In this document: positions 1-64,000 of the stretch, one piece after another
Layout of the letters: each line of letters starts with the position of its first letter
How positions within the stretch are numbered: the first letter of the stretch is position 1
Assembly (NCBI GenBank): GCA_023213395.1
Contig: CM041465.1
Coordinates: 182,349,741 to 182,413,740, forward strand
DNA length: 64,000 nucleotides
Direction: 5' to 3'
Source of the DNA: Cycas panzhihuaensis
Lineage: Eukaryota > Plantae > Cycadophyta
Notes under the pieces: model-generated
Seen by the model: only the letters and a program-made list of their open reading frames with translations
What the model was told of the DNA's origin: nothing
The model's database searches: none
Position numbers and translations under genes: made by a program

Positions 1-500
1 GAGTCATTAATAAAATAGCGGGTGAATGTGTTTCTAGCAAATGCACAAAACATGGAGACCAAGAGGATGGTTGAAAGAGAAATGATGTGGATTTTGAAGT
101 GGCCACAATAAACATTAGGTGGCCCTATTCAACATAGAGCCAAGCAAGTTATTAAAAAGAGTGTAAAACAAAGATGCGATATGACAGAAGAAGAAGAGGC
201 ATAATTGGAGTCTTCATTGGAGGAATGGGCACCAATAAAGGAAGGGTTTCTGCCTGCCACTGAATTGGGAGAAGGGTCTTCTCGCTAACAGATTTCCTTG
301 GAAGGGTAGGGGAAACAGATAGTCCAATTGGTGGAGGAATACAAAGCGGAAATCACTGCTTTATAGGAAAAGCTAAAGGAAAAGGATGCCATGATAGCCA
401 CCTTAACACAAATCAATGAAGATTTACTAAAGGCCAGTGAAACTAGTAGAGGCTTGGAGTCGGGGCAGGGGTAGCCCCAGTTGTAGAGTGGGGAGGAGAG
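1..500 (+). pseudogene. Decayed 3' end of a gypsy accessory ORF, homologous to the extra ORF of element F
   Basis: 301-428 reads EG*GKQIVQLVEEYKAEITAL*EKLKEKDAMIATLTQINEDLL, matching KGKIQQIIQLIKE..EIVALQDKVKEKDGIIATLTQTNEEIL of ORF 46666..46887(-). Confidence 0.75.
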
Positions 501-591
501 AGAATACAAAATGTTTAAAAACCTGACAATGGCACCAAGATTTTGATTTTGAACAAGGATGCTCAACTACTTTTTGTTGACTCAAGATAGA

Positions 592-1832
592 TGTTGAGGT
601 CAAATTGTGACAGCATGCTTGGAACAGTGGAAAACATGCTAATGTGTGTTTAACAAGATGAGATATATATAGGTGAAGACCCAACATGTCCTAAGTATGG
701 ACAAAAGGATGAAAAAATCTAGTAAAGTGGCAAAGAAATGCTTTCGGGGAATGCATGACAGTATGCATTCTGAATAAGAATGGGCACAGGAACTTACGCA
801 GTAATGTATTCAGGAATGCATGGCAGAACTTGCCTAGATTTGAGTGATACATCCTAGGTTGGATGATGTTAGCCTTCCAAGTGTCTCTTTACGGTCGTAT
901 GACTATTATGTTAATGATTGGTCAATGATTAAGTGTAATTATAATGAAAAGGTGTATGCTAGGAAAAGGAATGGTTGTGACCATAAGTCACACCCATTCC
1001 CCCTAAAAGCATGTAATTTGGTATATATTGTCCATTTCTTCACCTTGTCGGCATAAGAGTTGAGTTATTTGATCTTATGTCATGTTCTCAATGTGTGAGG
1101 ATGCGAGTATTGTGATGTAAGGACAAACTTATGGTGTTATTGCTTAATGAAATTAGAGTTACAAGGGAAATATTGTGCAATTGTATAATATGACATTGTT
1201 GTGATGACAAGATGATGTTATGATGTTGTTGAGGTAATGTTGAGGAATTTGCAAGTATGTGTGGATGGTTGTAAGTGTGAATAAGTGGCAATTTTGTTGA
1301 GAGCATTCCTAGGAAGACTACATTGAAGGGGCCTTTTGACTATAAATAGTTGGGGGACTAGGAGTAAAGTCAACAATGGCTCTCTAAGCCCCCAACATTT
1401 ATAGGTGAGGAGTTGAATGACAAGCTCTAGTTGTTTAGCTAGCAACTTGATGACTTGTATGCCTACCTTGATAGTGTTGACATTGCTTCAATGAGCCATT
1501 CTAGAAACCTTTGCTTAATCACATTCAATTAACTTTGAAATCTAGCCTTATGACTACAATGAAGTTACTTGATCTATGGCTTCCATTGATCGTTCTAGTA
1601 ACAAAGGCTTCCAAACAAGGAATTGAAGCATGCTTGTTAATATTTTGGAGGAGACATGCAAAGGTGGTATTAGAGCAAAGGTATTGTGTCTTGCCTGTTG
1701 CGTTCTTTGCATAAACTCTCTCCCAATTGCCTATCACTCAACCCTCATAGTAGGGTCGTTACTATCCTTGAGTGAGAGGTGCAAGCTCACTCCTTTTACA
1801 TTTCCATCACCCATTTGTGCAACAACTTATCA
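592..1832 (+). mobile_element. Probable 3' LTR of an F-related gypsy element (right end uncertain)
   Basis: 551-600 gaacaaggatgctcaactactttttgttgactcaagataga|TGTTG matches the PPT/LTR junction of F (reverse complement of ~46564-46613: gagcaaggatgctcaaccctattttgtcgaccaaggataga|TGTTAG). Confidence 0.5.
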
Positions 1833-2663
1833 ATAAATGCTTATTATACGATGCTACATTTTAGTATGACCGCATATAGATATATAGTCACCTATTATGG
1901 TGATGCTGAATGAGTAACATGGGTTAGTAATCACAATGATTATTGCAATTTTTCCATAGGTGTTTGACTCTATTTAGATATTTGCATGCTTTTGGTTTTG
2001 ACACCATCATCTCTTGTCCTCTTAATCTTGTTATACATTAATGGGTTTCCTTCGAAGATGATTGCCTAATCATCTTTACCTATTACTTTTCTTTGCACTC
2101 TTGTGAGTGATTTTAACTCAACGTACATGGAAAGATTCATGAATAATAGCAATTGTTTTTAGTTACTAACAATAGAATGCTTCATCTAGAGCAGAGAACA
2201 TATACTTTATAATTCTCGTATGGTTGTTATTGGCAAGGGAGGACATATGTCGTGTGTGCTTCTTGCAATTGATTTCCTAAGCCCTTTATATGATACAAGA
2301 GGGCATTTGTTGAGAATTTTTTAATGTACTTATATGTCTTGTATGCTTTCCTTAGTTATCTAGTATGCTCTATGAGATTCATTGCTTGATATGCTCTATA
2401 ATTTGTTGGCATGCCCCTTTTTAATTGCGAAGGCATGCTCTCTTGTATGCTCTACTAAAATTCTGAGGATGTACTCCTTAATATGGTATTTATTTATCTT
2501 TAGTATCATGCTTGTTAATATTATTTGTATATTAATTAGGCATATAGTTAAACAAATTATTATTTTGCCATATTGATCATCACATAATTAAGAAAGTGTT
2601 AGGTACATTTCTCTTTCATTGCTTTTTAAGGATTTTCTAAGCTTTTCTTTTTGGTGGCATCAA

Positions 2664-3620
2664 TCTCTCTTGATGTTTCATTGGTGCCCTACAACAAATT
2701 TTGGGATTGAATTTCTGGAGTACCTTGTAACACATCTATAGTACAACCAATCTTTTAATTAGTAATTTAACCTTTCTTGAGGTACATATGGTAGAAGTTG
2801 AATGTCAATACTTTCAAGTAGCTCATCCATTTGCTTGATCAGATCATCCTCCATCTCTTTGTTGTTTTCATCTTTTGATACTAACTTACGAAAACATTTC
2901 ATCTTGTTGGTTTCCCCATATCGAATTGAAGAGGGATGTGTTAGTATCCTTTCAATTTGAATCATACTTGGCTTCAAGTTCTTTGTAAACTTTTGGTTCA
3001 TGTTGTATTACTTCACCCATGGCATTACTATCTTGGATGCTGTCTTAGATTAAGTCATGGACTTATAATCGTCTTCACCATCTATGATCTTCTGAAAGCT
3101 TGCATCTTTTGCTGCCAATGGAATTGTTACTAATTTTTTATTTGTAGTTAATGTAAATGTATGCTTTTTCCAATTTGTATGCAACCTATGGCATATGGCC
3201 ATGGCCTTCTTGGAAATGTTGGGCATGGTTTAATGCATGGAATTGATTCTATTACTAGAAAATTGGGAATGGTTGTGATACCTGTAGTGGTGATAGAAAT
3301 GTGTTCTTATTGGTTGAATCCTTAGTTTATTGGCCAATATATGGAGAAGTTTGGTAAGATTAGTAGTGAAGATCATGTTGTTTCCCAAATAGTTACTTTC
3401 AACACATTAACACTAGATCCTTTATCCACTATAGTTGAACAACATAACTGAATACTCTCGATTCCTACTAGGTAAATACTATTGTCGATGGCATTGCCAA
3501 TCCAAACTCATTTACCAGCCTTGTTAGTAAATACTATTTTGGTGCTATTGCTATGGTTATGAGTGTTATCCATTTTAGGTTGTGTTGCCTTTAGCCTATA
3601 TACCTTCTTGGTCTAAGATT
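2664..3620 (-). pseudogene. Ty3/gypsy pol relic, aspartic protease region
   Basis: Minus strand gives STIVDKGSSVNVL (~3400-3440) and a RRPW motif (~3200), retropepsin-like; many stops. Confidence 0.65.
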
Positions 3621-4190
3621 TCTTCTCTATTGGTTTATTCAAGTTCATAAAATATCAAAACAGGATAACTGAATTATCATAATCATAAATTTTGATGTTT
3701 TAATATATTAAGGAAATATCACTTAATTATGTCTCTTACATATTGTATAACTTCATAGTATGGTATGTATACTTTAGGTTTTGAAAAAAAGAAAAAGATT
3801 GAATGACTTTAGGTTTAATAAGAATGTTTGTTTTTAAAAAAATTGTATTATGTAATTTGTTGAGTTGAGTTGCGATTGGTGAGTATGAAGAATCCTAAAC
3901 TTTAATGGACCCAATAATCATAGTACAAGCCTAGTTGGACCAATAAGTAATAAATAACTAGTAGCTAATAATGAATCAATTGATAATAATTAGGCTAATA
4001 AAAGGTTGCGTGTTTATTTATTTCACACATACATCCTTTCACCTATAGATACTATGTATATATTATATAGTATTCCTATAACATTTATCATCATTTAATT
4101 TATCAATTTAATATTAATCTTTAGATAATTTTGGTCTACAAACCAACTGCTTCCAATTAATGAGTGATGACTAGCAGGGGTCATCTCAAG

Positions 4191-4202
4191 TGGTATTAGA
4201 GC
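4191..4202 (+). promoter_or_regulatory. tRNA-iMet-type primer-binding site after a probable LTR end (...TCTCA, 4188)
   Basis: TGGTATTAGAGC, one mismatch to TGGTATCAGAGC. Confidence 0.55.
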
Positions 4203-4237
4203 AAACACTTTCCTTGGTTAGTGGAAAGAGGAAACAG

Positions 4238-4239
<2 letters not shown>

Positions 4240-4319
<80 letters not shown>

Positions 4320-4320
4320 T
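4240..4320. repeat. Compound microsatellite (AT)n(AGAT)n
   Basis: Directly visible. Confidence 0.97.
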
Positions 4321-4547
4321 ATCAATTATTATTGTATTCATCTTTCTAGTCTCGCCTTTCTTAGCTCATTAATTATTTTTGTTTGTTCCATTATATTCAA
4401 TTCATGTTAATATTCCTTCCTTTAGCTCATCTCAGTCTGTCTTAAAGTCTCACTTAATAGATTATCTCTACATATCTTTCATTCCACTATGCCTTCATTC
4501 ACTATTGTAGGTTTTTAGTCTGTCACCAAATCGCCCTTTGTGTATAG

Positions 4548-4680
4548 GAGCAAGGCCCTAGATTACAATCCGAGGCATGAGTAGAACCCTAAATTGCAAC
4601 CTAAGGTGTAAGCAAGACCCCATATTGCAACCTAGATTGCAATCCAAAGCATGAGCTTCGACCTTGATTGTGACCAAGGT
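4548..4680 (+). repeat. Degenerate ~31-bp tandem repeat (ccctagattgcaacctaaggcatgagcaaga-like)
   Basis: About four imperfect copies. Confidence 0.6.
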
Positions 4681-7600
4681 TGTAATTAAGAGTGTAGTTA
4701 ATAAAGAAATGCAATTAAAAGAGATTTTGACCAATTGTAAGTTAGGGAAGTTAGGTCGGTGAATGGAAGTAGTTATACTTTCGGGGTATAAAATGCATAT
4801 TAGATACTGACTTAGGGATATGGTAGATTAGATTTAATATCTTCTTGTTGTAACAAATGAAGTTGATTTTTATTTGTACCTATTCTTCTATTGTACTCTT
4901 TTCAAGACTACATTTGGTTGTGATAGGACCAGATGTGGAGCCCACTTTGATAATAAAGGTGTAATTTGGTTTGCGTCAATTTTGGAGTTGAGTTGAACCT
5001 TGTGTTCTTTTATCTGCAATCTTCTTGAATGTTGCAATTGGGTAGATAAGGGAGCACACATTGGCTCCATTGCCTCACATGAACCTGGAAAGAAGTGTGT
5101 AGATAAAATGGATGCGAGTGGCTAAAGACAGGCGAAGGGTCTTTTCATGCGACCAAAGAATAACTTAGGAGAAAAAACTGAGACATGTCAAGAACATGGG
5201 AAGTGTTGGGCAAACGAAAAGTTACAAGGGGGTACGTGTAGACCTAGATTTTTCATTCCAAGGAGGTAGGTGAAGAGGAGACCACTTGTAGGTTCGATAG
5301 GGAAGGAAAAGTCAATCCTAGAAGAAGAAGGAGTAGCAAAGGAGTCTATGGTCCAACAAGAACTAGGGCAACAAAACCTAGTCTGAGAAGCAAAAACCTA
5401 GATAGAAATACAATTAGAAGGATTGAGTCAGGAGAATCAGTGTGTGATAGGAAAAGACCTTGCGAAGGAAGAAAGCCTGCATTTGATAACTTTAGATATA
5501 GAAGCATTGATTACATCATAAGCCAGGAGTATCCTCACATTGATAGAGAATCACAACACTTCAAGTGAAGGGTGGGATCATCCTATTGTAGAAGAACATG
5601 CTTCCTTCTCTTAACACAAAAATCCTCTATATGTGAAGATGGGTTAAAAAATTTATTGGATCAATCATATTAAATTTGTTGTTCCCACAAGGAAGAGGAA
5701 GCTCAAGCCAAGGAGGAAGTGTGATTGGAAATTCCTTAGGAGGAGAAAGTAGCACTTTGTTACAAAAAGGGAATATTATGAGCATTGGAGGGGGAAAACC
5801 CATTGCGAGGATGAGGAATGCCAGTATATCCAACAATAGGAGGAGTGGTAGTCAACCACCAAATGTTACGGGGACCATAGGAGCTAGAGCAGGAGAAGGT
5901 CATATTGCACCATTAGGAAGCTCTATAGGAGGAGTACAACACATAACTCCCTATGTGATTGTACAAAATGATGTGGCCTTCATTAATCTACAATTTGATG
6001 GATCAGGAGATCTAGGAGACCATTTGGCATTGTTCTCGAACATGTTGAACATAAAAAGGATTCATGATGCGGATGAAATTAAGGTGAGATTCTTCTTGAC
6101 CTTGCAAGGAGTTGCTATTCCATGGTACCAATTTATTGCCACATAGAACTCGACATGGGATCAATTGCAAGTCGAATTCTTAGATAGATTTCATAAATTA
6201 AGAGACCCCATGGCTATCTTTCATGCCTTAGAAGAGATTTGCCAATTTCTTGGAGAGTCAATGAGTGATTTTGATGGAAGAATGTGAATCATCATGAACA
6301 AGATGGAATCATCATGAACAAGATGGATTCAATAGCTCCAATCAACCATATGTTGGCCTTAAAATATTTGTTCAAGGATTGCTTCCATAGTTAAGAGAAA
6401 AAGTAACCTTGCATCTAATGAACAATTATGAACATGTGAGGGATCTCGCACTGAAATTTGAGAATCAGATGAAAACAACGTATTTATAGGCAGTAATGCA
6501 GATGGGGATAAATTCTCAGTATGGTCCCAGTCTCCAATTTGGAAGTAATTTGCATTCAGAAGTGCCAAACTTTCGACAAGGAGCAAATGTGCAGATAGGG
6601 ACCAATCCTCAACAAGGATTATAGGCCACACAAACAAGATTCTATTATCAACGTGTTCCACAAATGAGGTCAAACCCAAAACTAGAGGCATTAAGGAGAG
6701 AAGCTGAAACATTGAAGCAACAACCATCGATTTTAGTACCAACTGAACTGCAAAAAAATCAAGAACTTGAGCGATTGTGTGTGGGGTTGGCATGTCTCTA
6801 TTTAGAGAAATCAGGGAGAATGTATAGTGTTCACCACCTTGTAATCAACAAGGTCATACTAGAAATGAACATCAGGAGGCATTGATCGAGAGATGGTACG
6901 AAATTTGTTGGAAAAGCAATCACAATACATGGGAATGCTATTTTCGACCATCACTAAAGGGACAAGGACGAGGACTTGACATTAGATATCTATATTATCA
7001 AAGGATAGACCAGAATTCTTTTAAGCAATATAAAGGTAAAACTAAACCCATTTGATGCCATTTATGCCAAAGATGGGGGCATTATAAATCAACTTGTCCA
7101 TTGGAGAAAAAAGGAGGGGAACATGTTTGCAAAGACTGTGGTCCATCATACCATGAATGGACAAATTGCCCAAAGAATCCTAATGTACAGGTACAAGCTA
7201 CTAATTCAGTGACCAAGGTTCTTGATGAAGAAAAGGTATCATATTTGTAGACATGAAGTGGAAAAATATTGACATCTCCCAAAGCAAGAAACTTTCTAGA
7301 ACTTGGGATGGAAAGCAAAGATTTCAAGAGGCTGTCAAAACATTACAAGAAGCAATGAATGTGGTCCAAAAAGAAGAAACATAGCAAGCTAGTTGATTCA
7401 AAGGCCAAACTTATAAATGGAAACCAATCTTTCAAGAGATTTAACAAGAAGGAGAAATGAGGAAAGAAAAATCAAATCCATGGCAAAGATTGTAGTCAGT
7501 TGAGGATTTACTTACAAAATTGGAGGTCACAATTCCAATTTCTGCAGTATTTAAATGGTGGGAAGTTGGTTATTTTTAGCAAATTGTTCTTGATCAGATT

Positions 7601-7745
7601 GAAAAACCAATATTAAGAGCTCTAAAGATTGAAGCAGTCAATCCTCATGTCCCAATGGTGATCTTGTGAACAACCATTTGCAAAACTATTGTAGATGGTG
7701 AATCTAGAGTTAATGTTTTGCCAAAAACTTCATGGATATCAGTGG
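4681..7745 (+). mobile_element. 3'-truncated non-chromovirus Ty3/gypsy: putative LTR 4681-5060, PBS, gag with several zinc knuckles, protease
   Basis: TG(4681)..CA(5060) followed by TGGCTCCATTGCC (similar to the Athila-type PBS TGGCGCCGTTGCC). Gag motif FFLTLQGVAIPWY. Knuckles near 6830, 6900, 7057 (CHLCQRWGHYKSTC) and 7127. Protease-like TIVDGESRVNVL at ~7685-7720. Confidence 0.7.
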
Positions 7746-8649
7746 GGAGTCTCCTACTCTCTCCCATGTTTGCTTGTTGATCCACCTTTGAGTTGAGCTT
7801 GCAATCAACCCACTTAACTTCCTTTTGTTTTCCCTTTCTTTTGTCCCTGCATTTTACCCCACACTTTATCCACTTATGGGTCCTTCCCTATGATGTTTGC
7901 ATGTAGCCTCTTTAGCGGTGTCCTCTTCCATCATCTTGCGTTCTCCTTGGGGTGCCCATTTTCCATTGTGTTGTCAATTTCATTTTGTCCCTACCTTGCC
8001 CTCTTCCTCATATCCATCTTATCTTTGGCCTATAGTCTTGCACATCCATTCTCTAACTTCCACACTTCTTTGTTAGTCTTAGTGTCTATCTCATGTGTGC
8101 TTCTTGTTTCTTATCCATCGCCTCAATCTTAATCATCTGCCCTAATCATTTGTGTTGTCTATAGCTGAGATTGTAGACTTCCGATATTTCGTATATCTCA
8201 ACGTTTAAATTTAATTTACACTTCTTCATCTTGCTTTACAAAAAATTAACATTGGGATATTCTTTTTAGGATATTCCTTCCCTTTAAATTCTATATTTTT
8301 CTACCAAAACTACTTTGGGACACCTTTCTGTTTTGCATTCCTTCTCAACTTATTCCACCCTCTCATTTTCATCTATTTTTTTCAAGCTCAATCCATAAGT
8401 CTGGTTCTTCTACACCCTAACCCCTTTGCCAAGTTAAGTCCACTATTTGAAGCGGCAGGCATATGGTCCACTCAAGTCGAGAACCCTCCATTCAAGCCAC
8501 TTAAACTCAGAGGTCTCAAACAACAACCTACCGTTGATCGCCACTCATCAACATTGTGCCACGAACAAATTGTGCCATTATAGACCCTAGAGCCCTAATC
8601 TAACATCAAGAAACCTAGTGAAGTAGAATATTAAAAAACAACCAAAATG

Positions 8650-11030
8650 GCCTCAAGAGATGATGCCAACAACACTATCAATGCTTGCCTTGACTTCTTG
8701 TAAGAATTTGTTAAGACATCAAGATCATTAAGGAGTTTGTTAAAGAATCCCATAATGTTAAGTTGTTGGGATGAAGAGCTTGTGGACTAACTCTTCATAA
8801 TCAAGACAATTTCGCTCCTCAACTTCAAGTGATGAGGGTTCCAACAACAAGTTGGTCCGCTATAAAAAACATTTGGTTATGCCCAACTTTAGAAACAAAG
8901 GACCAATTGATTTGGAGGAATGGGTTGCTAAGTTATTTATAGCCTTTGAAGACATTCCCATACTTAAAGTACTTGAATGCACACGATTTAATATCGACCA
9001 TTTGGAGGGTCATATCTACATATGGGCCCAAAATGGTACAAAGGACAAACACATGCAGACTAAAAGCGCTTTGTTCACACTCTTCGTCAATGTATCAAAG
9101 GCCCGAATTCAAACCTATACAAGGTTCAATTTTCTCATTGTTTCCAACAAGATGCATCTGTTGAAGAGTTCATTGAGCGTTTTGAGAAAATCCATCTCCA
9201 AATTGATGTATCATATGAGAAAGTTACCCAATTATACCTTGCAAACCTTTGCCCTAATATTGGTGTAGATGTATGGATGTTTCAGCTCGAGTCATTGGAC
9301 ATTGCTATTCAAAATCAGGTACCATGCTACGTTTTGCCACCGAGATGCTTTATCTTGGGTTCTTGACCTACAATATTCACCCAAAATGAAGAAAATGAGA
9401 AAACAAAGAAGAATAACAAATGTTTTTAATGCAAAGATAAATGGGTATTGGGCCATAACAAGGTATGCCCAAAATGAAAGTAGTTGTATGCCATTGAGCA
9501 AGACCTTGATGACATCAACCCTGTAATTATTGATGAGAAACCCCAAGTTGAACAACCATAATTACCACCCTTGGAGGACAGACACCCAACCATATCGCTG
9601 GCAACTTGATTAGGGATACAACAACCTAATACAATCAAGCTAGATGGCTTCCTCCATAAAGAGAAGGTCATTATTCTCATCGATCTTGGAAGCACTCATA
9701 ATTTCATAGATATAATACTTGCTCTTTGGCTTGGCCTTGTTGTTGATAGGTCAAAATTTTTTCATGTTGTATTAAGTGAAAGGCAAATTTTATTTGACAC
9801 TAAAATATCACATCAGTAGCTTCAAATAGGCTTGCTCACATTCTCTATGAACTACTATGCCTTCTCGATTGACACCCTCAATGATGTACTTGGTGTTGAA
9901 TGGCCTAAGGAGTTTGGCACATATGATCTAAATTGTATGAAAATTTTATCTGCTTCTATTAGGACTATAAGCTCTACTAACTTGTTGGCATCTCTGTGCC
10001 TAATGCTAAGGTCATCTTAGTTTGAAAAATGGACAAGTTACTCACTAGGGGACATGCAAGCTTAATTGCTCACTTGTACTCAATGGAAGCCTTGAATATG
10101 AATGAGCAATTGGAAGGTGATCAGTTTATAGAGCTACAAAATCAATTGTAGAAGGATGACCAAATTTTTTAGACACTCCCCACAATTCTACCACTAGATC
10201 ATGGCATGGAGCACATTATTGAAATCAACCCAGGAGAAGGGCCAACCTTTGTATGACCTTATAGATATGGCCATTGACAGAAGACAAAAATTGAGTGGCT
10301 CACTAAAGACCTCCTTGACCTCAAGGCAATCACTCTAAGCAAAAGTCCTTTTGTTGCCCTGATCATCCTAGCTTGCAAGAAAGATGGTTCCTTCAGATTT
10401 TGCATCGATTATCATGCTCTCAACTCAATAACAATAAAGAATAAATATCCTACTCCTAGAATGGATGGTATTATTGATGAACTTCATGGCACGACATTTT
10501 TTTGTCTACAATTGTTTTGTAGTTTGGATACTATTAGATTCTTGTCTATATGCAAGACTACAACAAAACAGTTTTCAAACACTTCAATCACTGTTTGAAT
10601 TTAAAGTTATGTCATTTAGAGGTACCAAACAAGTTATTTGCGTCCTTTTTATGCAAATTTGTAATGGTATTTGGTATTTTATTTTTATGATATCCTTGTC
10701 CATAACAAAATATGGCAACATCATCTCTATCATTTAGATCAAACTTTGGAAACACTAGCTTGCAATAAATTGTTTGCCAAATGTTTCAAGTGTCATTTTG
10801 GCAAACAAACTCTTGAATACCTAGGTCACATCATCTCTGTCCATGGCATGCACATGGACCCTAGCAAAGTTAAAGCTATTCTTGATTGGCCAATGCCAAA
10901 ATATATTAGTTCCCTTCATGGCTTCTTGGGACTCACAGGTTTGCAAGTATGTTTAGGGTTGGTCCTCCATTGCTTCGTCCTTGATCAATTTGTGCAACAA
11001 GGACATTTTTCAATGGTCAACCTAGGTTAA
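8650..11030 (+). pseudogene. Decayed chromovirus-type Ty3/gypsy gag-PR-RT, truncated after RT
   Basis: Protease VIILIDLGSTHNFID (~9668-9712). RT KKDGSFRFCIDYHALN (~10378-10425), FFYDILV, and LEYLGHIIS..MDPSKVKAILDWP..LHGFLGLTG (ORF 10671..11030). Confidence 0.85.
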
Positions 11031-12948
11031 GTAATTGTTACTATGCACAATATATATTAGAAAGGTGCATGACAAGGAGGATGAGAATCGACATTAAATA
11101 AGATTTTCTAAATTTTATTTGAGTGGGACACTTAACACATTTAGTGTTTAAGGAGAAGGAGGGAATAAAATATGCTCTTGATTTTTAGCCTACATCTCGA
11201 GTTTTGAGAGATAAAATCATTGTACATAGTTTGGTGAAGCTGAATAACTGCTGGTTTTCCATAGTAGAGTTTGTTTCACAGAAACTTTAAATCCAATTTT
11301 GGAAGATATAGCAAGTTTAGTTTACAACAATCTAGTTTTGATGACATAGAACTCTGTTGGCAGTGAGAAAATTAATGATGGTAAGGAGATCACATCGAGT
11401 TTCATTACTTAATTAATCACTAGTGTTTGTTTTAATATTGCTTACTACAATGTATAAAATCCAATAATTAATTATTTGTTAATTATGATTATTAGGGAAA
11501 ATTACAACCATTAGTGCATAGTTCTCAGGTACAAATGGGAAAAGTATAAATTATCATTTAGGTGAGAGCAATTTTGCACCATCTTTTATCATTAATTGAA
11601 GTTATGAGAGGGCTTCAGTTTATGGTAGTCATTTGGTAAAATATTGTGAGTTTGCCCATTCATTGTGTCGTGTTGATTGATGTTCTTGTGTGAACCAAAT
11701 GGAAAGAAAGAGGGGTAATGCATAATGAATGTGAAATCATATTATCAATTGGAAGGGGTTATTGACATGTTTATGGGGTAGGCTCATTCCCTAGTAACAT
11801 GCATCCTTTGACTAATCATTAAGAAGCCATTCTTAATCTATTAACATAAGTTGACCTTATGCCCCTAACTTTACCAATGGTGAATGTCATTAAGTAATGC
11901 ATTACCCCCTACATAATTAATAATTAATGCTCCTAGTGCATAATTACTAACACATCCTAATGACACAATACCTAATCCATCTCCATGATTCAACACATAA
12001 CAAATCATTAGCTTTCTTGCTAGTACTTTTTAACTTGCAAAAAGAAACACATTCCACATTTGATCTCATGACTCACCCAATTTGTTAAACCTTATGTTTA
12101 TATGTTAAGATAATGTACTTTATAATGTTTTATTGTTGTACTTTATTGGGTGACTTATCACTTAAGTGATAAAGTATACACCCAAATTCTTTCCTAGTGA
12201 CATAACATTGTAACTTAAGGGTCAAAGTGACCCTTACACACTTTTGCTCACAAGAGAGCCCAAATGACACTTGTCTTGCATGCAAAAGGTATAGCTTGGA
12301 TGTTTGACACTTGTCAAACATCAAGCCCTTTAGGTCTCTCCTCCAATTCTATATATTGAGACCAATTCTCATGTATTTAATATGGAGAGTGAGTAGCACT
12401 GTTATGCTACTAATTTGCTAATCAAACATTTTTTTTTATTTGGAGATTGGACCAATTCTTTCTCCTCCATATTGGTATTCTTATGCTTGTGCTTTTTATG
12501 CATATGCTTTCTTACTTTGCTTATTTCAATATTTGCTCTCTCTTAGATGCTAATCATTGTTAGAATTTTAACATGGAGAACATTCATCAACCACACAAGA
12601 TCAATATCAATGAATAGAGATCAATATAATATAATCAGAATGCATTAATATATCAAAAACATCAAAGACTCAATATGAGCCTTAATGATGTATTGTTTTT
12701 ATACACTACCTCAACCACCTTTATATACAAAAGAGGTGGGAGACTATACATCCCAAGTAATGCATGTGGGGCAAATACCTTTGTCCTAACCAATGACATT
12801 ACACCACTAACTTGACCAATAAGCTTCTATCTTTTTACATAGTATTATAATGACCCTTTGACCCTAAGACTTAGGACTATGACTAATAATCCTAGGACCC
12901 ACTTTTACTTAACCACACACGTTAAACACTGTATTCTAACACCTCCCC

Positions 12949-14450
12949 TTAATGTTTAATGTTTAAACTAAGGACAATATAACTGACATACATTAACACT
13001 TGTCTTGAATTTGAGACTATAGACACTAAAGATAACATGACACTTTGACACATGATTATCAACGGACTCCAATGCACTTTGTCTTCTTTGAATCTCCAAC
13101 GTCTTGATCTTGGAAAGGTCTTGAACACCATGTCTTGGGCTTGATCTTGGTCTTCAATCCTGTAATGTCGTTTTTGAGGTAGTCCTTTGAACTGACGATC
13201 TTCGAGTTTTGCTTCTTTCACCTTCATACACAATTGGGAATCCTTTGACATACAAAGCAAGTAGTGAATGATGGCTAATTTAGCATGATACTGCATGTAC
13301 TCATCAAAGATATGTATCACCTATTTGCTTCCACTTTCTTCAGTGCGTGAATGACCAAAAAAATAGATGTTAGCAATATCATCATTATTCAAATGTAGCA
13401 ATGAGACACCATCATCCTCCCCTGAAGCAATGAATTCATTGAGATGAGTTCCAATTGCTTCATCATTATTACCTGTAGGCTGTGTAAAATACCCAATTTT
13501 CTCCATACCACTCAAGAGATTCCATGAACCAAGTATAAAGAGTATTTCCATGATACTTACATGCATATACTTCCTGATTATGAATATGCATACATGGAAC
13601 ATTATTTTAATATGATTGATTTTTATGATCAAGTAACCTACCCAAAATGTAATATGATTTTGACAAGCAAGATTTTGATCATATGGTATCCTCCTTATGT
13701 TCCTTCATTCTTGGAAACAACTTTCCAGTGCTGTTGTAGGATATGCTGTTATAATTTTGATTCTTTCAAAGATGAGAATAGAAGATGCACCTAAGTTGAA
13801 AGAGATCATGGATAGTTTCCAATACATGCATATCACTGTATGACCTATCATTATTTGAATTCTTCCTACCAATCTGTCAACACAAACTAGGATAATATTA
13901 TCCATACCTTTTGTTAGGCAACTTGTGTCTTCATGAACTATTACCGGTAAAGTTTGATGTCCGAGTCTTCAGCCCCCAAAGCTGGTTTTTTGATGAGACT
14001 TAAGACTTTGTCATGTTGCTTTTCTCTTTTTTCTTTCCTCTTCAATTTCTTCCTTTGATTCTTTGCCCTTTTGATCCTCTGCTGCATTTCTTCAGGTCCT
14101 TTTTCATGCACTTCTGTAAGTAGTTTCTAGGTGTCCTCAGCTAAGTCGATATTCTGCAGAACCTGGATAATGAAGTGATAGGAAGAAGGAAGGTAGTCCT
14201 TATCAAGGGCTGCAAGTATTACTTCAATAACAATTCTGTTTTTCTTTTTGAAAATTTCCTCCCCTTCTTCATGAGCCATTTCGGTACCCATAACTGTTTT
14301 CCAAAGTTTCTTCAATACGAATAGGCTCTCCATCTTAATTTTCCAAAAACGAAAATTAGTTCTAATATATTTGGGTAAAGGAAAAATGAGATCTGATAAC
14401 TAATATTCATTTTTTTCAGGCACAAAGGTGATAATGTCACTTAACTCCAT
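12949..14450 (-). pseudogene. Family X ORF (Copia Gag N-terminus + degenerate RNase H-like C-terminus), copy B
   Basis: ATG at 14450. NFRFWKIKMESLFVLKKLWK is gag-like. FNLGASSI..TAYPTTALE, KINHIKIMFH and DQAQDMVFKTFPRS are colinear with Copia RNase H. A few stops and a frameshift. Confidence 0.75.
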
Positions 14451-15409
14451 GAGGAAAAGATTGACTTAAGTGCAACTACTTTGCCCATAACAGAAGTAGT
14501 TCAACAACAAATACCCTGTGATCCAATGCTGCTAACTATTTTGAAAAATAGATACCTTGGGCAATCCACACTATTTTTGTCTCAACACTAATTTTTCACA
14601 ATTTCTATGCACAAAACAAAAGTAGACATAATAGTTAGAATAAGATTCTTGCCTTCAGCAACCCATCCTTAATTGAGGAAAGGGGTCGATCATCTAAAGT
14701 GGAGGTTGTTCTTGGTGTCACCACTGTGTATTTGCAGACTCAGTGATACTGTGCTCAGCTGGCAGTGAGCAAGAAAATAGCAGTCTTCAAACAATGGTCT
14801 TCAAACAGTACTCAGACAATCTTGCCTTTATTGCCTCATGGTCTCAGCTGGATGATACCTTTGAACTGATAATTTTTCAGGACCTCCTCCAATTTGATCA
14901 CACTTTTGGGGATGATTTTTCAGTCCTCCAAAGTGGGCTTTCCTTCAAAAATAGGCTGGCGCTTGATTTTGATAGCTGTACCGATGTTTGACAAAGATAG
15001 ACTTTTGCATGGACAGGTTTGACTTCTTCACGCTTTTCTTCTCCAGTCAAAATCCGGAATAGCTTGGAGCCTCTCGCCTCTTACTATGTTTTTATCCTCG
15101 TAGCTCCATCCTATTCTTGGATTCCAGATTAATCTTTAGTGGCGACCTGTATACTTGATCTCCTGTTAAGTGCTTCCACGGCTATTGTAGACTGCAAGGT
15201 GATAATAATGGACAAACTTCACAACAAAAAAGCAAACGATATATCTGTCGAGGTCCTTGCTGCCAGTAGACCTTCAGGTGAGATTTGTTCTCCAAATTCT
15301 GAGAGGACGCTAACTAGTAGACATGATTAGCTATTACTGAGGCAAAGTGTACTTCTCATCATGACTTCAGCTGCTTCTACGATAGATATCATGCTCTATT
15401 GATCAAATT

Positions 15410-15577
15410 TGTGAACACTACCAGGCTGTTGTATCCTCGATCAACAGAAATATAATTTGTGTCTGGCACCTGACCCCCTGTCTGAAAAGGTTTCATGAGA
15501 TCATTGAATTGGCCATGGATGTCTCCACAAATAGTAATTGGACTATGAACAGGCTATTTGATTCCTTTACCACAAAG
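15410..15577 (-). pseudogene. Captured fragment of Ser/Thr protein phosphatase PP6 (FyPP-like) catalytic subunit
   Basis: Minus strand [55 protein letters not shown] versus plant PP6 [52 protein letters not shown], with small deletions. Confidence 0.9.
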
Positions 15578-17852
15578 GACCCTTCTATAAACAATTATCA
15601 GGATGTTTAGCAGGCTTTTTGGACAGAGTGTAGGCATTTTGTAGGCTGCTGTACAATCATATGCAACAGTGACAGATACTCTATGGGGCTGGAACTGAGG
15701 ACTGATTGTAATGCCCAAACAATATTCACAGCGTGAGTAGCAATCCCAGAAGATTGAGGACGTTTTTAGAGTGACGGTTTAGAGCTGAGGATCTGGGAGT
15801 TGTAGACAGTAACCAGATGGATTCACAGTGACAGTAATCAAAAGCGCTTCATAAATCTTGTATGCAGGTGAGATGCATGGATGGCAACGTTCCTTAAAGC
15901 AATAGTCAAGAGGGTTCTGAGTATGCCTGCAGGTCTTCTAATTGCTGTACTACAACCGTATAGTCCCACTGAATGGAGATTTTCAGAACTGTGATAATTG
16001 CAAAGTTCTTTCAACTGCAGACAAAGTGGATAGTCTAGTCTATGCCTTTTTAGTCTTATGTTAGAGTCCATAGGCAGCAGTAACTCAGACAATCCATATC
16101 AGATTATCACATTTATTTATGACATATCAGGCACTGATCGTTTCCATAAGATGAATTCTTCAGAAACATGAGTCTCTTTTTTTGTTCCTAAACTCAGATT
16201 GGAAGATTTCAGATTTCATCTTCAGAATTTTCAAACACTGAAATCTACTGCACACTATTTCCTTTGCAGGCAAGAGAACGGAATTACCCAGGATTTGCAT
16301 GAAACTTGGCACTGTGGGGTTTCATCCTCTTCACTCAGAAATGTAAACGAACATCGCCTCGTGAGTTAATCGCCCACTGTCTCAAAGATATAGTCCTTGG
16401 CTGGACTTCCTTCTCTCTCAGAGATCTGCCGTTGCCCAGAGGAGTTTGTTATGAGAAGACACCGATCTGCAGTGTTAGAGACCTTATATAGAAATTATGA
16501 GTCCAATTCTGTAGTGGTTAGGGTTTTGTAGATGACTGTGGCTAACTACTCAGAGACCGTTACTATGGTCTACAGGCGACCTTCTACTGAGGATAGTTAC
16601 TCCACACAAGACTGGTCAGAATTAGCCATTTGCAACCTTATCACAGATGGCAGTCTATCAATCTTCCTTCAATCCACAACAATTAGCATGCTCTTCTTTA
16701 TCTATGGCTGGCAGAGTTTTGGACACTAATTCACAATTTCAATAAGGCTGATACAGAATTGTGCTGAGAATTTTCAGAACCAATACAGGATGGGTTTGGT
16801 AACTTACTCCAAGCTTTACCAGTCACTTCTCAACAAACCAATGATGACCTAGGACTTTACCTCTCAAATCTTCAATTTGTCAGCCGCCCTAATGGAGTCA
16901 CCTTCCTTCCTTATTTGCACACAAGAGCCTTAGCAAGTGACCTGCTATGATACCATGTTAGAATTTTAACATGGAGAACATTCATCAACCACACAAGAGC
17001 AATATCAATGAATAGAGATCAATATAATATAATCAGAATGCATTATCAAAAACACTAAAGACTCAATATGAGCCTTAATGATGTGTTGTTTTTATACACT
17101 ACCTCAACCACCTTTATATACAAAAGAGGTGGGAGACTATACATCCCAAGTAATGCATGTGGGACAAATACCTTTGTCTTGACCAATGACATTACACCAC
17201 TAACTTGACCAATAAGCTTCTATCTTTTTACATAGTATTATAATGACCCTTTGACCCTAATACTTAGGACTATGACTAATAATCCTAGGACCCACTTTTA
17301 CTTAACCACACACATTAAACATTATATTCTAACAATCATCTCATTTATAAGCAGCTCTTTCTCCTCTCATAGATCCTTGGTTTAATAGGCTTAATGCCCC
17401 TTTCTAACATTTGGTATCAGTGTAGCAGAGAGGAGTTATTTCTGCCCTAATTTCCTTGTTTCTTAAAAGGGTTTTCTGTTAAGATTTTAACATGGAGAAC
17501 ATTCATCAACCATATAAGAACAATATCAATGAACAAAGATAACATAATATAATCAGAATGCATTAACATATCAAAACACCAAAGACTCAATATGAGCCTT
17601 GATGATATGTTGTCTATACACTACCTCAACCACCTTTATATACAAAAGAGGTGGGAGACTACACAACTCAAGTAATGCATGTGGGACAAATACCTTTGTC
17701 CTGACCAATGATATTACACCACTAACTTGACAAATAAGTTTCTATCTTCTCACACAACATTATAATGACCCTTTGACTTTAAGACTTAGGACAATGACTA
17801 ATAATCCTAGGACCCACTTTTATTTAACCACACACATATTAAACATTATATT

Positions 17853-19260
17853 CTAACACCTCCCCTTAATGTTTAATGTCAAGATTGCAGAAAGTGACTG
17901 AATACAAAAGACTAACATGACACTTTGATACATGACCTTCAATCGACTCAAATACACTTTGTCTTCTTTGAATCTCCAATGTCTTGATCTTGGAAAGGTC
18001 TTGAACACAATGTCTTGGACCTGATCTTGGTCTTCAATCTTGCAATGTTGTTTTTGGAGTAGCCCTTTAGAGTGACGGTTCTGGGGCCTTGTCTTCTTTA
18101 TCTTCATGTTGAATTGGAAATCCTTTGTCATGCAAAATGAGTAATGAATCATGGCAGGTCCAATTTGAGCTTGGTATAGACTTGTTAGTTGTTCTTGCAT
18201 GTGCTCATCAAAGGTATCTACAAGATGTCGATCAAATATGTCTTCTATCAGAATTCTGATCACCACCTGTTTTCTTTTACTTTCTGTAGGTTGTGCAAGA
18301 TACCCCTTTCTCTCCATATCACTCAAAAGATTCCATGAACCAAGTACAATGAGTATTTCCATGATACTTACATGTATATACTTCCTGCTTATGGATATGC
18401 ACACATGGAACACTATTTCAATATGATTGACTTTTATGATCAAGTAACCTACCTATAATGTAGTATGATCTTGACAAGTAAGGTTTTGATCATATAGTAT
18501 CCTTCTTTCTTTGAAACAACTTTCTAATGCTGCTATAGGATATGCTGTCATAATTTGGATTCTCTCAAGGATGAACATAGAGATTGAATTGAGAGATATT
18601 ATGGAAAGTCTCCAACACATGCATATCAATATCTATCCAGACATCATTTGTATCTTAATTGTAAATCTGTTGGCACACACTAGAATGATATTATCCATAC
18701 CTTTTGTTAGGCAACTTGTGTCTCCATGAACTATTACTGGTAAAGGTTGATGCCTGAAATCTTCAACCTCCAAAGCTGGTTCTTTGATGAGACTTAAGGT
18801 ATTTGATGGAGTCAAGACTTTGTCATGTTGTTTTTCCCTTTTTTCTTTCCTCTTCAATTTCTTCCTTTGATTCTTTGCCCTTTTGATCCTCCGTTGCACT
18901 TCTTCAGGTCCTTTTTCATGCACATTTGTCAGTAGTTTCCAGGCGTCCTCACGTGAGTCGATATTTTGTAGAATTTGGACAATGAAGTGATAGGGAGAAG
19001 GAAGGTTATCCTTATCAAGGGCTGCAAGTATTATGTCAATGACAATTCTATTTTTCCTTTTGAAAATTTCCTCCCCTTTTTCGTGAGCCAATTCAGTACC
19101 CATAATTGTTTTCCAAAGCTTCTTCAATATGAATAGGCTCTCCATCTTAATTTTCCAAAAACGAAAATTAGTTCCAATATATTTGGGCAAGGGAAAAGAA
19201 AGATCTGATAGCCAGTATTCATTTTTTCAGGCACAAAGACTATGACGCACTCAACTCCAT
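17853..19260 (-). pseudogene. Family X ORF, copy C
   Basis: ATG at 19260. ORFs 18633..19190 and 17853..18443 are highly similar to the B ORF. Confidence 0.75.
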
Positions 19261-20123
19261 GATGTATGAACAAAAAATATCCTCTTCAACTTGGAGAAGG
19301 TCTAACAAATCAAAAATATACTAAAACCTGAATCTAAACCTGAAAAGCTTAATTTGGTCCATGCAACCATTCTTAATATGCAATATGCAATGGACAATCT
19401 CTCTAATTCATCCATCTCTGCTACATCACCTTAGGTGTCTTTGCCAAAGCCCTTGTAACTCCACACAACAATCCTTATAAATGCGAGTATGATTAGCTGG
19501 GGCCAGCATGTAAATGCTGAAATCGTATCAACTATCTGCAGAGGGAGAACCAGATCTCTTCAAATTTCCAGAGGAGATGACATCCAACACTCTTCGAAAC
19601 TTCACGGTGAGGTGTCTTCCTTTTCTACTTTCTCTGTTGCTAGTCAACTTAGGCCCTACTGGATAAGAAGTGCAAAGCACACTGTGTAACCAGAAGTAGC
19701 TTCCAGCCCTCATCACAGTCTATGAATGTTGCTGCTAAGCCAACCATCATGATGGGCAATGCTCTCCTTCCACATTTTGTGTATACCTGTAAACACCAAC
19801 TGCCCAAAAATTGGAGTTTCGCCAAGATCGTACTTTTCCACCACCGCCAAAACTGCCAAGATCATATTTTCCAGCCAATTTATCACACTGTTGTGTTACA
19901 ACTGCTTTCTGTTTCCTTGGACTTCGCCTTATTTGTTGTTTTCAGACCCGTTCAGGTCAGAACAACCGAGCTATTATCAAGTGCTGTTAGCTGTAAAGAA
20001 ATGACCTTCTCTTGCAATAGTCTTTATCGAGAATACTTAAAGCAGTCATAGACTCATTAACAGTCAATTGTAGAAAGGACTCCTTACCAGGCCACGGAAG
20101 AAACCGTCATCAGAGTTCTTGTA

Positions 20124-20455
20124 GTTGTCATTCAGGTTGTTCTGTCGTTGTATGCTAGTGCCGAACTACAGGTATTGTTTTGGATTCTATTTCAGAAACT
20201 GAACAAGATGTAAATATGTTCTAGAAGACACTATCAACTCCAGAAAATGGTTTGGCAGGGCTAAACATAGAAACTGAGAAGAATATATGAATCAGGGCAT
20301 CTTGGTTGCTGATGGTGTTAGTCATACTGTGCTGATTTATGAAGGATATGCGCTGCCTCACACAATCTTTAGGTTGGATCTTGCTGGGCAATATTTAACA
20401 AATATTTTGATGAAGATCCTGACTGAGAGAGGGTATTCATTCACTACTACTGCTG
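20124..20455 (+). pseudogene. ACT: Captured actin fragment, split by a 119-bp insert (20189-20307)
   Basis: 20124-20188 VVIQVVLSLYAS(G)RTTGIVLDS (1-bp deletion). 20308-20455 [49 protein letters not shown]. Together these correspond to actin residues ~135-205. Confidence 0.95.
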
Positions 20456-23269
20456 TCTGAAATAGCCATTCTCATACATCATCTGCAGATGATCAACTGC
20501 AGGGAAAAGGAGCTGGCAGAGCATTCAGAGTTGCAGGTGCCACTTCAGTATTGCAGAATCACAAGGAGTGCATCACAGTTCAGGAGTATACAGATCTAAA
20601 TCTTGGGATGTACAGTGTTGTTCGTCTTTCTCAGAGAGCCCAAATACAGTTTAGACTTCAAACAGAAAATTGCATCAACGCTTTAACACAGCCATATTAG
20701 GTAGCATCGAAAAAGGGACTTATACAAGAGTGGGCACTCTGTACATCTTTCAAAGGTCACTGTTTAACAGGTCAAGGAAGTTCTGTGTATGCTTGCAAGT
20801 CTTCTAATCCGCTCTACAACCGCATCCCTCTGAATGGAGATTTTTAGAACTGTGACAATTGCAAAGTTCTTTCAACTGAAGACTTCACTTGGTTTGAACC
20901 GGAGACATAGTGGATAGGTGTTATGATTACAATCTAGGCTATGCCTCTTCAGCCCTATGTCAGAATCCACAGGTAGCAGCAACTTAGATAGTCCATGTCA
21001 GATTAGCACATTTATTTACTATTGTGGAATATCAACTATATATGACATATCAGGCACAGACCGTTTCCACAAGGTGGATGCTTCAAAAACATGATATTCA
21101 GATTTCATCTTCAGAATTTTTAAACACTGAAATCTACTGCACACTATTTTCTTCGCGGGCAAGAGAACAAAATTACCTGGGATTTGCATCAAAACTTGGC
21201 ACTATGGGGCTGCATCTTCTTCACTCAGAAATGCAACCGGACAGCAGTGCTCAGAGTCAATCAGTCCGTTGTCTCAGCATACAGTCCTTGGTTGGGCTTC
21301 CTTTTCTCTTAGAGGTCTGTCGCTACCCAGAAGAGTTCACTATGAGAAGACACCAGTCTGCAGTGTTAGAGACCTTACACAGGAATTATGAGTCCAATTT
21401 TGTAGTGGTTAGGGTTTTGTAGACGATTGTGGCTGACCACTTACAGGGCCTTACAATGGGCTACAAGTGACTTTCTTCAGAACCAGCCATGTGCAATCTT
21501 CCCACAGATGGCAGTCTATTCATCTTCCTTCAATCCACAGCAGTTAGTATATTTTTCTTTATCTATGGCTGGCAGAGTTCTGGACTCTAATTCATAACTT
21601 CAGTAAGACTGATAGAGAGGACTTTAAACTTTACCAGTCACTTCTCAACAAACCAAAATAACCAGCTAAGGGATCAATATTACCTGGCTCAAAATTCTGT
21701 TGACCCAATACTTGGCACGCTTGAATTACTGATGACTTGGGATTTTACCTCTTAAATCTTCAATCTGTCAGCTGCCCTAATGGAGTCACCTTTCTTCCTT
21801 ATCTGCACACAAGAGCTTTAGCAAGCGACCGGCTCTGATACCATGTTAAGATTTTAACATGGAGAACATTCATCAACCATACAAGAACAATATCAACAAA
21901 CAAAGATAACATAATATAATCAGAATGCATTAACATATCAAAACACCAAAGACTCAATATGAGCCTTGATGATATGTTGTCTATACACTACCTCAACCAA
22001 GGTGGGAGACTACACAACGCAAGTAATGCATTTGGGACAAATACCTTTGTCTTGACCAATGATATTACACCACTAACTTGACCAATAAGTTTCTATCTTC
22101 TCACACAATATTATAACGACCCTTTGATTCTAAGACTTAGGACAATGACTAATAATCCTAGGACCCACTTTTACTTAACCACACACACATTAAACATTAT
22201 ATTCTAACATTTTCAAACCCTTGGTGACGACCTTCACTCTTCGAAGGTGATCCAAGGTTTGTTTGAAGTACTTTCTGTAGTTTTTTAACATTCTGGAGGT
22301 ATTTGCAGGCTGAAGACTATTTATAGTGTGTTTTGATTTTTTTTTTTTTTGCCTTAACACATTTTGTTGGGTGCAACACTAATTGTTGCTTCTAACTGAA
22401 TTCTTTGTTTGAAAAAGCAATTATTTCTTATGTATTTCATCTTAGATCTGTAAATACAAAGAGGTTTTGCTCATTTTTAGGCTTGAAAGACTTACCTAGT
22501 CTCAGATCTACTAGCTGAGACCATAGTTCTGCTGATTCTAACTCACTTTGTAGCTGCTCTGTATTAAGATCCACTCCCTACAATGGAAAAATCTATTCAT
22601 TCTTGTGATTACAGGCTTTTTGGGCTGAATCTAAGTCACACAGAGCAGGCACTCAGCCTCTGCAAGCTCCTCAACTTGGTGCAGTCCTCAGCTTTGAGCA
22701 ACTTATCAAATCCGAGGGTGACTCTATAAATCTTAGTACAACTCTTCTCTTCTATTTTGCTCTCTTTTGAAGCAGTCTAGACCTTGTTGTGGATCCCACA
22801 GAGTTATTTGAGTGATTGTACATCACTCCAACAGTCAGACAACAACTATTTTCTCTCCATGGCCCATGTGCCTAGTCGGATCTTTGTTTGTTCTGTTATC
22901 TGTCTACGGTGAAGGAAATCTCACGAGAACTTAGGAGAACCTTCGTTGACGTGGTGTGGACCCTCCTTTGAAATTTCGTTTGAATCTGTGCTCTCAGCAA
23001 GCAGATCGAACGACCTGAGTCTTTGCATAGATGTGTGGGTGACAACTCGTTCATTTTCTTCAAAAATTTCGTTTGAAAACTATATTGATATAACTATAGG
23101 TTAATATCAATTGGAATACTCCTTTTTAAATAAATATTTTATTCTAAGGTGAGCTTTTATTTAAGTGATTTCAATCTATTTAATCACTTTTACATGTAAT
23201 TTTAGCCTTTTTCTTTCATTTTTGAGTTCATTTAACACTAAGCGAGAAGTTTCATCTTTTTAGTGATTT

Positions 23270-24123
23270 TTCTAAGGCTCCCTGCGTGGTGACCTTAATG
23301 CCCTAGTCCTAAAAGGGCCAAAAAATTCACTTTTTTAATAAAATCACTTGATTTTTGGAGGCTAGTTAGGACTATTTAAAGTCCTAACACATTGGTGGTA
23401 CTTGTCTACTCTTGCAAGTGATTATTTTTCATCATTAAAGTGGTTATTTTCTCATTAAAAAGAACCCACTTGAAGCATTACATCAAACAAGCTCTTTGTT
23501 TTACTTGGATACTTAGCACTTTTTTTTCTATTTTAAGTGTTCTTGAAAACACTGAATGTCTTACTTTTGATGTATTCATTTGTTTTTTTTTTTAAGCCTC
23601 TTTTGTAAGCGTTTGATCAAGCATTTGTAAGCAGCATTTCATTAAATAAAATTTACTTAAAGTCAACTTAAACTCCTTAAAAGTTGACTTTAAAATCTTG
23701 TTAGAGAGGCTCGGAAAAGGTTAAATCCTTGCCTCTAAAATAATCTCAAGTTTGGTGCATTCCCTAGGGGACCAACCAACCGTACGATCAATGCACGACA
23801 ATTGAGATTTCTTGGGAAAAAGGAGGTTCGAAAAGGTTGTTATTGGGGTTGTGAATCCCATGGAAAGCATGGTACGTCCATGCAGATCAACCCTATCTGC
23901 CTTGTTCTAGATTTGACTTGGTCAATTGTTGGACCTACTTAAAGATCAAGGTTGGACCAACTGTATAGCCTAGTCCTCCACCCTTCATCATTCTCTTCAG
24001 TTGTTGGATCTTCTAGTAAGATCATGACTGTTGGTTTGTTAGAAGGTGGAACTTAAGTGATGAAAGCTTTGAGTTTCCAAGTTCATCTGCTAGCTTCAAG
24101 ACTTTTTAAACAACTTCAACATA
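23270..24123 (+). promoter_or_regulatory. Structured 5' leader of Copia A (homologue in E at ~57715-58826)
   Basis: Series of inverted repeats conserved between A and E, several with compensatory substitutions. Confidence 0.6.
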
Positions 24124-27100
24124 ATGGCTGCAATTAACATGCTTAATGCATGCATCATTAAGTTAACTGGTAAAGATAATTATCAGGAATAGCAGAGATA
24201 GACTCAAAATCTGTTGATCATGAATGAATTTTGGGGTTTTGTTTCTACAAAGATCCCCAAACCTGTGCCTGTGCAGAGCCAAACTGATAAAAATGTTATT
24301 GTCCAACTTGATCCAATTATTATTGCTACTTGGAAAGCTAAGGATGAAATAACCTTAGCAGTTTTACATATGATTGTTGATGTTAATGTAGATCAAAATA
24401 TTGCTTGTGTAAAAACATCTAAGGAAGCATGGGACACTTTGTCATCTTTGTATGAAAGGCGAGATGAAGCTCGCATTATGATGATAAAAGCTAAATTATA
24501 CTCTTTGAAGTTTGTAAAGCCAATGTCGACATTCTTTTCTTTTATCAAAGAGATTTGTAATGAGTTGAATACTCTAGGAAAGCTTGCTTCTAGAGATGAG
24601 CTTGTAATGACAACATTGCATGCATTGCTAAAAGATTACAATGGATTTATTTCATCCATTACAAGAGATGGTACACTAGCTTCAGTAACTTTCAATCAAC
24701 TTGAAAGTTTACTACTTTAAGAGGAACAAATTTACATGAGGGAGGATGAAGAGCCATCTACATTAGGAGCATTCACAGTCAAACACAAGGCCAAACAGGA
24801 TCCCAAACCATCACTTCACAAATAGTTTGGAAACATGAACATTGGCACATCCAAGGCCAACGTAATATGTCATTATTGTGGCAAAGTAGGCCACATAGCT
24901 CCTGAATGCAGAAAGAAACTATTAGATCTACAACAGTCTCGTCAACAATAGACATGTTAGCAACAGACACGGTAGCAACAACTTTGTCAGCAGCACTTCC
25001 AGTAGTAGCAGCAATAACAACTCCCTTGACCAAATCGAGCTGCTTTTTTAGGAGGTCAAAGAGGAAGGGGGGGTTTCAGTGGTGGCAATCAACGCCACAT
25101 GAATCAATTTGCAGATGAAGATAAGTTGTTTTGTGCTTATCATAACTCTAAGGTTGATAGAATATGGATCATAAACTTAGGGGTATCTTGTCATATGACA
25201 GGTAGTGAAGAATTACTCTATGACATCAAAGAAGGAAGCAGGCAATCAATCGCATTTAGCAACAATGAATTTGTAAAGATTTCAAGTATAGGCAAAAATG
25301 CCTCTTTTCACTCACCAACTAATCCTGCTTTGACATTTTCTACAGGAGATGCCTACCTTAACCCTTCGATGGAAAAGAATTTGCTATCTGTTAGTTAGTT
25401 GGACAAACAACAGATGAGCATATTGTTCAAAAGTGGGAAATGTATAATCGGTGACAAGAATTATCAAGTGGTAGCCATTGGTTATGCGGACCATGGACTT
25501 TACGAAATGGATGTAACAAATATCACATTTGATACTGCATATTCTATCACACAAACTATGTCAAAAGTTCAACTTTGGCATCAATGGCTAGGCCACTTGA
25601 GCCTAGACAATATCAAGATGATGGTTACAAAAAACATGGTGCATGGGCTTCCAAGGATATGTGGAACAAAGTGTCTGTGAAACTTGTATTACGGGGACTC
25701 AACATCGACAACCTTTTTCTAAAGGCAATGCATGGCGTGCATCACATCCCTTGCAGCTGATTCATTCAGATTTATGTGGACCCATGTCCATCGCATCTTT
25801 TGGAGGAGCCTTGTACTACATTTCCTTCATAGATGATTTTTTACATAAGGTTTGGGTCTATTTCATCAAGTAAAAATTTGATGCATTTGAAAGGTTCAAA
25901 GAATTCAAACAAAAAGTGGAAAATGAATTTGGATACTCAATTAAGATTTTGAGATCAGATAATGGAGGTGAATTTACCTCAAAGGAGTTCATCCAATTCT
26001 ACAAGGACAATGGCATTAAAAGACAACTCACTACTCCACATACTCGTCAGTAAAATGGTGTTTCAGAGTGAATGAATAGGACTTTGGCAAATAAAGCTAG
26101 AGCCATGATGCATGTTAAAGGACTACCTCGAGCATATTGAGTGGAAGCATTTCACATAGCTGCCTATGTGGCAAATAAGAGTCCTACATGTGCTATCATT
26201 GACATCACACCAGAGGAAGCTTGGTCTGGCCAAAAGCCAACCGTGAGCTATTTGAGGACCTTTGGGTGCATTACATATATGCACATTCCCCATCAACAAA
26301 GATCAAGGTAGATAAAAATAGTTTCAAATGTATTTTCGTAGGTTATGCTATTCATAGCAAGGCATATAAATTGTATGACCCCATTGTTAGGAAAATGCAT
26401 CTCTCACGAGATTTAATCTTTGCCGAAGAAGATCATAAAGGGTTGGAAACTACATCCATCCAACCTCCTATTGAAAAGAGCAAGCAGATTGTTGAGGATT
26501 TCCTTCCCTCACAATCATCTATACCATGTACATCTTCTGCTCTTGTTGCTTCTACTTCAAGTCCATCTACTTCAAATTCAACTCCACTTGACCTTGGCAC
26601 TTCTTTAGTTCACCAGCTTTTACAGCCAGTGGATATTAAGGTTGAAGTTACTTCTATAAAGAAGTTACCCAAATGGTATACACAGACAATACAAGACAGT
26701 TAGATCATAGAAGGAAAATGTCCATCAAAGATGTGGCAGTAAACCAATTATGCACTTATGGCTGAAGTACTATGTGTTGATGAGCATTCCACTTTTGAGG
26801 AGGCATATAAAAATGAAAATTGGAAGGCTGTCATGGATGAAGAAATCCATTCTATTGAAAAGAATAGAACATGGGATTTGGTGGAATTGCCTAAAAACAA
26901 ATAGGTAATCGGTTGTAAATGGGTTTATAAAACCAAATTTCACTCTGATGGTTTACTTAAGCATTAAAAGGCTCGACTTGTTGCAAAGGGTTTCAAACAA
27001 AAGGAACACATTGATTATGAGGAGACCTTTGCACCAGTTGCAAACATGAACACCATCAAACTTATTTTGGCCTTAGCTGCTCAATGCAAATGGCCAATCT

Positions 27101-28300
27101 TTCAGATGGACGTGAAGAGTGCCTTCCTCAATGATGATCTTCAAGAAGAGGTATATTTGGAGCAACCTCTTGGTTACAAAGTACAAGGCAAAGAGCATTT
27201 GGTTTGTTGCCTTAAAAAAAGCTTTGTATGGCTTAAAGCAAGCCCCTAGGGCATGGTACTAAAAAATCGATGATTATGTTTTGAGATATGGATATCATTG
27301 ATTCACATTAGATCCTAACTTATACATTAAAGCTAGGAACGACCATCCTATCTTTATTGTCTTGTACGTAGATGACTTAGTGATCACAAGAAATGACACT
27401 AAGATGATTGAGATTCTCCAAGGGAACCTTAAGAGAAGTTTTGAGATAACAGATCTTGGACTTCTCCATTACTTTTAAGGTTTGGAGGTATGGCAACAAC
27501 TAGGCCATATCTTCATCTCCCAAGCAAAATACTCGTGGAACATTTTGCAGTGGTTTAAAATGCAAGATTGCAAACCAACGCCTACACCTATGGAGAATGG
27601 AACAAAGTTGACTCCCAATGTGGAAGCAGAACCAGTAAATCCCACCTTGTATCGACAATTAGTTAGTAGCCTAATTTACCTCACCAATATTAGACTGGAC
27701 ATTTCATTTGCTATTGGGATTTGTTCTAGGTACATGTCTTAGTCGAATAAGAAACATGGGAATGCAACAAAGCGCATACTAAGATACATAAAAGGCACAT
27801 TGCAGCATGCCCTTCAGTATGCTCATAATGAGAACTTCATCTTGGAAGGATTCTCGGATTCTGATTGAGCAAGTTGCCAATATAGTTGTGGATCAACCTC
27901 AGGATATTGTTTCACCATTGGTTCAGGTGTCATTTCATGGAGTTGTAAGAAGCAACCCAATGTTACCTTGTCATCCATGGAAGTAGAGTACAAAGTTGCA
28001 GTCAGCGCAGTTTGTGAGGCTATTTAGCTTAGGAGGATTCTTGGAGAGCTTGGACTTGAGTAGGATCACCCCACCAGGCTATATTGCAACAATCAAAGTG
28101 TGCTCAGGTTAACTAAGAATCCAATTTTTCATGCAAGGACCAAGCACATAGAGGTTCATCACCATTTTATCAGAGAGCATGTTCGGAAAGGTGAGATCAA
28201 CCTCTTTTACAAACCTACATATCAACAGATAACAGATATTTTTACCAAGCCACTTAGTAGAGAAATGCTTGTAAAATTTAGAGATGGTCTTGGCGTTTGA
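24124..28300 (+). pseudogene. Copia A gag-pol (GAG-PR-INT-RT-RH), disrupted by stops and frameshifts
   Basis: ATG at 24124. CHYCGKVGHIAPEC knuckle; LWHQWLGH; IHSDLCGPM; [10 protein letters not shown]; YVDD; HARTKHIEVHHHFIRE; DIFTKPL. Confidence 0.95.
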
Positions 28301-30664
28301 CTTAACATTGTAAACAGTAAAGGGGGTTGTTAAACCTTATGTTTATATGTTAAGTTAATGTACTTTATAATATTTTATTATTGTACTTTATGGGGTGACT
28401 TATCACTTAAGTGATAAAGTACACACTCAGATTCTTTCCTAGTGACATAACATTGTAACTTAAGAGGCAAAGTGACCCTTATGCACTTTTGCTCACAAGA
28501 GAGCCCAAAGGACACTTGTCCTACATGCAAAAGGTGTAGCTTGGATGTTTAACACTTGTCAAATATCAGGCTCCTTAAGTCTCTCCTCCAACTCTATATA
28601 TTGAGATTAATTCTCATGTATTTCATATGGAGAGTGAGTAGTACTGTTATGCTGCTAGTTTGCTAATCAAACATTCATTCTTATTTGGAGATTGGACCAA
28701 TTCCTTCTCCTCCATATTGGTATTCTTATGCTTGTGCTTTTTATCCTTATGCTTTCTTACATTGCTCATTTCAATATTTTCTCTCTTAGATGCTAATCAT
28801 CTCATTTATAGGCAAATCTTTCTCCTCTCATAGATCCTTGGTTTAATATGCTTAATGCCTATTTCTAACACAATCAAGGCACTGATCATGCATGAAATTA
28901 GGAAGAGATCGTTGAATCTTGACTTCCATGCTAGAAAGTAAAATAAGATAGTTGCAACAACCCTCAAATATGATAGTTTTAATAACTTAGAAGATTACCT
29001 TTGGGCCTCAATAACCATCCAAGAGATATTTGTTGTCTTTTGGCAAGTCATTTGGGAAAACCTTGCCTTTTAGCTTGAGTATGGAATCAAAAGGATACTT
29101 AGAGTCATGCTTTGCTTAGGTAGTGGGTTTTATGGGAATAATGTAGCATGCATGTGTGTGGAAAGAACATAGCTGATACAAGCATTGACAAGTTGAAAAA
29201 ATACTTGATAGGTAGAGGAATAAATAGGTGAATATCAGAAAAGATGATGATGTGTGAATGTTTTAGAGGTGGCCCCTTTATACCTATATTACAAGGCATC
29301 CCTAGCAAAAGGGAAGAACAAAGCTCCTCAAACAATGAAAACTTATCAATGGGATTGGTAAAATATACATTGGATAATTATGCATTAAGGGGTCTCTAAA
29401 GCATTGCGAAACTAAGTTTATCTTAATCGTAGTATACACATAAACATAGATGTTTGTGATGTTCAAAATATTACAAATTTTAGTATTTTATTGTGTAAAT
29501 CTTGATCTCCATGAAATTCGTCTAATGAAAAGTAGGGTTGGGGGTTGGGGGTTGGAGTTTCTCAATTGTCATGTCTCATAGAAAGTGCAACAACTACGAC
29601 CACTTCATCTCCAATATCAACTACTTTAAAGTCTCTAATCACTTTTAGAATAAACTCACCTATTGAAGTCTAGTATGTGGTTAGAAATAAGCTAACAACC
29701 CTTATTGTGAAATGCTTTGTAGTTCTCTCCCTAATCTCTCCTCCTAGCACTTAAGGTTGAAGTCAAGACAATAGATGATGAACATCTAGTGGATAGGGTT
29801 TAGAAGCGTTTGCTTATTGGTCTAGTTGGGTCATGCACCTTTGTAACACACATTATGTGTAGTATACTCATGACATAAATTGTATGTTATACATATTGTA
29901 TAACTATTGTGTGCTTTGATAGGGTTGTCTTGACTTCTTATAAGTTGATATAAGCTACAATATTGTGAACACATTGGATATATGTTTTGTTGTAGCACAT
30001 GCTTATCTATATATATATCATGTGGTATATTTATATGTTCACCTGGGTTACTTGGTAGTTCATGATGATTGTGTTGTAGGGATAAATGGAAAAGTTATTG
30101 GTAGATGTGGATGTGGGATCCCTCGTAAATAAGTGTCAAGGATAGCTTGATACAAAATTATGTTGAGCATCTAATGTGAACAACCCTAGATGGGGTTTGT
30201 TGTTTGAGATTTGCAATATGGATAAAAATATTAGCAAACATACAAATATCCCAAAATGATAATAATAAAACCACTCTTTGCAAATAATAAACATTCACTA
30301 GAACAACATCTATAAAGATAAATTCTAATAACTCAATTGTATTCCAATACATAAGAGTTAAAATTTTCCTATTTTTGAGATGGGCCACATTCCAAAAGGT
30401 GGAAGCTAAATAAATATCCAACCTCATGGCTAGGTGCATACAATGAACCCATTCATGTAATTGCTAGCTTCTTCAAGAAGCTACTCTTTTGCTTTAGAAT
30501 CTTTGAACTTACACTACCATTTACATGAATGGGTTTCGATAAACCCTTGTTATTATTAAGCCTTTTAGAATTTCCTTTTATTATAGTAAAATTGGGAGTA
30601 GCAAGAGCCAAAGAACATATTGCATACAGTGGAAAAACACAAGAAATGAGCAGTAGAGTTAGTC

Positions 30665-33600
30665 TGTTAGCTAAAGAGCAATTGATATACTCTGATTCAT
30701 GGGCATATTGTATATGCACATATATATAGGCTTACGCTTATGCATGCAAGACACATGTCATCCATGTAGGGACTATTTTACCCATCCAAACAAAGGACTA
30801 GAACTCACAACATTTAGTTTGGACTTTATAATACAATAAGCATTAAGTCTAACACTCCCCCTTAATGTTTACTTCATTGGCTTTCATGCCAAGGCCTCCT
30901 CTAGACTTTTCAAACTTGTCATGTGGTAACAATTTGGTAAAAATGTTCACTAGTTGTTTAACTATTCATTGGTGGGCCTATAAATCAACTCAATCTTATC
31001 GTTTTAGACTTACTCCCTGATAAAGTGATGATGCATCTCTATGTGTTTGGTGCATGCATGAAATGTTTGATTCTTTGTTATCTTCAACGTGTTTGGATTG
31101 TTACAATGCAACTTTGTACCATCTTCTCGATGAAGCCCTATATTACTAAGAATTAGTTTCAACCAAATGGCCTTACATGATGCTCCAACTGTAGCCTTAT
31201 ACTCTACTTTAGTCAATGAGAGGGCAACATTGAGTTGTTTTTTGTTGTTTCAAGATATTGCAACTAAACCAAGACTAAAACAATATCCAGAAGTGGATTG
31301 TTTTCTATCAATGCATCCAACCCAACTTGAATTAGGAAACCTTTCCAAGCTAAAGAAGTTGTTCGAAATAAACTTAAGTCCATATTGAAAAGTCCATCTC
31401 AAAATTTGCTTTGCAACTTTCCATTAGCTCTGCTTGGGTTTTGTCATAAGCCTAGGAACCGTGCTAACTAAATAAGTTATGTTAGTCCTAGTTATAGTGA
31501 GATAGGTTAGACTACCAACTAGTTGCTTACACAGAGTGCCATCCACCTATTTTCCTTCATCATGGGTTGACAATTTTATTCGTGTTTCCATCAGGGTTGA
31601 TTTAGGGTTGTAGTTCTCCATTTAGAAAATTTTCAAAACTTTCCTCATGTACTTTTGGCCTGGGAGATAAATATGTTGTTGGGTTTCTTCCAAACCTCTA
31701 CTCCAAGGCAACAGTGGAGCAGTCCAAGATCTGACATCTCAAAATTGTTTTTTAGGTCCTTTTCCAATTTCTCCACCATTGAGGTATCATTGCCAATTAT
31801 AATCAAGTCACCAACATACAAGATCACAAGAGTCAGACATAGGTCATTTTGAACCTCTATGTATAGGTTTAAATCTATTGAAGACCTCTCAAACTCATTT
31901 TTTTGAAAACAATAATCAATTTTGGAGTACTAGGCTGTGGGAGCTTGTTTCAATCCTTATAAAGCCTTCTTTTGATGACAAACTAGGGGTTCTTTACCCT
32001 TCTCTACATATCTTGGCGATTGCTCCATATAAACTTCTTTTGTCAAGTCCTAATTGAGAAGGCACACTTGGCATCAAGTTGGTGTAGCTGCCATCTAAAT
32101 TGTGCAGCTAATGAAAGTACAATCCTTATAGTCATCATTTTGGCCATTGATGCAAAGGTCTCTTAGTAGCTAGTTCCTTCTTTCTATTTGAAACCCTTAG
32201 CCACTAGACTAGCCTTATACTTGTCAATCAAACCATTCGATTTGAACTTGGTCCTAAAGACCCATCTATATCCAATTACTTGTTTACCTTTTGGCAGTCT
32301 CACTATTGAAAAATGCCAGGATTGTTTTGATTCCTTGTTTAAAATGATAGAGAGATAGTAGAGAGTAGGATCAAATATCAATTGTCTTCATATCTGCAAT
32401 CCCCAAATAGGATGAATAACTGGGCAAGAAGGGACATGAAATAGGTTTGTTATGCTGAAAAATCATAGATATACATTGTTCATGATTGTAATCAGACTAA
32501 ATATCACATAAAGCAATACACACCTTAACCTACATAAGAATGGTGAGTAAGCAAGAAGACTAATATAAGATATTAATGTATTGATGAATAAACCATGACA
32601 ACAATAATGATCATATAGGTATTGAGAGTATATGCTGAAAATATGCAAAACAATGGTGTAAAATATAGCTATAATGAAATTACATGATAAGTGATAAAAT
32701 ATGTACTATGGTGCAACTCAATACAAATGGTGGTAGGATTCTCTACGCTATTGCATTAGTGAAAATGCATATTTATAGTAGGTCACTTCATAAAGGCCTA
32801 ATGAGATAGGGAAGCCTCAAATACAACCAATAAGAATTCATGAAGAAGTGAGCTTTAACACACGTATTAATGATACTCACATATTAAGAATCCTTTGAGA
32901 ACCTGTGAGAAACAAGAGCACCTATATGCACATAATTTAATAGTGCTCACTTAATGTGTGTGAGAACATAACTCTTAGTCGATCTAATGACACTTCATTA
33001 TGTCTAATGTGACCACTAAACAACATTACATGACACCACTTTCCAACATTCCTCCTTCATGTTGACTAGATGGAGCATATATATACTTAGAAGGCATTAA
33101 TAATCACTTCTTTCCTCTTGCATCTTGATAAGTTGCGAAGAAGATGCTTCTATTAAGGACTAGTATAATTATGGTGAATTAGAGTATATCAACTTTCCAT
33201 CACTTGTTGTCACATCACATGAAATGCTGTAAATAGACTATATTAGGTATTGATTCTTGAATGGCATACTGGCATCCATACAAAGAGATAACTGTCTATC
33301 GGAATACATAGGTAACCAGTCACTATATTCACTAGTCTATAAGGAAACTTTTCATATGTATGATTCAACAACATTAAGAAATCTCACATTAAAACAGGCT
33401 TAGCCATAATTTGTGACATAGGTGACCTTTGAGAGGTAACGGTTGGAACTAGAAACATAGAGCCATAAATCAACATTTACTAAATAACATAGGCAAAGCA
33501 ACAAATGAAAGGATAACATGCACCAAATATGTGAATAACTACCCAAGTATTGTACAAATATGTGACATAATGGTTCTTTGAATATGGAAATAGTTCATTC

Positions 33601-35184
33601 TTACACTAAATCATTATGATAACTTGTGATCATTAGCTTAGTGATGAGGATGCTGTCATGCTAATTGAAAATCATCTAAGTTTGGCAAAATTAGACTTCA
33701 AAAAGGGAAAAACCGAGTTTAGCTCCTTTCAGTTGATTTAACACCTTTGAAGGTGTTAGAAATCAATTGAAATGGAAATGGGATCAATCGATACAAGGTT
33801 TTGGCATTGGGTTCTATGTGATTGTGGATTAATTTTCAAAGGAAGCACACTTGAATTTAATTCCAATATAATTTAATTTATTTCCAACATTAGAAAAAAA
33901 TAAATTAACTTGAAAATCACACAGGTGATCATGTTTTGAATTTTTGAAGTTGTTGTCGAAGATCCTTGCGAAAAGGCAGTGCTAGATTGAGAAGACATGG
34001 CAAATGTGCTATATAAAGGACAAATGGGTCTAGTAGAAGGCTAAGTAAGTTGAACTAAAGTAGAAATTACAAACAATCATTAAACGATCGCATCCTAAAC
34101 TAGAAAAAAAACACATTTGCAATTTTTGAGCACCCTGCATTTTAATACATGCACTTGCCAAGTTGATATATCATGAAGCTAGCTTTCAAAAAAAAGATTT
34201 GTAACTAGATCTTCAAAGAGAATGTTGACTAGATTCACGGGAGACCAAAACAAAGAGAGAAGGCTAAAAAAGCCACCTGAATGAATTGTTGCTTTAAGCA
34301 TAGAAATGCAAATATGTGGAACCACCTTTAGATTTTGGCCACAAAAAACTTGCTTGGAACATATCTGTGAATTGATCTATGATGTGAGAGGTAGTGGGCA
34401 CTAGATTTGCCACTATAAGCATAGTAGAAGCCAAGAACAACTAAAGATCATGGCCTAAAGTTACCATTCGAGTTTAAAAAGCTGAAAATATTGCATGAAG
34501 GGGTTTTAAAACTAGATCATCTATTTAGAAAGCAACATTGGCTTGCTAAAGGCCTAAACACACGAACAAACGTTGGAAATGAGCTGTCCAATTCAAAATA
34601 TGGCACTCAGTTTGCATAATGGAACTTGTAATATAGGGACACTCACAACGACCTTTGAAATGATTTAAAAACTTCCATGGATATGCTCCAACAACATTGA
34701 GATAAAATTCATGGGCTTTGAAATTCTTTGGTAAATGGACCTCTTATGATAGCTCTACAATGAACAAGAGATTTGAAGAAGTCAAGAGGATAAACCATCA
34801 GGAATTAGTGAAGAAAATGCCGTAAAAACACCAAAACAATTGTTGCCCAAAAATGTTATCATATATGGTAAAGCTTTATCACTTCCATCAATTCACATTT
34901 TTGCAAAGCACTCATACAATGCATGGAAAAATATGTGGTCATCGATGCAAAGGTGTCCTAGTAGCTAGTTCCTTCCTTCTATTTAAAACCCTCAACCACT
35001 AATCTAGCCTTATACTTGTCAATCAAGCCATTTGATCTGAACATGGTCTTAAGACCCATCTATATCCAGTTGCCTGTTTACCTTTTGGCAATCTCACTAT
35101 GCCCCAAGTCTTGTTTTTCTTCAATGCCTGAATTTTTTTGTCCATGACATCCTTCCACTTTTTCTCTTGACTTGCCTTCTGAAA
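30665..35184 (-). mobile_element. Copia relic J (3' LTR ~30665-30854, RT/RH 30870-32306 and ~34936-35184), interrupted by K
   Basis: TGTTAG..CTAACA with adjacent PPT CTCCCCCTT. GYRWVFRTK..KYKASLVAKGF, LYVGDLII, FEMSDLG, HACTKHIEMHHHFIRE. Confidence 0.8.
32307..34935 (-). mobile_element. Truncated LTR element K (3' LTR ~32307-33048 plus non-coding internal sequence)
   Basis: TG at 32307 where the J reading frame breaks; ..CCAACA at 33048 followed by TTCCTCCTT (minus-strand PPT). No second LTR. Confidence 0.5.
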
Positions 35185-38007
35185 TGATGCGTAATCGTGG
35201 GTGCTTACAAACTCAAAGAACGTTACCCATTGAACAGGGATCGTCGAAGAGGCGATAGAGTGAGTTCTCTTATATTATCTCCAAAATTTGGCTTACATCA
35301 CATATACACACTCACTGATGTTTGTACGATAAGATGCCTCTCATTACATCGATAGATGCCCTCAATGGACTTCGTCGAGGAGTCTTGACTGAGGCCACAG
35401 GTGGGAGTAAATAGCCAAAAATAGAAAAAAGCAAAAACAAAAAGAAAACAATATTGCAAGTCCACATATGATCTTTGTATTGGATATTATAGAGTGGAGG
35501 ATAGTGCAATAACGTTAGAGCATGCGTTTTCTGTAAAATGACACCTTGTGGTTCCTCTCGATTTGTAGAAAAAGAAATATTTTTGGTCATTAAAGTAATA
35601 AGCATTTGGAGAATCTTGGTAATACATGTTACTAGTCTTGCCCTTCTACTGCTTCACTTTGAAATTCTTTTTGCCATGCAATTTATTTTCAAATGGATTC
35701 TCATGTTTGATATCCTCTCCATACAAAAAATTATATAGCAATTGAATATAAATGTCTATTCAGCATTACATACCCACTATTTTTATTGCTTCATTGCTAA
35801 CAAATTCCTATAACTAGAATTGCCTCAAGCTTCTATATTGTGATGAAACATCTTTCATTGGAGACAAGCAATATGAAAAAAAGTGGGGGTATGTTATTTA
35901 TTTGAAAGATTCTCCATTTGTTCATCTACTTTCCATATTGAAAATTGATTGCATTGACTTAATGTTTATATTCTCAGATGGATTAGGTTCCAAATTTTTA
36001 TTTTAGAGGCTAAAAAATTTGGCAAAACGTGGAAATTATGTTTCTAGGCTTTGCTTTTCGAATGTCATTGGGCATGGTTGCCTATTGGCGCAGGTAGACT
36101 GTTAAGTCTGTCACTAATTTATATTGAGGGGTCAATAACCACCTAAAAAACTACGTACTAACTAGCCAACTAACTGACTTAATTAGCTTTACTAATTGAC
36201 TCTTAATTATCTAACTAACTGATAGTTGAATTAATTGACTAGCATTCTAACATAAATGTACATTACATATAACTACAATAATTCACACATAATATTACAT
36301 AACGTTAAAACATATGGATGAGTGATGCTCATCATTCCTCCTTGTTTAAGGGGAAATTGTCCTCAATTTCTTGATCCTTAATAGTTAGGTGAAAGGTAAT
36401 TTGCAATGGCTATAGTAGACCATGTCTTCTCCTTGTCTACCAGGAAGAGAGATGATGTTGGATGAGATTGCTTGGTACTAAGAAGTGCTGCTAATGAATA
36501 TTGGGATGAGGAATCCTTCTTGACAATCTTCAGTGGCACTCTGGCTTTTCGTCCGTAGTTGTCGATTGGAATGCCTTTGAAGGTGTGTGCCTAACGAACA
36601 CTGAAGGACCATCATATGAAGTACTGAAGGACCATCATACGAAGTAGGGCTTATGTGATTGTACTCTTCCTCAGTGTCGCGTACATTTGGCACAATGTTG
36701 TGTCGCACTGCCTGTATTGGGTGCAAACCTGCTAGAACCTCTGGAATGGTTGTCGATGTGCTCCTTGAGATGGTACGAGAATGATCTACTTGATCCTAGA
36801 TAGACCTCTGTAATGATGTGGGATCTCTTGGCTTTGGTGGCGAAGTTGTTTAAGAAATCATTTGTAGTTGTGGGGTGCTCAATTCAAGCATTGGCCTCAC
36901 AAATAGATTGGTGCCTTCTCAAACAAGACTCTTGAGTTTGACGGCTTGTATACCCATTCTTGAAGTAACTAGAGATGATGAAGAGTGGAGGACATATGAG
37001 TTTGGTAGCTTGTGTACCTATTCTTGAAGTAACTGGAGATGATGAAAATTGGAGCACATAATTTATGTTGTCTTTTCACAAGTGATATACATTAGTAAGC
37101 CCGTAGTATACTACCTCTATGTCATATTGATAGGGCCTCCCTAGAAGTAATTCATAGCAATTCATGGGAATTGCATCACAAGTGATTGTATCTACATAGG
37201 GCTTCATTGCAAATGTCACATTACAGACTTAATAAATATTTGTTTGTGGTGCTCTTTCTTTTTATACCCATCCAAGTGTATAGGGATTTAGATGAGGCTC
37301 TATAGGACGATCAAGATCCCTAACGAGTTCATTTGATACTAGATTTTTCATATTGCCACTGTCAATAATGAATAGTATGATACGATCTTTAATTTGGCAA
37401 TTCTGGGTAAAGAGTGCTTCTCTAGCTAAAGCCTTATAGCCCTTTGTCATCAGAACTAGATTGGGATCTACTACCATTTAATTGGTGACAAGCATTATTG
37501 GTGTCTCTGATGATTCATTTGATGTGCTGGCCTCTTCGCACGACATGTTGGTTTCTTCTTTAGGTTCGCCTTGGCTTTGTACTACTCCTGCTTTTTGTGC
37601 TCTTCATTAGGGTGGTTGTTGGTCTTGTGTAGTGTGTAGTACTTTTTCTTCTCTACTATAGAAGAATCCGTTGTATCAATTTCCTTTCTTTGATTGAAAG
37701 GCTGCTTCAGTGGTTGTTGTGACTGTTGTTGTTGTTACTGTAGTTAACTAGAGGGTCTTGTGTGGAGTTTGCTTTCCAATTTCAGTGAAGGGAAGTGGCA
37801 TTCATGCCAGCTTCCACCTAGGATCAAATCACACAAAGTACACAAAAAACCAACAATGAATATGAGGAGGTTAAATTCATTAAGTGTCCAAACTCATTAA
37901 CATTCATTCATCAACTCATAACATTACATTGAGTCGTTGCCTCGTATATACAGAAATAAACAGTTACAAGAGAGGCAAGAGAATGTGAAGGGTTTATCAT
38001 GCAAGGT

Positions 38008-38495
38008 GACATTTGGCACCTTATATGATCAACATACATGTGCGTTATAATGAGGTGCGAGCAAATATGACCCCATGTACATTAGGCTCACCACTTTAAG
38101 ATGTAACTGACCACTAACTTAACAATAAAATATTTATAGTGTACTTTATCACATTAAGTTGATAAAGTAACTAACATGACATTACTAACATAACTTTAAT
38201 ATTTACAAATGTCCAATACTGTTAAGAAACATGAATGAATGCATAGATGTTGATATTTGGCACCTTGTATGATCAACATACATGTGCGTTGCAATGAGGT
38301 GCGAGCAAATATGACCCCACGTACATTAAGCTCATCACTTTAAGTTGTAACTAACCACTATCTTAACAATAAAACATTTACAATGTACTTTATCACGTTA
38401 AGTTGATAAAGTAACTAACGTGACATTACTAACATAACTTTAATATTTACAAATGTCCAATACTGTTAAGAAACATGAATGAACATATACATGTT
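38008..38495. repeat. ~244-bp tandem duplication spanning the H/I junction
   Basis: The AATAC|TGTTAAGAAACATGAATGAA junction occurs twice (LTR starts at 38220 and 38464). Confidence 0.9.
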
Positions 38496-41400
38496 TACAT
38501 CCGGCAAAATCTTTACCATACACAACAAGCAAACAATATAAACACATAACAATTGCACAATACACGTGATATATGTGGAAAACCCTTTCAGGAAAAAATC
38601 CACGACCAAAGATATATTGATCGCATTGATTCCAACTTGATTGGTATGTAATATACAAGGGACTCCGAGATATTTATAATCCCCTAAGAGGTGTCAACTA
38701 TTAAGGGTTGTAACTCTCCACATAACACACACCTTTTTGTGAATCACATAATTAAACCACCACATTATCATTAACAAGTAGATTAATATGAAATTGCCAC
38801 ATTAACATCCCTCCTTAATGTGAATGTGGGGAACCTGCAGCAGTTTAGTTATCACAAAGACTTGGACTATCCCTTTTCTTTATCTTTGTCAATACATCCC
38901 CCCTCAAGGATAACTTTTGTGAGTCCAATTTGTGAATTGATCTTTAGTGAGTGCTTTGGTGAAAATGTCCACAAGCTGATATTCATTCGAACAATAGTCA
39001 ACCTGTAGCCTCCCTAATTTGAGTTGTTTGCGGATGTAGTAGTGCTATACCTTTGTATGAGCGTGAAACTCTAGATTCTTTGATAAGCGTATAGTACTCT
39101 GATTATCAACAAAAATAATTGGGATGCCATTTAATACTCTAAGAACTTCCAAGAGACATTGTAACCATATAGTTTCTTTTGCACTAACACCGAGTCCTTG
39201 ATATTCTGCCTGTGTAGAAGATAACGCCATTGTTTGTTGTTTTTTTGACTGCCATAAAACAAATCCATTATCGACACCAAATATATATCCAACAGTGGAT
39301 TTTCGATCATCAAAGTCTCTGCCCCAATCAACATTAGTGTAGCCATACAACTTTATGTCTTCCCCACAAAGGTAATCAAGACCAAGATTAAGTATCCCTT
39401 TCAAATCCTTCAGAATCTGCTTCATTGCAACCCAATGTGGTTCTTGAGGATTCTTCTATAATGGGAAACCAATCCAATAACATAGGTGATATCTAGTCTA
39501 GTATGAGTTAAATAGATCAGACTCCCTACCAATTGTCAATACAATGTTCCATCTACAGGCAATTTAGCCATATCCTTTTGCAACTTTGTGCCTTTAGCAC
39601 ATGGTGTTGCAACCAACTTACAAGCCTGCATCCTGAACCTCTCTAGTAGGTTCTTCACACATTGAGTCTGCAACATCATGATCCTATGTTCCATCTACCT
39701 GACTTTAATGCCTAAGAAGTAGTGTAGAGGCCTGAGGTCTATCATATCAAAGGTAGCTTCCAAATTGGACTTGACTCGAACAATAGTCTTATTATAGTTG
39801 CCTCTAATGATTAGATCATCCACATGCAATACAACAATGGCTATTGAAGTCTTACCCCTTTTCACATGTAGATTTGGCTCTAGGTCTATAGCAACAAAAC
39901 CTTCTTCCTTCAATTTGGCATCGATCTTATCATACGAAGCATAGGGTGCTTGTTTGAAGCCATATAGTGATTTCTTTAAACAACACACAAGATGCACTTG
40001 GTCTTTCTTAACGAATCCCAGAGGCTCTGATGTATAAATCTCCTCCTTCAAATCACCATTAAAAAATGTAGACTTGACGTCCATCTAGTTTAACTCCCAA
40101 CCATATGCAATTGCTAAGGAAATGATTAAACGAACTATCGTTATCTTGGAGACTGTTGCAAATGTCTCATCATAATCAATTCCTTCCTTTTGTTTAAACC
40201 CTTGAGCAACAAACCTGGCCTTGTACTTGTCCACCTCTCCATCATAGTGGAACTTTGTCTTATAGACCCACTTGTATCCAATTAGGTTTTTCTTTGGAGG
40301 TAAGGAAACTAAATTCCATGTGGCATTCTTCATGATTGAGCCATACTCTTGCTCCATTGCAACTCTTCATCGTGGATTGCCCTTCGCTTCTTCATACAAA
40401 ACAAGATCACTTGAGTCGTTGGTGCTCACCACTAGATTCCGACTGGCTTCTTGTTCTTCTTTCATCAATAAGGTTCTGCAATGCCATACCGGAATCCTCT
40501 ATCGTCTTCCTTGCCTATAATGGTATAGAAGGACCTGGCGCTATAGGTATTTCTTTATGTGACGGCTCTTCACTATTACTCTCTCCACTCAGTCCATCTT
40601 CCTCTTGAATCACAACGACTGGCTCATCATCCTCTGTAGTTGATGAATTCAAAAATGGAAGTAGTGGGGGGTAAAAAGGTTCCTCTGATGACTTCTCAAC
40701 ATGGTACGTTGATGACTCATCAAATTTAACATCCTGACTAATCACAATCCCTTACAGATACCACAATCTGTAAACTTTATTCTGATCAAAATACCCCATG
40801 GATATGCACTTCAAACTCTTGCGATCTAGTTTTTTGTGATTTTCGTTTGGGATGTGTGCATATGCAATGCATCCAAATATTTTCAATTGACTAATAGTTG
40901 ATTTATGACCGATCCATTTTTCCTTATGGGTCACACTTCGAACTGCTTCAGTGGGTACCCTATTTAGAATGTAAATAGCAGTCGCGATAGCTTCTGCCCA
41001 AAACATTGGCGGTAAGTTTTTTGAATGCATCATACACCTTGCCATTTCCATCATGGTACGATTCTTTCTCTCTGCAACACCATTTTGTTGTGGGGTATAT
41101 GGGATAGTAAACTCCTGTTTTATACCATGATCTTGGCAAATTGATTAAACACATGATTGACGTATTCTTTGCCATTATCATTCCTTAATATTTTTATCAT
41201 ATTCATTTTTGACACTTGCTTTCCAATCATGAAAGTGGTCAAACACATGTGACTTATTCTTAAGGAAATACACCTAGGACTTCCTGGTGTAGTCGTCTAC
41301 AAACACCAAAGAATATTAAGCTCTAGATATTGAAGGGTTTGAGAGTGGCTCCATCAAGTCTGTATGCACGAGTTCAAGCTTCTCCTTGGCTCTCTAGGCA

Positions 41401-44400
41401 CTGTCTCAAGCAAAAGGATAGTGGTGATGCTTTCCATACATACACCCTTCACACACACTATATGAACATGAAATGGATGGTAATCCTTCCACCATTTTCA
41501 ACCTTTTCATCAGTGCGATGCTTCTATATTTAAGATAACCTAGGCGATCATGCCACAACTTACTCACATCATCAACGCTAACAACAAAAACATAAGATTT
41601 CTTTCGGGATTGAAACTTCTTAAACACCCAAAAATTCTCTCTTACTTTCCCAATAGCAATGATAGAGAAATTCTGTTTTGGATCCTTAATCAGACATCTA
41701 TCTTTATAAAGCTCGACCTTCATTCCTTGTTTGCAAATTTTTCAGGTTGAAAGTAAATTCATCTACATTTTGGGTACATAATATACCCCTTTAAATTTGC
41801 CACCTGCCAAGGATACATCACCAACACCTTCAACAAGTAACACGCGCATCTCTAAGGATAATCTCAACATTACTAGGATTTGCACTCCATGCATCAAAGT
41901 TTTGCATTTGGAAAGAGATGTGCTTTTGAGCTCTAGAGTCCAAAATGCAATAATCTCTCCGATTTGGCTTGGTTGACAAGGTTGACACTTTGACACAGTG
42001 TACTGCTACACTCTTCCCTTCACCGTCTTGGCTAGCTTTGTATTTGTCTGGTCTTTTGAACCAACAATTCTTTTCTCTGTGGCCTTTCTTCTTGCAACAG
42101 TTACATTTACCAGTGAATTTCTTCTCCTTCTAAGATTCTTCCCCTGTCCTCTGTGTGAACTTTTCCTCTTGAACGGTCTCTCTCCTCTGCATCTTCATGA
42201 CTAAGGCCTGATTTGAATAAGAACCACTAGGCATCCCATAAAGTTTAAGCTTGGCATCCTTAGCTAGAATGAGATTTTTAATACTATCAAACGTTTCACC
42301 CTCCATCACTAATCTTTACTATAGATGGTCTGGAAAGTTGCAATTGCAACTGGTAGTTTCAACATAATTAACACAAACAAGAACGTATCATCAATCAAAT
42401 TTGATTTCAACTCCTCTAGCTTATTCTTCAAATCAATGACTTTAATCAGGTAGGCGTTTATGTTGGTCTCATCTTCCACCATAGCATTAAGAAGCTCCAA
42501 CATCAAAGCAAGATGCTTATTCGTCTTTTTCTTCTCAAAAGTCTCACACAACTTTGCCTAAATTTTGTCTGGTTCATCAAGGTTATGAACCAATGCTCTT
42601 TGGTTTGGCGCCAATGACAGTTTCAACAATTCAATCAGCATGAATTGCTTCTCTTGAAGTCAAACTCATTCTTTATGGTCAAGCGAAATTGCGTCCACTT
42701 TCATCTTTGTTATTGCCTAGAGTTGGTTTACCATAAGTATTAACTCCATATTAATCTTCCACTTGTTGAAGTTATTGCCATTAAAGATAACTTAGGCATT
42801 AATTTATCCATTCTCGAGAAATAGGTTTCAGATCTGAGTCAATATCACCAAACTACTAGAATTATAGTCCTTTGGACAACACCAACTTTACTGCGTTGTC
42901 CTTCTTCACAAGCATATATGCTGGGGTACACGATCTAATGGTTATGCAAGCTAGAACCGCCCACCAATAGTCAACCCAACAGAACTAGGACTCAAGATAG
43001 TTCTCCAATTGCTTAAATAGCTCCAAAAACTACTCAAAAAACCACAAAAAAATGCTTCACAGAGAGAAAATCTCAACGTAGCAATGTTGGTATGGCACCC
43101 AAGTTAGATTCCAATAAAAAAATGGCCTCAAATGATCTCTAGATTAATACACGACACTCAATAGAAGGAGATATATTCACCAAATATCATATCAATGGAT
43201 TTTTAAAAGGTTATGATATCCAATTTATATTAGAATATGCCAAAAGGCATATTCTCAACTTAGTGGTTGTCCACAAAAGTCTGTGCGACTTTTCATTCAA
43301 TGCATGTGGTTTGAATCAATTGCAAATGATTAATAAGGGTCGATTAAGGTTAAGCAACCTTAATATTTATCAAATACACCCTATGACATGTGAATGGACT
43401 TCAATCGACGTGAATATGAGGGGCGACTGTCGTATGAAAGGTGTGACCAACGCAGTGTAGTCCGAGCTTCCAATAACCAATCAACGCTACATACAACTTG
43501 GAATTCTAGCCCAATGCAATCACTCACATACTCAAGCAAGTCAGGGTCTTTCTCTATGCAAAATTTACTAAAAAACAAAGAGAAAATCAAGGCTACACGC
43601 TTTATAAAGTCACCCAATCTTCAACATTCATCAACATACACAGAACTCCAAATATACAGCCTTAAATGCTGCCCAACATCCTTATTATGGATAGAAAGCC
43701 ACCTTATATGGATGCAATCTTGCCCTTGGGTAAGGAAATCGGATCTTTTCAATGCAATTTATTGATTTTTAATGTCAAATACAATCGAACTCCTTCAAAA
43801 TAAAGCAAAACTTACTTGAATGATGTCCAGTGATTCCCAACATTAATAAATCACTTTCAAAACGTGCTTCACTAGCTTTAAGCAGTGCCCAACACATCCA
43901 ACCAGCGCTAGGTCACTCCACAACGAGCCAACTTGATCCAAAAAAAGGCTTTCAAGTTTGATTTTTGACCCCAAACAATGTACTAACCTTGTTGATAGGT
44001 GAGTTTCACCTCCTCAATCGCCATTGACCACTATGCCTGCTCTGCAAGTTGTTGGAGAATAGAAAGTCTCAAGAAGACTTGGGTTCTGTTGGCTTTACTC
44101 GGCAACCAATGATCTTATCACTCCACCCAACTCTGGCCTCAACTATGTAGGACCTTATGGCTTTGATACCATGTTAAGAAACATGAATGAATGCATACAT
44201 GTTTACATCCCGCAGAATCTTTACCATACATAACAAGCAAATAAAATAAACACAAAACAATTGCATAGTACACAGGATATACGTGGGAAACCCTTTCGTG
44301 AAAAAACCCACCACAAAAGATCTATCAATTACATTGACTCCAACTTGATTGATATGCTATATATAAGGGACTCTGGGATATTTATAATCCCCTAAGAGGT

Positions 44401-44515
44401 GTCAACTGTTAAAGGTTGTGACTCTCTGTATAACTCGCATCATTTTGTTAATCACATAATTAAACCACCACATTAACATTAACAAGTGGCTTAATATGAA
44501 ATTGCCATGCTAACA
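38464..44515 (-). mobile_element. Ty1/copia element I, full length
   Basis: LTRs 38464-38807 and 44172-44515; TSD AATAC/AATAC. Minus-strand PBS TGGTATCAAAGC at 44160-44171; PPT at 38808-38816. Confidence 0.95.
38900..42811 (-). pseudogene. Copia I gag-pol, disrupted
   Basis: FNGNNFNKWK gag start; LWHDRLG; MMEMARCMM..FWAEAI; YKARFVAQGF; MDVKSTF; HVDDL; DWGRDFDDRKST; VDNQSTI. Confidence 0.93.
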
Positions 44516-46665
44516 AATACATTACAAATGACTAAAGGTGAATTAATGAAGCATCATTAATTCTTTCATCATTCAATGTGTACTAGAAAGCCTTCTTTAG
44601 GGAGGAGATCTTTATGAGGTCTAATTCTTGCAAGGATGAGAATAGTCTGCTGAAGAAGTTGAGCATGAGCGGGTGCTCAAAATCATGGGACTCTACCATT
44701 GTGACCATTTTATTAGAAGTATTAATGTATCGTTGGACAGATTGTCTAGTTTGTTGTTGCAACTGTAACCATTTCGTTTCTCTTTCATATTTGTGTCCTA
44801 TGGAATGAATTCATTTCTAAAATATTATTTTAAAATTGTCCCATGAACTTACTTCACCATGGGTGTTGACATAAGTTTTCCACCATATTAAGGCTTGTTC
44901 AACCATGTGTATCTCTGCCATAGCAATTTTTTCATCATCTGTGAGTCTTTGAAACTTGAAATAAGCCCCAAGCTTCGAATCCAATTATCCAAGGTTTGGA
45001 CATTAATTGTGTCATGAAACTTCTTATTAGTAATTTGAGTATCCAGCTTAAACTATGACTGTTGGATAGTGCTATAGGAACATGTGGATGTTAGGATTGT
45101 AGGAGATGTTGAGTCTATTGAATTTGATGAACCATCAGTTGTTGAAACATGGTCATCATGTTCTGCATCATTTGGGCTCAAGTATCTGCTTGTCGCTGCA
45201 ATGTATCCATCATTTGTGTAAAAGCCAGGGAAGGTTCCTTTGATCTTTGCTTTGTGTCTTCAACCATTTCTTCCATGGAAGAAGTTTGTTTTCCTTTGCA
45301 AGGCATGTTGTGTTTGACAAAAACTTAACAATTGACTTAAAAAAATATGGACATGCCTTTACAAATGTCAATATTTTAATGACTTGAAATTTATTGCAGG
45401 TATTAAAATTTCTTGACACCACTCTTATTTGCAATAAACTTGATTAAAATGTGATTTTTTCTTTACACTCTTCAAGTGACATTTTTTTAATGTTTTAAGT
45501 CACTATATTGTCATCTGCCTTTAGCAATTTTGTCAAAATTAATTAAATTTTCACACTTGCCTTTTGCAAATTAAAGAAATGACTTTATCAAAATTTACCT
45601 TTGCAATTTTGAAAATAATGATATTTTTCTTGGTATTTTAGCCCTTGTAAATGACGTTATATGATTTATTTCTTTTTAAAGCTCTCAAGACTTGGGAATA
45701 TCCTAAGAATATTGTTGACTTAAAGGTTCACTACACTTGTGAAAATTGACACTTGTCAAAGAATCATTGGTAATCTAGCTTAGGATATAGTCAACATACT
45801 TTATACACCCAAGGTTATCACATATTCACCCATAATTCAACATAATATCATCATAGATTACACATGGCAGTACATTAATCAACAAGTATCCATTATGCAA
45901 TCATCATGGTACGCATAAAACACAGTATTCGATGTAACTCTTCACTTTATTAAGCAATATGTCTTATACATTCAGTTCTGGAATGTATCCTATATACATT
46001 CCAGTTGCATATACAGGATTCTATCACATATGTCCCAAAAGGGAATGCATTTGCTGCAGCTCTAATCCGTACCACTTTCTTGGCTTGTTGGCTGTCGTAC
46101 TACTATGTGGAATGAATGCTCGGCTCTCACCACTGGAATGGTCCTCAATGATCTCCTTAAATGCGTCCTTTTGATGCCTTTTGATGAAGGGTTATGACCT
46201 CCCTGTTATAACTGTACATTTTCATTATCAATGTAACCTTTCACTTAAACACGTGTTTAGTCTCCTTTAATGGTGCCTTTTCCATCCGTATGTCCATACG
46301 TATGTTCATTTGGGATGACGTCATCATTCCTGGGTGCCTTTGGGTTAGACTTGCTTGTGCGTACCCTACTATTTGCTAGCGTACTGAAAACGGCATGCAC
46401 CTTATGTTACGTACTTGATATGGTACGCACCTATCATACATATCCATAATGCTCTTTTTCTTGCATTTTTTCACCGTATGTACCTCCGTACGGCCCGTAC
46501 CTGCATTCCACTAGTCAATACAGGCTTATATTCCTTTTCCACATAGCTTATGTGTCGAATTATACCCTAACATCTATCCTTGGTCGACAAAATAGGGTTG
46601 AGCATCCTTGCTCATCAAAATTTTCAAAAATTTTGGTGTATCCTTCCCCCTTCTCTGTACTAAGG

Positions 46666-47753
46666 CTACCCTTGCTGTCTTTGTTCTATTGTTTGCTCTC
46701 GTGTAGCCAGAATTTCTTCATTAGTTTGAGTGAGGGTTGCTATTATACCATCTTTCTCCTTGACCTTGTCTTGAAGGGCAACTATTTCTGGCTTATCCTC
46801 TTCCTCCATTTCTTTAATTAATTGAATTATTTGTTGTATTTTTCCTTTCGTTTGAGTTGGTGGTGCTGATGCTTCCCCTATCTCCATTATAGGAGGAAAT
46901 TCTATCCAAGGGACGGCTTTTCTCCTTCCTCCTCAGGTTCTCCTTCATCCCTTCTTCTCTTATTGCTTCTCCAGACTGCTTGCTTGGTGCAGTGTGGAAT
47001 AGGTGTCCTTGGAGTTTGTTGTACCCATTTCAGGACTTTTGTCATTTCCTTTTGCACCTTTCTCTTAATTTCCCTATCCTAAGTGTTTTATGAAAATTCA
47101 TCCACCCATTGCTTTATAAAGGGTTCATGTGGGCGGATGGTTGATTGTGGAAGTTGTACTCCTGGACATTGGTAGAATAAGATGGCTAATAACAAGGAGG
47201 GGTGTTTGAATGGATGTGTCATTATTTCCTCAATTTGTTGTATCATATTCACCACCAAAAATTTAGACCAATTGAGTTGTTCCCCATCTCGAATTTTTGG
47301 TAATATTAGCATCATTCCCCTTGGAATGTATGTATACTTTCTTTTGGATAAAAGCCTAGTGTTTATGACTTTTGCTATCCATTGCAACCTGATGTCTTTT
47401 ATATCTGCTACATGAATACCTCTTGATATTACCTGGCTATTTTCTTGGCAAAATTCCTTTAACTAGGTTTCCCGGACCACCTCTGATCTTTTAGTGGCAA
47501 TTGGGACTTCTCCCTCCTTCGGAAGTCCTGTAAGTAAGTGGATTATTTCTGTGTCTAATTTAACTTTCTTCAAATCCTTTTTTAATTCCAATAGGATGTT
47601 CTCCATTAACTCCTGGTCCCAATAAAGAGGATTAAGGTATATGTATTCTCCCCATCTTGCTTGCTTGACCTTTGTTTTAAATTGGGTAGGTAATCTATCC
47701 AATTTCTTCTTAAGCTTTGGTAGGAATATTTCTTGGCATCCTACCATCTTCAT
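46666..47753 (-). pseudogene. Extra sense 3' ORF of F: plant-mobile-domain/Transposase_32-like region plus coiled coil
   Basis: IIHLLTGLPKEG..WIAKVINTRLL..GEQLNWSKFL motifs and a C-terminal coiled coil; located between INT and the PPT after an A-rich spacer. Confidence 0.55.
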
Positions 47754-48431
47754 TATGACATTGCTTTGGGAATTTTGGAAGTAATTCTAGTATTGACCAA
47801 AGAATACAAGATAAAACCCTACGTGTGTACCTTTTTGGAATGGTTGATTTTATCTAGCAATTTGCTTTGAATTTTGTGTTGTTCTCTTGCTCCTCCTTCT
47901 TTGGAATGTGGTATTTTTGACTGGCTCCTTGCTGTTGTCTATTATGGATTGATTCCCCCTATTTTCTGTTTGCGTCCCGTGCAGGAATGATTGCAGGTAC
48001 GCATTATATATTTTGTCTTTTCTTGCCTGTTTGTTCTATGCGTACTCGACATCATACTTTTTTGGTACGTATAGTGTATTTTGGCCCACTTATTCAATTT
48101 TCACTTTGCGTACCTAGTAACGTACCCTTTTTGGTACATATAGTGTATTTCATTGGTACATACACAAGAATTCTGATTTTTTTGATATAATTTTTCTGAA
48201 TTTCAATTTTTTTTACAATGGTATATCTTTCTTCTTATGATTTGCCATATTGCTTATTTGTATGATATGAGTTATGGTTGTTTTTTTTCTATTTTTTTTT
48301 TTTTTTTTTTCTGTATTTTTATTTACATATTGAACTGAATCATGTTCCAGTCTCAAGACAATCTGATTTGCCTTAACTTCACACAACACATTATGGTTCG
48401 ACCAGTTGATCCGACTAGTAGTTGCTCCACC

Positions 48432-51100
48432 CTAGCTGACATAAGGTTTCAATTGGCTACCATTCACTTGGGTTGGTAGCAATGGTCCGTCAATTTCCCA
48501 AAGTTGTACTGAACCATTCTCAAAAATTCTTTCGGCGATATAGGGTCCCAACCATCTCAGTTTGAGTTTCCCAGGGTGTGTTTTGAATTTGTTGTTATAA
48601 AGAAGAACTTGGTTGCCTTCTTTGAATTGTGGCATGTGTAGGTGACGATTGTGCCATGATGCCTTTTGTCTTCTTTTCTCTATACTTTGTAACCATTTTG
48701 CCCTATACCTTTTTTCTTCTAGCCACACTAATTCTTCGAACCTTTGTTGTAAGGAATGGAAGTCATCCAATTGACATTGCATGACTATTCTTAGGCTCGG
48801 AATTTCGAATTCGGTCAGGAGGATGGTCTTGATTCCATAAATGAGTTGAAATGGTGTTTGTCCTCTTGATCTTTTGTACGATGTTCTGAAGGCCCATAGT
48901 ACTGATGGTAACTTCTCCACCCAATCTGACCTTCCTATATTATAAATTTTTCGCAAGCAGTTCTCAATAGTCTTATTCGAACTTTTCGCTCGTCTGTTGG
49001 CCCATAGGTAGTAAGGTGTGGATTTCTGATGGCTAATCATAAAGGTTGATGTCAATATTTCTATAGTCTGGTTGAGAAAGTGGACCCCTGATCACTTACG
49101 ATTTCCAATGGGAATCCAAATTGTGTAATGATCACCTCGTAAAGAAATCATGCCGTGCTTTCTGAATCAGCTTTTCTTAGTGCCCCAACCTCCACCCATT
49201 TGGTCATATAGTCAGTTGCTACCAAAATGAATCGGGCTTGAGATCGTTGGGCGACCAGTTTGATAGGTCCGACGAAATTGAGTTCCCACTTTTCGAATAG
49301 TGCCAAAGGTAAGATTGGGTGGAGGGGCTGGGAGTCCTGTCGATTAGGTTTCCCAACCCTTTGACAATAATCACATGCTTGGATCCACTTCCTTATATTT
49401 TCAAACATAGATGGCCACCAAAATCTTGACATTAGAACCTTTCTTTAGGTCGCCATCTTTCCCATGTGTCATTCGGCTACGCCTTCGTGTGCTTGAGCCA
49501 TATTTTGATTAATCTCGTATGGCCTTACACATCGACATAGTACTTCATCTAGTCCAAGTTTATATAGCTCCTCTTTAATCAAATGGTATGGTTCTGCCTT
49601 ACGCACGGAATTCTGACATTCCGTTCGATCCAGTCCTGGCGGCAATTCCCTTATTGCTAGGTATTTTGGTGTTTCGTTGTACCAATCTATTGGTAATACT
49701 TCCACACTGAACAATGTTGCAGCAGTAAAGTCATCTGGTATCCCTATAGCTCTTTCTCCATTTGCGATTCTTGATAACTGATTAGGTATTAAATGGGCAT
49801 TTCCAGGTTTCACAATGATTTTAAATGAGAATTCCTAGAACAACATAAGGCACTTGCTAATCTGCCCCCTCATTATAGGTTTGTTTACTAAGTACATCAG
49901 TACTTGGTGGTCTACAAAGAATAAGAATAGATTTGACAATAGGTAATGTTGAAATTTTTGTAATGCATACACCATTTCGAGTGCTTCTCTCTTTGTTGTG
50001 GTGTAATTTTGCTCTGCTTTAGTCAATTTTCGACTTGCAAAGTAAATAGGATGGTCAATTTTATTGTCGTTTGGTTGCACTAGTACACATCTGATTGCAT
50101 ATTGCTAGGTGTCGATATGTACATGGAAGATTTTTTTCCAATTCGGGAATCTTAGTATAGGTGCCGATATTATGGCCTTTTTCATTGCTTCAAATGCATG
50201 TTGTTGTTCACTACTCAATTCCCATTCAACATCTCTTTTCAATAATTCTTCTAGGGGCCCTGATATACATGCATACCCCTAATGAATTTCCTGTAATAAC
50301 CAGTTAATCCCAAAAATCCCTTCAATTGTTTCCTTCTGAACGACACTAGGAAATGTAAGATTGCAGATACCTTAGTTGGATCTGTTAACAATCCTTCTTT
50401 GCTCACAATATGTCCTAATAAATTCCCAAAGGGTACTAGGAAGGTACATTTTTTCAGATTTAGACAACTTGTTTTCGTGACATGTTTGCAGCATTTCTTT
50501 GAGGTTATCCATATGGTCTTTCATGAGTCCATATAACATCCAATCATCCAAGAAAACTACCACTTTTTCGCCAATCATCTTATGAAATATGTTAATCACT
50601 ATTCTTTGAAATGTAGTTGGGGCATTTGTAAGATTGAAAGGCATCACCCTATATGCGTATGTTCCCCATTTCGTTACAAATGTTGTTTTTGCTTAATCCT
50701 TCGGAGTGATTTGGACTTGGTTGTATCCACTAAACCCATTTGTGAAAGAATACATTTTATTTCTACCTACGACCTCTAGAATATCCTCCATAAAAGGCAA
50801 TGGGAAGGAATCCTTTTTAGTAATCTTATTAAGTTGCCTATAATCCATAGAAACACGTATTTTTCTATTTTTCTTCGAGACCATCACTATAGGACTCACC
50901 CAGTCACTGTAGTCGATGTCATAGATGTATCTGGCTTCCAACATCTTATCTAACTCTGCTTTGACTTTCTTGTTATATTTTGGATTCATTCGGTATGGTC
51001 TCTGCTTCATCGGCTTAGCTCCTTTGATTAGGTCAATATGGTGCATTCCAATCTCCGAGGGAATGCCCTTAAGGTCTTTGTATGACCAGGCGAACACATC
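48432..51100 (-). pseudogene. F pol: RT, RNase H, integrase
   Basis: FAWSYKDLKGIP; MPFNLTNAPTTFQR; FLDD; YFASRKL..EQNY; FWWP..CDYCQR; ATDYMTKWVE; RWLGPY..VNGSQLKPY. Confidence 0.93.
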
Positions 51101-51118
51101 ACGAAACTCTTCAAATAA

Positions 51119-51928
51119 CTATTGAGCTTGTGCTATCGTCTGGTCATCCCAGTAATCTCCTATCCGAATGGTTTTTGGTTCCTCCTTACTCCCGATATTG
51201 ATTTCGGTTGTTTTTAACTTTATCATTTCAATATTTATTTTATTTCCCATGTGATGGGTAGAGGTATTTTCAATTTTTCTTTCACCATAATTGAGTTGGG
51301 TGAGTTTTGTGAGATAATTGGGGCTTTCTTCCTTTCCTTCATTGTCTGATTCTTCTTTTTTTTTCCTTCGTACTGATGATATGGCTTTTTGTTCTAGGCC
51401 TATACTTAATTTTTTAATAATCTTGAGTACCTTATCAATATTTTTGTCCTCTAATGAATGCGAAAATGTTTTTATAAAAGATTTCTTAAGGTTTTTCCAT
51501 GTTACATCTAGGTTTCGTTCTTTTCCTAAGAACCAATCTCTTGCTACATGACCTAAGGTGTGGTAGAAAAGATTGCCCCATGTTTTCCTAGGTAAACTCA
51601 AAGATGTCCATTCCTGTTTACACCTTTGGATATATTTATTGGAGCACTCTCCTACATAGAATAATGGAATGTTTAATTTTTTTGGATGGTCAAATCGTGT
51701 TCTGAATGTAGATTATAGTTTCTTCCAACCTTGAAAGGTAGTTTGGTGGGCTAGGTACCAATACCATGTGGTCCCTTGCAAGGTTAGTACCAAATCTGAT
51801 TCCCATTGAAGTTTATCCCAATTACCCTCATCTATCTAATACTCTATATAATGTATAAGGTGAGTGGTCTCGTATAGTTGGTCCCCATAAAAAGGTTTGA
51901 CATAATCTCTAATGTATGTTTCAAGGTT
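51119..51928 (-). pseudogene. Two tandem capsid (Retrotrans_gag)-like motifs directly upstream of the RT of F
   Basis: LTLQGTTWYWY..GWKKL*STFRTRF, then FYHTLGHVARDWFL..VTWKNLKKSFIKTF, running in frame into EINIGSKEEPKTIRIG. Confidence 0.6.
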
Positions 51929-52399
51929 ATATTTTAACATGGAAAGAATTCAACTCCAACATCAATATCAATGAACAAAGAAGAACTTGTATTAACTCAA
52001 CATAAGCAGATTACATTAGGATACTAATGCACCATAGACTCAACATGAGTCTCCATGATGACTTGATTACATACTCTATCTCAACCACCTATTTATACAA
52101 CATAGGTGGGAGACCATATAAAAGATGTGACACAAATACCTCTAACCTAACCAATGACACTTCACCAACCTATTAACCAATGACCTTCTAACTTCCCACA
52201 TAACATTATTACAATGCATGACCCTTAAACTCTAATACTTAGGACTATAGCTCTATTGGCTCTAAGACACACTTTACATAGAACACATATACATTAAACA
52301 TTATATTCTAACACCTCCCCTTAATGTTTAATGTTGATATTACAAGAAAACTAAGGACAACATGACACTTAGTGCTAAGGATTGACACAAACTTGACAT

Positions 52400-53890
52400 A
52401 AGACTTGACTTGAGGAGTTGTTTGAATTTCCAATGCTTGAGTCTTGGAATTTTTCTGAAGATGATGTCATAAGCTTTGTCTTCAACTGAAATGCTACAAA
52501 ATCTGTATGCTGTGTTTGTTATGTCACCTCTTGTTTCCTATTTGATGACCCTTCCTGTGTATTCCAACTTTAGGTATGGTCTCCTTTGAATGTCTCCTAG
52601 ATCAAGTATGATGACATATGTTTTCAATTCCATGAAGAGAATGGACTCCTTGTTGTTTGTCTCCAAGTCTATTAGGACAATCAACTTCTCGAGCCAATGA
52701 ACACTTCCTTGAAAGGAAAGGAGGAACAATGATTCCTTTTCTAGCTCCACGTATCCAGGGACATGTCCCAAACCAACAAGGTACTTTGTTCTCTTTATAT
52801 CATCCAAGAAATTCTTTGTGCCAAATATAATGAGAATTTCTATTATGACTAGATGCACATGTTTCTTGATTATGGTTACATAAAGATAGACCTTCACTTT
52901 GACATGATTGAATTTCATAGTTAAATGGCCTACCCAAAACATACAATGATCTTGGTGGACAAGATTTTGATCAAATGATATTCTGGCTATGTTCTTTCTT
53001 CCTTTGAATGAATCTTCTAGAGTCTTTGCAAGGTATGCTATCACAATTTGGATTCTTTCAAAGATGAGAGCAGAAGATGCAACTGAGTTGAATGTAATCA
53101 TAGAGAGTCTCATGCATGTGCAAATAACCATATGCCCTGAAATCATTTGGACCCTAGTAACAAATTTGTCAACACAAATTAAGGTAATGTTGCTCATACT
53201 TTCTACCAAGGTACCTGTGTCTCCATGGTGTACCACTTGTAAAAGTTGATCACTTTTGGATATTTAAACCTCCATTCCAAATGCAGAGTTTCCTGTCAAC
53301 TTGATGAGGCTCAAAGCATTTAGTGAAATCATGTTTTTAAATTTCAAATAGTGCTCATCTGTCTTATTTTCAGAAATGGGTTCATGCAATTCTTTATCTC
53401 CTTTATGTGTGACAAATGAATTTGTATGAGAACTGGTCTTAATAGAATCAACTTGTTTTTCCCTTCTTGCATTCTTCTTCAGCTTCTTTTTTTGATTATT
53501 TGTCTTCCTGATAGCCCCCTGCACTTCTTTAGGACCCTTTTTATACACTTCCCTCAATAAGTTCCACACCTCTTTAGCTGAGTTAGTGTTCTGAAGTGTA
53601 TGGATAAGAAAATGGTATGAAGGAGGGAGGTGATCTTTGTCGAAAGTTGCAAGTATCACATCAGTAGCTACTCTGTTCTTTCTTCTAAAATTTTCCTCCC
53701 CTTATTCATTAATCTCTGAAGTGCCATCAAGAACAATTTTCCATAACCCTTTAGCCCTAAATATATGTTACATTTTAATTGCCTAGACATGGAAATTTGT
53801 TCCCATATATTTAGGTAAAGGGAAAGGAAGATCTATTAGCCAGTATTCATAATTTTTTGGTACAAAAGCAATAATATCTTTCAACTCCAT
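52400..53890 (-). pseudogene. Family X ORF, copy D
   Basis: ATG at 53890 (MELKDIIAFVP). ORFs 53264..53659 and 52538..53236 align with the B and C ORFs. Confidence 0.75.
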
Positions 53891-54751
53891 AATGTGAGAG
53901 AGAGTTGAGTAGAAGAACATTACCCAAAGTTTAAGTGTCCATCCAACATAGCCAAGTCAAAGTCACTTACCAAGGTTTGCTTTCTTTCTTTCCTGCAAAT
54001 CAAGTATCTCTATCAAATGACTTGTCCTTCTTTGCCCTACTGTCAATCAATGAATCTCAAAATTGACACTGATATCTTTAATTCAAGGCTTCCCCTTACA
54101 TGTAGAAATATAAGTACCTTATATCACCATCAATAGAAGAGTCATATTAATCTTGAAGGAATACTCATAAAGTCTTTTGATGGAATAAGACCAAGTGGCA
54201 ATAGTCTTTACAAGGGTTAAATTGATATGTCAAATATCAATACACTAACATGCCAACGGACCCGACCAACCTTATACACTTTGATTTAATTTAATTTCAA
54301 ACATTAGTAAAATAAAGGGGCATTCATGGCCAAAACTCTAACATATTTGTGTAGGTGAGGCAGCGGCAAGGCTTCCGTTCGATTTGCAGGCGCAAATTGA
54401 TCTTGACTCTCGACGAATGACGAGGATATTCAACGGCGACACTGGCATCTGTTTTTCATCAGTGAGGATTACTTTTACTGTTGCGAGGATGATTTCTAAT
54501 CCTAGATTCAAATGGAGGTCTCTTAATATAGAATCGCACCAAAAGGGTGTGGCCCAAATGCCTTTGCCTTCGACTTTTTTGAATTCTATGGTCAAGTCTG
54601 CTTTAGTTTCTCAAAAACCCGTAGTCAAGTCTGTGGTGGATGGGATGGCACATAGACGAACAAATTTGGCATCTCCTTGTAGCCCTCTTGCTGGAAATGT
54701 AACTTGTAGTAGCAACAAGATATACATAGCCCAAAGGGAGACAAACCTAGA

Positions 54752-54828
54752 TAGCTGATGAGGTACTTTCATGTCAGGGCGAGGTCTATGTATTTGACAC
54801 AGTACCACCAGAGGAGGTACAAGCAGTG
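54752..54828 (+). pseudogene. Captured TIFY-domain fragment of a ZIM/ZML GATA transcription factor
   Basis: tag ctg atg (consistent with deaminated cag ctg acg, QLT) then LSCQGEVYVFDTVPPEEVQAV, versus ZML consensus QLTLSF(Q/E)G(Q/E)VYVF..V.PEKVQAV. Confidence 0.75.
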
Positions 54829-55941
54829 CATCACTGTCAGAAGACGATTCTCCACAGGAGCTCACAAAATGCGAGAGACCACAGATTTGACGGCTAGCTG
54901 AGCGGCTTGAATTACACACTATCACATAATGCAAACAAAGGGTTTCAATCAACACACTTGAGTGGATCTTGCGTGCAATGGCAATTCTTCATGTATCTTT
55001 GTATAGGCTTTTCTGGACCGATGTGGTTGGCTCTATGTGTTCAACACTTGCAGGTGGCTCAACCTTATCTTCATCCATGTAGTTCTCATTTGCAGCTAGT
55101 TTTCATTTCATACAGATGTAATTATGTTTGGCAGTTTCCTCCCAGAAACGAGCAATCATTCGTTGCTTCCTTCATCATTGCAGATTTCCTCAACTTGGGT
55201 TTCTTCTTATTGATAGACAGTCAATATAGGGCGGCTCCTCCATAGACTATTATCTTTCTATTCACACGGCTAAGACGGAAGCCCTATGGACAGTTGATTC
55301 TCGTTGTTCCCATCGGGATCTCTTATCATGCAATAGCTAGCGTTTCACAGATGTTTGGTAGGTTTTCATATTTGGCAAATTTGCAACAACTATTATGGAC
55401 AGGTTTTCTCTAAGGGAAAACAATTTCACCTGAAAACTAATAATTGACTCAAGTACCAACAAAGCCTCTCAATAATCATAATTGTTTCCAACACAAACCC
55501 TAAATAGGTACAGATCCTTCAGTTTTACCATAGTTTAATGGCCAACAAATTTAAAATCGTTTATGTCATCAATTCTTTTGTCTTCACACACTCATACCAA
55601 CAACTTGTCTATAAGGTAAACCCTAACAAAAGGTGAGCAGTATTTGGTAATAATATTTTGATGACCTTGGAGTCTCATCCTCTTCAAGTGTAACCAGAAA
55701 TTGGCAAACGACTCTACGGAGCCACCTCCACACCCAGGATGGCAGACCTGCACAACGATGAGCTTGACAAGCAACTCACTCTCAAACAGGTAGGAGAACC
55801 CGCTCTGTAGATGAGCAGTCAAATCTGCTGTGATACCATGTTAGATTTTAACATGAAAAGCATTCAACTCTAACATCAATATCAATGAACAAAGCATAAC
55901 TTGTATTAACTCAACATAAGTAGATTACATCAGGATACTAA

Positions 55942-58900
55942 TGTTAAACCTTATGTTTACATGTTAAGCCTATGTACTTTATTTTTCATGTAATATTTGT
56001 ACTTTTGTACTTTAGGGGTGACTTATCACTTAAGTGATAAAGTGCATACCCACATTCTTTCCTAGTGACACAACATTGTCACTAAAGGGTCAAATGGACC
56101 CCCATGCACTTTTGCTCACTTGAGAGGCCAAAAGGACACATGTCCTACATGCAAGGCATATACCTTGGATGTTTGACATTTGTCAAACATCCAATGCCTT
56201 AGGTCTCTCCTTTCACTCTATATATTGAGACCTCTTCTCATTGTTCTCATATAGAGTTGGAGCTATATTGTTATGTCTTTGCCTTGCTAATCAAACTGAT
56301 ATTCATTTGGAGATTGGACCAATTCCATCTCCTCCTATTTGGTATCATTTGCTCACTCTCTTTGTGCTTTGATCTTGCTCATGTTAATCTTATTTTCATT
56401 GTTAGTCTAGATCTCTTGCTTTCTTGAAGTAGAGAGAATCTATCTTCTAGATCTTGGGTTTCATAGGCCTTTGGCACTTTCAACATTTGGTATAAGAGCA
56501 GAAGAAGTTTGTTTCTTTCTATTCTGATTTCCTTTTTTTTGGAGATCTTGTCAAGGGTTTACAAACTCTTGGTGACGACCTTAGCTCTCCAAAGGCAATC
56601 CAAGGCTTATTGCCCCTTTGTTGCAGTAGTTCTTGGCTTTTTCAAGCCACTTGCAGGTTGGAGGATGTGCATATTTCAGATATGAAAATTTTCAGACATT
56701 TATCAAGGGTGCAACACTCAATGTTTTCCAAAAAAATAACGATTTTCTCTAATTTTTCTTCAAGAAAAATTATTTTTTTGTAGAAAAAAAAGGTAGATAT
56801 GAGTTATTTAACTGTTTTTTGGACTGTAAATTAGTCCTTTAGTTCTCATTTCTGCACAACAACTAATTTGCTATAGATTTCTAAATGTACTGAGCAGATC
56901 TGTTACCATTTCTTCAGATCTGCACCTAGTTTTTCACTGTTCTGGGCCAAATTTTTACTTGTAGGGCATATTTTCTTAACAAAAATTGTTAATTTCTTTT
57001 AAATCTAGCTAGCTAGCCACTATCTGCCACTCACCGCAGGTGTAACAAGTGTTAAAGAAGATTTTGGAGGCAATAGAAAAGGGTTTTAAACCTTTGTTGA
57101 TCCGTACAACTGCGTTTTCTCTATGTTGGTGTGTGCCCTTCAAAAAATTCAGTTGGTTCGTTCTCGCTCCATAGTGCACAGAAGTTCGTGAAAATTTAGA
57201 ATAACCTTTGTCAAGGTAAAACTAAGCTTCCCCTAAAATTTCATCTCGATTCGAGCACTATGGAGGCCGTACGAAGCAAATCTACCACCACAGCCCGTGC
57301 GCCCTTCCAATTTTTTTATTCATTTCGTTCTCACTCTGTACTTCATGAAAGCTCGTGAAATTTTAGAGGGTCCTTCATTGAGGTAATACTAAGATCTCTC
57401 TGAAATTTTGTCCAGCTCTGAGCATTCTGTAGCCCGTACAATCCACCTGAGCATTTTCAAAGTCGCACAGCTGTCCAAGTTACGTAAAAAATTTATTTTT
57501 TTTGGAAATATTTGAAATTTACAACTTTACCTTTTAAGTGATTCAATTCTTTATTTAATCACCTTTTATGTCAATTTTCAGCCTTATTTTTAATGTTTTT
57601 AAAGTCATTTAACACATGAAAAAAAAAATTTACTTGTATTTTTGACTCATTTAAAGATTTTTTAAGTCATTTTTATCATTATAAAGGCGAAAAATCACTT
57701 TTTCAAGTGTTTTATAAGGCTCCTTGCGAGGTGTCCTTTATGCCCTAGTTCTGAAATAAGGTCAAATTCATATTTTTTCGACTTTTTGAAGTCACTTAAC
57801 ACAAACAATCTTTTTAGTGACTCATTGAGTGATTGTTTTAAGTCACTTTTATCATTGCAAAAGCAAAAAAGTCGCTTAAGTGATTTTGTTAGGCTCCCTG
57901 CATGGTGTCCTAGAGTCCTAGTCTAAGCAAGGGCTCAAAAATCAAATTTTAATAAAAAGATCACTCATTTTCTTGGTGGTTTAGGACTATTTTAAAGTCC
58001 TAACAATTGGTGCATGGTGTCTACATTTTGCAAGTGACTTATTTTACCTTCAAGTTGACCATTTTCCAATAAAAGGAACCCACTTGATGCATCATCACAA
58101 GGAAGTTCATCTTATCTATTTGGGTACTTAGCACACTTTTTTGATCTTTTGAAAGGTGCTCTTTTGTATAACAATTAAGGTGTTACATGTGATGTACTTA
58201 ACTCATTTACTTAGATATCTTTTGCACTCTCTTTCACTTCATTAAGTGCTTTGTAAAACACTTTAAGTGTTACAATTTGATGTACTAAATTGCTTCTTTT
58301 TGGAGTCACATCTTGTAAGCTTTTAAGCATTCATTTTTCAAGTACATCATCCACATAAAACACACTTAAAATTCACTTAAACATTTTTTAAAAAGTGAAT
58401 TTAAAATCAAGTAGGAGAGGTCTGAAAAAGGTTCAAACCTTGCCTCTGAAATAACCTTAAGCTTGGTGCATTCCCTATGGGACCACGGACTTTATGGTCA
58501 ATGTACGACAATTAAGGTTGCTTTAGGGAAAGGAGGTTTGAAAAGGGTGTTATTGGGGCTGTGAATCCCAGGGAAAACTTGGTACATCGATGCAGATCAA
58601 CCCTATCTGCCTTGTCCTAGATTTAACTTGGCAAACTGTTGGATCTCCTCTATAGATCAGGGTTGGACCAACTCTTTAGCCTAGTCCTGCACCCCTCATT
58701 ATTCCATTCAGTTGTTGGATCTTCTAATAAGATCAGAACTGTTGCTTTCGTTAGAAGGTGGAACTTAAGCGACAAAAGTTTTGAGTTTCCAAGTTATCTG
58801 CTAGCTTCAAGCCTTACAACTTTAACATGGCTGCAATTAATATGCTAAATGCATGTACCATCAGATTAACAGGACAAGACAACTGTCAAGAATGGAAAAG

Positions 58901-61900
58901 GATTACTCAAAATCTCTTGATAATGAATGAGTTTTGGGTTTATGTTTCTGGAAGGATACCTCGATTTGTACCTGTTGAAAACGATGGTGTAATTGTTCAT
59001 CCTGATGATGCTCTTGTTGCTGCTTGGGAAGCCAAAGATGAAATTGCTTTGGCATTCTTACATATGATTATTGATGTTCATGTAGATCAGGATATTGTGT
59101 GTGCAAAAACTTCCAAGGAAGCATGGGACATTTTGTCATCCTTGTATGAAATGCGAGACGAAGCTTGCATATTGATGGTAAAAGCTAAATTGTATTCTGT
59201 AAAATTTGTCAAGCCTATGTTGGCTTTTCTTTCCTCCATCAAGGAGGTATGTAATGAATTAAATACATTAGGTAGTCATGCTTTTCGAGATGAGCTTATA
59301 ACAACAATTGTCAAAGCTTTACCTAAGGACTACAATGGTTTTATTTCTTCTACTACACGAGATGGTTCTCTCAAATGAATATTTTTCAATGAATTTGAAA
59401 GCTTGTTACTTTAGAAAGAGTAGATTTACATCAAGGACAATGATGACGAACCATCCACATTAGGGGCATTCATGGCCAAATCAAAGGCCAAGCTGAATCC
59501 AAAACCTGCACTTTCAATGCAATTTGGAAACATGAACATTGGTTCCTCAAAGACCAATGTTGTTTGTCATTATTGTGGCAAAGTTGGCCACATAGCACTT
59601 GATTGTAGGAAGAAACAAGCAGATCCTCAGCACACATGACAATAGCAACAACAACCACGTCAGCAAAATCAGAGACAACAGCAGCCACGACAACAATTCT
59701 AATAGCAGAGATTTCAGCAACAACAACAGCAGCAACCCCCTTGACCAAATCGAGGTGCCTATCAAGGAGGTCAAAGAGGAAAGGGGGGTTTTAGAGGTGG
59801 CAATCAACGCCACTTCAATTAGTTTGCAGATGAGGACAAACTGTTTTGTGCCAATCATACATCCAATGTTGATCAAACTTGGATCATTGACACTGGAGCT
59901 ACTCAACACATGACTGGGAGTGAAGAACTCCTTTACGACATCAAGGAAGGAAAATGTCAATCAATGACCTTTGGCAATAATGAATCTGTTAAGATTTCTG
60001 GCATAGGCACAATCGCTCCATTCCATTCTCCTTCCAATCCTTCCTCTACATTTCCCAATGGCAATCCCTATTTCATACCTTCCATGGAGAAGAGCTTGCT
60101 ATCTGTTAGCAAATTGGACAAGCAACATATGAGCATTTTGTTCAAAAATGGAAAATGTATAATAAGTGACAAAAATGACCAAGTAGTAGCTATTGGATAT
60201 GAGGATCATGGCCTCTACAAATTGGATGCTAATAACATAATACTTGATTCTGCTTACTCTGGTTCCATTGTCACTCAAACTTTGTCCAAGATGCAACTTT
60301 GGCATCAACGTCTAGGCCATTTGAGCTTATTAGACAATCTCAAGCAGATGATGAACAAAAACATGGTACATGGGCTTCCAAAGATGTATGGCACAAAATG
60401 TCTTTGTGAAGCATGCATAATGGGGACACAACATCGCTTGCCTTTTCCTAAAGGCAAAGGTTGGCGTGCATCATATCCTTTGTAGTTGGTACACTCAGAT
60501 TTGTGTGGACCTATGTCCACCGCATCCTTTGGAGGAGCCTTGTATTACATCTACTTCATTGACAATTTCTCCCATAAAGTTTGGGTTTACTTCATCAAGC
60601 ATAAGTCTGAAGCATTTCAAAAGTTTAAGGAATTCAAGCTTGAATTGGAGAATGAGTTTGGCCAATCCATCAAAACACTAAGGACAAACAATGGAGGTGA
60701 ATTTACTTCAAAGGAATTCACCCAATTCTGCAAAGAGAATGACATTCAGTGACAACTTACTATTCCTCACACTCCTCAATAAAATGGAGTCTCCGAAAGA
60801 ATGAATAGAACTTTGGCTAACAAAGCCAAAGCAATGATGCATGCAAAGGGACTTACTCGAGCTTACTGGGCAGAGGCATTCCACACAACTACCTAGGTGG
60901 CAAATTGAAGTCCAACAGCAGCAGTTACTGACATCACACTAGAGGAGGCATGGTCTAGCAAAAAACCAACTGTTAGCCATTTGAGGACTTTTGGGTGCAC
61001 TGCTTATATGCACATCCCCGATCAACAAAGAACTAAATTAGACAAGCATAGTCTAAAGTGCATCCTGGTAGGCTATGCCATTCATAGCAAAGCCTACAAG
61101 TTGTATGATCCCATTGGAAAGAAAATGCATCTTCCAAGAGATGTAATCTTTGCTGAAGAAGATCATAAGGAGTTGGATATAACATCCATCCAATCCCCCA
61201 TTGATAAAGGCAAAAAGATTGTTGAGGCTTTTCTTCCCTCTCAATCTTCAACTCCATGTACATCAACCACTTAGATCAGAAGATCTTGAGGTTCAAGTCA
61301 CATCAATCAAAAAATTACCCAAATGGTATACTCAAACAGTGCAGGACTACCAGATTGTTGAAGGAACATGTCCATCAAGATACAGGCAGGAAACCAATTT
61401 TGCACTTATGGCTTAAGTGCTATGTGTTGATGAGCCTTTCACTTTTGAGGAGGCTTCCAAAAATGAAAATTGGAAGGCTACCATGGATGAAGAAATCCAT
61501 TCTATTGAAAAGAATGGAACTCGGGATTTGATCGAATTGCCTAAACACAAACAGGCAATCAACTGCAAATGGGTCTACAAGACCAAATTCCATTTTGATG
61601 GTACACTTAAGCACCAGAAGGCCCGCCTTGTTGCAAAAGGCTTCAAACAAAAGGAAGGCATAGATTATGAGGAGACTTTTGCACCAATGGCTAACATGAA
61701 CACCATTAGACTCATCTTGGCCTTAGTAGCTCAATGTAAATGGTCGGTTTTTTAGATGGACGTGAAGAGCACCTTTCTCAATGGCAATCTTCAAGAGGAG
61801 GTATACTTGGAGCAACCTCCTGGTTACAAGGTACAAGGCAAGGAGCATTTAGTTTATCGCCTAAAAAAAGCATTGTATGGCTTGAAACAAGCTCCAAGAG

Positions 61901-63510
61901 CATGGTACTCAAAGATTGATGATTCCTTTTTGAGACATGGGTTTCATCGATCTACTTTAGATCCTAACTTGTACATCGAAGTTGGGAAAGACCGTGCCAT
62001 TTTCATTGTCTTGTATGTAGATGACTTAGTGATCACTGGTAATGACACTAAGATGGTACAGATACTCCAGGATGACTTGAAGAGGAGATTAAGATGACAG
62101 ATCATGGACTTCTCCATTATTTCTTAGGCTTTGAGGTATGGCAACAGCCAAGCTATATCTTCATCTCGCAAGCCAAATATTCTTGGGACATTTTGCAGCA
62201 GTTCAAGATGCACGATTGCAGACCAGCGCCTACACCCATGGAGAATGGCACAAAGCTTACTCTCAATGAGGAAGAAGAACCAACAGATCCTACACTTTAT
62301 CGGCAGTTGATTGGGAGTCTCATTTATCTCACCAACACTCGCCCTAACATCTCATTTGCAGTTGGGATTTGCTCTAGATACATGTCTCAACCCAATCACA
62401 AGCATTGGAGTGCAGCTAAATGCATACTCAAATACATCAAAGGCACATTGCAATATGACTTTGAGTATGCACATGATGAGAACTTCACTCTAGAAGGATT
62501 CTCAGATTCTGATTGGGCAAGTTGCCAGGATAGCAGGAGATCAACCTCGGGTTACTATTTTACCCTTGATTTAGCAGTTGTTTCGTGGAGTTGCAAGAAG
62601 CAACCCAATGTTACCTTGTCCTCCACCGAAGCAGAGTACAAAGCTGCAGTCAACGTAGCTTGTGAAGCTATCTGGCTATGACGGATTCTTAGGGAGCTTG
62701 GACTTGAGCAAGATCACCCCACTAGGATTTATTGCGACAATCAAAGTGTGCTCAAGTTGGCCAAGAATCTTGTCTTTCATGCAAGGACCAAACATATTGA
62801 GATTCATCATCACTTCATTAGAGAGCATATGCAAAGTGGTGAGATCAACCTTTAGTATAGACCAATAGAGCAACAGACAGTAGATATCTTTACCAAGCCA
62901 CTTGGTAGAGAAAAATTTGTAAAATTTAGAGATGGTCTAGGGGTCCGACTTAACATTATAAACAGTAAGAGGGGGTATTAAACCTTATGTTTACATGTTA
63001 AGCCTATGTGCTTTATTTTTCATGTAATATTTGTGCTTTAGGGGTGACTTATCACTTAAGTGATAAAGTGCACACCCACATTCTTTCCTAGTGACACAAC
63101 ATTGTCACTAAAGGCTCAAATGGACTCCCATGCACTTTTGCTCACTTGAGAGCCCAAAAGACACATGTCCTACATGCAAGGCATGTACCTTGGATGTCTG
63201 ACACTTGTCAAACATCCAATGCCTTAGGTCTCTCCTTTCACTCTATATATTGAGACCTCTTCTCATTGTTCTCATATAGAGTTGGAGCTGTATTGTTATG
63301 TTGCCAGTTTGCTAATCAAACTGATATTCATTTGGAGATTGGACCAATTCCATCTCTTCCCATTTGGTATCATTTGCTCACTCTCTTTGTGCTTTGATCT
63401 TGCTCATGTTAATCTTATTTTCATTGTTAGTCTAGATCTCTTGCTTTCTAGAAGTAGAGAGAATCTATCTTCTAGATCTTGGGTTTCATAGGCCTTTGGC
63501 ACTTTCAACA
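55942..63510 (+). mobile_element. Ty1/copia element E, full length, same family as A
   Basis: LTRs 55942-56485 and 62976-63510; TSD ACTAA/ACTAA. PBS TGGTATAAGAGC at 56488-56499; PPT AAGAGGGGG. Confidence 0.96.
58827..62953 (+). pseudogene. Copia E gag-pol, disrupted
   Basis: MAAINMLNAC start; WIIDTGAT protease; LWHQRLGH; HSDLCGP; KARLVAKGF; LYVDD; FSDSDWA; DIFTKPL. Confidence 0.95.
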
Positions 63511-64000
63511 ACTAATGTACCATAGACTCAATATAAGTTTCCATGATGATTTGATTACATACTCTACGTCAACCATCTATTTATACAACATAGGTCATAC
63601 AAGAGATGTGACACGTGGGATAAATACCTCTAACCTAACCAATGACACTTCACCAACCTATTAACCAATGACCTTCTAACTTCCCACATAACATTATTAT
63701 AATGCATGACCCTTAGACTCTAATACTTAGGACTACAACTCTATTGACTCTTAGACACACTTTACATAGAACACATATATATTAAACATTATATTCTATC
63801 ATCGTATAGTTGGTCCCCATAAAGAGGTTTGACATAATCTCCAATGTACGTTTCAAGGTTTCTTTCCTTAGGGATGATGATCCTATCTCCTAGACCTGAG
63901 TCTCTAGGGGTATGTCCTGCTGGTTCCTTTTCTATTTCCTCTAATTTGGCGCCAACCAATACTTGAAAAGAACCGATTGTTGGGTGGGTGTACCTCTAAA

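Follow-up and report, generated by a model that had tools for sequence, protein, structure and literature searches.

Three LTR retrotransposon copies in one window of Cycas panzhihuaensis DNA, here B, C and D, carry pieces of different host genes in their leaders, and at least two of these pieces come from spliced mRNA. The explanation that we favour, with a probability of roughly 0.7, is that template switches of the reverse transcriptase onto spliced host mRNAs overwrote a permissive leader in a pol-less, apparently copia-type family (family X), the lineages thereafter inheriting their cargo. The window is the whole stretch analysed, 64,000 nt of assembly GCA_023213395.1 (contig CM041465.1, positions 182,349,741-182,413,740, forward strand), and the three copies within it constitute the sample of the family. 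All three are dead today and diverged from one another, and belong to this single pol-less family, with lengths of 4.3-4.8 kb.

Structure of the family X elements

Self-BLAST and a repeat search delimited B (12558-17334) and C (17477-22209) as complete LTR elements, both on the minus strand. D (51925-63801), a third and older family member, is a composite with a 7.6-kb copia element nested in its 5' LTR. By structure the three are LTR retrotransposons, having LTRs, a primer binding site (PBS) and a polypurine tract (PPT), together with target site duplications (TSDs) in B and C. The LTRs of B and C are direct repeats of ~380 bp, and identity within LTR pairs is 97.1% in B, 96.4% in C and 90.1% in D. 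The LTR termini are TGTTAGAAT...(T)CTAACA in all three copies, the outer TG of D being mutated to GG. Intact 5-bp TSDs surround B (ATCAT) and C (TTTTC), while that of D is not intact (TTCAA vs TCGTA). The PBS, TGGTATCA(G/T/C)AGC, abuts the 5' LTR in B (TGGTATCATAGC), in C (TGGTATCAGAGCCGG) and in D; we take it to be of the tRNA-iMet type, by comparison with the canonical copia PBS. The PPT, AAGGGGAGG, abuts the 3' LTR and has the same sequence in the three copies. The elements are laid out as follows.

12558-12941, minus strand: B 3' LTR; TSD ATCAT at 12553-12557 and 17335-17339
12942-14452, minus strand: B PPT (12942-12951) and gag-like / RNase H-derived ORF region; ATG at about 14450; stops and frameshifts
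14453-15904, minus strand: B variable part of the leader (slot); no similarity to C or D
15905-16955, minus strand: B PBS-proximal leader, common with C at 13-24% divergence; PBS 16944-16955
16956-17334, minus strand: B 5' LTR
17477-17858, minus strand: C 3' LTR; TSD TTTTC at 17472-17476 and 22210-22214
17859-19262, minus strand: C PPT and gag-like / RNase H-derived ORF region; open stretches 18636-19226 and 17859-18452
19263-20770, minus strand: C variable part of the leader (slot)
20771-21843, minus strand: C PBS-proximal leader, common with B; PBS 21829-21843
21844-22209, minus strand: C 5' LTR
51925-52313, minus strand: D 3' LTR; terminal TG changed to GG
52314-53895, minus strand: D PPT and gag-like / RNase H-derived ORF region, with two open stretches, 145 aa and 241 aa long
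53896-55844, minus strand: D leader, unalignable with that of B or of C; PBS around 55833-55844
55845-55941, minus strand: D 5' LTR, inner part; remainder at 63516-63801, past the nested copia
55942-63510, plus strand: nested copia, outside family X; LTRs 55942-56485 and 62978-63510; TSD ACTAA
63511-63801, minus strand: outer part of the D 5' LTR, starting with a 5-nt TSD copy of the nested copia

The common LTRs, iMet-type PBS, PPT, ORF and ~1-kb PBS-proximal block that a preliminary description had attributed to B and C were confirmed, the similarity blocks by the self-BLAST and repeat search. The near-equal total length noted there stands for B and C (4777 vs 4733 bp) but not for D, which without the nested copia measures only ~4.3 kb (~4300 bp) and is thus ~450 bp shorter.

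No pol was found anywhere in family X, and the window holds no ORF of at least 250 aa. The gag-like half of the retained ORF has been under purifying selection (dN/dS 0.23-0.32), and related sequences occur in other assemblies (P0001-P0006, lowest E 7e-31). The Pfam match of the ORF is faint (copia-gag-type DUF4219, E 0.037), and no canonical copia gag was among the 7 hits of a profile search of 1.84 billion proteins. The tail of the ORF resembles RNase H in a by-eye comparison. This resemblance, the iMet-type PBS and the 5-bp TSD suggest a Ty1/copia type for a family in which pol itself is absent; such a TSD and PBS are typical of copia, not exclusive to it.

Between B and C, similarity is confined to three blocks (B 12558-13275 and C 17477-18155; B 13473-14452 and C 18284-19262; B 15905-17334 and C 20771-22209). 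From the PBS to the start codon of gag the leader extends over 1.9-2.6 kb, and its variable parts, B 14453-15904 and C 19263-20770, were similar to nothing but themselves in the self-BLAST, even at word size 7, which bears out the earlier observation that the ~1.5 kb between the shared blocks is unrelated. A second non-homologous block, missing from that description, lies inside the ORF (B 13276-13472 vs C 18156-18283). In addition, the divergence of B from C is a mosaic along the whole length, with 8-9% in the LTRs and 13-24% elsewhere (Fisher p=1e-7).

Host transcript pieces in the leaders

Coding cargo is recognisable in ~10-35% of each slot, the other ~65-90% being without an identified origin. 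Four host genes are represented.

15392-15577, minus strand: PP6/FyPP-type phosphatase fragment in B, sense to the element; intron-less across ...NYIFM|GDFVDRGY..., with a 4-codon gap at the junction
19682-19792, minus strand: HIRA fragment (start of the Hira domain), first cargo of C, sense to the element; Pfam PF07569, E 0.0014
20124-20457, plus strand: actin fragment, second cargo of C, antisense to the element; piece 1 at 20124-20188, piece 2 at 20311-20457
54775-54828, plus strand: tify-domain fragment (ZML-like QGEVYVFD..VQAV) in D, antisense to the element; Pfam PF06200, E 4.5e-5

The phosphatase piece belongs to the PP2A/PP6 family (PDB 9e-14; 80% identity to P0010) and continues after ...TNYI with VDRGYNSL...; four genomic ORFs, in contrast, end exactly at ...TNYIFM and enter intron sequence. 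Actin was identified by Pfam (4e-7) and PDB (4e-21). Its piece 1 crosses the spliced exon 2/3 junction, reading ...YAS/RTTGIVLDS without interruption across T151|G152, which we take to be the conserved intron-2 site of plant actin genes. An unrelated insert of 122 bp (20189-20310) splits the two actin pieces. The HIRA piece matches P0008/P0009 with 76-78% identity (E 1.7e-10 against 5.8 billion sequences), and adjoining frames suggest that it spans about 19600-19850. In C, therefore, two unrelated genes, HIRA and actin, lie 330 nt apart in opposite orientations; the HIRA piece had been overlooked in the preliminary description. Neither a poly(A) run of at least 8 nor a TSD-like repeat was seen flanking the slots or the actin insert.

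These identifications confirm that different short host pieces occupy the leaders in either orientation, with PP6 sense in B and actin and a ZML-type tify antisense in C and D, respectively. The expectation that fragments would span donor exon junctions was likewise borne out, for actin (T151|G152) and PP6 (...IFM|GDF...); since both pieces cross donor intron sites and lack the intron, they derive from spliced mRNA. Host gene pieces between the LTRs, as seen for PP6, HIRA, actin and tify, and the loss of introns relative to the parental gene, as seen for actin and PP6, are in line with LTR-mediated retroposition and a gene-capturing LTR element of the Bs1 type.

The age of the cargo can be read from the actin piece, in which 41 of 49 residues are identical to actin. 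The 8 changes observed compare with ~2 expected from the age of the C LTRs (K=0.037; Poisson p ~0.001), and the actin cargo is thus older than the C insertion. Because its decay exceeds the age of C, the cargo was probably inherited within the lineage, not reloaded for each copy. The intact TSDs of B and C show that the chimeras integrated as units.

The PP6, actin and tify pieces all lie ~860-1200 nt upstream of the gag ATG, a coincidence that the idea of a permissive leader does not predict.

Proposed template switching and its alternatives

In the proposed mechanism, family X would retain its cis signals (LTR ends, iMet PBS, PPT) and one 3'-side ORF, gag-like in one half and with a tail derived from RNase H, while reverse transcriptase and integrase would be supplied in trans by a putative autonomous element. 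Inside the virus-like particle, the reverse transcriptase may jump to a co-packaged spliced host mRNA and then back, and stretches of the leader would be replaced by short host patches, lineage by lineage: PP6 in B, HIRA and actin in C, ZML/tify in D. The patches that are antisense yet spliced could reflect a switch onto mRNA during plus-strand synthesis, or a ligated cDNA piece. The chimeric elements would go on retrotransposing, and each lineage would inherit its own cargo. The cargo would reside in the leader because no other long stretch can be overwritten without loss of a cis signal or of the selected ORF. Template switching onto co-packaged mRNA, whose hallmark is microsimilarity at the junctions, is an established model, in which multi-gene chimeras, such as HIRA with actin in C, are expected from serial switches (PMC5131818).

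The preliminary description went further and proposed a fixed, exchangeable slot. What holds of it is a pol-less family whose leader carries varied pieces of processed mRNA in both orientations; a fixed position is not supported, and a length constraint fails for D. A dedicated, length-constrained slot, reloaded repeatedly at a fixed position and serving as an mRNA archive, as a supply of siRNAs directed at housekeeping genes or as camouflage from silencing, would agree with the three distinct cargo sets of the three copies, with the abrupt slot edges on both sides in B and C, with the almost equal length of these two and with the similar distance of PP6, actin and tify from the gag ATG, but we consider it unlikely. 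On the gag side, the edge coincides with the ATG of the ORF in each copy, and since that ORF is under purifying selection, survivorship explains its place; the PBS-side edge is defined from the single B/C pair. The D leader is wholly unalignable and D is shorter, so that a constrained cargo length fails for this copy. Moreover, a second block sets B and C apart, as does their level of divergence throughout, and the actin cargo predates the C insertion, which implies slow turnover. As for the suggested functions, models of camouflage and siRNA cross-talk have already been published and are weakly supported in maize (10.1101/777037). For the claim that cargo was gained repeatedly, the basis is three old lineages. 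We therefore infer that the leader is a permissive window and not a dedicated loading site. It is equally doubtful that family X represents a genome-wide class of gag-only copia-type elements whose leader, always about equally far upstream of a selected gag, is a hot spot overwritten many independent times by scraps of spliced mRNA in both orientations, with dozens of cargo sets and siRNA cross-talk with the donors.

Two further readings dispense with template switching. The gene pieces may have entered already integrated copies as DNA, being cDNA or filler joined during double-strand-break repair, and would then be copy-specific scars and not transmitted cargo. End-joining of stray cDNA readily explains both the antisense yet spliced actin and tify pieces and the 122-bp insert in actin, and the patches are very short; against this, the amino-acid changes in actin are ~4 times the post-insertion expectation from the C LTR divergence (Poisson p ~0.001), and what separates B from C is an entire replacement of 1.45-1.5 kb rather than minor insertions into a shared leader, which makes capture at the DNA level quite improbable. 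There is hardly any likelihood that no capture took place and that all three leaders descend from a single ancestral sequence and have diverged past recognition, with gene-like pieces arising by chance. Plain divergence could account for the unalignable state of the whole D leader, at least in its non-genic part, given that D differs from B and C by 25-31% in the LTRs and that the leader changes about as fast as synonymous sites. For B vs C, however, this reading is refuted by the fall of similarity from ~75-87% to none within a few bases at both slot edges, and the cargo matches lie far past chance (actin 4e-21, phosphatase 9e-14, HIRA 1.7e-10).

Relation to known gene-capturing elements

With template switching as the preferred origin, family X exemplifies the capture of host mRNA by LTR elements. 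Maize, rice and pepper already provide instances of this process, so that the family adds a case and not a new phenomenon. Its value is that of a clean, dissectable example of plant LTR elements acquiring spliced host mRNA, with two spliced exon junctions, two unrelated genes joined in opposite orientations, and cargo beside a gag-like gene kept under selection while pol was lost. If many independent cargo sets were to occur at the same place genome-wide, the family would offer a natural system for the rate and junction rules of reverse transcriptase template switching, and housekeeping genes such as actin and PP6 could serve for a test of the camouflage / siRNA cross-talk model already published.

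Pack-MULE and Pack-CACTA elements are DNA transposons with TIRs and an 8-10-bp TSD, in which capture takes place at the DNA level and frequently brings introns along. As non-autonomous mosaics of host gene fragments they provide an analogy only, and membership in the Pack-MULE / Pack-TIR group was rejected, as family X has direct LTRs, a 5-bp TSD, a PBS and PPT, and intron-less cargo.

The gene-transducing LTR retroelement Bs1 of maize (Jin & Bennetzen 1994; Elrouby & Bureau 2001, 2010), as far as the summaries in PMC13317346 and PMC5131818 describe it, shares with family X a small size, the absence of pol, a cargo of incomplete exonic fragments from several unrelated host genes, and the behaviour of a non-autonomous retrotransposon. 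Unlike Bs1 as summarised there, the family X lineages differ in cargo, their pieces are decayed, are shorter and occur in either orientation, and the cargo lies upstream of a retained gag-like ORF with no new hybrid ORF, all this being known from sequence alone. Tan et al. (2016, PMC5131818) described microsimilarity-guided LTR-mediated retroposition, in which, as in family X, partial intron-less mRNA copies replace the element interior and two-gene chimeras occur; in their system the chimera also undergoes secondary retroposition. In contrast to those events, two of the four family X pieces are antisense, which a simple minus-strand switch model does not give, and the events are old and not polymorphic.

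Retroduplication by LTR-retrotransposons is known from pepper as well as from further angiosperms (Kim et al. 2017, PMC5664825) and surveyed in rice and sorghum (PMC3726574), and captures by maize Sireviruses show no orientation bias, with at least two captured fragments in 15% of the gene-carrying Sireviruses (10.1101/777037). Spliced host transcripts in mostly non-autonomous LTR elements are common to these cases, there at genome scale, and family X; however, the former are mostly longer or whole-gene copies in elements without gag, whereas family X carries scraps of 50-330 nt beside a selected gag-like ORF. TR-GAG elements are non-autonomous with gag as sole ORF (Chaparro et al. 2015, PMC4350172), and family X, with one conserved ORF of weak gag identity, may resemble them in this, but they are defined as shorter than 4 kb (PMC4350172), which family X exceeds at 4.3-4.8 kb. 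Its ORF also has an RNase H-derived tail, and its gag, barely recognised by Pfam, lies on the 3' side behind a leader of 1.9-2.6 kb. Finally, the template-switch reshuffling of modular non-autonomous LTR families, known from sugar beet (PMC13570524) and the Veju/BARE-2 chimeras (PMC13317346), fits the B/C mosaic; the modules swapped there are element-derived, while the material exchanged in family X is partly host mRNA.

Architecture and age of the three copies

Self-comparison of the window revealed that B and C, two of the three decayed members of the pol-less LTR family described here as family X, are neighbouring complete LTR elements. In element orientation, the 5' LTR of each is followed by an iMet-type primer binding site (PBS; B: TGGTATCATAGC, C: TGGTATCAGAGCCGG), an extended leader, a single ORF region, a polypurine tract (PPT; AAGGGGAGG in both) and finally the 3' LTR. 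The flanking target-site duplications (TSDs) differ, being ATCAT around B and TTTTC around C, and the two copies are therefore independent insertions. Divergence within the LTR pair amounts to 2.9% for B and 3.6% for C; with a rate of 1.3e-8 substitutions per site and year, the two insertions date to roughly 1.1-1.4 million years before present. The third member, D, is older (its LTRs are 90.1% identical to each other), and its 5' LTR is interrupted at 55941/55942 by a 7.6-kb copia element with the TSD ACTAA; without this nested copia, D measures about 4.3 kb.

Elements and shared blocks
12558-17334, minus strand: B, 4777 bp
17477-22209, minus strand: C, 4733 bp
12942-14452 in B and 17859-19262 in C, minus strand: ORF region common to B and C
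15905-16955 in B and 20771-21843 in C, minus strand: PBS-adjoining leader common to B and C
12922-12962 in B, 17840-17880 in C and 52294-52334 in D, minus strand: near-identical stretch of about 40 nt
12083...28723, plus strand: older copia hosting B and C

Alignment between B and C is limited to the LTRs, the ORF region and about 1 kb adjoining the PBS. The intervening part of the leader (B 14453-15904, C 19263-20770), referred to as the slot, even at word size 7 resembles neither its counterpart nor the rest of the window, and both of its edges are abrupt in the B versus C comparison. On the ORF side, the similarity of B, C and D stops within a few bases of CTCCAT, which is the ORF start ATGGAG in reverse complement. 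The whole leader of D is not alignable to that of B or C. Gene piece aside, this difference could have arisen by plain divergence, because the LTRs of D are 25-31% diverged and the leaders of B and C diverge at about the rate of synonymous sites. Despite the divergence of the D LTRs, about 40 nt that run from the end of the ORF through the PPT into the start of the 3' LTR are nearly identical in the three copies, which suggests a strongly constrained cis signal, putatively serving plus-strand priming and the integrase end.

Host-gene pieces and their junctions

All 117 stop-free segments of at least 33 aa in the three leaders were screened against Pfam, and with follow-up searches four host-gene pieces were identified. 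The preliminary description had reported an LTR family with host-gene cargo, and this observation is borne out with three corrections: the HIRA piece had been missed, D had not been recognised as an element of about 4.3 kb with a nested copia, and the ORF region contains a second non-homologous block.

Host-gene pieces in the leaders (P0008-P0010 are matches from protein searches)
15392-15577, minus strand: B, sense, PP2A-family phosphatase with the PP6/FyPP-type FQTGG motif (PDB 9e-14; 80% identity to P0010)
Core 19682-19792, minus strand: C, sense, HIRA (Pfam 0.0014; 76-78% identity to P0008/P0009, E 1.7e-10)
20124-20457, plus strand: C, antisense, actin (Pfam 4e-7; PDB 4e-21, 41/49 identical)
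54775-54828, plus strand: D, antisense, tify domain of ZML type (Pfam 4.5e-5)

The HIRA piece received no confirmation in the PDB search and was obtained through the large protein search, in which the E value refers to 5.8 billion sequences and both P0008 and P0009 carry PF07569. For the remaining 65-90% of each slot no origin was identified: PDB searches with four long stop-free segments were empty, as was Pfam for the rest of the slots. The stop-free runs themselves are of no more than borderline length in comparison with dinucleotide shuffles (p = 0.37, 0.047 and 0.057).

The actin piece of C reads ...IQVVLSLYAS and, after a 1-nt frame slip, RTTGIVLDS, thereby crossing the site T151|G152, which we take to be the position of intron 2, carried by all plant actin genes. 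A stretch of 124 bp at 20172-20295 has GT...AG ends at this site and was considered as a retained intron; this was rejected because its first 17 nt continue in frame as exon 3 (GIVLDS), so that the piece is spliced; it is split by an unrelated insert of 122 bp (20189-20310). Neither a TSD nor a TIR accompanies this insert, which matches nothing else in the window and may represent one more template-switch patch. A comparable junction is found in the PP6 piece. In four independent genomic ORFs (P0010, P0011, P0013 and P0014), phosphatase homology stops exactly after ...TNYIFM and is followed by V..., a GT donor site, while the intron-less P0012 goes on with GDFVDRGYNS...; the piece in B reads ...TNYIS and then enters the next exon without an intron, with a 4-codon gap at the junction. 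As for HIRA, P0009 shows a donor intron immediately before ...KVYTKCG, and NFWAVG, upstream in C, may belong to the exon preceding it. The actin and PP6 junctions show that these two pieces derive from spliced mRNA.

The gag-like reading frame

The ORF region is conserved at the protein level in B, C and D, its N-terminal half being gag-like and its C-terminal half resembling, as judged by eye, a degenerate copia RNase H. Pfam returned a faint DUF4219 match only (E 0.037), and a homologous-protein search with the gag ORF of C gave no match. A search of 1.84 billion representative proteins with a profile built from the gag-like half gave seven matches, six of them short anonymous ORFs on Logan contigs (E down to 7e-31) that begin with the same M-E/K-L-x-D start. 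Since no canonical copia gag was present among the seven, the ORF appears to be an old, distinct gag-like lineage. Its relatives P0001-P0006 (Logan contigs, other public assemblies) carry the gag-like ORF at 40-60% identity, and in P0006 it is fused to the RNase H-like half. On metagenome contigs, neither a single-protein scan nor a DNA pattern scan with the LTR end and PBS gave a match. For the gag-like half, dN/dS values of 0.23-0.29 (B versus C) and 0.32 (D versus C) indicate that the protein mattered during the diversification of the family; family X is pol-less yet not coding-free. Within the ORF region there is a second non-homologous block (B 13276-13472 versus C 18156-18283), located between the conserved QPT and FDE(Y/H)MQ motifs. 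The peptides it encodes, of about 50 aa (B) and about 22 aa (C), are unrelated to each other.

Origin of the cargo and nature of the slot

The comparison of B with C gave a mosaic of p-distances along the element: 8-9% in the LTRs, 13% in both the 5' part of the ORF and the first third of the shared leader, 21% in the 3' part of the ORF and 22-24% in the rest of the shared leader. The contrast between LTR and internal divergence is significant (Fisher p=1e-7), and synonymous divergence, at 0.21-0.31, is well over that of the LTRs, which points to different histories for LTRs and interiors, as expected under recombination between co-packaged RNAs (PMC13570524, PMC13317346). In the actin piece, 8 of 49 residues, at sites almost invariant in actins, are changed, and a stop, a frame slip and the insert are present as well. 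About 2 changes would be expected from the post-insertion age of C versus the 8 seen (Poisson p about 0.001), and this excess of decay argues that the capture is older than the insertion of C and that the cargo was carried through retrotransposition.

Insertion of a nested transposable element was rejected as the cause of the slot, which lacks TSD-like repeats, TIRs and poly(A) runs; around the slots and the actin insert alike there are no poly(A) runs or TSD-like repeats, and this argues against LINE-type as well as nested-element insertion. Read-through transcription is impossible as the source of pieces that are spliced yet antisense. The features of B, C and D match LTR-mediated retroposition, in which reverse transcriptase would switch template to a host mRNA in the virus-like particle and then back; the process is described as yielding partial, intron-less and sometimes multi-gene chimeras that behave as non-autonomous elements (PMC5131818). 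A spliced antisense piece would require a switch onto mRNA during plus-strand synthesis, or cDNA ligation. Host mRNA capture by LTR elements is already known, with related cases in Bs1 (PMC13317346), in surveys of rice and sorghum (PMC3726574), in pepper and other angiosperms (PMC5664825) and in maize Sireviruses, where captures are equally common in both orientations (10.1101/777037). Family X adds a case; its length lies outside the criterion for TR-GAG (PMC4350172), nor does it belong to the Pack-type DNA elements.

The preliminary description had further proposed a fixed, exchangeable slot repeatedly reloaded with host mRNA fragments. The mRNA origin is upheld through the actin and PP6 junctions, while a dedicated, recurrently reloaded, length-constrained and functional slot does not follow from three copies. 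A permissive window is the better reading of the "fixed slot"; its limits would be set by the selected ORF at one end and, at the other, by the PBS-proximal leader. In each copy one host-gene piece (PP6, actin or tify) is located about 860-1200 nt upstream of the gag ATG; this coincidence, noted post hoc and with a rough probability of a few percent, is not predicted by the permissive window. The intervening sequence up to the ATG is non-homologous among B, C and D.

When B and C are deleted in silico, the flanks rejoin as the 5' LTR and leader of the older plus-strand copia, into which the two were inserted 142 bp apart and in the same orientation. The neighbouring copia is unsupported as a helper, since what is shared is limited to TGTTA...AACA termini and an iMet-like PBS of a generic kind. 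No ORF of at least 250 aa is present on either strand of the 64-kb window, so every element there is dead; a search of the window against Rfam produced 0 matches. The LTRs are strongly CpG-depleted, and the whole window is a decayed landscape of nested transposable elements. The copia nested in the 5' LTR of D is of the same family as that hosting B and C, and the two families nest in each other mutually within 64 kb.
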